This document shows positions 1 to 54,624 of a DNA stretch of 54,624 bases, piece after piece (the stretch's first letter is position 1; each line of letters opens with the position of its first letter). Both the position numbers and the translations under genes were made by a program. Below the pieces are notes generated by a model that worked only from the letters and a program-made list of their open reading frames with translations, was not told the origin of the DNA and ran no database searches. Source of the stretch: an uncultured virus (IMG/VR IMGVR_UViG_3300007633_000001) (Duplodnaviria > Heunggongvirae > Uroviricota > Caudoviricetes); IMG/VR virus record IMGVR_UViG_3300007633_000001. One strand, given 5' to 3'.

Positions 1-2
1 AA

Positions 3-389
3 AAGACTTATATTGATATTCATAGTGGCTCTGTACCTCAAGATATAGGAGATACAGTAGAAGTCTTCAGATATCAAGTGGATGATAATCCTGATGCTTT
101 TTGCTCAAAAGGACTTCATGTTTGCTTATGGGATTATGCTATGAGCTTTGGAGGTTCTAGATCTACAATCCTTAATGTTTCTGTAAGTCCTGAGGATTGG
201 GTATCTGTTCCAAGTGATAATACTCAAAAGGCTAGAGTTAGTAAATATACAATACAAAGTGTTAATACTAACTCTAGGGCTTATAACTCTGCCGTAGCTC
301 CCGAAGAAACTAGTTATTCCTATAAAGATTATTGGGGATATGAAGATGATGAAGATGATGATGAGGATACAGAATTTGAAAGTTGGTAG
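3..389 (+). CDS. rIIB: RIIB-like protein (C-terminal part; gene starts upstream of the window)
   Basis: Frame is open from base 3 (KTYIDIHSGSVPQDIGDTVEVFRYQVDDNPDAFCSKGLHV...VSPEDWVSVPSD..KARVSKY), matching the conserved rIIB C-terminal motifs. The track start at 78 is internal. Acidic tail. Confidence 0.85.
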   Translation, partial: KTYIDIHSGSVPQDIGDTVEVFRYQVDDNPDAFCSKGLHVCLWDYAMSFGGSRSTILNVSVSPEDWVSVPSDNTQKARVSKYTIQSVNTNSRAYNSAVAPEETSYSYKDYWGYEDDEDDDEDTEFESW

Positions 390-511
390 ATAATATCAAT
401 CTTTATAGTTACATTATTTTGGAATAGCTTTAATATCCATTTGTTAATATTTATTTATCATTTATTACTAAGTTCATATCTTTGTTAATTATTTCAGGAG
501 ATAATAATAAG

Positions 512-2875
512 ATGGCTAAAGTACATATTCCATATTCTGGAGTTGCTACTAACTTTGGTGAAAAGACGGCTTTAAGAATTGATCCTAAGAACATTGAGAA
601 GATGTTCTACATGATAACGGAAGCACCTTATAGAGATCCACTAGGTACTGTAATAAGAGAATATCTTTCTAATGCAGTAGATGAGCATGTTAATTTAGAT
701 ATAGATAAGCCTATAGAAGTTAACTTACCTAATAACTTTGAACCTAATCTAACAATAAGAGATTACGGTAGAGGTATGACTCGAGAGTTTGTAGAAGAAG
801 TTTTTTGTTCATTCGGCTCTACCACTAAAAATGAAAGTAATAAAGCCATTGGGGGATGGGGTGTAGGTGGTAAGTCTTTTGCTGCTTTAACTGATGAAAT
901 ATTGATATCTACTATTAAAGACGGATACAAGACTATCTTCGTAATGTATAAAGATGACAAGATAGCTCTTGGGTATAACATTCTTTCTCATTCTAAAACT
1001 GATGAGGCTAACGGCACCTTAGTTAATATAAGCATAAGTGATTCTTTAATAAAAAAATGTGAAAAGAAAGTAGCTTATTGGACTAGATACTTAACTATTC
1101 CAATAAAAATATCACCACCTTTAACTAGAGATTTCTATCCTAAATTAAAGGATGAAGATATGTTATATAATCAAGACTCCTGGAAATTATATAATTCAAA
1201 AGGTTCTAATTATGAAGAATCACTTTTAATTTTGATTGGAGGATTGCCTTACCCTGTTGATGATCCTTCAAGTACTTTAAATATTGAGACATATTTATCA
1301 TCAGAGAAATATCATAAAACCTTTAGGAGCTTATTAGGTTCGTACTTTTCTAGATATAAGTTATTGTTAAACTTTGAACCTGGCGTACTTGATTTAACAG
1401 TAGGTAGAGAAGATTTAAGATATTCTGATAGAACTATTAAAGCTATTGTTGGTAAGATAGAAGAAGTTATAGACTATGTAAGAGGAGATTTATTAAAGCT
1501 TATAGAAGGATGTGATAATATATGGGAGGCTTCGCTACAGTCTACAGATATAATTAAGTTATTTAGAGTTGAATATAAAGGATCCGAATTACTAGATCAT
1601 TCTCCTAAATTTAAATTTATATATCGGATTTATTTATCTACCTCTGATAGTGTATTAAAGAGAAATAGATCTTATATTCCTTGCAGTCGTGAAAATATTA
1701 TTGTTTACGATGATTTATTAGAGAGTAATCCTGATCTATCCCGATCAAAATATAAGAAGAGTTTATCCTCCAGACTAAAAAGAGTCTATAAGGAAACCAA
1801 TGATAAATCTCATCCTTATTGTGATAAGAATCTTTATTTTATAGATTCAGATTCTGATATTACTGATGAATGGTTAGAATACCTAAACCCTCTAAAAGCT
1901 TCTGCTTTGCCCGAATATCAAGTTACTGTTTCAAGTAGTACCACTAAATCTCATACTAATAAGAGTACTAAAGTCACCCCTTTGTCTAATGTGTTGTCTG
2001 TTCAGGATAATGAAATTATATTAAGAGAATGGAAAGGTAGTTATATAGAAAACTCTCCTTTATTATGGAAATATTGTTCTTCTATTAAACTAGAGAAATC
2101 TAAGGTTGAAGGTCTATATCTATTATGTAATAGAGGAAATCTAGTAATACCTAATATTGAAGAGAACGACCTCTTAAATTCAATACTTTTAACCTCTAAT
2201 AATTATAAAGTTATTAATAATATAATGTCGTTTAGTAAAGAGGTGTACGATAAGAGAACTCTTTATCTTATTAGAGAAAGTGATTTAAAAGAACTAAACA
2301 ACAGTGGAGCTAAGTTAGTTAGCTTTATAGATTTCTTTAACGATAGCTATGCTCCTTTAGGGAAACTTCGTTCACTGATGGTCTATATTAATAAATTTGA
2401 TTGTAATACAGCACTTGATTTTGTATCGTCTTTAGGTTTCCTTTTTGAATATTATAAAGATGATAATATTCAAGTACCGGATTGGATAAACTTTTACGCT
2501 TTGTTTGCCGAAGCTATTAAGAATATGAAACACAAGTCTTCTTCTTCGAATATTATAGTTCTTAATAGTAAAGATAAATCTAGAGAGCGAAGTGCTAGAA
2601 TCATAAAAATAATATTAGAGAGGATTACAAAGTTATGTTTTTTGAAAGTGATATCTTATAGTGATGCTTATTCCTATCGAAATTCTTTTAGTTTTGAGAA
2701 AACTATAAGGTCTTCGTCTGAGTTAAAGTCTTTCTTGTCTTTAATAAATTACGATTACGAAAATAATGTCAAGGGAAAAAATTTACCTTTTAACGGAGAT
2801 GTTGATAAAGTAATAGATCTTTTATTTGAAACACTAAATATTAATGAGACTAATAAAAAGTATCTCTTAAGTTAA
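512..2875 (+). CDS. rIIA: RIIA-like protein, copy 1 (GHKL/HSP90-like ATPase N-domain)
   Basis: REYLSNAVDEH, IRDYGRGM, STTK, GGWGVGGKS and DLTVGREDL motifs; adjacent to rIIB. ATG at 512 follows AGGAG (496-500) and matches the paralog start MAKVHIPYS. Confidence 0.85.
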   Translation: MAKVHIPYSGVATNFGEKTALRIDPKNIEKMFYMITEAPYRDPLGTVIREYLSNAVDEHVNLDIDKPIEVNLPNNFEPNLTIRDYGRGMTREFVEEVFCSFGSTTKNESNKAIGGWGVGGKSFAALTDEILISTIKDGYKTIFVMYKDDKIALGYNILSHSKTDEANGTLVNISISDSLIKKCEKKVAYWTRYLTIPIKISPPLTRDFYPKLKDEDMLYNQDSWKLYNSKGSNYEESLLILIGGLPYPVDDPSSTLNIETYLSSEKYHKTFRSLLGSYFSRYKLLLNFEPGVLDLTVGREDLRYSDRTIKAIVGKIEEVIDYVRGDLLKLIEGCDNIWEASLQSTDIIKLFRVEYKGSELLDHSPKFKFIYRIYLSTSDSVLKRNRSYIPCSRENIIVYDDLLESNPDLSRSKYKKSLSSRLKRVYKETNDKSHPYCDKNLYFIDSDSDITDEWLEYLNPLKASALPEYQVTVSSSTTKSHTNKSTKVTPLSNVLSVQDNEIILREWKGSYIENSPLLWKYCSSIKLEKSKVEGLYLLCNRGNLVIPNIEENDLLNSILLTSNNYKVINNIMSFSKEVYDKRTLYLIRESDLKELNNSGAKLVSFIDFFNDSYAPLGKLRSLMVYINKFDCNTALDFVSSLGFLFEYYKDDNIQVPDWINFYALFAEAIKNMKHKSSSSNIIVLNSKDKSRERSARIIKIILERITKLCFLKVISYSDAYSYRNSFSFEKTIRSSSELKSFLSLINYDYENNVKGKNLPFNGDVDKVIDLLFETLNINETNKKYLLS

Positions 2876-2959
2876 GATAAACATATATATATATATATTT
2901 ATTTATTACTACTATTATTAAAATTTGAAGATATTTAACATTAATTTGCGGAGCATATA

Positions 2960-5341
2960 ATGGCTAAAGTTCATATTCCATATAGTGAAGCTACTACAAA
3001 CTTTAATAATACCAAAGCTTTAAGTATTGATGAAGCTAACAGAAATAAATTGATTTATATGGTGACAGAAGCACCATATAAAAACCCATTAGGGACAGTA
3101 GTAAGAGAATATCTTTCTAATGCATTAGATGAACACGTGTCTATGGATATAGATAGACCAATAGATATATTTACTCCTAATACATTAGATTCAACTCTAA
3201 CAATAAGAGATTATGGTAGAGGTATGGATAGAGAATTCATTGAGAACGTCTTCTGTTCCTTTGGTTGTACTACTAAAGAGAATAGTGACAAAGCTATTGG
3301 AGGATGGGGTGTAGGTGGTAAGTCTTTTGCTGCTTTAACTGACGAAATATTAATATCTACCATACATAACGGAACTAAAATAGTTTTTACTATGTATAAA
3401 GATAAAGACATATCCATAGGATATAATATTTTATCGGAGACTATTACAGAGGAATCGAATGGAACGACCGTAAGAATTTATATTGACAAGAATCAACATA
3501 CAAAGTGCATAGAAGAAGTAGCCTATTGGACGGAATATTTACCAAAGCCTGTTAACATTCAGCCGCCATTAGAGGCTTCTCATAGTTCATATAAACATGT
3601 GGACAATACAATAGTTACTACTGGAAGCAATTGGAAAATATTAAGAGCTAATAATTACTATAAAGGTTATGGTTATCAAGGGGAATGTGGTTATAGAAAT
3701 TTAATTGTTGTGCTAATAGGAGGATTAAAGTATTCTATAAATTCATTAAACGTATTATTTACAGAGAACAATCCCTATCTAACCGAAGATGATATAAGTG
3801 TACTAAAAGCTTTAGGTACATCTTACTTATTAGGATATCAGATAATAATTAACTTTGATCCTGGAGTTTTAGATTTAACGGTAGGTAGAGAAGATTTAAG
3901 ATTCTCTGAAAAGACTATCAACATATTGTCTAAAGAATTAAATAAAGTTCTATCAGAAATAAGAGAATCTCTAACCAATATTACTAATGCTAAAGATAAT
4001 ATTTGGCAGGCCTCTTTATTCTCATCTATTTTAACTAGGACTTTTTCTATTAAATATAAAGGGCTTAAATTACTTTCATGTAGTCCTTCAATTAAGAATT
4101 TATATGAAGTAACACTATCTTGTGATAATCGTGTAATAAAGAAAGAGCAGCCATATATAAAAACAAGTAATAAAAATCCATATATTGTTTATGATGACTT
4201 GCTAGAAGTAGATCCTAATTTATCAAACAACAAAAGGGTTAGAAGTTTAAACTCTAGATTGAGAAGATTCTTTAATGATAACAATCTTACTTACATATAT
4301 TTAATAGGGGAAGGGAATGATATAAAAGATGATTGGAAGGAGATGTTAGATCCCGTAATGGTATCTACTCTACCACTAAGTGAAAAAAAGGTTAGAGTTA
4401 AAAAGAAAGGAGCTAAAAGTAATAACAGTTCTAATACCACAAACAGGCAATTAAAACCTTCTAATGACAATTTAATAGTAGTTAGGAAATGGTTAGGTAA
4501 TTACTGTACTGACTCTATGAATTTATGGAAGTATTGTAAGCCAGTAGAGATCGATCCTAAATCGATTAAAGCCTTTTATCTTATAACTAACCGTGGGTCT
4601 TTAAAGAATAAAAAGGGTGAGCTTACGATAGACTTCAGTAAAGAGTTCAAAAAATTATCTATTATTGAGGAGAACATTGTTCAAGCTAGTTTTGATATAG
4701 CTAGAACTTTAAAAGGATATAAAGAATATAAAGATCTATTTTTGATAAAAGAGAATCAAAGAGACAAGTTGATAAAAGAAGGGGCAGGATTAATTGAGTT
4801 TACAGACTTCATTAAGACCGTAACAGTAGATATAATAGCTCTTGGTCAATGTATAGAAAAGTCTAACTGTATAGAAATATACTTTGTACAATTCCTCAAA
4901 GAGTTAGGAGATAAATATAAATTTTCAGTTAACTTATATCCTGACTGGTTAAAGTTTTATATAGAGCTTACTGAAAGAATTGAAAGTGTAAAATCAAAGA
5001 CACACTATATTGTTCAGAAAAGTGGTGTTTACATTTATCGTAAAGCTAAACCAATAAATTGTGACAACTTAATATTTAATACGTTTAAGAGAGTAGGTAA
5101 GTTATCTATATTTAACCTTCTTATTCGTCATGACAATTCATACAATAAGAGGTTTGATCAGATACTATATAAGTATGTTGATACGCCTAAAAAGTTTAAG
5201 GATTTTATAGAACTGTTGGACTTTGACTTTAAACAAAGAACTCAAAAAATTCCTTTTGATGGAGACGTTAATAAGTATATAGACTATCTTTTAGAGATAG
5301 CCAGCTTACACAATGAGGCATTAGAATATATTAAAAATTAG
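2960..5341 (+). CDS. rIIA: RIIA-like protein, copy 2
   Basis: Full-length paralog of 512..2875 with the same GHKL motifs; GGAG upstream of the ATG. Confidence 0.85.
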   Translation: MAKVHIPYSEATTNFNNTKALSIDEANRNKLIYMVTEAPYKNPLGTVVREYLSNALDEHVSMDIDRPIDIFTPNTLDSTLTIRDYGRGMDREFIENVFCSFGCTTKENSDKAIGGWGVGGKSFAALTDEILISTIHNGTKIVFTMYKDKDISIGYNILSETITEESNGTTVRIYIDKNQHTKCIEEVAYWTEYLPKPVNIQPPLEASHSSYKHVDNTIVTTGSNWKILRANNYYKGYGYQGECGYRNLIVVLIGGLKYSINSLNVLFTENNPYLTEDDISVLKALGTSYLLGYQIIINFDPGVLDLTVGREDLRFSEKTINILSKELNKVLSEIRESLTNITNAKDNIWQASLFSSILTRTFSIKYKGLKLLSCSPSIKNLYEVTLSCDNRVIKKEQPYIKTSNKNPYIVYDDLLEVDPNLSNNKRVRSLNSRLRRFFNDNNLTYIYLIGEGNDIKDDWKEMLDPVMVSTLPLSEKKVRVKKKGAKSNNSSNTTNRQLKPSNDNLIVVRKWLGNYCTDSMNLWKYCKPVEIDPKSIKAFYLITNRGSLKNKKGELTIDFSKEFKKLSIIEENIVQASFDIARTLKGYKEYKDLFLIKENQRDKLIKEGAGLIEFTDFIKTVTVDIIALGQCIEKSNCIEIYFVQFLKELGDKYKFSVNLYPDWLKFYIELTERIESVKSKTHYIVQKSGVYIYRKAKPINCDNLIFNTFKRVGKLSIFNLLIRHDNSYNKRFDQILYKYVDTPKKFKDFIELLDFDFKQRTQKIPFDGDVNKYIDYLLEIASLHNEALEYIKN

Positions 5342-5366
5342 TACTATTATATTAGTGTGATTATTG

Positions 5367-5405
5367 ATAGACTGATTATATGTTCATTTAATATAATCAG
5401 TCTAT
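5367..5405. terminator. Perfect 15-bp hairpin downstream of rIIA-2
   Basis: atagactgattatat (5367-5381) pairs with atataatcagtctat (5391-5405). Confidence 0.6.
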
Positions 5406-5451
5406 TGTCTATAATGCAAATAAGTATAATGGATGTAGTCAAGGAAAGTTA

Positions 5452-6312
5452 ATGCGTATACCAAGTGGATTTCTCGGCCTAATACTTGATGTTATTCTGT
5501 TTACTATTTTAATTAGTATATTTAGTTCTACTCTAGGTAGTTTTTTAGATGTATCTAATATAAGGGTTAATGCAGCAAGTCAAGAAACCTCTGTAGTAGA
5601 ATCAGCAATAAACAATTCAGATATTATTGATAAGGAACCTAAGTTAGTTTCTAAGGGATTTGACGAATTACCTAAAGACTTATTTATAAATAATAAGAGT
5701 CAAGGTTTTATAGCTATATGTGCAGCTGAAGGTAATTGTTATATAGGAAACAACGGGACCTTAACTTTTAGTGAGTCTTATGGTCAACATAAAGATCCTG
5801 CTAATTTTGTTACTAATTATGGTGGATGTAGTCAACAAACACCAGAACCAGGCTTAATTGGAGATGCAGCCTGCTTAGCAAGATTTAAGAGACATCAGCC
5901 TAAATCGATAAGATACTTAAATCAGTATTTTGGAGACAAAGATCTTAGTTATACTGAAAAGGTTTTACTACTCTACAATACTATGGATTTATTTAATCAG
6001 GCTAGTCCTGTACATGCTCCTAGATTTGTAGAAGAAATAGACTATTTGATAAATACATCTAGTAAGAGTATTGATGAAGAAACTATAGCTATTGCTAGAA
6101 CTAATGCTTTTTATATAAGTACTTTTAGTAGATATAAAGGAAACTATGCTACTGGTTTAATAAGCATTTGTCAAAGAGAGAACAGAGATGGATCTTCTAT
6201 GGGTATCAATAATTCTGGTAATAGATACAATATGGAATACTGGGATTGTGTTTATAAAGATCAGTTAAGGAGAGTGAAGCAAATAGATAGAACAGTTAGA
6301 TTGTACAAATAA
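5452..6312 (+). CDS. Membrane-anchored lysozyme-like protein (putative peptidoglycan hydrolase)
   Basis: N-terminal TM helix. AICAAEG...YGQHKDPAN..NYG..S.Q, DLFNQA and DQLRR resemble a cyanobacterial family I recall as AIGxAEG..YYGHxDPGN. Recognised by eye. Confidence 0.45.
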   Translation: MRIPSGFLGLILDVILFTILISIFSSTLGSFLDVSNIRVNAASQETSVVESAINNSDIIDKEPKLVSKGFDELPKDLFINNKSQGFIAICAAEGNCYIGNNGTLTFSESYGQHKDPANFVTNYGGCSQQTPEPGLIGDAACLARFKRHQPKSIRYLNQYFGDKDLSYTEKVLLLYNTMDLFNQASPVHAPRFVEEIDYLINTSSKSIDEETIAIARTNAFYISTFSRYKGNYATGLISICQRENRDGSSMGINNSGNRYNMEYWDCVYKDQLRRVKQIDRTVRLYK

Positions 6313-6342
6313 AAGACTAATACGGTTTAGGTAAATAAGATT

Positions 6343-7110
6343 ATGGACTTTTTAAATGTAGGGAAAAACTTTACCACTCTTTTAAAAGGATTAAAAGAAT
6401 ATTTCTTTGAAGGAGTCATAGTGATTTTATTATTATCAATGGCTACTAGGAACATATTAAATATACTTAGTATATTTAATATCCCAACTACAGTACAGAC
6501 ATGGGACGAAGTTATTAAGCGAGACGAATCGTGGTTAACTAGTGAAGATTGGTTAGAGGGGTTTTATTGTGAGACTGAAGACCAAGATTCTTGTAGAAGT
6601 AGAACTTTAGAAGATTCTTTTGATCAGTGGCTCATTCATCTTTTTAATGATAAACCTGCTGTTGGAGAATTAGGATTAATCCCTGTAACAAGAGAGAACT
6701 TAAAACGACTACAATTAATAAGAGCAATAAATGATTCTAATCAAGGGAGAGTAATAGCCGATTCTGATGTATGTAAATCTGTTTCAGAATGTCAAGATCA
6801 ATATTTATTAGGTTTAATACGAGAAGCTAATGCTACCGAAGACCCGGATGAATTATTAAACATTCTGGTAAGAGCAGACGTTCTTGTGGAACTTATGTTA
6901 TTAGATCCTGGTCGTTCTAATGAAAGAATAGTACAACCTCCGTCTAATTCTTCTACTTTGACAGTTTTAGCTATTAATGCTATGTTAAGAGATATAAATA
7001 GTTCTAGACTAAGGACACCTGAAGGCGAGTTTAATAACAGAATTAGGCAGCGTATTGAAGAGAAAAGAAATAATAATCAAGATTTCATAGACGGATTTAA
7101 TTCTAATTAA
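6343..7110 (+). CDS. Hypothetical membrane-anchored protein
   Basis: 255-aa ORF with an N-terminal hydrophobic segment and Cys pairs. Confidence 0.6.
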   Translation: MDFLNVGKNFTTLLKGLKEYFFEGVIVILLLSMATRNILNILSIFNIPTTVQTWDEVIKRDESWLTSEDWLEGFYCETEDQDSCRSRTLEDSFDQWLIHLFNDKPAVGELGLIPVTRENLKRLQLIRAINDSNQGRVIADSDVCKSVSECQDQYLLGLIREANATEDPDELLNILVRADVLVELMLLDPGRSNERIVQPPSNSSTLTVLAINAMLRDINSSRLRTPEGEFNNRIRQRIEEKRNNNQDFIDGFNSN

Positions 7111-7286
7111 TATGCTGTTTAACCTCTTTTCAACAATTAATGAATCTTACTTGCTTCGCTAATTTTGCTTAATATGTATATATTTATTTATATGAAGTTA
7201 AGAAATCTTATAAATAATCTTTATATAAATAAATATACATTCATTCTTTTCACTATACATTTAGAAATTTGATAGGGGTATGAACT

Positions 7287-7619
7287 ATGTTTACCAAATG
7301 GTTATCCAATAAAAAAACAAGAAGGACGGTTTATGTTGTATATATTGGTAGTGTTTTGTTAGCTGAGTTTATTATTATTAATCCTTTACAAAGAATTAGT
7401 TTGACTCCTAAAAGAATACATACCCCGGAACTTGAGTTGCTTTCTGAGGCTCAAGGTAGAGATTATTATATAGAATACGTACCTAATGAGTCAAAGCTTC
7501 TATATGTTGCTATCAGAATGATACTGTCATTACACGCAGCTTATCTGTCCATTTCTATTTTGAAGCAAATTATGTTTACTAAAAGTAATTTACCAAATAA
7601 TGAGGTTAGCAAAATATGA
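7287..7619 (+). CDS. Small two-TM membrane protein
   Basis: Two hydrophobic segments, basic N-terminus; AGGGG upstream; ATGA overlap with the next gene. Confidence 0.6.
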   Translation: MFTKWLSNKKTRRTVYVVYIGSVLLAEFIIINPLQRISLTPKRIHTPELELLSEAQGRDYYIEYVPNESKLLYVAIRMILSLHAAYLSISILKQIMFTKSNLPNNEVSKI

Positions 7620-8161
7620 GTTCCCCAGATCCGTTAGCAGAGAGACTTGCACAAATGTCACAAAACAAATCATCAGGGTCACAACCCTCTAATAGCCCTA
7701 AAAGAAGTGGAGGAGGCGGAGGTAGTAGTAAAGTGAATAATTCAGCTAAAGATTTATCTAAAGATAACAATTCAGTATTTCTCGCTCTTAAAATATTATT
7801 TTATTCTCTTCTTAGTCCTAAGAAAGTAATACTATCTCTTTGGGTCGCTTATAAATGGTACGCTGTTTTTGTTCTTAGTATTGGTGTATTCCTTCTTGCT
7901 GGAGACCATATATTTAGATATGAACAGATTGTGAAGGAAGAAGTGCCTTGGGAGTTAAAACCTTTTGATGTTACTTTCGAAGGGATTAGGTACCTTGGTG
8001 AGGAAACTATGGACTTCTTAGGAACTAGTACCTCTGTCGTTAGGCCTTCTAACCAAGTTGATTATTTACAACCTACCCCTGAAAATAGTAATACTAGGAT
8101 AGAGAGAGCAACTTTATCTACTGAAGAAAGAGCCTTATTAGAAGTACTAAATGGAGAATAA
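7616..8161 (+). CDS. Membrane protein with Ser/Gly-rich N-terminus
   Basis: Low-complexity N-terminus and central hydrophobic segments; translationally coupled to the previous gene. Confidence 0.65.
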   Translation: MSSPDPLAERLAQMSQNKSSGSQPSNSPKRSGGGGGSSKVNNSAKDLSKDNNSVFLALKILFYSLLSPKKVILSLWVAYKWYAVFVLSIGVFLLAGDHIFRYEQIVKEEVPWELKPFDVTFEGIRYLGEETMDFLGTSTSVVRPSNQVDYLQPTPENSNTRIERATLSTEERALLEVLNGE

Positions 8162-8187
8162 ATATGAAGTAAAAGTAACTAAATATT

Positions 8188-8232
8188 TGGAATTAGATAG
8201 TTATATTTATTTAAAGTAACTATCTAATTCCA
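8188..8232. terminator. Perfect 16-bp hairpin
   Basis: tggaattagatagtta (8188-8203) pairs with taactatctaattcca (8217-8232). Confidence 0.6.
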
Positions 8233-8262
8233 TATTTATTATGAGAGTTAAAAATAGAAGAA

Positions 8263-8868
8263 ATGATTGGACTTATCGATTTTATTAGTAAGGGTTTGAG
8301 GTGTTGTTGTGTTTTTCTAACCTTGTTAATCGCAATAGGTGTGTTCTTCGGTAATGAAGAATTACCATTTAATTACACGTATTTATATTATTCAGTTCAA
8401 AGTGTTAGTTTTGAGAGCATATCGATGTATGTAAAAGGTTCTTACACTTTTGTTAACGACTTTATTACTACAGGTAAAAGAGAAGAAGATATGGAAACGG
8501 ACATAGAGAACAATCCAAATGAAGTTTTGTCTAATATTATTACTGAACCATTGGGGTCTATAGATCCTAACATTAATGACATTGTAAATAAGGATTGTTT
8601 ATATCCAGCTTCTTTAGATAATATTTTTAGTACTAATCAATGGGGGTCTTATAAGACTAATTATAAACAGTTAGATCTTGAGGACACTATATTGGAACTG
8701 GGGATTTATCATTGCGTTTTAATATCTCTAGACAATGGTACTAATTCGGAATCAACTTATAGATGGATTGGTAAAGAAGATAATACCTCCAACTATGTAA
8801 TTCTAAACATTGTATTTGGTCTAGATAATAAACCTACAAAAGTCGAACTAATTCCGGTTATGTATTAA
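8263..8868 (+). CDS. Hypothetical membrane-anchored protein
   Basis: N-terminal TM helix; stop lies 1 nt before the M23 gene. Confidence 0.6.
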   Translation: MIGLIDFISKGLRCCCVFLTLLIAIGVFFGNEELPFNYTYLYYSVQSVSFESISMYVKGSYTFVNDFITTGKREEDMETDIENNPNEVLSNIITEPLGSIDPNINDIVNKDCLYPASLDNIFSTNQWGSYKTNYKQLDLEDTILELGIYHCVLISLDNGTNSESTYRWIGKEDNTSNYVILNIVFGLDNKPTKVELIPVMY

Positions 8869-8869
8869 G

Positions 8870-9610
8870 ATGAGGAATAATTTACAGGATTCTTTTTTCA
8901 TTAACGTTTGGTTAACAAGATTATTCTTAATAATATTTATTCTTTTTATAACTAGTAATGGAGGATCTAGTTTCATACAAAATAACTTTAACCCTTCTAT
9001 TATTTCAACAACTTTCTCTCAAGCACCTTCAGTTTTAGTAAATAGTGATAAGTCTAATACTGAAACAGTATTAGCAACTAATAAAGACACTAATAGCAAC
9101 AATACTTTTTTATCAGCTAATAAACTAACTGATTTATTAGATACTATGAAAAAGTCCCCTAAACTAAAAGTGAATGATATTGTAAAAGGATTTAGAGTAA
9201 CTTCTATTATGGGACCTAGAAATATACAGAACTGTCCTCAGTGTAGTAGATACCATAGAGGCATAGATTTAGCTATGCCTACAGGAGTACCTTTAGCGGC
9301 ACCCGGATTAAAAGGACAGAATATTAAGATAACAAAAGAGAACCAAAAGTTAGGAGGAATAGTATGTAGAGTCTTTTATGAGGATTCAGTTAGTAAACAA
9401 GTATTTCCTGTTGTTTATACATATGCTCATATGAGTAAGTGTAATGAAGGAAAATACACTATACCTACTATAGTAGGATTTTCTGGTAATACTGGAGGAG
9501 CAACTACAGGGCCTCACTTACATTTAGGTATGACTATATCTGGTAATCTGGTTCAACCGGACAGAGTATCTATTACACAGATTTTAGATACTAGTTTTAT
9601 GGGACAATAA
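8870..9610 (+). CDS. M23 family metallo-endopeptidase with N-terminal anchor
   Basis: HRGID (HxxxD), YAHM and GNTG..TGPHLH (HxH) zinc motifs are intact. Confidence 0.9.
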   Translation: MRNNLQDSFFINVWLTRLFLIIFILFITSNGGSSFIQNNFNPSIISTTFSQAPSVLVNSDKSNTETVLATNKDTNSNNTFLSANKLTDLLDTMKKSPKLKVNDIVKGFRVTSIMGPRNIQNCPQCSRYHRGIDLAMPTGVPLAAPGLKGQNIKITKENQKLGGIVCRVFYEDSVSKQVFPVVYTYAHMSKCNEGKYTIPTIVGFSGNTGGATTGPHLHLGMTISGNLVQPDRVSITQILDTSFMGQ

Positions 9611-9691
9611 AAGAGCTATAAGAATTTAATTTTGACTTATAATGATAATTTAACAACGCATTGCAATAATGAATAGTCTAATTAATAAATA

Positions 9692-10036
9692 ATGAATACT
9701 ACAGACACACTAACAATCGAACAGATTATCGACAGCATTATCGATAGATATGTTGAAATAAATCTGGAGGGAACCAAAGAAGCTTTAAAAGAGTTTGATG
9801 AAGACAAAAGAGCATTTTTAGGATATCTAATAAATAGAGTAAGGGAAGCTAATAAAAGTGGTCTAGTAATTAGTGATCAACAGTTGATTGAATGGTTTAC
9901 ATCAGTAAATAGTTCAACTGAAAAGAAAATACCATTTAGTTTGATACTACAAAAATCGGAGTCAGGAATTAATGATAATTTAGTTCATGGAGCTCTAGAT
10001 AAAAATATCATGGAAATAAGAAATTCTAGATTATAG
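9692..10036 (+). CDS. Hypothetical protein
   Basis: 114-aa ORF. Confidence 0.55.
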   Translation: MNTTDTLTIEQIIDSIIDRYVEINLEGTKEALKEFDEDKRAFLGYLINRVREANKSGLVISDQQLIEWFTSVNSSTEKKIPFSLILQKSESGINDNLVHGALDKNIMEIRNSRL

Positions 10037-10084
10037 AATTTATTACATATTTTGGGAGATTATAAATTGTAAGATAATAACTAA

Positions 10085-10224
10085 CCTGTAGTTAACAAGT
10101 GTCTGTGACAATTACATATTTATGTTTTTTATCTTGTTAATGAAAATAATAATTATCAGTAAACATAAATATCCACAAATCAAATAGATTTATTTAGTTG
10201 ATGATACTATAAGTTAACTACAGG
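10085..10224. repeat. Nested inverted repeats in a 267-bp intergenic region
   Basis: cctgtagttaac (10085-10096) pairs with gttaactacagg (10213-10224) and encloses atatttatgttt (10116-10127) / aaacataaatat (10161-10172). Confidence 0.75.
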
Positions 10225-10303
10225 ACTTTTTGTTTTATAAAGGATGGTAAAAGTCTTTTTACATAGACATAGATGTTAAAATGTTCTTTATTCGCTAATA
10301 AAA

Positions 10304-11182
10304 ATGCAACAAACTTTTGATCCATTAGCTTTTTCAACTAGATTAACACAGTTGAAAAAGGTATTACTACAAGCAAGAACTAATAATTCATTAAACTCAA
10401 GAGTAGAATTAACTCTGAATAGTATTTCATTTATTGAACAGATTACGTTAAACCAAAATACCCAACTCAGCCTATTCATTGACAGGTGTATACACGATAT
10501 TTATCCCATATTAGATTCATTATCTAACCTTCAACAAGATGGTGAGGATTATGATGATGGCGAGGATTGTGATACTCAACAAGATGGTGAAGATTATGAT
10601 GTTAAACAAGAATTATATAGATTAGAAAATAAACTAAAAGACTTAAGTTTAACTGCTGTTAATAGCTATAGTAAAGGACATAAGATTGTAAATCATATAG
10701 AAGGTTTAGCTAAAGCTTTATATGACTTATATGAACCTAAGGTTAGACAGTACAAACAAAGTAAAAGAGATTTCAACAATAATAGCTCTAATAGTAGAAG
10801 TGGTTTTATTAGTTCTTTATTGGAAGACACAGATAATAACGATAGTTCTAAGGATAGTAAGTATAGTCCTTTTTCTAGTAGACCAAGAGGAGACTCAGAG
10901 CTATGGACTGAAATTAGTGGGATGAATGATTTCAGAAAGCGAATGAACCAAATGTTTATTGAAGCTATTTGTAAAGAATTAGAATCATTACATTCTTTAC
11001 CTCCTACTTTCGCTTATGGGGTTTTATACAATTATTGTATGAATGAAGCAATATTGAATACAAGTACAAATAATAATCCGTTTATAAAGATTGTTTCTAT
11101 GAATGAGATCTTAGAGACAAAAGAAAGTGATGTTTATAGTGTTGCTAGAGTAATAGCCTCAGCAATAATAATAAATAGTTAA
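10304..11182 (+). CDS. Hypothetical protein with internal acidic repeat
   Basis: 292-aa ORF containing QQDGEDYD twice. Confidence 0.6.
   Translation: MQQTFDPLAFSTRLTQLKKVLLQARTNNSLNSRVELTLNSISFIEQITLNQNTQLSLFIDRCIHDIYPILDSLSNLQQDGEDYDDGEDCDTQQDGEDYDVKQELYRLENKLKDLSLTAVNSYSKGHKIVNHIEGLAKALYDLYEPKVRQYKQSKRDFNNNSSNSRSGFISSLLEDTDNNDSSKDSKYSPFSSRPRGDSELWTEISGMNDFRKRMNQMFIEAICKELESLHSLPPTFAYGVLYNYCMNEAILNTSTNNNPFIKIVSMNEILETKESDVYSVARVIASAIIINS
10531..10601 (+). repeat. In-frame tandem duplication (45-bp period)
   Basis: tcaacaagatggtgaRgattatgatg at 10531 and 10576. Confidence 0.8.
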
Positions 11183-11271
11183 CATATGTATGTGACTTAT
11201 TTATTACCATTTAGTTCTTTATATTGATTTATATTGATTTATAGCATTAGTATAATTAAGAACTAAGAGTA

Positions 11272-12309
11272 ATGGTAACTACAAGTCAAATATGTATAGA
11301 CACTTCAGTTTATAAAGATAGAAGTGCATTATATAAAATTGGTACACTTCTATCTAATTATTTGAAGACACAAGGCGAAGATTATATATTAATTTCTTAT
11401 AAAAAGAGGCAGGACAAGTTAAGCATTGATAATGATGAATTATTAAATCAAGAAAATGATATTGAGTTATTTAATAATGAAGAAATAGCCAATCAGCTAA
11501 GTTTCTTTTTAAATAATTTAAATAGTAAACATTTATTGGTACAAGATGAATCAAAATTGTTATTATCTATACCACCAAATAGTTTAAGTTATTTATCTAA
11601 TATCCTAACTAGTAACAGAGTTTCTTTCTTTGGTGGTGATAATACCTTTGGTTATATGCAAGAGTTATTAGAATCTATTTCTAATCTTCAATATGACAAA
11701 CTATTATTAGTTAATGAAAAAGGACTAATTACTCCTTGGCTATCTAGCTTGCTGGAGTATATATGTATAAGCAATGATTTAACTGATACTATACCTAATC
11801 AAATTCTTTTGTCTTCCAATATTGAAAGTATCAGAAATAAGTTAGTGTTCTTTAATTCTTTATCATTACCTATTTTTGAGAAGGTATTTTATATAGATCC
11901 TACTTCTATAAATAACTTTAGTAATAATTTAGGTAAAGAAGAGAATCTAGAATCTATTTATTATCATTTGTTATCAGAAGGTAAAGATATAAGTTCTAAA
12001 TTATTAGAGTCAGGGCATAAGGGAGGAGTAACACCAAATCCTTTAATTCCACCATTTAGTATTAAAGAAGATTTAACTCAATTAGAATTTTTATTAGGTT
12101 ACTTACTGAGTAATTTGCTAATTGACAGATTTACTACTAAGTTAGCCTTGATTGGTGATAAGATGGCTAATGACAATCTATTAAATAGGAAAATAGGAGT
12201 TTGGTTTACTATAGTTTCTTTTATGATTTATTTAGACGACCGATTTAATAGTATACCAGAAGAGACTGGGGTATATGGAGATTATACAGATGGATTTTAC
12301 GTTATATAA
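11272..12309 (+). CDS. Hypothetical protein (faint resemblance to Pol III delta/HolA)
   Basis: 345-aa ORF. Size and the YLKTQGEDYILI segment loosely recall HolA; unverified. Confidence 0.4.
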   Translation: MVTTSQICIDTSVYKDRSALYKIGTLLSNYLKTQGEDYILISYKKRQDKLSIDNDELLNQENDIELFNNEEIANQLSFFLNNLNSKHLLVQDESKLLLSIPPNSLSYLSNILTSNRVSFFGGDNTFGYMQELLESISNLQYDKLLLVNEKGLITPWLSSLLEYICISNDLTDTIPNQILLSSNIESIRNKLVFFNSLSLPIFEKVFYIDPTSINNFSNNLGKEENLESIYYHLLSEGKDISSKLLESGHKGGVTPNPLIPPFSIKEDLTQLEFLLGYLLSNLLIDRFTTKLALIGDKMANDNLLNRKIGVWFTIVSFMIYLDDRFNSIPEETGVYGDYTDGFYVI

Positions 12310-12344
12310 TTAAATTTTATTATAAGGTAATGTATTAAAGAAAT

Positions 12345-13073
12345 ATGAAAAAGGTATACATAAAATTTAAGACCAAATATTACAATTTAGTCAATGATGA
12401 GATTAATGAAATAGAGGGATTTATACTATCTAGAAATAATATAGAATCAAAGAATTTATCAGAGAAATGGTTATGGCCTAAAGATAAAGCCGATAAGTTT
12501 GTTATTTCTAGTAATAGATTGGATTCTTATTTTTCTTACTTCATTGAAGAAGATTTATTAAAAGGTCCAATCGATCCATTTCCTAAAGGGGTTCATGCTA
12601 GACAACAGAAGTGGGAAGTAAATCAAAGTAACTATAAGAAACACTTTAATTTCGTATACTCATCAATTGCCGATGATTCTAACTTAGATTGGCAATTGTT
12701 CATCCCGAAATATTCTTATGAAGAAATAAAAAGTTTAGATAAGTCTATAATTAAAGATCTGTACAAACTCCCTAAGTTAAGATTAAGAATTTATCTTAAT
12801 GATGAGACTAAAGGAATGGATATGACACAAGTAGAAAAGAAGAATCTTGATCTTACTTTAAAGCAATTATTTAAATTAAAAGAATTATTAAATATACCTG
12901 TTTACATGGTAATACCCTTTAATATAAGATTAATAGATAACTATGATCCAGACCTACTGCCTTATATTAAAGACTCTTTAAATATAAATATAGATTTAGA
13001 TAAATACAAGTATTTCATTGAAAGTCGATTGGATAAGGAAATTGAATTAAATTCAATAATCCCTGGAAGCTAA
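12345..13073 (+). CDS. Hypothetical protein
   Basis: 242-aa ORF. Confidence 0.55.
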   Translation: MKKVYIKFKTKYYNLVNDEINEIEGFILSRNNIESKNLSEKWLWPKDKADKFVISSNRLDSYFSYFIEEDLLKGPIDPFPKGVHARQQKWEVNQSNYKKHFNFVYSSIADDSNLDWQLFIPKYSYEEIKSLDKSIIKDLYKLPKLRLRIYLNDETKGMDMTQVEKKNLDLTLKQLFKLKELLNIPVYMVIPFNIRLIDNYDPDLLPYIKDSLNINIDLDKYKYFIESRLDKEIELNSIIPGS

Positions 13074-13191
13074 TAATTGACTTATTAGACTATTATATAA
13101 ATATGCATATATATTTTCTTACACTTATTTGTTTTTATATTGATATTAATTATGACGAACAAAAATATATTAACTAAAAGTAGTACTGGTA

Positions 13192-13551
13192 ATGAAATTA
13201 TACGTAGATTTTCTTGATAAGCAATTATTAATAAAAGCAGAGGATAGACATATCCTAAAACAAGAGTGTGCTTATAGTCATGCAAAAGCGTGTTTTGGTA
13301 ATATGTTTGTAAATGCTTATTCAGGGACAGGAGACAATGAAGATTTAATAATAAAAAGGTATCCACATATTAATGATGTAGAGACTTTTGCTAATGGGCT
13401 AGAATTAATTTGTGATTATTTCTCCCTGTCAGGTAAAAAGATATTAAGATTAGTTTATATTAGAGACAATGAAGAATATGCTGTAGTTAAAGAGTTCAAT
13501 GCTGCTATTAGTAGAATTGGCTATCAGAATCACAATAAAAACTATAAATAA
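13192..13551 (+). CDS. Hypothetical protein
   Basis: 119-aa ORF, co-oriented with neighbours. Confidence 0.55.
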   Translation: MKLYVDFLDKQLLIKAEDRHILKQECAYSHAKACFGNMFVNAYSGTGDNEDLIIKRYPHINDVETFANGLELICDYFSLSGKKILRLVYIRDNEEYAVVKEFNAAISRIGYQNHNKNYK

Positions 13552-13647
13552 TAACTTATAATTATTACCTTTAAGCTATCCTCTTCTATCATTGTTTTAT
13601 TTTAACTAATTAGGAATTAAATATATTATTCTATTTATCTTATATAT

Positions 13648-14136
13648 ATGTCTAACACCTATAGTTCTAACGATTTTATTTATAATATTGACACTAACAT
13701 TTTAGATACTTTTGACTTAGGAGAGGATAGTTTAATAGGTGATAGTGAAATATCTCTTCAACAATTATTAAAATTAAGTAACAATTCTTACCCTATATCG
13801 TCTGTAATATTAGGACTAGAACAGGAGTTTAATAAGTACATAACGTTAGAAGAATTTATAATAGAGTACTTACCTTTTCCAAGGAGGCAAGTAAAAGAAA
13901 TTGTTTTATTTATAGATGAGCCTTACACTTTATTAGTTAGAGATATTTTCTGTGAGAGAGACATTTTATACTTGGATATAGTAGAAAATATTAATGTATG
14001 TAAGATAGATCAAACAGGTAATTTACAGAAGATAGGTAGTTTACCTTTAGGTCTTCAAGAATATCCTGTTAATAAAATAAAGTGGTTAAGGGTGCCTAAC
14101 AATTATCTATGGGAATATCTATCACTTGGAATGTAG
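13648..14136 (+). CDS. Hypothetical protein
   Basis: 162-aa ORF. Confidence 0.55.
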   Translation: MSNTYSSNDFIYNIDTNILDTFDLGEDSLIGDSEISLQQLLKLSNNSYPISSVILGLEQEFNKYITLEEFIIEYLPFPRRQVKEIVLFIDEPYTLLVRDIFCERDILYLDIVENINVCKIDQTGNLQKIGSLPLGLQEYPVNKIKWLRVPNNYLWEYLSLGM

Positions 14137-14567
14137 CCATAACTTCCTCTCAAAGAGAATAGAGTATTAATTCCTGTATGCATTTGATTCTCTAAAGATA
14201 AAAATAATTTCTCAGCTTGGGGGATTAAATCTTTATCTATACTGGGTAGATTTCTAAGTTGATAAACATAGACCCATTTATTTCCAGGTAAACAGTTATT
14301 GCTATTTACAATGCAACCAACTGTTCTAATTTCATGCATCTTCCTAGCATCCACATTAAATTTAAATACTATTTCTCCTTCTTTTATATTTTCAGGAGTT
14401 ATACAGTTGACATTAAAGATCCGATTGCAAGTAGATAAAGAATTTATATCATGACTTGATATATCGTCTTTCAGGAATTCCCAAATATACTTACTATTTT
14501 TATTGGATAAATCTTTAACTAAGATTTGTCCATTCTTGTTAAAAGGTAATAATATTGCTGACTTCAT
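14103..14567 (-). CDS. Degenerate Nudix (MutT)-fold protein
   Basis: AILLPFNKNGQILV...WEF start and KWV..QL..LP end resemble MutT, but the GX5EX7REUXEEXGU box is absent. Confidence 0.45.
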   Translation of the reverse strand: MKSAILLPFNKNGQILVKDLSNKNSKYIWEFLKDDISSHDINSLSTCNRIFNVNCITPENIKEGEIVFKFNVDARKMHEIRTVGCIVNSNNCLPGNKWVYVYQLRNLPSIDKDLIPQAEKLFLSLENQMHTGINTLFSLRGSYGYIPSDRYSHR

Positions 14568-14743
14568 TTATTTAATTCGTTATAGTTGTAACGGAACTGT
14601 CTACTTAGCCATAAAGTGTATATACCTATTTTATATCTTAGAACATTATATTTTCATGAATCTTAAATATTGTTAGAATATAAAAACTGAATATTTAAAA
14701 TACACAAAATTATAATCTTCAAAATAAGATATAGAAAGTAGAT

Positions 14744-15796
14744 ATGTATGACAATGATATTACTCAATATATAAAGTCTATTAGCAAATACAAGTTATTA
14801 ACTAGTAAAGAAGAAATAGAATTGAACAGATTGGTTAAAACCTATTTAGTTCTTAATGAAGCTAAAAAAGATTTTATAGAGAAGAATAATAGAGAACCAT
14901 CTAATAAAGAATGGTTGAACAATGTAGATTATAATGAAAAATCAAAAGATATTCCCGATGAATTAAATGAAGAGAATATTAATGATTTTTTTAAGAAAGG
15001 GTTTTTAGCTAGAGAAAAGATGATCAATTGTAATTTGAGATTCGTAGTTTTTATAGCTAAGAAATATAAAGCACAGAGTCAAGGCAAATCTCTATCTACA
15101 TTAGATTTAATACAAGATGGTTCTATTGGATTAACTAAAGCCGTAGAAAGATTTGAGAGTGATAGAGGTAACAAATTTTCTACTTATGCTTATTGGTGGA
15201 TTAAACAAGCTATAACTAGATCTATATCTATGAATAGTAGAACTATAAGATTACCTTTACATATTCATGAACAATTAAAAGTATTAAAAAAAGCTCGTAA
15301 AGAATTAACTAATCAGTTCAAAAGAAATCCTACTTACAGAGAATTAGCTGACTATATCGATGAGGAAGACTTTACAGTTAGGAAGATTAGGCAGTTAGAG
15401 ATGAGAACTCAAAGACCTAGATCTTTAGAATGTCCTATCAGTACTGATACTGAAACTAATCAGACTTTACTACTAGATTTAATTGACTCTCAGCCAGAAG
15501 AGTCTTTAACACAAGCAGAAAGGGAATTGACTAATAGTTTATTAAGAGATGATTTAGAGAAAGCTTTAGATAAAATAATAGAATTATTTCCTGACACCCC
15601 TTCTTTAGTGAAAGATGTAATTATATTACGATATGGTTTAGATGGGGCAGCACCTCAAGGAAGAACGTTAGAGGAAGTATCTAAAGTACTTGATATATCT
15701 CGCACTGAAGCTCGTTCTTATGAATCAAGAGGACTGAGATTACTTAAGAGTACAGTCATAAATAAAGATTTAATTGACTATGTTACAGTAGATTAA
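14744..15796 (+). CDS. RpoD/SigA-family RNA polymerase sigma factor
   Basis: NLRFVVFIAKKY, DLIQDGSIGL..AVERF, KFSTYAYWWIKQAITR, RTIRLPLH and a region 4 HTH. The REPSNKEW insert resembles cyanobacterial group 1/2 sigmas. Confidence 0.95.
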   Translation: MYDNDITQYIKSISKYKLLTSKEEIELNRLVKTYLVLNEAKKDFIEKNNREPSNKEWLNNVDYNEKSKDIPDELNEENINDFFKKGFLAREKMINCNLRFVVFIAKKYKAQSQGKSLSTLDLIQDGSIGLTKAVERFESDRGNKFSTYAYWWIKQAITRSISMNSRTIRLPLHIHEQLKVLKKARKELTNQFKRNPTYRELADYIDEEDFTVRKIRQLEMRTQRPRSLECPISTDTETNQTLLLDLIDSQPEESLTQAERELTNSLLRDDLEKALDKIIELFPDTPSLVKDVIILRYGLDGAAPQGRTLEEVSKVLDISRTEARSYESRGLRLLKSTVINKDLIDYVTVD

Positions 15797-15813
15797 CTAT
15801 TAAATGGACGTTT

Positions 15814-16626
15814 ATGAGAACATTACTTGTTAGGAACGATAGACTTAAAGAAGACTTTTTAATCGAGTTGTATAAGACTTTTAGTAAATTGAGTATATAT
15901 AATGATGAATATGGAAAGGTTTTATTAAATAGTCCAATTAGATTAGATATTGAATCTAACAGTGTTTGTCTTTATACTCCTAACAATTTTAAAGGTAATC
16001 TTGATTATATTAAAGCTATAGAATGGTCTATAGTTAAAGAGGATTATTTAGTAAAGAATATATCAGTATTAAATAATCAAATTAAGAGATTGACTTCTTC
16101 TATAGCTTCTATAAGAAAAGATGTTATAAAAGAAATTAAAGGTGATTTTAGAATAGTAATACATTTAGAAGAAAGAGTAGTTAAAGCTGGTACTACTGGG
16201 TCTTCTACTACTAAATATTTATGTTCACTTCAGAATAAAGGCTGTACATATAGATACATTCAGTTAAGGAAAGATAATGAATTTATAGTAGATAAGCATG
16301 AGATAAACAATATAAAGGCTAGATTTGTTAATAAAGTAAAGTTTATATTAGCAAGGTTGATTGTTAATCATAAACTTAATGGTAGGTGTACAATAGATTT
16401 AACTTTTCAATCAATACACATTACTTCGACACTTATTGATATCACTTATGTTATCAAGGTAAGTAGTTCTAACAATAAAGTTTCGACTTATTATTGGATA
16501 GAAGACAGTTTAAGTAGTCTTGAAAATATAATAAAAGATTTAAGTGGAATAGTGATGAATATAAAAGAAGAGCCTCTAACAATTTCTGTAGATTTACAAT
16601 CAGCTTCTGATTTATTATTCATCTAA
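15814..16626 (+). CDS. Hypothetical protein
   Basis: 270-aa ORF, probably co-transcribed with the sigma factor. Confidence 0.55.
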   Translation: MRTLLVRNDRLKEDFLIELYKTFSKLSIYNDEYGKVLLNSPIRLDIESNSVCLYTPNNFKGNLDYIKAIEWSIVKEDYLVKNISVLNNQIKRLTSSIASIRKDVIKEIKGDFRIVIHLEERVVKAGTTGSSTTKYLCSLQNKGCTYRYIQLRKDNEFIVDKHEINNIKARFVNKVKFILARLIVNHKLNGRCTIDLTFQSIHITSTLIDITYVIKVSSSNNKVSTYYWIEDSLSSLENIIKDLSGIVMNIKEEPLTISVDLQSASDLLFI

Positions 16627-16632
16627 TAGCAA

Positions 16633-16899
16633 TTACTTTTTCTTATCTACTTCTCTAGCTTTCTTTAAAGCTTCTTTAACCCTTTTATCACTTGCGTACC
16701 GGCTATTACTAACATGTCTCAATACTCTAGAGGCTGATACTCTATTAGAATTATGTCTTAATTTAATAGCTGAAAGTGCCGATCTTACATCAAACACAGG
16801 ATAAGCGTAATCTCCATTAACTTTTATACCATATTCTCTCTTGGCATCAGCTGAAGGTTGACCGCTATCAGTTCTATAAGAACTTCTTCTATATTCCAT
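16633..16899 (-). CDS. Small basic protein (DUF6582-like motif)
   Basis: YPVFDVRSALSAIKL resembles the YPxxDxxHxRxA motif of phage proteins; highly basic. Confidence 0.45.
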   Translation of the reverse strand: MEYRRSSYRTDSGQPSADAKREYGIKVNGDYAYPVFDVRSALSAIKLRHNSNRVSASRVLRHVSNSRYASDKRVKEALKKAREVDKKK

Positions 16900-17063
16900 A
16901 AGTCTTTATAAGAATTAGTTAATTATTATTGAATATTTTATTAACTTCATCATTAGTTTTTTTATTCAAGTAAAATATATAAATTTTTATATACAGATAT
17001 TGATTAATAAAAGTATTATAAATAGATGAATCATTCGATATAAAGTAGAACTAATTAATTTTT

Positions 17064-17429
17064 ATGAACGATAAAACCCTATCAAGAGATACACTAAAGA
17101 CCTTAAAAGCTATTAGAGATTTTGTATTAGTAAAGATAAATCCTGAAGTTGGGGTAAGTGATTCTAAGCTATTATATTTACCTTCAGATGCACCCACTGC
17201 TCAAGCTACAGGAGAAGTAATTAATGCAGGTCCTGGTTGGTATCAAGGAGGTACTTTTATATCTATGCCAGATGAAATTAGAGCAGGGGCTAAAGTGATC
17301 TTTAATGAATTTGGAGGAGATCCTATATTAGAACAAAAAGAAAAGGAACATATTGAAGGTAAAGGGGAGACAACCATATACTATAAGCTAATGCCTTTAT
17401 CAAATATTCATGCAGTGTTTAGTTCATAG
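17064..17429 (+). CDS. groES: Co-chaperonin GroES
   Basis: LKAIRDFVLVK, GEVINAGPG, GAKVIFNEFGG and NIHAVF; directly upstream of groEL. Confidence 0.9.
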   Translation: MNDKTLSRDTLKTLKAIRDFVLVKINPEVGVSDSKLLYLPSDAPTAQATGEVINAGPGWYQGGTFISMPDEIRAGAKVIFNEFGGDPILEQKEKEHIEGKGETTIYYKLMPLSNIHAVFSS

Positions 17430-17503
17430 ATTAATATGGTCTAACAGTAGGAAAATTATTGATTTACATTATTAATAATTTTAATGAATAACTAAATAAG
17501 AAT

Positions 17504-19144
17504 ATGACAAAGGAGAATGAAATAGATAAGGTATTCTTTGATAAAGAGGCTAGAGAAGTATTTTTAAAAGGATTAGAGTTTTGTGAAAAGACAATAAAAC
17601 ATACTTTGGGTCCTAGTAATTGTGCAAGGGTAACAGCTTTTAATCTATATGAAGAGACGAAGATATTTGATGATGGAGCTGATATTATTAGTCATCTAAA
17701 TTTGTCTGATGATGAATTGAAGATAGGCATTAATCTTATAAAGTCTACTATTACTAAACTTAATGACAGAATAGGAGACGCTAGCACTAGTAGTTGTCTA
17801 TTAGCTGTAGAAACTCTTAGAACCTGTTTAAAAGCTATAAATGAAGGTTATAGTCTTTCTTTATTAAAGGAAGGTTTGAGAGAGGCTCTTAAGGTTTGTA
17901 ATGAACATATAGATAGAAATAAAAGAGATATAACTTTAGAGGACGTATACAATTTAGTTTTGGTTTCTTCTAATAGAGAAGATATAGCGAGATTGGTCTT
18001 TAATGGTTATAGTCAAATAGGTCTTAAGGATGGATTTGTACATATCAAAAGAGGTAATGGACTAAATACCATAATTGATGTTAAAGAAGGATTTCAAGCA
18101 GATGTAGGTTATTTATCCCCCTACTTTTGTAATGAGAGAGATACCTTAAGAGTTAATTATATAAATCCTCTAGTACTTGTATCGAAAGATAGTTTTACTT
18201 CAAATGATATTTTAGTTTCTATATTAGAACATTGCGTTAAAGATAATAAACCGTTAGTAATATTTGGAACAAACTTTAGTGAAGATATTATTAGTACTGT
18301 AGCTGTTAACAACGTAAAGAATGTAGTTAACTGTTGTTTAGTTAAGGTCTCTTCAAGTTCAAATATAGATTTATTAGAGGATATAGCTATAGTCACTGCT
18401 AGTAAACTAATTAGTCAGGAAAAAGGGACTTCAATAAACAATCGGGTCAGTGAAGAAACTTTTTATAGTTATGTAGGTACATCTAGCAGTATAAAGATCG
18501 ATAATAAATCGACCTCTATCGTTTGTGATGAAAGAGGTAATGTACCTATTATGAAACAAATAGCTAAACTTCAAACTCTTTTAGAGAAAGCAGTCAAAGA
18601 GAATAATATCTATAAACAAGGTTTGTTAAGTAATAGGTTGTCAGCATTAAAAGGTAAAGTAGCAGAAATATCTGTATGTGCACCAACTGAAACTGAGACA
18701 GATTATTTAATTAATAAATTAGAGGACTCTATAAACTCTCTTGATAAATCAATTGAAGGAGGTGTTATACCTTTGACTAGTTCTTTTACTATTCATTTAT
18801 CCCGTGTGTTAGAAAATGAAAGTAAAGATAATAAGTATGGAGAAGTTTACAACTTATTGGCAGGTTGTTTAAAGAACTGTTTATTAAAAACTATTATTTT
18901 AAATAGAGACGAATCTGAGAATGATAAAGCTAATAAGATCATAGATAAAATCTTTCATTCTAATAATGATAACTACGGCTATGACATTATGGAAAATAGA
19001 TTAATTGATTTAACTGAATTTAAACTTTATGATCCTGCTATAACTCTTAAGAAAGTTTTAGAAACAGTCATATCAATAGTGATCCATAGTATGACTACTA
19101 ATTGCATTTTACTTCTTCAAGAAAATAGAGTTATAGAAATGTAG
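17504..19144 (+). CDS. groEL: Divergent chaperonin GroEL (Cpn60)
   Basis: TLGP, GYLSPYF, LEDIAIVT, EGGVIP and YDPA motifs; 546 aa. GDGTTT is replaced by GDASTS and there is no GGM tail. Confidence 0.9.
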   Translation: MTKENEIDKVFFDKEAREVFLKGLEFCEKTIKHTLGPSNCARVTAFNLYEETKIFDDGADIISHLNLSDDELKIGINLIKSTITKLNDRIGDASTSSCLLAVETLRTCLKAINEGYSLSLLKEGLREALKVCNEHIDRNKRDITLEDVYNLVLVSSNREDIARLVFNGYSQIGLKDGFVHIKRGNGLNTIIDVKEGFQADVGYLSPYFCNERDTLRVNYINPLVLVSKDSFTSNDILVSILEHCVKDNKPLVIFGTNFSEDIISTVAVNNVKNVVNCCLVKVSSSSNIDLLEDIAIVTASKLISQEKGTSINNRVSEETFYSYVGTSSSIKIDNKSTSIVCDERGNVPIMKQIAKLQTLLEKAVKENNIYKQGLLSNRLSALKGKVAEISVCAPTETETDYLINKLEDSINSLDKSIEGGVIPLTSSFTIHLSRVLENESKDNKYGEVYNLLAGCLKNCLLKTIILNRDESENDKANKIIDKIFHSNNDNYGYDIMENRLIDLTEFKLYDPAITLKKVLETVISIVIHSMTTNCILLLQENRVIEM

Positions 19145-19181
19145 AAAGAATACTATTCAATTATCATAATTTTAGTTTATG

Positions 19182-19211
19182 AATTATCTTCCTTATCAAA
19201 GGAAGATAATT
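19182..19211 (+). terminator. 13-bp perfect hairpin after groEL
   Basis: aattatcttcctt-atca-aaggaagataatt. Confidence 0.7.
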
Positions 19212-19252
19212 GTGTAAATATATTCTTGAATTTAATTATTATCAACTTTTAA

Positions 19253-19588
19253 ATGGGTAAAGTAATTCTTGATAGACAGGAAGAAGTTAATTTAGAGGAA
19301 TTAGGTATCAACAATTTATATTTAAAACTTGACTATGTGGCAAGGAAATATAATATAGGATGTGATAAACCAAATCTTTTACATAAACCAGGGTTTTATA
19401 ATAGACAAGTTAGAGCTTATTTAGATAGAGTTATATTTAACTATGATAAGTTTGAACAAGTACTTTCTAATATATACGTTGATTTAGAGTATGCTTTTGT
19501 CACTAGTGGGAACACTATTAATAGACAAGCACTGAGAGAGTGGAAGGATCTATTAAAACAATACTTATTTTATGATAATGAAGAATAG
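19253..19588 (+). CDS. Hypothetical protein
   Basis: 111-aa ORF. Confidence 0.55.
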   Translation: MGKVILDRQEEVNLEELGINNLYLKLDYVARKYNIGCDKPNLLHKPGFYNRQVRAYLDRVIFNYDKFEQVLSNIYVDLEYAFVTSGNTINRQALREWKDLLKQYLFYDNEE

Positions 19589-19713
19589 TATTTATAATAT
19601 AGTGTCCAACCCTGCCAATTAAGTAAAAGATTATATATTAGGATACTGATTGGATATAGCCATACTCTCATATCTTATTGATTTAATATCACTAATAAAT
19701 TAGGAAAAGGTTA

Positions 19714-20121
19714 ATGACGTATACGAAAGAAACAGTTAATAAAAAAGATTATAGTTCAAAGATTACCGATAGTGCTATTGAGGAATTACTAAATTCGGAT
19801 GGATGGGTTGAAGTGAAGAGTTCTTGGATATCCCGTGTTTTATTTAGATCTTATGAGAGTGATTCTAAAGAAGGTTTATTGTTCATAAAAAACAGATCAA
19901 ATAAAGGTATAGATTATTTAACCATCTATTCTTCAGTAACTGAATCTATTTATAAAGGCTTTTTATTAGCTGATAGTAAGGGTAAGTATTATCACTCCTA
20001 CATAAAGTATAAATACAACAAACTACAGACTATAAAATTAACACCAGAAGAGGATATAAGAAGTTTACCTTCTATAAGGGATCTAAAGTCAGGATATTTT
20101 CCCATTACCACGGCTACATAG
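19714..20121 (+). CDS. KTSC domain protein
   Basis: VEVKSSWISRV...Y..V....Y.GFLLADSKGKYYHSYIKYKY matches the KTSC signature. Confidence 0.8.
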   Translation: MTYTKETVNKKDYSSKITDSAIEELLNSDGWVEVKSSWISRVLFRSYESDSKEGLLFIKNRSNKGIDYLTIYSSVTESIYKGFLLADSKGKYYHSYIKYKYNKLQTIKLTPEEDIRSLPSIRDLKSGYFPITTAT

Positions 20122-20319
20122 TTATTCAGTTAATTCAGTAAGATAAAGTTTGTGGTACTTTTTAGTCACTTAATATAACATTAAAGTAATGATAAAATAA
20201 TAAATTGATCTATAACAATAGACAAAAATCACCATTACTTTGTAGAAATTATTTATTTATATTTTTTTGTATAGGCTATAAATTAAGATTTATTAAAGTC
20301 ACAAGTAGTAATAATCAAT

Positions 20320-21297
20320 ATGAAAGTAATTCCCTTTGCTGTAGACGTTGGTAATAGTAGTATTAAATGGTCAAGCAGTTCTGCTGATGCAGGATTAGTA
20401 CCATCTTTTCTGTTAACTCTTGAAGATTATCAAGAAGCAAAGCCTAGTCCTGGGACTAAAGTGGCTTATTACATTGAGGGTGACAATAAAAACTTAGTAG
20501 GTAAGAAGTGGACTATTGGAAGTCTAGCCAGAGACTTAGGAGGTACTCCATTCTTTAATCTTCCTAAGCATGAAGTAGCAGCGGAGGCTGTATTACCTTT
20601 AATTGATGGGGCAGGACTACAAAACGTAAGAATAGAAAGACTTATCTACTCATTACCTGAAGACAGAAAACAGGATCAAAAAGCTAGAGTAAAAGAATCC
20701 TTAATAGGATCACATAAAGTGATTGTAAACGGGGTTGAAAGGAATATTGTGATAGAGGATGTTGTTATTGTATTTGAGGGCTTAGGTGCATATAATCAAG
20801 CGTTATCATTAGGATTAATCGGAGAGGATATAGAAGATAGAAACATTGTATTAGTAGATGTAGGTACTAGGACCACTATTATCACTCCTTTTACTAGTCG
20901 TCTAACTTCCGGTATACCTATGAGAAACAAGAGAAGAATAGTACAAGGACTATACCATTTAGCATCTTCAATAAGAGAAGGATCTAATTTAAAGAATGCT
21001 GATATATCCCTTATAAAAGAGAGTAGTATTTTAGCTGCTATAGAGGACAAGAGTTTTACTTATGAAACAACTGGCGTATCTTTCAGGGAGGACTTTATTA
21101 AAAATCATAGAAATTGGTACACCACTATTTATAACGAAGTTAGAGAAATAACGGCCCAAGCATCAAATGTTGGTAAGTTGATTATAGTAGGTGGAGGTGC
21201 ACCTTTAATGGAAGAGATTTGTAATAGAGATAAGGAGAGAATAAAGATATGTCCTAATGCAAGATTTGCAAATGTTATGGGTATGTTAAAGATTTAA
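20320..21297 (+). CDS. parM: ParM/StbA-family actin-like ATPase
   Basis: Phosphate-1 AVDVGNSSIK, connect EGLGA, phosphate-2 VDVGTRTT, adenosine IVGGGA and C-terminal ANVMG. Confidence 0.85.
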   Translation: MKVIPFAVDVGNSSIKWSSSSADAGLVPSFLLTLEDYQEAKPSPGTKVAYYIEGDNKNLVGKKWTIGSLARDLGGTPFFNLPKHEVAAEAVLPLIDGAGLQNVRIERLIYSLPEDRKQDQKARVKESLIGSHKVIVNGVERNIVIEDVVIVFEGLGAYNQALSLGLIGEDIEDRNIVLVDVGTRTTIITPFTSRLTSGIPMRNKRRIVQGLYHLASSIREGSNLKNADISLIKESSILAAIEDKSFTYETTGVSFREDFIKNHRNWYTTIYNEVREITAQASNVGKLIIVGGGAPLMEEICNRDKERIKICPNARFANVMGMLKI

Positions 21298-21413
21298 ATA
21301 TTAATATCCAGTTAATAGTTATTAAACTTTATATTTATTTATTTATCAGCTATTCGTAAATATAAGTTAGGATTGTGTCCTTTATATTATTGAGAGTAAG
21401 TTAAGTTATATAT

Positions 21414-21719
21414 ATGAAGATAAGTGTTAATTTAAGCCCTGAAGAAATTGATCAAATAGACTATCTTAAGAAGATTACCAAGGCCAGTAGCAGAGGACAA
21501 GTTATTAGACAGATGCTTGAGAAGATGGCTCCATTGTATGAAGATTGGTGGACTGCCGATGTACATCTGACTAGTAAAAGTACTAATTTACAACCTTCAT
21601 CTCCTGTTGATTACGGGGTTGCTAATAATGTTGCTTATGACCCTTACGACAATGAACGAGAGGTTAATAATAATAAGTCTAAAGAATCTGGGTTTGTACC
21701 TCTTGATAAACTTTTATAA
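21414..21719 (+). CDS. Ribbon-helix-helix protein (ParR/CopG-like adaptor)
   Basis: MKISVNLSPEEIDQIDYL....SRGQVIRQML RHH pattern, disordered linker and hydrophobic C-terminal tip; directly downstream of parM. Confidence 0.75.
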   Translation: MKISVNLSPEEIDQIDYLKKITKASSRGQVIRQMLEKMAPLYEDWWTADVHLTSKSTNLQPSSPVDYGVANNVAYDPYDNEREVNNNKSKESGFVPLDKLL

Positions 21720-21845
21720 ATTCTTTTTGTTCCCTAAGAAAGTATTTTTAAGAAGACCTATAGACACGCATGTATTTTTAATCTTTAATAATTCTAGAAG
21801 GTATAAGTAGTATATATAATACTACTAATTCAAATTAACTAAGAT

Positions 21846-22892
21846 GTGGATATTAATTCTGTGATATTTCATCATAACGAGATATATTCCCTTATAGATA
21901 AGAGAACTAAAAGACAAATATTCGGAGACTTTAGAAAAAGTTTAGAAGGCAATATCCTTGTGAAGGATTTATATTCTTCTCAGTTAGGGTTATGCTATAT
22001 ATGTAAATGCACGATGAAGGTCGATAATTATGATATAGATCATATTATACCTTTATCGTTAATAAATAAAGATAGGCAAGCACATTTAATTACCAGTAGC
22101 GATAATCTAAGATTATCTTGTAGTCATTGTAATAGATCCAAGAAGTCAAAATTACCTGCTGTATATTCTATATTCTTTACCAATAATCCTAATAAAAAGT
22201 GGTATGGAGTCTCCTTAGATGTTTATAAAACATTCAAAGAAATAAATAAAGCTTTATACATGGATCAATTAGAATTACCCTTATACAAAGAAGTACTTGA
22301 TTCTAGTAATAAAGATATATGGAAAGAGTTTATAGGGAATGATATAGAAAGTAGTAAAACTAAAACGCAGAGGAAGAAAGAAGGTAAGAAAAGAATATAC
22401 AAAGCAATAAGAAGTCAGTTGTTAGATGATTGGAATAGACAGTTAAATCATTATTATTGCTATTATAGAAAGACTCCGAGTTTAACTGATATTATAGAGA
22501 ATCGTTTAATTATAGATATTGATATTGAAGAAATATTACCTTATGAGGATAATATTTACGAACAGTTTTATAACGTTTTACAAGGTCAAGATAAACCCGA
22601 TATAAAGAGAATATTGCATATGCAGAACATAAATGTAAATATAAAAGCTATAAGACTTTATGGAGATACAGAGGAGACTAGTTTTGGCATTAACACTTCT
22701 ATTAGTAAAGAAGGGTTTGCTAGAATAGTCAACGGGCTCAAAGACTCATTTGGTAGCAATATAATATCTAAATATGAAATAGACGAGTTTGAAGGTACTT
22801 TGGAATGTGATTTAAGTAAGGCAAATTTAGTCACTGTAGTTCCGCCTATCCTTTTCCTAGAAACATTAGTTAAAAGATGGAAGGCTCTTTAA
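21846..22892 (+). CDS. HNH endonuclease with C-terminal extension
   Basis: CYIC...DIDHIIPLS...NLRLSCSHCNRSK. Confidence 0.85.
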   Translation: MDINSVIFHHNEIYSLIDKRTKRQIFGDFRKSLEGNILVKDLYSSQLGLCYICKCTMKVDNYDIDHIIPLSLINKDRQAHLITSSDNLRLSCSHCNRSKKSKLPAVYSIFFTNNPNKKWYGVSLDVYKTFKEINKALYMDQLELPLYKEVLDSSNKDIWKEFIGNDIESSKTKTQRKKEGKKRIYKAIRSQLLDDWNRQLNHYYCYYRKTPSLTDIIENRLIIDIDIEEILPYEDNIYEQFYNVLQGQDKPDIKRILHMQNINVNIKAIRLYGDTEETSFGINTSISKEGFARIVNGLKDSFGSNIISKYEIDEFEGTLECDLSKANLVTVVPPILFLETLVKRWKAL

Positions 22893-23019
22893 GTAATACA
22901 AACCAATAATTTATTATTTTTACTTTTTGACTACCCTTATATAGAAATGAATATCTTATATAAGGGGTTTAATTATGTATATATGCTGTATAAGGATAAT
23001 GGACTTTGAATAGTACAAA

Positions 23020-23745
23020 ATGAGTAGTTATATAAAAGATAAGAAGACAAAGACTATTAGGAAAAAGAAACTTACTCAAACTTATAATTTAATAGTTAGA
23101 GTGGATAGAAGTTTTATAGATAGCTCATATGATAGTGATAATATTCTTATTAGAAATGGATACGAGTTATTAATAAAAGGTTGGTTAGGGTATATATCAG
23201 ATAATTACAAAAGAGAGGTAAAGACTGCTTTACCTGAAAGATTTGATAGTGGGTGTACAGTGTATATAGCTGTTAGAAAGCAGGAGGGAAATAATAATTC
23301 TTTTTATGAAGACATAAAGAACAAGATATTAAGGATAATTTCTAGTATTAAGCTAGACAACTCTATAAATAGTTTATGGCTAAAGTGTAAAACTGTATTA
23401 CCTTATGAAGATAGTTGTAACACTTTATTAATAACTGATATAAAAGATATAAAAATATCGGATACTCAATGGAAGATAAATTACGTAGCCCATTCTGAGG
23501 AGGATTTAGTAAATGACAATGGATATATTTTTACTGTATTTCAAAACTTAGGCGAATCTCAACCTTTACAATTCTTCTATTCTTTTCATACTATAGAGGA
23601 AGCTCAGAATTGTATTAATCTTTTATCTGATCCTAATAGTAAATATTACGTTATAGATACAATAAAAGAAAATTATTGTATTATTGCTAATAAAGGAATG
23701 GATAATATAAAGATAATAAATAGTACTGGCCGTATGATTTTATAA
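23020..23745 (+). CDS. Hypothetical protein
   Basis: 241-aa ORF. Confidence 0.55.
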   Translation: MSSYIKDKKTKTIRKKKLTQTYNLIVRVDRSFIDSSYDSDNILIRNGYELLIKGWLGYISDNYKREVKTALPERFDSGCTVYIAVRKQEGNNNSFYEDIKNKILRIISSIKLDNSINSLWLKCKTVLPYEDSCNTLLITDIKDIKISDTQWKINYVAHSEEDLVNDNGYIFTVFQNLGESQPLQFFYSFHTIEEAQNCINLLSDPNSKYYVIDTIKENYCIIANKGMDNIKIINSTGRMIL

Positions 23746-23810
23746 TACTATTAATTCTTTTTTAACTTTATATATATATATCTCAGCATATCTATTCTAT
23801 TTTTTATTGA

Positions 23811-24653
23811 TTGATTAAAATTTGTTTTTTGATGAAGGATATTAATGATATGACAACTCAGTATAGAACAGAAGCTACCACATTAAGTTATCAACAATCT
23901 TTAGAGAGAGTGAGTGTGGACAATTTGTATGATGTACCTAAATTAGATACAGAGGATAATAAAGCTGCGAGAGGTTATCATATACTTTTAAAACCACAGG
24001 AGGATGTAAGACTAGGAGTAAAGTTGCTAGCTAATGGTAGGACTTTATGTACTAAAGATATGAAGAGCAGGGGTTTAAATTTCCCGGAATATGGAACTTT
24101 ATTATTTATAATTCAGTATGTTAAATATAATGGTTGTCGATATAAACCTTTTAGAGATAATGAAATGGAAGTTGCTAGATATAACCAACTTCTTAGAGAC
24201 AGAGCGCAAGAACAAGATAAGAGATTCGTTAAGTTATCTTCTTTAGGATTAATACTAGAGCTTAGTATTCAATATGAGAGAGTTATTGAATCTATAGATG
24301 AAATAAATTGGGATTCAATGACTAATTATTTAAGAGAAGGAGAAGAATGGGTAAAAGATATAGAGGAGTATAAAACCTATGAAATCAAATTAAGTAGATT
24401 ATTAAAACCGTTATCTTCTAGTTATCTTGATGTAAAAGGTACAAGATTAGCCAAAACTAAGAAAGGTAAAAATATTCTTTGTTTTATCACTAAACAATTT
24501 GCTCGTTCTTTTACTGAAATTGAAGAAGTAGAAAACCTTGAAGAAGTCAAATCCACTAATTCTTCAGTACGAAATTATATAAACGAAAGTGAGAATAAAG
24601 CACCAGTTGCTCTATTCTCACAGTTATGTAATCTACCTATTTATATTCCTTAA
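23811..24653 (+). CDS. Hypothetical protein (true start probably at a downstream ATG)
   Basis: 280-aa ORF from TTG, with in-frame ATGs shortly after. Confidence 0.55.
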   Translation: MIKICFLMKDINDMTTQYRTEATTLSYQQSLERVSVDNLYDVPKLDTEDNKAARGYHILLKPQEDVRLGVKLLANGRTLCTKDMKSRGLNFPEYGTLLFIIQYVKYNGCRYKPFRDNEMEVARYNQLLRDRAQEQDKRFVKLSSLGLILELSIQYERVIESIDEINWDSMTNYLREGEEWVKDIEEYKTYEIKLSRLLKPLSSSYLDVKGTRLAKTKKGKNILCFITKQFARSFTEIEEVENLEEVKSTNSSVRNYINESENKAPVALFSQLCNLPIYIP

Positions 24654-24687
24654 TATAAGATAAAACTATTAATTATCTATATTATAA

Positions 24688-25095
24688 TTAATTACTATTA
24701 TTATCTATATTATTATTTATATCACTAGATGACTGCATTTTTATAGTCTCTGACATATCTTGATAAATATGATTTAATGTCAAACTTAACATCGGAATTC
24801 TTGCGTAAATATCATTAATAAATATATTTAATAGATAAGCCAATCTACCTACTATCAGAGCAGTCATTAATTGACCTATAACAGGGGTTGATATAAAACT
24901 TGGTATAAACCAACATATTATTAGTGAAAGCTGCTGAGAGGTGCATAAATGGCAAGTAGACATATATTCTAATAAACCGCCTTTCGAACTTAAGAATGTC
25001 CGCCAAGATTCAAAGATTTTAGAAGTAGTTATAAGATTAGCTGCACTTTCTATTGCGATACTAGTAAAGATTATATTGAAGATATAGACTAACAT
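24688..25095 (-). CDS. DUF1360-like membrane protein
   Basis: LITTSKIFESWR...LLEYMSTCHLCTS pattern (CxxC between TM helices). Confidence 0.6.
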   Translation of the reverse strand: MLVYIFNIIFTSIAIESAANLITTSKIFESWRTFLSSKGGLLEYMSTCHLCTSQQLSLIICWFIPSFISTPVIGQLMTALIVGRLAYLLNIFINDIYARIPMLSLTLNHIYQDMSETIKMQSSSDINNNIDNNSN

Positions 25096-25173
25096 ACTAT
25101 TATTTATTTTTATACAAGCTACTTATTATTATAAAAAGTTTAATTAGCATTTTGATTTACATTAATTAGTATT

Positions 25174-25737
25174 ATGAAAGAGTACAAATTAAGATATGTA
25201 GGTGACCCTTTATTGAGAACTAAATGTAAAGCTTTTAACTTTAAAAAGGATAAACTTTTATTAAGTGAAAGCTTTGGATTTATGAAAGAGGAAATGGATA
25301 AACAAAATGGATTAGGTATATCTGCACCTCAAATTGGAGTTAATAAAAAAGTTATAGTTCTTAACCTCAAACTTTTAGGGATTTACGAAGAGCTTCAAGA
25401 TGAACAAGGACATTTGATTATGATTAATCCTAAGTATAATGAAGTTTCTGAAATAATAAATAAAGATTTAGAAGGCTGTTTGTCTTTACCTAATGTTTAT
25501 TTACCTGTAAAAAGGCATAAAGAAATAGAAATTTACTTTAAGGATTTAAAGGGTAAAAGAAGAAAGCTTAAGTTCAAAGATTTAGCAGCTAGATGTATTC
25601 AACATGAATGTGATCATATAGGAGTATATCCAGATGAAATAAATAGTACTCCAACATTATTTATTGATAGGGTAGAACAAAGAGATTTAATAGAAAAGAG
25701 TTTGGGGAGAAATTCTTCTTCTTCTCTAACTAAGTAG
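25174..25737 (+). CDS. def: Peptide deformylase
   Basis: GLGISAPQIG, EGCLS and QHECDH motifs are all intact. Confidence 0.95.
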   Translation: MKEYKLRYVGDPLLRTKCKAFNFKKDKLLLSESFGFMKEEMDKQNGLGISAPQIGVNKKVIVLNLKLLGIYEELQDEQGHLIMINPKYNEVSEIINKDLEGCLSLPNVYLPVKRHKEIEIYFKDLKGKRRKLKFKDLAARCIQHECDHIGVYPDEINSTPTLFIDRVEQRDLIEKSLGRNSSSSLTK

Positions 25738-25859
25738 ATAAGTAAGTAAAGGCAGTTCATACAATCAGGATACCGGTACTCTTAGTAAATAAGAAATAAT
25801 ATTTTATTGATTTTAATGAAAAGGAAACGTTATAAATAAACAGGTTAGTAAATTAAAAG

Positions 25860-26609
25860 ATGTCTCCAGAAAATCTATTAAAGTTAAATAAAAGATTAAT
25901 TGATTATGTTGTTGAACAAGATAAAGAAGGACTTGGTACTTTATTTCCTATAGAACAGGTAGTGGACGATGGGATTGTCAGTGGATTCTGTTCTGTTGAT
26001 AATGATGTAATTAGTGAAATTAAATACAAGTATGCTCCCATTGTTATTAATGATCTGACTAGATCTACAATAGCTGGAGTATCTCCTGATATGGCTTTAG
26101 AAAGTTTGTTAGAGACTTTTTATAGGAGTATCAATTTATATAGACTTATGAGTCTAACTGATAATTTGGTATATACTCCAGAGGGGTTCATAGAAGAGAA
26201 TAAGGTAGATCAAGAGATTCCCATATTAGAATTAAGGGAAGATGATCTAGAAGATTTCTTAATAGATAATCAAGAATCTATAAAAATTATCTTTACTAAG
26301 GTACAAGAGTCAGATTCTTTATCTGAGCTAGTTGATAGTTTAAAATACAGTGAAGATATAATTTTACTACCAGTAAATGTAGAAGAAGAAATCTGGAGTG
26401 GTGAAGATAGTCACATGGTAATTCTTAAAAAGAATGCACCTGTTGGTATGACTAAAATATTAAGACGATTAGACGAAGAAGGAAATATAGTTCCTTTAGT
26501 AGATGTGAAAAAAGAAGCACACGGTATGAATAGATTATCTATAAGATTTGAGTTCTTACCTTTTGTACAACTAAGATCTAATGTTTATAAGATAAAAATA
26601 ATACCTTAG
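25860..26609 (+). CDS. Hypothetical acidic protein
   Basis: 249-aa ORF. Confidence 0.55.
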   Translation: MSPENLLKLNKRLIDYVVEQDKEGLGTLFPIEQVVDDGIVSGFCSVDNDVISEIKYKYAPIVINDLTRSTIAGVSPDMALESLLETFYRSINLYRLMSLTDNLVYTPEGFIEENKVDQEIPILELREDDLEDFLIDNQESIKIIFTKVQESDSLSELVDSLKYSEDIILLPVNVEEEIWSGEDSHMVILKKNAPVGMTKILRRLDEEGNIVPLVDVKKEAHGMNRLSIRFEFLPFVQLRSNVYKIKIIP

Positions 26610-26666
26610 TCCAACTTTGCACATTTTATAGAAAGTATTTAGTTATTGATTAGAACTAACACCATA

Positions 26667-26789
26667 ATGTATAAGATGATAAATAGATATATACAGAAAG
26701 AATTAAGACTATCACTTCAAAAGAAAAGAATAAAAGAAAGAGAAAGAAGGATGGCCTTCCTAAAGATTAGTAAAAATAGATTAAATTAA
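26667..26789 (+). CDS. Candidate 40-aa basic microprotein (not in ORF track)
   Basis: MYKMINRYIQKELRLSLQKKRIKERERRMAFLKISKNRLN; fills the gap between co-oriented genes. Confidence 0.4.
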   Translation: MYKMINRYIQKELRLSLQKKRIKERERRMAFLKISKNRLN

Positions 26790-26832
26790 AAGTTATTAGT
26801 AATTATTTTATTTATGTTTTATTTATACAAAA

Positions 26833-27252
26833 ATGTTAGATAGTAAACACAGAAAGATAATCAAAGATGTATTTGAGCTTACTAAATCAGTTTTATTAAG
26901 TAAAGGTTATGAATTATCTTCGGATAGTCAAAGCATCAGTTTAGGGCACAAAGAGTTTTACATAACGGGGCAATTAGATGTATCGGCTTATTCTAGATTT
27001 AGAAGACTTGGATTTGGGAGTGATCCATTACCTTTAATATCTTTAGCTATTAGTTACAACAACAGATTGGTATTTAACTTTGGCACTTTAGCTTTAGTTC
27101 ATAATTCTATATTAAGAACTGAAACTGTAGTAGATGTCCATAATACAGAATGGATTAATAAGTTAGAAGCGCTTCACATTGAGTCAATACAAAAAGCTAA
27201 GGGTAGAGAGATTGATAACTTTATAAGAGATAATAAAAAATTACTTTATTAA
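26833..27252 (+). CDS. Hypothetical protein
   Basis: 139-aa ORF. Confidence 0.55.
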   Translation: MLDSKHRKIIKDVFELTKSVLLSKGYELSSDSQSISLGHKEFYITGQLDVSAYSRFRRLGFGSDPLPLISLAISYNNRLVFNFGTLALVHNSILRTETVVDVHNTEWINKLEALHIESIQKAKGREIDNFIRDNKKLLY

Positions 27253-27262
27253 TAAGTCTTAA

Positions 27263-27670
27263 TTGTCAGTAAGAAAAAAGTATAAAGATATGGGCTTTTT
27301 GTTAAGAAGACGTATCTTATTAAAACAAAATGAAGTTACTAATTCATTTATTAGATTACAGATAAGAGTACTAATAAAAGATCTTTCATTAAATAATCCT
27401 TTAAGCATTAAAGCTTATAAGAATTTAGGTTTAATAAAATATATTGTTCAATGGGTTTATGAAAAGGAAGAAAGATATATTTGGATAGTAAGTAGTTACT
27501 TTAACAAAAGATATCCTTTAGAAAACTATTATGAAGTGTTAAATAATTGTATTAGTTGCGATAAAGGCTTTTCTATTTTGTACAAAAATAGGATCAAAGA
27601 AATAGTTTCATATGAAATAGAAGATATAGTAGACGAAGTATTAAAAGAGATATTCTTCAATAGCTATTGA
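27263..27670 (+). CDS. Hypothetical protein
   Basis: 135-aa ORF. Confidence 0.5.
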   Translation: MSVRKKYKDMGFLLRRRILLKQNEVTNSFIRLQIRVLIKDLSLNNPLSIKAYKNLGLIKYIVQWVYEKEERYIWIVSSYFNKRYPLENYYEVLNNCISCDKGFSILYKNRIKEIVSYEIEDIVDEVLKEIFFNSY

Positions 27671-27698
27671 TATTAATATCAAATAATATTGTGAATTT

Positions 27699-27944
27699 AT
27701 GATAAACACTGTTAAAGGCAAATTCAAAAATCATAGAAGTAAATCTTTATTAGTAGAAGAAGTTTGCACTGACACTGATGATCGCATTCTGAATAAATAT
27801 ATTGTTCATTTTATAGATGTAGAAAGGTTAGGCCTAAAAGATAATGATTCAATAGAAGGCCCTTATCACCCTTATAAAGATTTGTATAGAGAAGAGTACA
27901 AAGGTTATTTATTTAAAGGACTAGTCAAGAAAGTAAGTAAATAA
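27699..27944 (+). CDS. Hypothetical protein
   Basis: 81-aa ORF. Confidence 0.5.
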   Translation: MINTVKGKFKNHRSKSLLVEEVCTDTDDRILNKYIVHFIDVERLGLKDNDSIEGPYHPYKDLYREEYKGYLFKGLVKKVSK

Positions 27945-27948
27945 CAAA

Positions 27949-28608
27949 TTAATCACCTTCTAAGATATCTGAATTTTGTTCTATATCTTTATCAGAACCG
28001 CATTCGCAATCACTATTCATAAACATCATTTTTATCAAAGCAGCTTCACCTAAAGCATTAAACTCATTTGAGTCTATTTGAGGAATAATAGTAGAATAAT
28101 TATTATTTATATTTCTCAAATATGGAATGTTATTATCTTCTCCTAGGAAGTTATCTAATTCTGATTCCATACCAATTATTTCATTTATCTTGAGAAACTG
28201 GTATATATCGTATATAAAAGCAGGATAATCCGTTATTGTATTATTCAACCCACCTACTAGTTCTATATAACTAGGATTGCTTAGTATAGTATTAAATCCC
28301 CACAAATGGTTTTCTTTATTAGATTTAGATAAAAATCCCCTTACGTTTTGAGACACATTTTCATAAGATTGCCAGGTCTGATATTGTAATGATTCATTAT
28401 TAAAGATAAATTTATTTATGGATCCTTTGGGTTCCAATTTATCTAAAATCATTTCTTTATCTTTTATAGATACATTATCTGGATTTACATTATCTTCTAT
28501 TATTAAATAAAGCTCTCTTCCTTCTTCACTAACAAGACCTATACTTACAGGTATGGACTTGTTAGTTGATTTGTTTATAACTGTTTTTATAGAAATGAAA
28601 TAATTCAT
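27949..28608 (-). CDS. 3'-5' exoribonuclease-like (Rv2179c/RNase AS, DEDDh) protein, catalytic residues substituted
   Basis: MNYFISIKT...VSIGLVSEEGRELY, HLWG and FNALGEA correspond to family MRYFxDTEF...ISIGxVxEDGREYY and HNALxDA. Confidence 0.65.
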   Translation of the reverse strand: MNYFISIKTVINKSTNKSIPVSIGLVSEEGRELYLIIEDNVNPDNVSIKDKEMILDKLEPKGSINKFIFNNESLQYQTWQSYENVSQNVRGFLSKSNKENHLWGFNTILSNPSYIELVGGLNNTITDYPAFIYDIYQFLKINEIIGMESELDNFLGEDNNIPYLRNINNNYSTIIPQIDSNEFNALGEAALIKMMFMNSDCECGSDKDIEQNSDILEGD

Positions 28609-28766
28609 AATTTTGATATTAGGAATATTGATTAATGATTTACAACAATTGTTTAGATATAAGAATTAATCTAGATATAGATTTTGATCCTGAAGCAACT
28701 TTTGATGCTTTAAGTGAACTTGCTTTTGATATAACAATTTGCCTAATTTTGATATTAGGAGTATTG
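28608..28766 (+). repeat. 23-bp direct repeat (1 mismatch), 136 bp apart
   Basis: taattttgatattaggaatattg (28608-28630) and taattttgatattaggagtattg (28744-28766). Confidence 0.8.
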
Positions 28767-28811
28767 TTTTTAATTTACGCCTGGTATAGGATATGTGACG
28801 AAATTTTATAA
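28635..28811 (+). CDS. Candidate 58-aa single-TM microprotein (not in ORF track)
   Basis: MIYNNCLDIRINLDIDFDPEATFDALSELAFDITICLILILGVLFLIYAWYRICDEIL; AGGA upstream. Confidence 0.55.
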   Translation: MIYNNCLDIRINLDIDFDPEATFDALSELAFDITICLILILGVLFLIYAWYRICDEIL

Positions 28812-28868
28812 ATGTTTATAGTCTTAAATAATAAAAGTTTAACTGTTTAGAAGATACAAAATAATATA

Positions 28869-30545
28869 ATGCTAAATTATAGAAGAGATATAGGATTGGT
28901 TACACTGGATGATGATGATACAGGAGTAAGAGTAGGAACATTACTTCAAAGTGATAAGCCACAAAGAGGAGCCAGAAATGCTTATGCAATGGCTAGATTT
29001 AGTAGGAAACCTTTAGATATATCTTTAGTATCTATACTAGAAGAACTAGAGAGTAAAGACTCTAAAACTAGAATAGAGAATATTGTACATAATTATGGTC
29101 ATTCCAGCGTTGCTGATCTAGCAGCAGGTCAGTTTGTATTCATTGAGAATATTTCAGTATTGGATACTTTAAGGTTTCACTATCACAATTACTTTTATGC
29201 CTCCCAAGAAAGTAGTACTAGATACATCACTATAAATACAGATAGATTAGACCAAGTTAGAGATAGTATAAAAATACCTAAAGCTTTATCAATAGATAAA
29301 AATAAAGAACCAGAAAAGGATTACATAAATATTTGTACAGATTACTTCAAGAACTATAATGGTTTCATTGATAGATTTAAAGAAGTATTAGCTGAGTATT
29401 ATGAAGTAGAACATTCTTCTAAAACATTACATTCTAGAGCTCTTGATTGTGCTAGATATTTCTTACCTTTAGCTACTAAAGTAGGATTAGGAGTAACTAT
29501 GAGTGCTAGAAAATGGAGTGGGGAATTGAAAAGATTGTTGAGATCTCCTTACAAAGATGACAACAGTATATACAAGTTATTAAATCAGCTATTAGTTCAA
29601 GGAGATGAATATGTTAAAGAATACATACCTGAAGCTGATTCTTTATTAAGACATATAGATGGCTCTTCAAACATATTTGATTTAGTCAATCTTTCCAATA
29701 ACATACTAGACGGCTATGTTGATGTTATAGAATTATATCCATCAAATATAAAGCCCATACTTGATAATAATAAGGTTCATATAGGCAGCATAAAGTTAAT
29801 TAATAAATTAAAGGCATTGAATAATCCTTATTCATATATTGATGAGGAATTAAACTTAGAAAGTCAACATATCAAGAGTTTAGCTAGTTTTATAAATAGT
29901 AACTTTAATAGATATGAGGAATTGCCGAGAAGTTTATTTTCTTCTTCTGATATAACAGTATCAGGATATACGGATATAGGTAGTTTTAAAGATTTAAATA
30001 GACATAGATCAGCCTTTAGATTTTGTCCTGTACTAGAAAATTATTCTTTGTTATATTATGACCTCTTACATAATTATGATTTAAAAAGCTTTATAACTAT
30101 TCCTCCTTATATAAATCATATTTTAGAAGATGAATCTGTTAGTAAAGAGTTAAGAAATAAGGTTAATATTCTTAAAGAAGATTATTTAAATAGTATGGGC
30201 TTTATAATAGCCAAAGCACTTAATCTGTTTTATAGATTAATAGCTGATACTGATATAGATTTACAAGAATGTTCTTATATAATAAGTCACTTATTACCTC
30301 ACGGGTTTATCATTCCTTATACATTTAGTCTTGATTTATCTTCATTAACGTATATTGCTGATTTAAGAACTAGGGCTGGCGCTCATATTTCATATTCACT
30401 ATTAGTCAGAGATTGGGTTGAAGCTTTATCTAAAGATAATAATTCTATAAAAGATGAAATGTCTTATCAAATTTTATTAAGTATAAAAGATTCTTTAAAC
30501 AAAGAAGATCCATTCTCTAGAGAAATGTTTGTAGGAAGGTCATAA
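28869..30545 (+). CDS. thyX: FAD-dependent thymidylate synthase, long two-domain type
   Basis: YGHSSVA, QESSTRY and ARYFLP in domain 1; KDLNRHRS and LRTRAGAHISY in domain 2. Confidence 0.85.
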   Translation: MLNYRRDIGLVTLDDDDTGVRVGTLLQSDKPQRGARNAYAMARFSRKPLDISLVSILEELESKDSKTRIENIVHNYGHSSVADLAAGQFVFIENISVLDTLRFHYHNYFYASQESSTRYITINTDRLDQVRDSIKIPKALSIDKNKEPEKDYINICTDYFKNYNGFIDRFKEVLAEYYEVEHSSKTLHSRALDCARYFLPLATKVGLGVTMSARKWSGELKRLLRSPYKDDNSIYKLLNQLLVQGDEYVKEYIPEADSLLRHIDGSSNIFDLVNLSNNILDGYVDVIELYPSNIKPILDNNKVHIGSIKLINKLKALNNPYSYIDEELNLESQHIKSLASFINSNFNRYEELPRSLFSSSDITVSGYTDIGSFKDLNRHRSAFRFCPVLENYSLLYYDLLHNYDLKSFITIPPYINHILEDESVSKELRNKVNILKEDYLNSMGFIIAKALNLFYRLIADTDIDLQECSYIISHLLPHGFIIPYTFSLDLSSLTYIADLRTRAGAHISYSLLVRDWVEALSKDNNSIKDEMSYQILLSIKDSLNKEDPFSREMFVGRS

Positions 30546-30575
30546 TCCACTAAACCTTTAATTTTTACTAACTGA

Positions 30576-31529
30576 ATGAAAGTAATGAAATATTTAATTA
30601 CTCGTAGTCTTTTTTATTTACCAATAATTTCTACCGTACTTTTTATCACCGGTTGTGACTTGAATAGTTCTAATGAAGTTATAATTGAGTCTATTGTTTC
30701 AAATGAGGAATCAATTAGCAATGGTAGTGACAGGGAAAAATCCCAAAGAGAAATAGTAGAAATACAGTCTGATAAAAGGTATTTAATGACCGAGAATGTG
30801 TACGGTGAAGTCTATGTGATTGATGAGAATGGAAATGAACAACCAGTAGAACAAGGTGAAAGAATCACTGATTTAAATCAAACTATTGTTACAAAATCTG
30901 ATTCTAGTGCTTCGTTTACTGTTCAAGACTTCGACGTTGCTTATATATTAGTTGGACCTAACACCCGATTTAATATAAAGGAAGCTGTGGTTACAGAAGG
31001 AGGAGGTAGGTCTACTGAAGTAAATTTACAATCTGGCCAAGTGAGAGTTATAGCTAGACCTTTCAATAACGAAGAGAGTGAAGTAACATTAAATACCCCA
31101 TTTCTATCAGCAATAGTCAGAGGTACTGAATTTGGGGTTTCAGCAGGTAATGAAGAATCAGCTGTGGCAGTCGTTGAAGGTACAGTAGGAATTAGTTTAT
31201 CTGAGGGAAGTGAAAATCCATTAGATATTAGTGGAGGAGATTTAGTTTATGTAAATCCTGACCTTTCCAATGAGATTATACAAATTAAGTTAGATAGTGA
31301 TCCTACAATTAATTATGATTCAACTAGATTAGAAAACGGGGATGTTCAGATAGAAGGAATTACTGAAATTTACAATCTAGTTTATATCAATGGAACAGAG
31401 ATAACAAAAGAGGAAGGAACTTTTACATATACTATACCTGCTGCTGAGGTTAGTGAGGCGATTATAGAAATTGTCACACCATTAGGTGTAGAGATATCGA
31501 CTACTGTAGCCAGTCAAACTACCTTTTAG
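30576..31529 (+). CDS. FecR-domain lipoprotein with C-terminal Ig-like domain
   Basis: Lipobox ITGC. FecR motifs IVTKSDSSASF, VGPNT, LQSGQV, TP..SAIVRGTEFGV and AVVEGTV. Confidence 0.85.
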   Translation: MKVMKYLITRSLFYLPIISTVLFITGCDLNSSNEVIIESIVSNEESISNGSDREKSQREIVEIQSDKRYLMTENVYGEVYVIDENGNEQPVEQGERITDLNQTIVTKSDSSASFTVQDFDVAYILVGPNTRFNIKEAVVTEGGGRSTEVNLQSGQVRVIARPFNNEESEVTLNTPFLSAIVRGTEFGVSAGNEESAVAVVEGTVGISLSEGSENPLDISGGDLVYVNPDLSNEIIQIKLDSDPTINYDSTRLENGDVQIEGITEIYNLVYINGTEITKEEGTFTYTIPAAEVSEAIIEIVTPLGVEISTTVASQTTF

Positions 31530-31670
31530 CGTGGCTGATAGGATTTAGTTAGTTACTACTATAGAACAATCAAATTAATACTTTATTAATTTGCTATAAA
31601 ATCATTATATTAATGAAATACATTATTTTATAGTAGTAACAAAACTCGTATATATATATATATACCCAAT

Positions 31671-32561
31671 ATGTATTTTAAAAATAGAGGGATATTATTA
31701 TCTTTATCTTTATTAACTTTAAGTAGTTGTGATGTAAACTCAGGGGTCAATAGTAATAATAATTCTAATTCTCAAAGTTTCTCTGTTCACAATTTAAATC
31801 GTACAATTATCTATGAGAGAGATATTAAAGAAACAGGAGTTACAGTAGGAAATAGAATTTTATATAAATCACTACCCGACAATAATGTAGAAGAAGTGCC
31901 AGCAGAGGTAGGAGAGACCAATAATCAGATAGTTAGAGATGACAGTATAGATTTTATAAATAGAGCATATAATGCATCTCAATGGTTAGAAACTCAAAGC
32001 TCAATAACAAGTATAGGAGCAACAATATCTAATCAATCATCCAGTGCTTTAAGTAAAGCAACACCTTTGACTCTAAGAAGAGACGAGGGTAATGATTTAT
32101 TTATTGATACTGGTTTTCTAGAAGTTGATAGATCTGAACAATATGTAGCGATTAGTACTCAACCTAATGGAAGAGTTTCTGTTGTTGCTTATAGAGATGC
32201 GTTTAATGTAGAGCTAGAAGAAGGTAGAGATATTATTGTAGAACAAGGAAGATTTACTACCTTTAGTGGTCAAGCACAGGGAAATATTTTAACTAATATT
32301 CCATTCGAAGAGGGGAATCAATTAGACTACTCTATACAATCGGTAGAAGTAATTAATACATCAGATGATGAACAAAGGTTGGAAGTTGTATTATTAGTGC
32401 CTCCTTATATAAATGTTTATGTTGATGAAAATATAGCCGAAGTAGAAGAAGAGGGGATAGTAACTTTACAGGTAGACTTATCTGAAGATTCTAATATTAC
32501 ATTAATTGCTCCTAATGGAGAAGATAAATTAATAAGTATTAGTTCCTTGTTTAATGAATAG
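31671..32561 (+). CDS. Lipoprotein, probable degenerate FecR paralog
   Basis: Lipobox LSSC. IDTGFLEV, ISTQPNGRVSV, FNV and IIVEQG follow FecR strand order; the C-terminal module parallels the upstream gene. Confidence 0.55.
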   Translation: MYFKNRGILLSLSLLTLSSCDVNSGVNSNNNSNSQSFSVHNLNRTIIYERDIKETGVTVGNRILYKSLPDNNVEEVPAEVGETNNQIVRDDSIDFINRAYNASQWLETQSSITSIGATISNQSSSALSKATPLTLRRDEGNDLFIDTGFLEVDRSEQYVAISTQPNGRVSVVAYRDAFNVELEEGRDIIVEQGRFTTFSGQAQGNILTNIPFEEGNQLDYSIQSVEVINTSDDEQRLEVVLLVPPYINVYVDENIAEVEEEGIVTLQVDLSEDSNITLIAPNGEDKLISISSLFNE

Positions 32562-32691
32562 AAGTATAAGAAAAGAGTCGTAAAGTACTAAGTAGCTTTA
32601 TTACTAACTAACTTTATAGTCTATAGATTTACTAAACGTATTGGATATAGGGTGCATCTAATTTATCAATAATATTTAACAATTTAGTTCT

Positions 32692-34293
32692 GTGATACCA
32701 AGTAAGATTTTTAGATTACTATTTAGTAGTACTATTAATATAGTAATATGTATATTACTTATAATATTGTGGAGTTATTCATCAAAACAAGGTATAGATT
32801 CTTATTTTTATAATAGCTTTATAAGATACACAGCCAGACCCAATTGGAATGAGGACTTTGTAATAATAAATATTACAGATGAAGATATTGAGAAATATGG
32901 AAGGTGGCCTTGGGATAGAGATTTATTAGCAAGATTTATATATAAACTTGAAGAGCAAGAACCATCAGTTATAGCACTTGATATTCTGTTCAGTGAACCT
33001 TCGCCAAAAGATGAACAGTTAATATCAGCCTTTAATAAAACTAAAAGAGTCGTAGGGGCAGCTGCTATTTCTAGTGATAAAGAATTTATACTTCCTTTAG
33101 AAGAATTTATTAATAGTTATAAGGATATAGGTCATACAGCAGTATATACAAACGAATTAGGAACACCATTTTCAATTCCTACTGTTTTATATAATAAAGG
33201 CAATGCTTATTACTCATTAGGTACAGCAACTTATGTGTCTCATCGACTCTACAACTTTGAGCTACCAGAACAAATAAATAATCCAGAACTAATTATTAAT
33301 TGGTACAGAGGAATGCCTGATAATATGTATACCTTCTCTCAGATTTTAGAATCTGAGACACCAAATAATAAATTTACTAATAAGATAGTTTTTATATCTT
33401 TAGATGTAACTGGACTTGATAGAGTGATGACTCCTTTTGGTTATCAATCTTATGGAGGATTTGTTCATGCCACATTCATTAATAATCTTCTTAATCAAGA
33501 TAGTATTAATATTTCAACCATACCTTTTTATATACAAATAGTTTCAGTATTCTTCGTTTCATCTTTAATTTCATCATTTAATATAAAGTTAAAACTATCC
33601 TTTGGGATAATAATTTATATAGTAATTTCAGCTATATTTATATCAATAACTTATTACAGCTTATTAATATATAATACTTGGTTTTCATTAATACCAGCGG
33701 TATCGGCTTTAGTAGGACAATTTATTTCATCTTCATTAATAATAAGATTTAACATTAAAAATAGAATTTCAGCGTTGATGAAAGCTGCTTATATTGACAA
33801 GCTAACAGGCATCCCTAATAGAAGAAGGTTTGATGAAGAGTTATTGGAAAGGTGGGATAAAGCGGTAATACATGATATCTCAATAGCAATTATCCTTATA
33901 GATATAGATAATTTCAAGAAGTACAATGATACATACGGACATCAAATGGGTGATGTTTGTTTAACAAAAGTAGCTCAGACTATTAACAAAGAGACAAGAC
34001 AATACGATTTATGTGCACGATATGGCGGGGAAGAATTTGTGATTTTATGTAGTACGTCAAACTTAAACATAATGTGCAGTAGAATAAATAAAGCTGTAGA
34101 GAATTTAAGTATACCTCATGAAAAGAATGTAAAAGGGGTAGTTACCATTAGTATGGGTGCTATACTATGTAATCCTCACAAACAGTCGTGTACTCCAAAG
34201 AGTATTATAGAATTAGCTGATAAAGGTCTTTACGAATCCAAAGAGAAAGGTAGAAATACTTATACAATAATAAAATTTAATAAAGAAAGCTAA
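32692..34293 (+). CDS. CHASE2-3TM-GGDEF diguanylate cyclase
   Basis: CHASE2 motifs ITDEDI..GRWPWDR and IALDILFSEP, then three TM helices. GGDEF domain: DKLTGIPNRR, DIDNFKKYNDTYGH, I-site RQYD, active-site GGEEF and ADKGLYESKEKGRN. Confidence 0.95.
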   Translation: MIPSKIFRLLFSSTINIVICILLIILWSYSSKQGIDSYFYNSFIRYTARPNWNEDFVIINITDEDIEKYGRWPWDRDLLARFIYKLEEQEPSVIALDILFSEPSPKDEQLISAFNKTKRVVGAAAISSDKEFILPLEEFINSYKDIGHTAVYTNELGTPFSIPTVLYNKGNAYYSLGTATYVSHRLYNFELPEQINNPELIINWYRGMPDNMYTFSQILESETPNNKFTNKIVFISLDVTGLDRVMTPFGYQSYGGFVHATFINNLLNQDSINISTIPFYIQIVSVFFVSSLISSFNIKLKLSFGIIIYIVISAIFISITYYSLLIYNTWFSLIPAVSALVGQFISSSLIIRFNIKNRISALMKAAYIDKLTGIPNRRRFDEELLERWDKAVIHDISIAIILIDIDNFKKYNDTYGHQMGDVCLTKVAQTINKETRQYDLCARYGGEEFVILCSTSNLNIMCSRINKAVENLSIPHEKNVKGVVTISMGAILCNPHKQSCTPKSIIELADKGLYESKEKGRNTYTIIKFNKES

Positions 34294-34297
34294 AAGT

Positions 34298-34333
34298 ATA
34301 AATAGACCTTATAAGTATATAAGATCTATTTAT
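34298..34333. terminator. Hairpin between convergent genes (putative bidirectional terminator)
   Basis: ataaatagaccttata pairs with tataagatctatttat (1 mismatch). Confidence 0.6.
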
Positions 34334-34378
34334 TGTAGGGAACAAAAGGTAGATTTAGTAAAGATTAGGATTAGTAGA

Positions 34379-34609
34379 TTAGTTAAGAGATTTACTTAAA
34401 TAATGTCCACATTTAGTACACATAAGATTGACATAAGTCCTACCACTTACAGTATAAGTAGCACTACTATTCATTGGAGATGAGCATTTAGGACAAATGT
34501 TACTATCAACATTTGCTCCTAAACTTTGGGATGGTAATTGAATATTTTGAACACTAACAGGAGGTCTCCAAGTAGGAGCTGATGAACGGCTTCTTCCACA
34601 ACAAGGCAT
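34379..34609 (-). CDS. Small zinc-ribbon protein
   Basis: MPCCGR start; CPKC...CTKC. Confidence 0.7.
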   Translation of the reverse strand: MPCCGRSRSSAPTWRPPVSVQNIQLPSQSLGANVDSNICPKCSSPMNSSATYTVSGRTYVNLMCTKCGHYLSKSLN

Positions 34610-34702
34610 AGTTTTATATTAGGTAGAAAAGTTTATTGTCTATTAGGTTTATAGTATATTATAGATGATTAATTGTGTTAATTAGTAATCATCTGTAAAT
34701 GT

Positions 34703-35206
34703 ATGACTAACAATATTAAAGATAAGAAAGATAGATTTGATTTTTATAAACAATTATTTTTTAGTTATGAACTTCACCATACTAAAGATACAGATGTTAA
34801 ACTTAATTTCATCAATTCTATATTGAATAAAAGTAATAAAGATTTTGATATAAATAGAGTTAATAAAAGACATTTAGAATTAATTAAAGACTATACCTTA
34901 TACCCATTTATCTTTTTATGGTCTACTTTATCAAGCATTAAAGGTAGTCCTTCTTTATTAATACAATATTACCTATATGAATTAGGTTATGAGAGATATC
35001 AAGAACTTATTGAAGCAGTTATTTACGAAGATATAACTTATCTTAAATCAGATTGTTTTAGGGATTATCTTATCTACGATAATAAAGGGGGACGTTGGGT
35101 ATTTGAAAAGAATGAAGATTTAATAAGTTTATATTTAAATAATCGATCTTTATCAAACTTTCTTTTAGAGAATAGATTTAATTTCTTATCTTTATCAACA
35201 TTGTAG
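34703..35206 (+). CDS. Hypothetical protein
   Basis: 167-aa ORF. Confidence 0.55.
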   Translation: MTNNIKDKKDRFDFYKQLFFSYELHHTKDTDVKLNFINSILNKSNKDFDINRVNKRHLELIKDYTLYPFIFLWSTLSSIKGSPSLLIQYYLYELGYERYQELIEAVIYEDITYLKSDCFRDYLIYDNKGGRWVFEKNEDLISLYLNNRSLSNFLLENRFNFLSLSTL

Positions 35207-35644
35207 TTTTAGAGTATAACCAGTTATTTGGGCCATAGAACCTTTTCTAACACACATTGAATCATCATTTACAATCCAATCGAATTCAAGGTCAACAGGA
35301 GTTCCAGCACTCCTTTTTTGTAAGGCTTCATTTACTGTACTTTCAGCAACTATTTTACCTCTTATTACTGGTAATAAATCTCTATTAAGAAATTCAAAGG
35401 TATCCATCCTACCCGCATTAATAGCCCTAGAAGAAGTTATAGAGTTTAAGACAGCCATATTATTTTTATTATCTATAGAGAAAGCAGGAGTAGATAGATT
35501 CATCTTAAATAGAATAGTTCCTGATTCAGCTCCGCCAGAAGAATATATCACTAAAGAAGGATAGGCACATGAACTACCTTCTTCAATAAGATTAATAATA
35601 CACTCTAACATTTTGATATGAGCATCCTTTGAAAGTGTTGGCAT
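35195..35644 (-). CDS. Putative virion structural (beta-rich) protein
   Basis: LVIYSSG...LSTPAF...AINAG..TF...G...ITGYTL pattern, seen in small phage tail-associated proteins. Confidence 0.45.
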   Translation of the reverse strand: MPTLSKDAHIKMLECIINLIEEGSSCAYPSLVIYSSGGAESGTILFKMNLSTPAFSIDNKNNMAVLNSITSSRAINAGRMDTFEFLNRDLLPVIRGKIVAESTVNEALQKRSAGTPVDLEFDWIVNDDSMCVRKGSMAQITGYTLKLQC

Positions 35645-35702
35645 AGTTCTTACTAATTGCTTTATATATTTAGTTCTAATATTATATAAAAGCCTTAAGT
35701 AT

Positions 35703-36719
35703 GTGATAAGTAAGTATCTTTTATTTAACCTAAATGAATTGTGCTTATTTAGCTTATACTCAACACTTACTTTTATTAAAAAAATAATGGATTGTTATAA
35801 AGAGTTAAAAGATAATGGCTGTAAACTCCAACACTGTATTGAACTAATAGTATATGATAAGATTGACATTTGTACTATTGGTGGAGAAATAAGTCTTAAC
35901 GTTGATTTAGGGGCTTATGTAGATTCTATTACTTTACTAGAAGCTGATCAATCTATTTGCTTTAAGTACTTAAACTGTATGGAGGGGTATGTCTATGATG
36001 ATATAAGTTTTAATATAGAGGATTCTTTATGTTTAGTAGTTAAGGTAAATGGTTCTATTACTTTAGGTAATGAAGTAATACCTCCTTGTAAGTCTTATTA
36101 TAAGCAAATTAGTAATTCATTAGAAATGAAATTAAGAAAGTTATTAGATACGCCCAGCGAACTAGAATTATCTTCTATAGACTTACTTCTATCAAACTCT
36201 TCAGAATTCATACCTGAAATTCCACAACCCATACCCTTTAACACAGGTACTAGAGGAAATATTAATAATCAACATAGAATTAAAATAAGAGTATTAAAGT
36301 CAACAACTTTATGTAAAGGAACCACTGAGGAACGTCGAATCTGGTTAGTAGCTGTAGTTGAATTTGATAATGTTCCTACTTTGTTATTATTTAATCATCT
36401 ATATAGTAGTACTCAATTTGTGCCTTATAGGTATAAACTTGATAAATCTATTTATATACAAATGGTGAAATACATACATTCTTTATTTGTGTATGAAGAA
36501 GAGGATATAGATAACTGTATGCCTTATCCTATTTATAATAAAGAGCTGAATGTTTTATCAGGTAAGATGACATATCCACAAAGGTCAATAGATCCATGTG
36601 AACCTAATGAGACTATAGGGTTATTAGAATGTACAGAAGTATATGAGGACGATTCTACTATTAAGGAAGTCTTGGAAGCCGACATAGATAAGTTTTTTAA
36701 AGTATATAATCTTACTTAA
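35703..36719 (+). CDS. Hypothetical Cys-rich protein (start likely at ATG near 35788)
   Basis: 338-aa ORF. Confidence 0.55.
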   Translation: MISKYLLFNLNELCLFSLYSTLTFIKKIMDCYKELKDNGCKLQHCIELIVYDKIDICTIGGEISLNVDLGAYVDSITLLEADQSICFKYLNCMEGYVYDDISFNIEDSLCLVVKVNGSITLGNEVIPPCKSYYKQISNSLEMKLRKLLDTPSELELSSIDLLLSNSSEFIPEIPQPIPFNTGTRGNINNQHRIKIRVLKSTTLCKGTTEERRIWLVAVVEFDNVPTLLLFNHLYSSTQFVPYRYKLDKSIYIQMVKYIHSLFVYEEEDIDNCMPYPIYNKELNVLSGKMTYPQRSIDPCEPNETIGLLECTEVYEDDSTIKEVLEADIDKFFKVYNLT

Positions 36720-36784
36720 GATAAAGACAAGGATAAGAGAGGAGGAAGTGGATAGAAAGTGTTTTAAAGTTCGTATAAAAATTA

Positions 36785-37333
36785 ATGAAAAGTCTAGTAA
36801 TAAGAACACCTTATTTATATAATACAAAGCAAACTTTAGACAGGGTTCATATCGCTTATAAATTGATTTATAAACAGTCTGATGATGTAGAGATAATTTC
36901 TAGTAATCATATTGGAGATTTAATTGATGAAGAAATAACGTTATCAGTATCAAGTGATGTTGAAGGTTTAAGCGAAGAGCAGTCACTATGCAATTCTATA
37001 GAGGAAAGTAGAGATTTATTAAGACAATTATCTGATTCAAGAAGGAGAATAGTTACTATATATGATATAAATAAATCTTATTTAAAGTCTACAAAAGTAA
37101 TATCTTCATTTATAAAGTTTAGGCATATTACAGAAGCAGAGATTGAACAGTTAGTGGTTAGATATGAGTGGCCAAATAAGGTGTTTGATTTGGAAGGTAT
37201 AACTAATTTATATATAAAGAGTGTCGAGGGTAGTTTAGGGTGTATTAATGGTATATGTCTTGTTACATTAAATAAGTTATTAAACGATATAGGATTATCA
37301 ATTAATGACTTTATTATCCACCAAACCTCATAA
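36785..37333 (+). CDS. Degenerate Maf-like protein
   Basis: LLRQLSD....VT, IKFRHITEAEIEQLV, IKSVEG and INGICLVTLNKLL parallel the Maf C-terminal half. The LASxSPRR, ADT and DKAGxY motifs are lost. Confidence 0.6.
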   Translation: MKSLVIRTPYLYNTKQTLDRVHIAYKLIYKQSDDVEIISSNHIGDLIDEEITLSVSSDVEGLSEEQSLCNSIEESRDLLRQLSDSRRRIVTIYDINKSYLKSTKVISSFIKFRHITEAEIEQLVVRYEWPNKVFDLEGITNLYIKSVEGSLGCINGICLVTLNKLLNDIGLSINDFIIHQTS

Positions 37334-37678
37334 TCTCTTTTTCTTCCATATATTATTATTACTTATTTCTTTAATAGGAGGGACTAGTCTAACTATAAAT
37401 ATATTTACTTTTTTATTATCTTCTCTTTGAACCAACAAGGCTATTTTATTCTTCTGTAAAAGAGAAGATATAGTTTTATGAAGAGACTCAATCTCTTGTA
37501 GTAACTTATATTTTTCTTCTTTATTAAGAGTAAGAGTTAAAAAAGGTTTAAAGGGTGTTCTAATATATACTTCATTTTCATCTTTTGAATTAAGTAAATT
37601 AAATTTATTATCAAATAGTAGAGGCTTATTAAAAGGGGTGATAATAGTGTTTAAAAAGTTGTTAATTGAGTTTAGCAT
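37328..37678 (-). CDS. Hypothetical protein
   Basis: 116-aa ORF. Confidence 0.45.
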   Translation of the reverse strand: MLNSINNFLNTIITPFNKPLLFDNKFNLLNSKDENEVYIRTPFKPFLTLTLNKEEKYKLLQEIESLHKTISSLLQKNKIALLVQREDNKKVNIFIVRLVPPIKEISNNNIWKKKRL

Positions 37679-37852
37679 TTAAGTATTTATATATTTAGAG
37701 ATATTTTAGTATAAGAATATTTTTATTCTTACTAAAGACTTTATATTATGGCTTATTTTTTAGATTGACTAAGTTAACTAAGATAATAACAATAACAATA
37801 ATATTAAAGTGATAGTTAAGAATATTATCTTTAAAAGATATTAACAATTCTA

Positions 37853-38224
37853 ATGACTCAATTAAAAAACTTTACATTATATATAGACAAAGCCTCTGAG
37901 TTTAGAAGAACAACAATTGCTGAAGGAAGAGACTTAGTTCAAGAAGTCATAAACATATTCTTTGACAGTTATCCAGAAGTAGAAGAGATAAAGTTTAGGA
38001 TTGATCTACCTCAATGGAATACTTATAGAGATAATCCTATAATTTCTAATTGGACTTTAAAGTTAGATAATGCTATTGTTAAAATTCAAGATGACAAAGA
38101 TGGAGATTATTCATCAATTGTTGGGACATTAAATTCTATATTTAGAGAATTAGGTATAGGTTTGGTATCTAAATACGGCCAAGGAGAAGTTATTATTTGT
38201 AACAATAATCTTAAAACTCTTTAA
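37853..38224 (+). CDS. Hypothetical protein
   Basis: 123-aa ORF. Confidence 0.55.
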   Translation: MTQLKNFTLYIDKASEFRRTTIAEGRDLVQEVINIFFDSYPEVEEIKFRIDLPQWNTYRDNPIISNWTLKLDNAIVKIQDDKDGDYSSIVGTLNSIFRELGIGLVSKYGQGEVIICNNNLKTL

Positions 38225-38259
38225 TTTAAAATAAATCTTATATACAAATATAATATTAA

Positions 38260-38736
38260 ATGCCGAATCCCTGTAACACTCCTAATGAAATAGAAGAACA
38301 ACACGTAGATATAGAAGAAGACTTATGTCCACCTAAAGTATTAAAGTGTGGTGAGGAACCTTTACTTTTAGGTATAGATAATAAATGTTCAGAAGGAGAA
38401 CTTATCACTAACTTTCAGAATGTGGTAGAAGAAATGGCTAAGGTAAGAGGTATAAGGGTCACATCCAACTCTTATAAAGAAAGAGTGACGTTTAGTTTTT
38501 CAGTATCTACAAGTGTTGACATGCCTTTACCTCCTACTGCTTCTCTTGTAGAGAAACATAATATAGTCCAGTCCATAATGCTTAATTTACAGGAAGGAAT
38601 AAAGAGAGAGGTTTATAAATACAGTTTATGTGGAAATTGTGTCTGTAACATATGTGATTGGCAATATGATTCTACGGATAATCCTTGCGAACCTTGTTCT
38701 ACTTGTAATGACTGGCCTGAACCAGGATGTAATTAA
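38260..38736 (+). CDS. Hypothetical protein with Cys-rich C-terminus
   Basis: CGNCVCNIC...CEPCSTC....C. Confidence 0.6.
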   Translation: MPNPCNTPNEIEEQHVDIEEDLCPPKVLKCGEEPLLLGIDNKCSEGELITNFQNVVEEMAKVRGIRVTSNSYKERVTFSFSVSTSVDMPLPPTASLVEKHNIVQSIMLNLQEGIKREVYKYSLCGNCVCNICDWQYDSTDNPCEPCSTCNDWPEPGCN

Positions 38737-38777
38737 TTCTTAATTTTATTCATACAAATAATTTATATAAAAAGTCT

Positions 38778-38810
38778 TAGCTATAACTCTTAAAGTTATA
38801 GCTATTTTTA
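38778..38810 (+). terminator. Intrinsic terminator
   Basis: tagctataact-cttaa-agttatagcta followed by a T run. Confidence 0.65.
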
Positions 38811-39060
38811 CATCTTATTAATTTTACTTTTATAATTAAGGGTTTTAATTTCTTATAGTCATATAAATATTTTTAATATAAATGAAGAATAAATGATGAC
38901 AATTATTTTAAGAGTAAAAAATAGTTGACGTACACCTTTATAGAAACCTGTAGAGGACAGTGATAATAAAACTGCTAATCATTATTTATATATAGAATAT
39001 TGATAATATATAATAACCTGAGTCCAAATTAATGATGTTTATCAAGACCCTATATATATA

Positions 39061-39846
39061 ATGACTATTACAGTTGATAATTATCTCAAAGTAAATGATG
39101 TAAAAAGAAAGCCTCTAATATCTTCAGATTATATTGAAGGTAAAGGTGATTTAATTGGAAGATTGAATGACAAAAAAGATTCTTTATTGGATAATGAATC
39201 TAAAGAAGATTGCCCTTTATTACTTAATGTAAGTAATGTTAAGTCTACGTCCAAAGTTAATGGATGTCCAATTCATTCAGATACTACTAAACCAAATAAG
39301 GTTGATAAGTCTAATATTGTAGAGATTAATTTTTATCACGCTCTTACTGAACTAAGAGCAGATCTTTCCATTTTACATTCTTATATACAGGAAGCTCAAT
39401 TTGACAATAAAGTTAAAGAGACATGGATATCGTTATGTGAATGGATAGCAGATTTTTCTTTTTCACTAGGAAGGTATGTAGCTTTAAAAGGAAAAACTAA
39501 ACATAAAGCACCTTTAAGAGATATCAACGAAATGGTTAGAGTCATTGATCATTGTAAGGAAGTGACTGGCGATTGTGAGAATTTCTTATATCATAAACAT
39601 GAAGATATCAGTTTAATTAATAAAGTACTAATCAAAATTAGGAAATTAGAAAGTCATTATGAGTTCTGGGTTTTATCTAATAAAGAAGAGATGAAATCTT
39701 TAGGAGATGCTTGTGATTGGCAGTTATTGTTGAATAGATTATCTTCTATGGTTTTCTGGATGTTAAGGAGAAAATATTTGGAAGATGATATAAAAGAATC
39801 TCAATGGTCAGGCTCAGTTAGAAAACTAAGTATTGATTTGATATAA
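39061..39846 (+). CDS. PduO-type cob(I)alamin adenosyltransferase-like protein (divergent)
   Basis: Helical pattern ALTELRADLS, FSFSLG, IRKLE and LLNRLSSMVFWMLR (family NRLSDxLFxxAR); directly upstream of a B12-dependent RNR. Confidence 0.6.
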   Translation: MTITVDNYLKVNDVKRKPLISSDYIEGKGDLIGRLNDKKDSLLDNESKEDCPLLLNVSNVKSTSKVNGCPIHSDTTKPNKVDKSNIVEINFYHALTELRADLSILHSYIQEAQFDNKVKETWISLCEWIADFSFSLGRYVALKGKTKHKAPLRDINEMVRVIDHCKEVTGDCENFLYHKHEDISLINKVLIKIRKLESHYEFWVLSNKEEMKSLGDACDWQLLLNRLSSMVFWMLRRKYLEDDIKESQWSGSVRKLSIDLI

Positions 39847-39936
39847 ATTGATTAATATATATGTATATATTTATACATAGTTTAGGATATTGATAGATAA
39901 AAGGAGCTTAGAATAAAATAAGAGAATATATCGTAT

Positions 39937-42312
39937 ATGAAGGAAAGAATACAGTTCAATGCAATAGGAGATATTGTTGACGTTAGAACTTATAGAAGAT
40001 GGTTACCCACAGAAAGTAGAAGAGAGACTGCTAAAGAATCATTCGATAGAGTAGTAAATTATAGTGTTAATCTATCATCTGGTCTAGAATCTGAAGAAGA
40101 TATTGAAAGGGAAAGAGCCTTAATGACCGAGAAGATTTATGCTTTGAAGATACTGCCTAGCAATAGAGCTAGATGGGCTGCTGGTACATCTACTATTGAT
40201 AAGAATGCTCTATGTGCTTTTAATTGTTCTTTCATAGCAATCAATAGATTAACTGCTTTCACTGAATTATTTGAAGCTTTGATGTTAGGTACTGGTGTTG
40301 GTTTTAGAGTCTTTGAAAGAGATATAAATCAATTGCCTAAATTATCTACCGTACGTCACAATTATGAATTAGAGTTTAAACCATACAATGATCTGTCTAG
40401 TGACAAAAGAGTAGAACATACTTTTACAAATTATCATCAAGCAGATAATGGTGATAATATAATGGAGATTGTTGTAGGTGATTCCAAAAGAGGTTGGGTA
40501 GATGCAGTAGGTGAGTTGATAAACTTGGCTCATAATACTAATAAAAAGGTAGATAGAGTTATTTACAATATGAACTCTATCAGACCAGAAGGAGAAAGAT
40601 TGGTGACTTTTGGAGGTAGAGCTTCGGGACCAAAACCATTAATACAAGCCATAAAGAATATTAGTGATGTATTAAAAGAAGTACCTACTTCCTCAGAAAG
40701 ATTACGATCTATAGATTGTATGGATATTAGTTGTGCTATAGCTCAAGCTGTAGTAGTAGCTAGTATTAGAAGAAGTTCGTTAATCTGTTTATTCGATCAT
40801 GGAGACACCTTATGTAGTACAGCGAAGAAAGATCTATTTACTGATCCTATATTAAATAGTAAAAAGATATATAGAGTTCAGTCAAATAATACTGAATGTA
40901 TGGGCTCAAAGGGATGGGAAGAGTTAGTTCAGTATTTAGAGAATAATAGAGATTGTACTAAAGAGGACGTATTACCTATATTTAATAAATATGCTCCTTC
41001 TAAAGCAGAGATTAATGACTGTATGAAGAGTATAGAAGTAAATGGTGAGCCTGGTATTGAACACTATTTATTTATGGTATGGAAGAAGTTCGAAGCTGTA
41101 AGACAATGGAGAGATAGCTCAACTAATCTAAGAGATTATTTAGATGTTGGCAGTAATCCGTGTCATGAAATAATCCTATCAGCCGGAGTAAATGGTGGTA
41201 AAGGTGGTGGTGTATGCAACTTATCTACTCAAGCTATACCTAAGTTTGTTAGAGGGGAAGACGATATTGACTTAGAAGATCTAGAAATATGTACTCGTCT
41301 TATAACTCGTATAGGTGTTAGACAAACATTAGTTAGTCTACCTTGGAAAGATTGGGATGATACCCAGAAAGCTGAAAGGTTATTAGGAGTATCGTTAACA
41401 GGCTGGCAGGATGCTATGAGTTTATTAAACTGGAATACTAATGGTGAGAAAGCTAGTAGGGTTAGAAAAGCTATTAGAGAGTGGGCCAATGATGAAGCTA
41501 CTAATTACTCTCAAAAATTAGGTATTCCAAGACCCTTATTAGTTACTACTGTAAAACCTGAAGGTACAGCTAGTCTAGTATTAAGTTGTTCAAGCGGATT
41601 ACATTGGGATTGGGCCAGTCATTATTTCCGTAGAATGCGTATATCTGGGAAAGATGCTTTAGCTCTTACTTTAAGAGATATGGGATATAACATTTATCCT
41701 GAGATTACAGCTAAGAATATAAATGAATCTCTTGCTTCTTGTGACTCTATAGATATAAAGGACTTAGATTCTAAATCGGTCTTTGATAAGATTGAATTAT
41801 ATGAATCTTTATCTTTAGAAGAGAGAAAGATTGTATTAGATAACTCTGACACTTGGGTCATAGACTTCCCTATGGTCAGCCCTACTAAGGTTAGTGCGGG
41901 TTCTGTAGATGCAATTACTCAGTTAGAAAATCTTAGAAACTTTTCTGTTGAATATACAGACCATACACCGTCTGTAACCATTTCAGTTAAAAGCTCTGAA
42001 TGGGAACAAGTAGCTAATTGGCTATATCAGAATTGGAATGAAGGCTTTATTACTGCTGCTTTCTTAGCTTACTTTGAAAGTACTTATCCTTTATTACCTA
42101 TTCAGGTTAGTACTGAAGGAAAAGTAATGGAGGCTTTAGCTAATCTCCCTCAATCTAACATTGAATATTTAGATGATGGTAAGTATAGATTTAAGGTTGA
42201 CTATGATCTTCTGTCAAAGTATGAAAAGCAATTGGATATGGAGGGAACAGACGTAGAAGAATTAACTTTAAGTGTCTCATCGTGTGAGACTGGAATGTGT
42301 CCAGTTAGATAA
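39937..42312 (+). CDS. nrdJ: Class II adenosylcobalamin-dependent ribonucleoside-triphosphate reductase (monomeric type)
   Basis: RTYRR, FNCSF, LMLGTGVG, GDSKRGW, FGGRASGP, NPCHEI, CNL, TVKPEGT and C-terminal CETGMCPVR. Confidence 0.95.
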   Translation: MKERIQFNAIGDIVDVRTYRRWLPTESRRETAKESFDRVVNYSVNLSSGLESEEDIERERALMTEKIYALKILPSNRARWAAGTSTIDKNALCAFNCSFIAINRLTAFTELFEALMLGTGVGFRVFERDINQLPKLSTVRHNYELEFKPYNDLSSDKRVEHTFTNYHQADNGDNIMEIVVGDSKRGWVDAVGELINLAHNTNKKVDRVIYNMNSIRPEGERLVTFGGRASGPKPLIQAIKNISDVLKEVPTSSERLRSIDCMDISCAIAQAVVVASIRRSSLICLFDHGDTLCSTAKKDLFTDPILNSKKIYRVQSNNTECMGSKGWEELVQYLENNRDCTKEDVLPIFNKYAPSKAEINDCMKSIEVNGEPGIEHYLFMVWKKFEAVRQWRDSSTNLRDYLDVGSNPCHEIILSAGVNGGKGGGVCNLSTQAIPKFVRGEDDIDLEDLEICTRLITRIGVRQTLVSLPWKDWDDTQKAERLLGVSLTGWQDAMSLLNWNTNGEKASRVRKAIREWANDEATNYSQKLGIPRPLLVTTVKPEGTASLVLSCSSGLHWDWASHYFRRMRISGKDALALTLRDMGYNIYPEITAKNINESLASCDSIDIKDLDSKSVFDKIELYESLSLEERKIVLDNSDTWVIDFPMVSPTKVSAGSVDAITQLENLRNFSVEYTDHTPSVTISVKSSEWEQVANWLYQNWNEGFITAAFLAYFESTYPLLPIQVSTEGKVMEALANLPQSNIEYLDDGKYRFKVDYDLLSKYEKQLDMEGTDVEELTLSVSSCETGMCPVR

Positions 42313-42459
42313 GTAAGAGTACTAATAAATAAGACTTACATCTTATCAAATAACTTTTATAGTATAGATAGAATTATTTTTAATTCACTCTATACTTTTA
42401 TTTATTTTTATAGTTATTGATTTTATTAAATTAATAATTAAGCATAAAATATAATTTAG

Positions 42460-43041
42460 ATGATATCTCTTCAAGTAAGAAAGAAAGATCTAGCTGTACC
42501 TTTAAATGTTCCAAATGATAAAACATTATTAACTAATAATATAAAGACTAAACCAGGTAAACCACATCCTGAGCAAGTCAAATCTTTATTAGTTAGAAAG
42601 TATAGTAACAAAGATAAGCTTGATGTATGGTTTAAGTTTATATCTACTTCTTCTACCAACTCCTTAGTATTTTATACAAATACTTTAAGAGCCTTATGGG
42701 GTGATCTATATGGAACTAACAAGTCAGGTTCCCCCAAACAATTCTCATCTTTAATGGACCGTATAAACACTAACAAAGCTGTTAATGGTTGGGTAGTCTA
42801 TAGAGTCAGTGAGGATACTAAAGACATTAAAGATGCTAATTGGGAATTTTATAAAGTATTGACATCCCAAAAGATTATATACATTAGGACTTCTAATATG
42901 AATTCTTTTGTAGGTGGCTTTTTAAATACTGGATATCATGCAAATGGTTGTGCTAAGAAAGTTACAACTTATTGGGACTTAGCTAAAGGCAAGAGGGATA
43001 AATTCAGTCCTGTTAGTGGGTGGTTTGTTAAAGCCTTATAA
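42460..43041 (+). CDS. Hypothetical basic protein
   Basis: 193-aa ORF. Confidence 0.6.
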   Translation: MISLQVRKKDLAVPLNVPNDKTLLTNNIKTKPGKPHPEQVKSLLVRKYSNKDKLDVWFKFISTSSTNSLVFYTNTLRALWGDLYGTNKSGSPKQFSSLMDRINTNKAVNGWVVYRVSEDTKDIKDANWEFYKVLTSQKIIYIRTSNMNSFVGGFLNTGYHANGCAKKVTTYWDLAKGKRDKFSPVSGWFVKAL

Positions 43042-43062
43042 AAACAATATTTAATTTTAATT

Positions 43063-43251
43063 ATGGAAAACTTTGATATAAAGGATCAACACACTATTAA
43101 ATCTGACTATATTCAAGATGTTACTGACGAATCAATAGAATCAAATAGACAAGAGCTAAAAGAAGAAGAAGAGGCAGAAAAGATAGAGGAAATGAATAGG
43201 CCTTTAGAATCAGAAATATTATTTGTAAGAAGGCTAAATAGAATTAACTAA
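43063..43251 (+). CDS. Small acidic hypothetical protein
   Basis: 62-aa ORF. Confidence 0.5.
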   Translation: MENFDIKDQHTIKSDYIQDVTDESIESNRQELKEEEEAEKIEEMNRPLESEILFVRRLNRIN

Positions 43252-43338
43252 AATCCTTAAATATTTATGTATTTATGTATTTATATTTTTAAAACTATAT
43301 TTGTAAAATAGAACTTTGTAATAAAAGAGAAGCTGACA

Positions 43339-44796
43339 ATGGCAAAGAATATAGGAAGTATTACTATCTTTGAATTAGGTAATCAACTACCTTTATTGTA
43401 TAAACTTAGGGAACCACTAATTGTTACTGGACCTGTAGGTATAGGTAAAACTGAAGTTATAAGATCTTTTACTAAGAACAATGATCTAGAGCTAACTATA
43501 TTTACTTTATCTAATATGGATACACCTGACATTAGAGGGTTAGTATCGTTAGATGAAAGTACCAATAGGATGGTATGGTATCCACCAGTAGGACTACCAT
43601 ATTCAGACAATACTCATATGACTAATTCTTTATTTAATCTTGCTGAATATCTTATTAATACTAAAGAGAGTAACAGTCTAATAAATAATTCTTTTAAAGA
43701 TATTGATATAGAGGATTTATTTACTATTCAAACTGATACGGAGTTCAAGACTTGGATTGATAAATGGTCAAGTAAATCAAGCACTAGCAAGAAAGCTTTT
43801 AAATATATTTCATTTTTACTAAAGAACAAGTTTCCAATTCTCTATAATATCCACAACACAAAGACCAAAGAGAATAGTTTACACAAAGGTGGAATCATTC
43901 TATTAGACGAGATGAAAGCTGCTTCTCCTCATATGCAGATTACTGCTAACCAACTCCTTTTAGAAAGATGTATAGGAGAATATAAACTTCCAGATAACTG
44001 GGTTGTATGGGCCACTGGTAATAATATAGAAGATGGTATGATTGCTTATGATAATGCTGCTAGTGATGACCGTATGACTCATTACAGAGTTAAGGTTGAT
44101 GTAGAGAGTTTTATTAATTGGGGTGTAGATAATAATATACATCCATCTATCCTAACGTTTTTAAAAGCTCATCCTGAGTATGTACATTTTCAGCAAGCTC
44201 AGCTTTTAGCTAATAAATCCTCCTCTTCAGGAGATGAATACTTTGGACCTACACCTAGATCATGGGCTGTAGTATCCAAGATGATATATGAGATTAATAT
44301 TGAGGATATTAATAGATACACAACTTCTATCGTTGGACGTTTAGGATTGTTATGTACAAGAGCTTTTATAAGTAGTCTAAAAGAGTCAGAGAAGCTTCCT
44401 AATATAGAAGATCTACTAAAGATACCTATTGATAAGAAGGAGCAGATTAACAGGCTATTGCCGGTAACTCAGATATCTTTATGGACTTTCATGTATTCAT
44501 TAATGCAATATTTGAATTCTACTGAAAATGTAATAAAGATAATAAATATTCTTAATCTACTAACCAAACCGTTAGATGGTTGTAGTAGAGAAGATATTAG
44601 GCATACTGGGATGTTAATTCTTACTAAGAAGTTTGTTAATTTAGATTATCAAGATGATAAAGGAATAGGTGATTTTAATAATTTATTAGATGCTTGGGCC
44701 GATATTACTTGTTCTGAACCATATAGGGAATATAAAAGTTCTGACTCATTTAAGGTGGTACAAAAGATGTTAAATTCTCTTAAGAAACAAAAGTAA
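43339..44796 (+). CDS. MoxR-like/AAA_5 ATPase
   Basis: Walker A GPVGIGKT, DIRGL, Walker B ILLDEM, ATGN and PTPRSW; about 95-aa insertion before Walker B. Confidence 0.9.
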   Translation: MAKNIGSITIFELGNQLPLLYKLREPLIVTGPVGIGKTEVIRSFTKNNDLELTIFTLSNMDTPDIRGLVSLDESTNRMVWYPPVGLPYSDNTHMTNSLFNLAEYLINTKESNSLINNSFKDIDIEDLFTIQTDTEFKTWIDKWSSKSSTSKKAFKYISFLLKNKFPILYNIHNTKTKENSLHKGGIILLDEMKAASPHMQITANQLLLERCIGEYKLPDNWVVWATGNNIEDGMIAYDNAASDDRMTHYRVKVDVESFINWGVDNNIHPSILTFLKAHPEYVHFQQAQLLANKSSSSGDEYFGPTPRSWAVVSKMIYEINIEDINRYTTSIVGRLGLLCTRAFISSLKESEKLPNIEDLLKIPIDKKEQINRLLPVTQISLWTFMYSLMQYLNSTENVIKIINILNLLTKPLDGCSREDIRHTGMLILTKKFVNLDYQDDKGIGDFNNLLDAWADITCSEPYREYKSSDSFKVVQKMLNSLKKQK

Positions 44797-44856
44797 ATTC
44801 ATATATATTAGAATTCAGTAAGTACTTGATAATTAATAAAAATCATTATTTAAAGA

Positions 44857-45321
44857 ATGAAGTATATAAATGAAGAAGCACTAGAGGCTATATTCCCTAA
44901 GATTAGAAGAAGTATAGAGATGATTGATTTAGCTATCAATCAAATTGAAGGTAATCAGAGATCTTCAGTTATAACCTCAGCCATTAACTATTTAAGTCAA
45001 CTGATTCAATTAGTCTTACCCAACTCTATAAGTTCTATACCTGATAGTAATAGAATAAAGTTCAAATGGTTTAAAGAAGAGTACCAATTGGAATTAGAAG
45101 TTATACCAGATAGGCCCAGGTCAGCCTTTCACATTTCTAAAAAGAATAGGGACAAGACGAATATGTGGTTAGTTGATAGCGATGCTAAGGTATTTGAAAC
45201 CATATTCATGTTTCTAATCAGTCCTTATAGTATATGGTTATCTCAAACTGAATCTGAATCTGATTTACCAGTTACTACTAAAAGTCGATATATAGATATA
45301 AACAAACTGCCTCGAAGATAA
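44857..45321 (+). CDS. Hypothetical protein between the AAA and vWA genes
   Basis: 154-aa ORF. Confidence 0.55.
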   Translation: MKYINEEALEAIFPKIRRSIEMIDLAINQIEGNQRSSVITSAINYLSQLIQLVLPNSISSIPDSNRIKFKWFKEEYQLELEVIPDRPRSAFHISKKNRDKTNMWLVDSDAKVFETIFMFLISPYSIWLSQTESESDLPVTTKSRYIDINKLPRR

Positions 45322-45404
45322 GTTCTTTCCTATAAAACTATTGATTTGATTAATACATCTATATTCAAGTATCAACATTTATAAAAGTTAGAAACAATCA
45401 TTTT

Positions 45405-46940
45405 ATGGATAGGATTGAAGCTCAAGCAAAAGTAAATGAATTGAGTCGTATAAGATTTGTTTTATACAGTACATTACCTGATATTAGCTATGCTTTAAGT
45501 TTTGTAAGAATAATCCCTCAGAGTTCTTTCAGTGGTTCGATAAAAGTAATTAGAAGTAATATTTTAGTAGGTGAAGCCTTTTGGGATTATGATCTTAGAA
45601 CTAAGTTAGGGGCTATAGTACATGGTTTCTTCCATATAAGTCTAAGACATACTTCTAGAGTAAAGAGGCTTGGAATTAGATATTATGAAGTAGGAAATAT
45701 AGCTAGTGATTTAGTAGTAAATAATATAATCGACCGAATTGTTAATACAGATGGAGCTGCTTTAAGTCTACCTAAAGATACTATCCACTATATGGACTTA
45801 ATTGAAGAAAAAGATTTAATACATAAATCTTTTAACAATTGGTCTTTAGAAGAAACTATAAGCTACTTGTTTGATCATTACGTGGATGAAAATGAAACAT
45901 TACAAACTATAACTCTATCTTCAGATTCAGATTCTGGTCTCACCGAAGGAACTTCACGAGGGGAGTGGCAGGGGGACAATGAGGAAGAGATAGATAGTGA
46001 GGATAACGCAGAAGAGTATAGAGCTGACAGTTCAGATAATTCTGATGAAGAAGATAACTCCGATAGTTCTCTCCAGACTGAGGAAAGGATACAGGAACAA
46101 GATAAGGGTGAGGTTGTAGAAGATGGAAGTGAAAAGGAATTTAATAGTGATAGTAAGAGAAATAAGTTACCTAAGAATTATGCTTTAGGTGAAGATCTTT
46201 TAGACGAAATAAAAGGTGTTACTTCTTTTAGTGAAAGTGAATCTGATGAGTTTAACGAAGAGCTAGACGAAGAGATTTGGTTAGACAGGTTAAGAAAGGG
46301 GTCTATTATAGCTAAAGATCCTGGTAATAGTTCTTTAGATTTACCGTACTATATAAACGAATTAAGAGAAGAAGTAAGAGGAAAGAAGTCAAATAAATAT
46401 TTAAGTGTATTAAGGAAGTATTTGGTAAATAGTTTAGTTAATTCTTCTAATCAAGATTGGGGAAGATTAAGTCGTAGATCTTTATCTAATAAAGGTAAAG
46501 GATTTCTGACACCTGGCTTTAGAAAAGATGAAAGGATAAAGCACATTTGCCTAGCTGTTGATAGGAGTGGTTCTACTGAGGACGAAATTCCTTTCTTGCT
46601 AAGAGAAGTAGATAACATTAGACTATCTATTAGCTGTGATATTACATTTATAGTATTTGATCATGAAATAAAGGAAGAAACATTTATACCTTTTGATGAT
46701 AGTAAGGATCTTATTAATTTATTAGAAGAAAGGAATGTGAAGTTATCTGGTGGAGGTGGTACTTCTTTTATACCTGTACAGAATAGAATGAAAGAGCTAG
46801 GTTCAGAAATCAATATTATAATAACTGATCTTTATGGTCCTTACCTTTCTAAAGAAGAGTGGGATAAAGATAAATTACTAATTTGGGTTAAACCTGAAGA
46901 TTCAGGAGAATGTGATTATGGTTTGACTATAAATATATAA
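45405..46940 (+). CDS. DUF2201-type metallopeptidase-like + vWA domain protein
   Basis: HGFFHISLRH, NIASDLVVN, acidic linker, MIDAS DRSGS, GGGGTSF and ITD. Confidence 0.85.
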   Translation: MDRIEAQAKVNELSRIRFVLYSTLPDISYALSFVRIIPQSSFSGSIKVIRSNILVGEAFWDYDLRTKLGAIVHGFFHISLRHTSRVKRLGIRYYEVGNIASDLVVNNIIDRIVNTDGAALSLPKDTIHYMDLIEEKDLIHKSFNNWSLEETISYLFDHYVDENETLQTITLSSDSDSGLTEGTSRGEWQGDNEEEIDSEDNAEEYRADSSDNSDEEDNSDSSLQTEERIQEQDKGEVVEDGSEKEFNSDSKRNKLPKNYALGEDLLDEIKGVTSFSESESDEFNEELDEEIWLDRLRKGSIIAKDPGNSSLDLPYYINELREEVRGKKSNKYLSVLRKYLVNSLVNSSNQDWGRLSRRSLSNKGKGFLTPGFRKDERIKHICLAVDRSGSTEDEIPFLLREVDNIRLSISCDITFIVFDHEIKEETFIPFDDSKDLINLLEERNVKLSGGGGTSFIPVQNRMKELGSEINIIITDLYGPYLSKEEWDKDKLLIWVKPEDSGECDYGLTINI

Positions 46941-47016
46941 TTAGGATTTGTTTCTGCTTTTAATATATAGTCTAGTACTTCTTTTTTAATCTGAAGATCA
47001 AGCATAACATAACATT

Positions 47017-47241
47017 TTATTGGTCTTTCACTAGTTCTATAAAGTCTTTTTCAGCTTTATATGGACTGGATTTGTCTTCGGTGCTTAGATCGGAATATTC
47101 TGTGCAGGTAGTAATATAAGTGTCTTTATCCGGATTATACTTTGTTATTAAAACAAGCTTTTCATATTTTGTTCTTAAAGTATATGAGGGGTCTCTCATA
47201 GCATTAAACTCACTAATATCTAAATTTGTAATTGGCAACAT
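47017..47241 (-). CDS. HicB-like small protein
   Basis: YNPDKDTYITTCTEYSDLS....PYKAEKDFIELV resembles the HicB N-terminal fold; no DNA-binding domain. Confidence 0.4.
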   Translation of the reverse strand: MLPITNLDISEFNAMRDPSYTLRTKYEKLVLITKYNPDKDTYITTCTEYSDLSTEDKSSPYKAEKDFIELVKDQ

Positions 47242-47287
47242 GTTATTTTATATAGTAAATGACTGTTTTATAAAGTTATAAGAGTAA

Positions 47288-48388
47288 TTAAGAAAGGCTA
47301 TATACATACCCTCCTGCAAAAGTTTCTATTGATTTATTACCTGGCATATTAGCTGTTAACTCTCCATAAGTAAAATAAATAGTCGAGTTAAAGTGAATTC
47401 TAACACTTGGTCCTTGGGCAGTACCACTAAAAGCAGATATTCCAGACCCCGGGGAGGTCACACCTATATATCCTCCATTATGAGCTTGTAAAACCGAGTT
47501 ACCTCCTGATGTATTAGGATCATTAGGGAATCCACAAACAATGGAATCAAAGTGTGAAGTTCCGACTAAACCAATTATAGAGCTATGTCCTGCATTTATA
47601 CATCTCCAACATACACCTGCAAATGTACAGTCATTACAATTTATAGTAGAAGATCGAACAGCATGAATTAGCATAGGATAAAAACTTGACCTGGGCGCAT
47701 CGTCTTGATAAAATCTACATTTACTAAATCCTATTGCTGATGAATGATCTCCCCCGACACAATAGGCGTAATCAATAGCTTCTATTGTAAAATCAGAAAA
47801 AGTGAAACGAGTCATGTATCCTGATCCAGCAATTGTAAATTGATCTTGAATTCGAGACGGTAACCCATCTCGAATTGTACAATTGTTTCTGTTTTTACTT
47901 ATACATGATATACTACAATGTCTGGGATATGCTAAAGAGTGTTCTTTTAACTGTACACCGGCATATACGCCATCATCCACAAGAATTGTTATGTTGTCAG
48001 TCCAGGGATTGATTGATTTAAGAGAACAAACGTAATCTACTGCTTTCTGCAAAGTTTCAAAAGCAGTAGTCAAACTTTTACCATCATTGTTATCATCGCC
48101 TTTATTAGAGACATATACTACTAAGTGACCTGAGAAGGTTTCTTTATATTCTTCGAACCATAATTCTATCCAATTACTGCCATCCCACCTCTCAATGGTC
48201 TTTTTAGTGCTGTTATATCCTGTATATCCTGTATGCTTTACTCCCAATGTTTGACCATCAACACCGGTTGTAGGTGAGGTAGTCCATATATTAATACCAC
48301 CATTATTAGAATCTATGAACTGCCCTATATGATGATTTAGCGAATCATGCCAGGGATAGGTATATCTGCTTGGTGCTCCAAATGTCAT
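47288..48388 (-). CDS. Tail spike/fibre-like protein with beta-helix C-terminus
   Basis: N-terminus shared with 51817..52455. VYVSNKGDDNNDG...AFETLQKA and DDGVY lead into a pectin-lyase-like region. Confidence 0.7.
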   Translation of the reverse strand: MTFGAPSRYTYPWHDSLNHHIGQFIDSNNGGINIWTTSPTTGVDGQTLGVKHTGYTGYNSTKKTIERWDGSNWIELWFEEYKETFSGHLVVYVSNKGDDNNDGKSLTTAFETLQKAVDYVCSLKSINPWTDNITILVDDGVYAGVQLKEHSLAYPRHCSISCISKNRNNCTIRDGLPSRIQDQFTIAGSGYMTRFTFSDFTIEAIDYAYCVGGDHSSAIGFSKCRFYQDDAPRSSFYPMLIHAVRSSTINCNDCTFAGVCWRCINAGHSSIIGLVGTSHFDSIVCGFPNDPNTSGGNSVLQAHNGGYIGVTSPGSGISAFSGTAQGPSVRIHFNSTIYFTYGELTANMPGNKSIETFAGGYVYSLS

Positions 48389-48599
48389 AATTTATTAATT
48401 TAATATATTAATTTACTATTTATAATTTTATATTTCTAATATAAAGCAAAACTATTCAGTTATAGTGTACTATAATTTTCTACTATTAGACTTTAGTATT
48501 AAATTGTTTAATCTTATACTTTAGATAGTTATTAAATTTATCTATTATTAAATTAGTATTTTTTATTAGCTAAAGTTATAGTAAGGTTACAGTAACTAG

Positions 48600-49290
48600 C
48601 TAGTTAATTAGTGAATTTATGTAATCTTTGAGTTCTGGTTTGTTCATTAGTTAAAGCTGAATCTTCATTACTAATTTGAATTAACTATTTATATTATCTA
48701 GTTTACTAATCAACGGTTCAACTAGGTCTAATATGAAACTATACAATATACTATAATCAATGGTTACTTTTACACCCTAATCCTTTTTATAGGATCCCAT
48801 AATATTTGATCTCTATCATCTTTTAAGTTAGGTAGAAGTATATTAGACGAGTTTAATGGATGCTCAGAAGACTTTATAGAATTCTTATACTTAAAATTAC
48901 TGGAATTATAAATACGATAGAGTACTAATTTTTATAACCTACTCATTATTTATAAAACATAACTTTCGCTTTATATGATTTCTAAATAAAGGTGACTCTT
49001 TTCTTGTTGTTTCGTTAAAAGGCTCTTCAATATTATTAACATTAAATTCTATGCCTTTAAATTCTTTAGTATTTAAATTATATAAATAATAACTATTAAG
49101 ATTGTAAACTACCCATTCATTTTTTATTGAATTTTATATATTCCTTTTGGGTATTATAGTTAGGAGGTATAACTAATGAAGGATTACTAGGAATAAATAC
49201 ATCATCTGGATTTCTTGGATTTATAAAAGCTTTATCTCTCTCTATTAACAAATCTTCTTCATCATATAAATATATATTTTTATCGGTCAT
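48600..49290 (-). pseudogene. Pseudogene of a tail fibre assembly-like protein (paralog of 50084..50881)
   Basis: ATG at 49290 overlaps the upstream stop (ATGA). MTDKNIYLYDEE..NPRNPDDVFIP..PPNY..YIKFNKK* ends at an A-run frameshift. Further fragments EWVV..YYLYN, ILWDP, IDYS and ELKD are broken by stops and frameshifts. Confidence 0.85.
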
Positions 49291-50078
49291 CTATAAGTTA
49301 TAAAATAATTTATTTGTATATATGGGGGTAAGATACTAAATCCATTTCCTAATCCTTGAGTTTGTATAACCTCTTCGCTACTATTTATATTAATATTGTG
49401 ACTATGGCCAGGATCTAATGATGATTCATAATTCTCATTAAACTTTGCAGTAGCTGCACTTTCTGTAGTACCATAGTCTACGGGAATAGAACCATGATCA
49501 TGATCCATTCTTGATGATATAGTACTAGTGTGTTTATGAATACCTCCACCATGATTATGAGGAGGTAGATTAGCTATTGTAAGATTTACATTAGTTTGAC
49601 CCCCATAAGTTCCCATATTAGAATTACTACCCATAAGAAATCTATTTCTAAGATCTGGAGTTCTAAAAGATATATTAGGAGTGCCGCCATATAAACTAAT
49701 CCAATCTTCACCTGGAGCTTGTTGATCAACTACTACCTTATATAATTCAGGATAATCTATTTTGTTAAGAACAGAACCATCAGCTTTTATACAGTTAGGA
49801 GGAGGATTGGATAGAGATCTTAGAGAAGATACTATATTACCAGGACCGTTGGTGACTACATTACTACTAGAAGAATTAGTATTGATGAGGTCAATAACAT
49901 CTGCTTGAGTAGTATAAGGAAGATAAGATAAATCATTCCAATTACTATTACCATTTCCTACCTTTATTTTATTGGTATCGCTTTCTATTGCTAATTCTCT
50001 ATCAGCCAGTATGGGATTGAAAGACTCCCAATTAGATTTAGTATCTCCTCTTATTTTGAATGTGAAGTAAGAAGACAT
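49287..50078 (-). CDS. Tail fibre protein (Mtd-N-like domain + tail collar)
   Basis: RGDTKSNW..NPILADRE.A.E.D..KVGNG..W..L.Y; collar ADGSVLNKIDYPELY..TPDLRNRF; LPPHNH; PPYIQINY. Confidence 0.85.
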   Translation of the reverse strand: MSSYFTFKIRGDTKSNWESFNPILADRELAIESDTNKIKVGNGNSNWNDLSYLPYTTQADVIDLINTNSSSSNVVTNGPGNIVSSLRSLSNPPPNCIKADGSVLNKIDYPELYKVVVDQQAPGEDWISLYGGTPNISFRTPDLRNRFLMGSNSNMGTYGGQTNVNLTIANLPPHNHGGGIHKHTSTISSRMDHDHGSIPVDYGTTESAATAKFNENYESSLDPGHSHNININSSEEVIQTQGLGNGFSILPPYIQINYFITYR

Positions 50079-50083
50079 ATTTC

Positions 50084-50881
50084 TTAATTAACATAATTGT
50101 TAACGATGGTATTTATATTATTTAAACAAGCCTTAGCTATTTCATAATGTTTTCTATCGGTTATCTCTTTTGAGCTTATTATTAACTCGTTTAATAAATC
50201 TTTAAGCTCATTATATTTGGACATCTCTAGCAGTAAGTTGTTAATAAAAAAACAATTACCTAAATTATAAATACTATAAACATTTATATAGTCTATAAGC
50301 CCTTTTGAAATATCGATTCTTAACTTAGAGTAATCTACTCTCCTAACCACTATCCACTTATTTTCTACATAGTCCCATACTGGAACTCTATCTATCAGTT
50401 GATCTGGAGATAATTGTGGAGGTTCTACATCAGTTACATTTAGGGTTGAGCCATACGAATCTATTTGTCCTATTAGTTGTCCAGTTAAAGGATCAATCGA
50501 GTAAACTTTTTTCATTGGCTCTTTCCTCCAATAATCTTTTAGTTCATCATATAGATAAACATAATTTTCTGTATCGATAAGATTTAAGTAAGATTCAGGA
50601 CACTTGAAGGTATATTTAATTAGAGATGGCTCATCATTTACTGAGTACCCTATGTATTCTTTATTTTGATTATAAAGATAATAGAAAACTTTATTTTCTA
50701 TGTTCCACTGATTAGCTTTTTTATCAAAGATGATATAGCTTGTAGTCTCATCGTATTCAGGAGGAACCACAGTCGTAGAATTTCTAGGTATTAACTCTTT
50801 AGAAGGGTTTCTAGGATTAGCCATAGTAGTTCCTTGTCCTGTATAAATACCTTCCTCGTTATAATTAAAAACTCTAGTCAT
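50084..50881 (-). CDS. Tail fibre assembly/chaperone-like protein
   Basis: Repeated Y.Y....G.Y.G, IP..ST.V.PP and W modules typical of Tfa-like proteins; coupled to the fibre gene by ATGA. Confidence 0.7.
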   Translation of the reverse strand: MTRVFNYNEEGIYTGQGTTMANPRNPSKELIPRNSTTVVPPEYDETTSYIIFDKKANQWNIENKVFYYLYNQNKEYIGYSVNDEPSLIKYTFKCPESYLNLIDTENYVYLYDELKDYWRKEPMKKVYSIDPLTGQLIGQIDSYGSTLNVTDVEPPQLSPDQLIDRVPVWDYVENKWIVVRRVDYSKLRIDISKGLIDYINVYSIYNLGNCFFINNLLLEMSKYNELKDLLNELIISSKEITDRKHYEIAKACLNNINTIVNNYVN

Positions 50882-51789
50882 TTGTACACAAAAAAGTAAT
50901 TTATAGCAGTGTTTACAGGTCTAGTTTCATTAGTACCTTCTTTATTTACAATAGCTTTACTATTATGAATAGATACTTCATGAGTATGTTCTGAGGTACT
51001 ATTAGTATTCCCTGTATGAGAGTGATCCCCACCATTACTTGTTTCAAAAGGATGTGTATGGTAACCGCTCATTCTCGTTGTCTCAGCGTATCTTACATTC
51101 CATCCATTACTGGATTTATCAACAATCATTATAAGGCCATTTTGGTTATATCCTCCACGATTGTAAAAGAAATCGTACATATGACTATGTCCGCCACTAT
51201 TATTAGTAGTTCCAGTATGTGTATGAGACCCATTTCCATTTGTGATGAATCCATGATTATGAGAATCTTCTGTAGAAGCAACTGAATTATGTGTATGAAC
51301 CCCTCCTCCATGGTCATGTTCTTTAAAAGCATCTTGTTGGATACTACCTACTCCAAAACCAATTCCACTACCTCTTAGAAACTGCCTTCTCAAATCAGGG
51401 GTACCAAAATTTAATCCTAATGTACCTCCATATAAAGAAATCCAATCTTCACCAGGAGCTTGATCTTCAACCATTGTTTTATATAATTCGGGGTAATCAG
51501 CTCTATTTAATTCAGCCCCTATAGCTGGCATACAATTTGAAGGAGGATTAGACAAAGATCTGAAGGAAGGGACTACATCTCCTATACTTCTACCACTTAA
51601 AGTATCCCATTTACTAATGTAAGGGACGTAATCTAAATTATTCCATTCAGTAACTCCATCACCTATTTTAAATAGCGTTTTACCAGAAGGATCTTTTTCC
51701 ATAGCCACTTCTCTATCGGCTAATATAGGGTTATAGAATTCCCAGTTAGACTTAGTATCTCCTCTAATTCTTATAGTAAAGTAACTCAT
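50878..51789 (-). CDS. Tail fibre protein (Mtd-N-like + collar + HxH repeats)
   Basis: Paralog of 49287..50078. PDLRRQFLRG, GSIQQDAF, multiple HxH metal-binding repeats and ETRPVN. Confidence 0.85.
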   Translation of the reverse strand: MSYFTIRIRGDTKSNWEFYNPILADREVAMEKDPSGKTLFKIGDGVTEWNNLDYVPYISKWDTLSGRSIGDVVPSFRSLSNPPSNCMPAIGAELNRADYPELYKTMVEDQAPGEDWISLYGGTLGLNFGTPDLRRQFLRGSGIGFGVGSIQQDAFKEHDHGGGVHTHNSVASTEDSHNHGFITNGNGSHTHTGTTNNSGGHSHMYDFFYNRGGYNQNGLIMIVDKSSNGWNVRYAETTRMSGYHTHPFETSNGGDHSHTGNTNSTSEHTHEVSIHNSKAIVNKEGTNETRPVNTAINYFFVYK

Positions 51790-51816
51790 TTATGTTTGTT
51801 TCTATAAAGTAAACCA

Positions 51817-52455
51817 TTAAATAACGGTAGTATTAATATTCATAAACCAATATTGATAAGGAGCTTTATTCCAATCAGCTATTTTTACTGATATAGCTAA
51901 ACCATTATTCCAATCATCCTCCCAATCACCGGAGGAAGGACAATCTTCTGGTATAAACTTGGCATCTTTATGATGCCATAGAATTTTATAAAACTCTTTA
52001 TATCTTCTATCTCTTGATAAATCAGAGCCTTGAGGATCTTGATAAGCACCAGTGTAATTAGGACAATCGGCTAAAGGTCTACCTAAGCCATGACCATTAG
52101 GTACGTACCATAACCAGTTAAGGTCATCTTTATAAGGATTAGCTATTACTTGATTGCCATTTGCGTCAGTAGTAAATTCTTGATTAGTAAGAAAAGATAT
52201 TTCACCGGCTACTTTAGTTTTAATAGGAAGAATATCCCAGGTTTTACCATCCCATCTTTCAATTAAATTAGTAGAAGTATTATACCCAGTGTAACCAACA
52301 TGATTCAATCCTAAAACTAGATTATCAATACCTTTAGTAGGTCTAGTACTCCATATATTTATACCGCCAACTTTAGGATCTATTAACTGGGCTAAATGAT
52401 TATTTAATAATATATCCCAGGGAAATGAATTGGATAAAGGTACAGGAAAAGGCAT
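51817..52455 (-). CDS. Putative tail fibre-associated protein
   Basis: N-terminal ~75 aa homologous to 47288..48388 (PW...LN.H..Q.ID...GGINIW.T.PT.G.D...GYTGYN...ERWDG). Confidence 0.6.
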   Translation of the reverse strand: MPFPVPLSNSFPWDILLNNHLAQLIDPKVGGINIWSTRPTKGIDNLVLGLNHVGYTGYNTSTNLIERWDGKTWDILPIKTKVAGEISFLTNQEFTTDANGNQVIANPYKDDLNWLWYVPNGHGLGRPLADCPNYTGAYQDPQGSDLSRDRRYKEFYKILWHHKDAKFIPEDCPSSGDWEDDWNNGLAISVKIADWNKAPYQYWFMNINTTVI

Positions 52456-52502
52456 CTTAGAAAATAATATTATATTTGTTTATGAAGATCTTTGTAAACT
52501 GT

Positions 52503-53366
52503 TTACACTATCGAGTTCCCAATAGCAGTGGATTGTATTTCACCATCAGATACAAAAATTCTGTATATGACTTTTAAGTATGTTGACGTTAAATCGCTAG
52601 CAGGTATAACACTTAATTCTTTATTGTTGCTTATTGAAGAGTCAAATGTTAAGTAATATAATCCGTGATTAGGACTACTAAAAGAATGACTATTACTATT
52701 AGTTATAAATTTTAAAGTATTTATATACAAAATGCCTTCTGTCCAACTTATAGTATTTAGATTATCCATTTTTAATATTGGTGCATGATAACCCAGTAAC
52801 TGACTTCTTAACCACCCGGTATTTACTACATTATCTTCTTCATAGTTCAAAGGGGGACTCTTGCCTCTCGGTGTGCCATCTAAATAAGGATCTACAGAAG
52901 GTAACCAGTTTAAGGGTTTAGTTATATTTACTATATTTTCTATCATAGTAGTATTGGTTTCTACTACTGCTAATAAACTTCCCTCATCATTTAAGGGTGG
53001 GTCTTCTGTAACTACTAAACCACAGTCATTAAATCTTATCCAGACATATTCTGAATGTAGAAATTCATCACTATAGCTTCTATCAACTCCTAAAGGTTCA
53101 GAAGTATTAGCCAAAGTACAAATACCATTAGTCAGAGTCGTTATTGTTCCTGGTGATACTTGAATTTGTAATGCACTATATTTACTAACAGAGGGGGCTA
53201 AAGTTGTACCACTTATTAAAGATTGAACCCAACCTGTTGTTGCTACTTGATTACTTACATCTGTTTGAGGGGGATGATCTGCTTCTACTTTAGCTGTTTG
53301 AAATTGATATGTTTGACTAGCTACTGCTTTGTATGGATCTGTATCTCTACTAGGAAAACTTGCCAT
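52503..53366 (-). CDS. Putative tail fibre protein
   Basis: PP..D..N.VATTGWV fibre repeat; N-terminus shared with 53418..54539. Confidence 0.65.
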   Translation of the reverse strand: MASFPSRDTDPYKAVASQTYQFQTAKVEADHPPQTDVSNQVATTGWVQSLISGTTLAPSVSKYSALQIQVSPGTITTLTNGICTLANTSEPLGVDRSYSDEFLHSEYVWIRFNDCGLVVTEDPPLNDEGSLLAVVETNTTMIENIVNITKPLNWLPSVDPYLDGTPRGKSPPLNYEEDNVVNTGWLRSQLLGYHAPILKMDNLNTISWTEGILYINTLKFITNSNSHSFSSPNHGLYYLTFDSSISNNKELSVIPASDLTSTYLKVIYRIFVSDGEIQSTAIGNSIV

Positions 53367-53417
53367 ATTACTTTTATCTTAGAGTAGTTATTACGAATGT
53401 TATTTAGATCTTTAATA

Positions 53418-54539
53418 TTAAGGTGCTGGACAGCTTGGACATGGATAAGGAGATTTAGCTCTAGACAAATCTTCCTGAATATGTCCTAAAGCTCCACCAT
53501 ATAAAGTTACAAAGTGTCTACTAATATAATCTGCTAAAGTATGGGCAAGATTCTTATACCATACTATTTTGGTGTTATCTGTTACTACTTCAGCTATACT
53601 CATACCCCATTGAGGATGAGGTGGATAATCGGTATTCATAATTGCACAATCGTGATATCTAATCCATAAATAAATCCTTGGTTGAAGTATTCCATCCCTA
53701 TCAGCATCTAAAGCTAAATTATTTACTCCATTAAAGTTACACACTGTGCCCGCTGGAGTATAAATGTCACCTAGAGATATTTGTCCGGTTAACCCTCCTA
53801 CAGCGGTAAACTGAGGAGCCCAACTAGGAACTGATATTGAAATCATTCCTCTTCTATCCATTTCTTCTTGAACCCATTGAGTAGTAGCTAAAGAAGTATC
53901 CCTATCCGCTGCTGGGGGATTTGGTCCTTGTGGATCTCCTATAAAGACTGGGCTGTTTAATTCTGCATAATCTACTAGTTCATTTTGTACCCAAGCAGTA
54001 TTAGCTATTGAATTATCATTATCTCCGGGGGGTGCCGTTGGTACTTGTGGATCTCCTGAGAATACGGGGCTAGTAACAGGTGCCCAACCCAATGCAGTAC
54101 TGGTATTATTGATAGCTGTAATAGTAGTAGCATTACTATCTACAGTAGCTAATACTACTCCTACGTTGCCAGGAGCAATAGTTGTAGCCACTACATTACA
54201 GTCAGAATATCTAATCCATATATACTCTCTACTAGAGGCTGATACGGCTAGATTATTTACACCTGTTATATTACATACTTTGCTAGTAACAGGGTCGGTG
54301 ACTGATCCAGGGCCTACATTTACTCTTAATACTGGATCAGGGCCACTTTTAGAAACAGTAGGAAATAGAACTCCGGGATTTAATAAAGCACTTACCCAAC
54401 CAGTAGTAGCTACTTTGTTAGTAGCATCTCCAGATGGAGGATGAGCCGCCTCTAAAGTAGCTACTTGAAATCTGTAAGTTTGTCCATTTACAGCATCGTA
54501 CGGATTAGCTGTTGATTGACTAGGAAAATAAGAAGTCAT
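53418..54539 (-). CDS. Putative tail fibre protein
   Basis: SPVFSGDPQVPTAPPGDNDNSIANTAWV-type fibre repeats (three) and a duplicated YIWIRY.DC module. Confidence 0.75.
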   Translation of the reverse strand: MTSYFPSQSTANPYDAVNGQTYRFQVATLEAAHPPSGDATNKVATTGWVSALLNPGVLFPTVSKSGPDPVLRVNVGPGSVTDPVTSKVCNITGVNNLAVSASSREYIWIRYSDCNVVATTIAPGNVGVVLATVDSNATTITAINNTSTALGWAPVTSPVFSGDPQVPTAPPGDNDNSIANTAWVQNELVDYAELNSPVFIGDPQGPNPPAADRDTSLATTQWVQEEMDRRGMISISVPSWAPQFTAVGGLTGQISLGDIYTPAGTVCNFNGVNNLALDADRDGILQPRIYLWIRYHDCAIMNTDYPPHPQWGMSIAEVVTDNTKIVWYKNLAHTLADYISRHFVTLYGGALGHIQEDLSRAKSPYPCPSCPAP

Positions 54540-54624
54540 AATAAATTATTAAGAAGTAATAAGAATATAATTAGAGACTATACATTGCCACTACCGTGAT
54601 AGATTAATTTACCACCATAACCCA

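Follow-up and report, generated by a model that had tools for sequence, protein, structure and literature searches.

The DNA analysed here, referred to below as the window, is a stretch of 54,624 nucleotides from an uncultured virus. At positions 30576-34293 it carries three co-oriented genes on the + strand, called here ORF A, ORF B and ORF C in that order, as a preliminary description of the locus had reported. These genes, the gene preceding them and the features considered in the text are as follows.

28869..30545, + strand: ThyX-like gene, 558 aa (Pfam Thy1, 58.8 bits, residues 34-217)
30576-31529, + strand: ORF A, predicted FecR-domain lipoprotein, 317 aa (Pfam FecR and lipobox)
31671-32561, + strand: ORF B, predicted orphan lipoprotein, 296 aa (lipobox; between ORF A and ORF C)
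32692-34293, + strand: ORF C, CHASE2-GGDEF membrane diguanylate cyclase, 533 aa (Pfam, NCBIfam)
32746..33564, + strand: CHASE2 domain of ORF C, residues 19-291 (Pfam PF05226, 135.6 bits, cut-off 26.3)
33787..34257, + strand: GGDEF domain of ORF C, residues 366-522 (Pfam PF00990, 158.2 bits, cut-off 23.8)
33997-34008, + strand: I-site RQYD (R436-Q-Y-D439) of the RxxD type, five residues upstream of GGEEF
34024-34038, + strand: GGEEF motif, residues 445-449 (alignment)
34298..34333, + strand: hairpin, candidate terminator, 5 bp past the ORF C stop (RNA fold)

The ThyX-like gene matched a thymidylate synthase family in PHROG (phrog_36506, 1.1e-36), and its score against NCBIfam thyX (29.9 bits) was under the cut-off. 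Its stop lies 30 bp upstream of the ORF A start, which bears out the earlier statement that the cassette is located directly behind thyX; judging from this spacing, the two genes are possibly co-transcribed. Gaps of 141 bp (ORF A/ORF B) and 130 bp (ORF B/ORF C) separate the three genes and hairpins are located 3' of ORF A, implying that ORFs A, B and C need not share one transcript. The hairpin following ORF C folds at -11.3 kcal/mol (z -2.79, with 2 of 200 shuffles folding equally well) and was absent from the output of a consensus scan.

Base composition is uniform along the window. The GC and GC3 values of ORF A (0.34 and 0.20), ORF B (0.31 and 0.15) and ORF C (0.29 and 0.19) lie inside the interval spanned by the 20 remaining window ORFs (GC 0.317 +/- 0.032, GC3 0.203 +/- 0.023) or at its margin, in agreement with the phage-like, AT-rich composition noted previously. 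The cassette is flanked on both sides by phage genes, comprising two rIIA genes, an M23 peptidase, a sigma factor and GroES/EL, together with PDF, RNase H, ThyX, a class II RNR and six tail-fibre-like genes. Continuity was examined in the independent assemblies of four sequencing runs, two of which may themselves be the source of the window DNA. A single 27,332-bp contig of run X1 covers window positions 26000-39000, a contig of run X2 covers 26000-35297, separate contigs of run X3 cover 30184-30793 and 31776-39000, and a contig of run X4 covers 33787-34739; no joints or indels were found in these contigs over the cassette borders. The DNA is viral and continuous, as the preliminary description had asked to be confirmed, and the four-run contigs over both junctions rule out a chimera. 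The window derives from a large soil phage that is uncultured and shows cyanobacterial affinities; its host is probably a cyanobacterium.

ORF A comprises a signal peptide with a lipobox, a linker of ~35 aa, a FecR domain and a C-terminal Ig-like beta domain. It matched Pfam FecR PF04773 with 44.6 bits (cut-off 24) at residues 103-204, and scored 175.9 bits against a leave-one-out HMM built from its relatives. The lipobox, ITGC with Cys27, follows basic and hydrophobic stretches and was located with a regular expression ([LVI][ASTVI][GAS]C) that was used for ORF B as well; on this basis both ORFs are predicted lipoproteins. ORF A aligns end to end with seven cellular FecR proteins at 26-30% identity, namely the products of six cyanobacterial partner genes described below and a protein from a Spirulina MAG (P0123), and over its full length with a relative, P0122, at 51% identity, whose lipobox is LSGC. 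Its ESM Atlas model (pLDDT 0.70) gave TM values of 0.68/0.79 to a cyanobacterial FecR cluster, and a tblastn search against INPHARED retrieved no match to it. A FecIRA-type anti-sigma signalling role, which would call for a cytoplasmic anti-sigma domain and a TM helix in the N-terminal part of FecR, with an ECF sigma factor and a TonB-dependent receptor next to it, was considered and rejected: ORF A has a lipoprotein signal peptide and a FecR domain only, its neighbours are ThyX, ORF B and ORF C, the sole sigma factor of the window is RpoD-like rather than ECF, and none of the window ORFs of at least 80 aa was recognized as a TonB receptor.

ORF C begins with a GTG codon, which is kept in its only close relative in a 5.8-billion-protein collection (P0002, 66% identity). 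Besides the Pfam matches listed above, its GGDEF domain scored 160.4 bits against NCBIfam TIGR00254 (cut-off 37.4). Hydropathy delimits hydrophobic segments at residues 4-35 and 271-351, and the CHASE2 domain is thus predicted to lie in the periplasm, with TM1 on its N-terminal side and a group of roughly three TM helices on its C-terminal side. The motifs WPW.R and D.LF.E of this domain are common to cyanobacterial and marine-phage CHASE2; a search by sequence found no solved structure for a CHASE2 domain, and we know of no ligand or mechanism for any of them. The GGEEF and RxxD motifs, D404/D406, N412, D421, K517 and R521 are invariant in all 11 aligned CHASE2-GGDEF proteins; the metal- and GTP-binding roles of these residues are those that we take from the PleD/WspR literature. 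The GGDEF domain also aligns with that of the active cyclase WspR (E 1e-33; RSSDLAARYGGEEF in ORF C vs RQYDLCARYGGEEF in WspR), where RQYD is aligned with RSSD. The earlier reading of a CHASE2-GGDEF protein with intact GGEEF and RxxD motifs was therefore confirmed, and from these residues ORF C looks catalytically competent and product-inhibited.

ORF B was more elusive. It has a lipobox, LSSC with Cys20, an Asn/Ser-rich linker and a beta-rich body, and a 296-codon open frame would be expected by chance, from base composition, at about 2e-12. In a phmmer search of 1.84 billion cluster representatives it matched only itself; it had no Pfam family, even at E<=10, and no match in PHROG, NCBIfam or PADLOC. 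Against the FecR profile, hhalign gave a probability of 0.4% (E 0.15) for the C-terminal part only, and our own FecR HMM gave only 2-3 bits, leaving no detectable sequence similarity to ORF A or to any FecR. In the ESM Atlas, its neighbours belong to the same clusters as those of ORF A, in nearly the same order (features 0.89/0.86; 171 features shared at 0.89), with TM values of 0.53/0.57 for a model of pLDDT 0.45. These features and model structures suggest that ORF B is possibly a very divergent paralogue of the FecR plus Ig-like type of ORF A. Of the two lipoboxed FecR/Ig-like proteins previously proposed, both lipoboxes and the FecR domain of ORF A stand, whereas a FecR/Ig-like nature of ORF B is indicated by its Atlas neighbours only. 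Since ORF B has no sequence homologues, its membership in the cassette rests on position, strand, lipobox and the Atlas leads.

The closest named relatives of ORFs A and C are cyanobacterial, with identities of ~30% for ORF C and 27-30% for ORF A; over both ORFs, the closest cellular proteins share no more than 26-31% identity. The nearest full-length homologues of ORF C with a genomic context come from six cyanobacterial loci, and in each of these a FecR gene (276-278 aa) is located directly upstream on the same strand (6/6), as exemplified by Anabaena sphaerica FACHB-251 and Anabaena sp. 90 (P0005 and P0006, named as in their sources). The cyclase of this operon (532-540 aa) has the architecture and length of ORF C, and its partner, like ORF A, combines FecR with a C-terminal Ig-like domain and lies upstream on the cyclase strand. 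In contrast to the phage locus, where the 296-aa ORF B intervenes, no gene separates FecR from the cyclase in cyanobacteria, and the cyanobacterial FecR partners have a plain signal peptide whereas ORF A and P0122 have a lipobox Cys. The operon is cellular. In the tree, the phage pair forms a long, poorly resolved branch (stem length 1.7, support 26) that is not placed within any cyanobacterial clade. We propose, from these sequence comparisons, that ORFs A and C probably descend from the same kind of two-gene operon as that found in filamentous cyanobacteria.

A characterized cyanobacterial protein offers a further likeness. All1219 (Alr1219) of Anabaena PCC 7120 is reported to be an active cyclase with CHASE2-TM-PAS-GGDEF architecture and a canonical RxxD I-site, subject to product inhibition by c-di-GMP with a Ki of 3.7 µM (PMC13075795). 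By domain description, it resembles ORF C in its CHASE2-linked GGDEF with RxxD, but has an extra PAS domain that ORF C lacks; the paper mentions a FecR partner nowhere (0 occurrences). According to the same paper, c-di-GMP is essential for the viability of Anabaena PCC 7120, All1219 being one of two primary cyclases, and raised c-di-GMP had no visible growth or cell-size phenotype (PMC13075795), implying that an effect on surface or aggregation is not a given. The pairing of FecR with CHASE2 in bacteria, put forward in the preliminary description, is seen beyond these loci as well. Two papers describe a Burkholderia 'BiofilmReg' operon with a response regulator, a LysM-FecR protein and a CHASE2 histidine kinase (PMC5192318), and Campylobacterota clusters joining a CHASE2 adenylate cyclase with a FecR-domain protein (PMC9239204). 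As described there, both place an exported FecR-domain protein beside a CHASE2 receptor, as in the window, but they are cellular and have other output domains, in contrast to a GGDEF carried by a phage.

A closely similar arrangement exists in cultured marine phages. Genes gp017-gp019 of Pelagibacter phage HTVC008M and genes 102-104 of Methylophilales phage Melnitz each encode FecR, a curlin-repeat protein and CHASE2+Guanylate_cyc. The order of FecR, one exported middle protein and a TM-CHASE2-TM-cyclase on one strand matches that of ORFs A-B-C. However, the output of these phages is a class III cyclase (Guanylate_cyc) and not a GGDEF, their middle gene encodes a curlin-repeat/PA14 protein not similar to ORF B, and their trio is preceded by CsgF, CsgG and a curlin gene, whereas CsgF, CsgG and Curlin_rpt had no match among the scanned window ORFs. 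The CHASE2 of ORF C is 22% identical to the marine-phage and 28% to the cyanobacterial proteins. Among 470 IMG/VR stretches with confirmed CHASE2, the output was Guanylate_cyc in 76 of the 77 typed genes; a FecR HMM match lay upstream in 39 of the 51 loci having enough upstream DNA, and, counting all 41 FecR matches, one or two ORFs lay between FecR and the cyclase in 39. The synteny that the preliminary description had proposed to search for was thus found as far as the order of FecR, middle gene and CHASE2-cyclase is concerned, but no CHASE2-GGDEF version was found in INPHARED or IMG/VR, and the CHASE2 part had no match in 88 INPHARED GGDEF records or in the best 80 of 175 IMG/VR loci. The claim of an undescribed system is not supported: HTVC008M, Melnitz and most typed IMG/VR loci share this order, and the pelagiphage T8SS/curli module with FecR and an adenylate cyclase ('AC') has been described, with expression reported, in a paper that makes no mention of CHASE and interprets FecR as a regulator of iron (PMC9599517).

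Gene content, motifs, viral context and conserved neighbourhoods are directly supported, and we consider it likely that the locus is a genuine phage-encoded envelope-sensor cassette with a c-di-GMP output. During infection, ORF C would enter the host cytoplasmic membrane with TM1, a periplasmic CHASE2 domain, ~3 TM helices and a cytoplasmic GGDEF domain. ORF A, a putatively lipid-anchored FecR-domain protein, would sit in the periplasm, probably together with ORF B as a second lipid-anchored beta protein and possibly a divergent ORF A copy. For both lipoproteins an anchor in the inner membrane is conceivable, and the earlier label 'trans-envelope' was accordingly not retained. ORF A, and probably also ORF B, would determine which state the CHASE2 domain adopts, and this state would be relayed across the membrane to the GGDEF domains; these would condense two GTP into c-di-GMP, with a feedback limit through the RxxD I-site. 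PilZ and riboswitch effectors, which had been suggested as a check, were not found within the window, nor were EAL or HD-GYP, so any c-di-GMP targets would be those of the host. Our best guess for the downstream effect is an altered cell surface, adhesion or motility; alternatively, the cassette may serve the upkeep of the c-di-GMP pool needed for Anabaena viability. Receptor masking, aggregation and lysis timing, roles put forward in the preliminary description, are hypothetical.

That alternative can be extended to a rather unlikely reading in which the cassette does not sense outside cues, the phage cyclase keeping c-di-GMP above the level required for host viability and cell size during the shut-down of host transcription, with ORFs A and B as mere assembly or stability partners. 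It agrees with the published account of c-di-GMP as essential in Anabaena PCC 7120 and of the CHASE2-GGDEF protein All1219 as a primary cyclase (PMC13075795), with the other host-maintenance genes of the window (PDF, GroES/EL, RNR and ThyX) and with the cyanobacterial affinity of the cassette; however, a bare cytoplasmic GGDEF would do for this purpose, and the phage keeps a full receptor and two exported partners. Clearly unlikely, in our view, is an active ORF C that is otherwise regulated or constitutive, beside unrelated neighbours serving, for example, superinfection exclusion or lysis control. Lipoproteins acting in exclusion are widespread among phages, ORF B has no relatives, and the 141- and 130-bp gaps and the hairpins after ORF A would suit such independence. 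Against it, for ORF A, stand the FecR-CHASE2 adjacency in 6/6 cyanobacterial and most typed phage loci and the end-to-end alignment with the cyanobacterial FecR partners; for ORF B, its position mirrors that of the middle gene of the marine-phage trio.

The nature of the product was also considered, since some GGDEF enzymes make cGAMP. D421 is invariant and occupies the position of the Asp that specifies guanine in canonical cyclases, as seen in the alignment with WspR, an assignment that we take from the literature on Hypr GGDEFs, and ORFs A, B and C match no PADLOC family. It is thus very unlikely that the domain makes another cyclic dinucleotide or acts as a nucleotide-binding decoy against host cyclic-nucleotide defence, even though phages and defence systems are reported to contend over cyclic nucleotides (PMC12657218). 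Least probable of all is that the cassette represents cellular DNA mis-assembled onto a phage, or that it was acquired passively and very recently and serves no function for the phage. Its nearest named relatives are indeed cellular, and neither INPHARED nor IMG/VR yielded a GGDEF-output relative. This is outweighed by the contigs of four runs (two possibly the DNA source) crossing both borders without joints, by GC and GC3 values matching the phage background and by the low identity (26-31%) of the closest cellular proteins. Moreover, a 66%-identical ORF C and a 50%-identical ORF A occur elsewhere with low-GC-type composition, the latter sharing the lipobox change of the window's ORF A; this points to long residence in genomes of this kind.

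Returning to the envelope-sensor cassette, ORFs A and C parallel the FecR/curlin-repeat/CHASE2-adenylate cyclase trio of marine T4-like phages, and distant phage lineages would therefore have kept one receptor design with different second-messenger outputs. As a tentative possibility, unrelated lineages may each have captured FecR-CHASE2 and retained it beside an exported middle protein specific to the lineage, obtaining a virus-owned outside-in device that senses the envelope or the surroundings, with a cAMP/cGMP-type output in marine T4-like phages and c-di-GMP in the soil phage. Cues such as adsorption of a second phage, envelope damage or crowding would be received via fast-evolving lipoprotein co-receptors, and the resulting reset of the host messenger could lead to a superinfection block, gluing of sibling cells or lysis timing. 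Phage second-messenger genes are mostly known as sponges or nucleases acting against defence signals. Here, a complete receptor is encoded by the phage, from the extracytoplasmic sensor and the accessory proteins to the cyclase, which would let the virus make its manipulation of the host depend on a cue perceived beyond the cytoplasm. That abundant marine phages have the same receptor design coupled to another output suggests a general, largely unstudied strategy, and the locus provides a compact three-gene system in which to ask what CHASE2 senses and what FecR-domain partners do, also in bacteria.

GGDEF proteins as such are not new to viruses, a further point against the previous claim of novelty. 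GGDEF relatives are encoded on 175 IMG/VR stretches, and virus-encoded GGDEF proteins are in print for a Mu-like virus of the Cariaco Basin (PMC7785012), glacier-ice Methylobacterium viruses (PMC8290583) and Bacillus phage G gp350 (PMC12484599); these other viral proteins are known as annotations only, and many of the records are prophage-like. While the sensor-plus-cyclase cassette itself is already described in bacteria and marine phages, what is new here is the combination of a GGDEF output and lipoprotein partners, free of curli genes, in a soil phage.

The cassette of three co-oriented genes stood as it had been described, and its parts list, motifs and conserved neighbourhoods are established. 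It comprises the genes below, together with the gene that precedes them; ORFs A, B and C matched no family in PADLOC.

28869-30545, plus strand: ThyX-like gene, separated from ORF A by a 30-bp gap
30576-31529, plus strand: ORF A, 317 aa, Pfam FecR (44.6 bits, cut-off 24)
31671-32561, plus strand: ORF B, 296 aa, no Pfam family
32692-34293, plus strand: ORF C, 533 aa, Pfam CHASE2 and GGDEF

In ORF C the CHASE2 domain (135.6 bits) spans residues 19-291 and the GGDEF domain (158.2 bits) residues 366-522. Two hydrophobic regions of ORF C, one segment at residues 4-35 and a block at 271-351, agree with a predicted topology in which TM1 precedes a periplasmic CHASE2 domain and about three TM helices lead on to a cytoplasmic GGDEF domain. 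In an alignment of ORF C with ten other CHASE2-GGDEF proteins, the GGEEF motif and residues D404, D406, N412, D421, K517 and R521 were invariant, as was an RxxD site five residues upstream of GGEEF. The GGDEF domain also aligned with that of WspR, an active cyclase of solved structure (E 1e-33; RQYDLCARYGGEEF against RSSDLAARYGGEEF).

The N-termini of ORFs A and B both carry a basic stretch, then a hydrophobic stretch and then a lipobox (ITGC with Cys27 in ORF A, LSSC with Cys20 in ORF B), and in both an Asp follows the predicted lipid-modified Cys. In enterobacteria an Asp at this position keeps lipoproteins in the inner membrane. Should this rule, which is not established for cyanobacteria, apply here, ORFs A and B would sit beside the CHASE2 domain rather than span the envelope. 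A complex prediction with CHASE2 residues 38-285 and ORF A residues 60-317, with alignments for both, gave a score of 0.00 and weighs neither way.

Two adjoining hairpins lie at 31530-31600 (plus strand), directly after the ORF A stop (-14.9 kcal/mol, z -3.2; 1 of 200 shuffled sequences folds as well), and may act as an internal terminator or processing site. A consensus scan was uninformative, yielding 27 promoter-like sites where 40 +/- 6 were expected, and one terminator-like site, within thyX. The ThyX-like protein has 558 aa, about twice the usual length, with the Thy1 profile limited to residues 34-217 and phrog_36506 covering residues 3-400; it may represent a duplicated or fused form of ThyX. 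Directly past the cassette, a 76-aa ORF (34379-34609, minus strand) carries zinc-ribbon-like CxxC...CxxC pairs and matched no significant family.

ORF B is a real gene by its length alone, since an open frame of 296 codons would arise by chance with a probability of about 2e-12 at this base composition. The preliminary description regarded both ORF A and ORF B as FecR lipoproteins; the lipoboxes of both and the FecR domain of ORF A were confirmed, but no FecR domain was found in ORF B by sequence comparison. FecR was absent among its Pfam matches at E<=10, BLASTP of ORF A against ORF B was not significant (E 0.049 over 31 residues), and hhalign against a FecR alignment gave a probability of 0.4%, the aligned piece (residues 234-284 of ORF B) falling on the cognate C-terminal domain, the same place at which a purpose-built FecR HMM scored 2-3 bits. 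A phmmer search of 1.84 billion cluster representatives matched ORF B to nothing but itself. AlphaFold2 without an alignment returned a mean pLDDT of 37, with residues 235-293 alone reaching 52-70. The one positive sign came from the ESM Atlas, in which FecR clusters are the nearest to ORF B, scoring 0.89, 0.86 and 0.86 by features and TM 0.53/0.57 by model structure (residues 52-293); ORF A, taken as a control, gave 0.92 and 0.91 by features and TM 0.68/0.79, and the two proteins share their clusters in nearly identical order. These models suggest that ORF B is probably a divergent A-like protein, a reading that we favor as the likelier one and that is unproven.

The DNA is viral and continuous at the cassette, as had been supposed. 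Upstream, PHROGs and Pfam identified two rIIA-like genes, an M23 peptidase, an RpoD-like sigma factor, GroES/GroEL, a ParM-like protein, HNH nucleases, a peptide deformylase and an RNase H; downstream they identified a B12-dependent ribonucleotide reductase, a CobS-like ATPase, a VWA protein and six tail-fibre-like genes. The GC content of the window is 0.25-0.37 with no step at the cassette, and the GC and GC3 of ORFs A, B and C lie inside the range of 20 other ORFs or at its edge. Between 70 and 99% of the sampled words of 29000-36000 were present in four soil-metagenome runs; no RNA data set was among the five runs listed. Run X1 has one contig covering all of 26000-39000, and X2 has one covering 26000-35297. 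In X3, 30184-30793 and 31776-39000 are crossed by contigs, and in X4 a contig extends across 33787-34739; over 26000-39000 these contigs are without joints, insertions or deletions. The independent support comes from X3 and X4, since the window may itself derive from X1 and X2. The phage core genes share merely 22-36% identity with any isolated phage, INPHARED contains no DNA match to the region, and the protein cluster of ORF C lists a contig of 185,952 bp; the source is a large, distant, uncultured phage. No tRNA was detected in the window.

A three-gene order of this kind was recovered in phage databases, but with a different output domain. With the CHASE2 part as query, tblastn against INPHARED returned six records from two cultured marine phages, HTVC008M (two records) and Methylophilales phage Melnitz (four). 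Their annotated order is CsgF, CsgG and a curlin protein, followed by three genes that Pfam assigned to FecR, Curlin_rpt (with PA14 as well in HTVC008M) and CHASE2+Guanylate_cyc. In IMG/VR, scanning with a CHASE2 alignment yielded 470 stretches that were confirmed, and the best 80 (L288-L367) were taken further. Among these best 80 of 470, typing, which left out three partial ORFs, assigned 76 of 77 genes to CHASE2+Guanylate_cyc and one to CHASE2 only; none of the 77 had a GGDEF output. An HMM for FecR, partly built from the two cultured-phage proteins, found a co-oriented match upstream of the cyclase at 41 of these 80 loci; among the 51 with more than 2.6 kb of upstream DNA the figure was 39. 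One or two ORFs lay between FecR and the cyclase in 39 of the 41. Genes for CHASE2-class III cyclases are very common in viral contigs (IMG/VR; HTVC008M is L286 and Melnitz L287).

It is most likely, as judged by these comparisons, that the marine phages and this phage acquired the CHASE2 receptor separately, since ORF B shows no similarity to the middle genes of the marine-phage loci, the CHASE2 domain of ORF C is nearer to cyanobacterial domains (28%) than to marine-phage ones (22%), and ORF A had no match in INPHARED. P0002, a 539-aa protein from a 10-kb contig, is the only close relative of ORF C, at 66% identity; the next, at 33-30%, include diguanylate cyclases that their source records label Anabaena sphaerica and Anabaena sp. 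90. At E<=1e-12 the CHASE2 part matched 37 of the 301 sampled Cyanobacteriota genomes (best 5.4e-31; open frames of 538-544 aa) versus 7 of the 301 sampled Pseudomonadota (best 1.9e-18; open frames of 759-886 aa), which hints at the host. Another such hint, and no more, may come from the sigma factor (14744-15796, plus strand), a full RpoD-like protein with regions 1.2, 2, 3 and 4, whose best NCBIfam model is a cyanobacterial RpoD-like family (272 bits, under its cut-off of 384.5).

Other searches added few relatives. IMG/VR contained no close ones when scanned with protein C or with a Nostocales-type CHASE2 alignment, a metagenome scan with the alignment of P0001 and P0002 retrieved generic GGDEF loci only, and in a genome-contig pattern scan GGDEF patterns dominated, the CHASE2 part being covered in 1 of 79 loci. 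A word-indexed search with the CHASE2 region returned 18 proteins and missed the cyanobacterial relatives.

In all six of the best cyanobacterial loci, a FecR-domain gene of 276-278 aa lies directly upstream of the cyclase on the same strand, at 8-20 bp or with a 4-bp overlap. ORF A aligns over its full length, including the C-terminal Ig-like part, with these six partners, a Spirulina MAG protein and its relative P0122 (about 51% identity). A plain signal peptide is present in all 7 cellular partners; in its place ORF A and P0122 carry a lipobox cysteine, together with a longer linker. In a maximum-likelihood tree of 41 CHASE2-GGDEF proteins (GGDEF-only rows L162 and L164 left out), the phage pair P0001 and P0002 formed a group whose stem measures 1.7 changes per column, and the rows nearest to them by path were the FecR-linked cyanobacterial clade. 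To judge from its sequence the cassette is cyanobacteria-like and old; as the pair attaches with a support of 26 on this long branch, its placement is too weak for naming a donor.

The pelagiphage curli module, which includes FecR and an adenylate cyclase, was previously reported with trees, ocean-wide distribution and metatranscriptome matches (PMC9599517); CHASE goes unmentioned there. In PMC7029224 and PMC9004378 curli genes are treated, but FecR, CHASE2 and cyclase do not come up, and in the text searched none of the three papers mentions the CHASE2 receptor nature of the phage "adenylate cyclase". FecR adjoining CHASE2 receptors has been described in Burkholderia (PMC5192318) and Campylobacterota (PMC9239204), and viral GGDEF genes have been reported in PMC7785012, PMC8290583 and PMC12484599. 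No phage CHASE2-GGDEF gene is described in the main texts searched on phage CHASE2 or diguanylate cyclases; supplementary annotations may include one. The GGDEF output, the lipoprotein partners and the lack of curli genes, in a soil phage with cyanobacterial affinities, together mark out this cassette.

As for its working, we infer that the partners would interact, and that the receptor, in the predicted topology, would be active, respond to a cue and act on targets through its messenger. Of the PilZ and riboswitch effectors to be sought elsewhere in the genome, none was encountered in the window: there is no PilZ, EAL or HD-GYP protein among its protein families, and Rfam at the gathering threshold found nothing, hence no c-di-GMP riboswitch. 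This implies that the messenger would work through components of the host. For the benefit there are two competing readings. The cassette might bring about a change in surface, adhesion or motility, or control superinfection, in agreement with the marine version's link to curli and with the general role of c-di-GMP. Alternatively, the benefit might be the upkeep of the messenger; Anabaena needs c-di-GMP to live (PMC13075795).

Several other genes of the window deserve mention. The tandem genes at 482-2875 and 2960-5341 (plus strand; 797 and 793 aa) have rIIA, phrog_612, as their best PHROG (E 8e-57 and 1e-48) and a GHKL ATPase-like N-terminus, rIIB being merely a weaker match; they look like an rIIA pair, not rIIA/rIIB. 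A GroES/GroEL pair occupies 17064-19144 (plus strand), its GroEL reaching at best about 26% identity to any INPHARED phage GroEL (196 records matched). At 20320-21719 (plus strand) a ParM/ALP-like actin (ALP_N; phrog_691, partition protein) precedes a small ribbon-helix-helix protein. The two resemble a partition pair of plasmid type within a phage, for which a phage-plasmid lifestyle or a role in intracellular positioning is possible. A B12-related cluster (39061-46940, plus strand) encodes a PduO-type cobalamin adenosyltransferase-like protein, an RTPR-like adenosylcobalamin-dependent ribonucleoside-triphosphate reductase, a CobS-like ATPase and a DUF2201/VWA (CobT-like) protein. Finally, two tail-fibre paralogues (49287-51789, minus strand) carry Mtd_N (major tropism determinant N-terminal) and tail collar domains.
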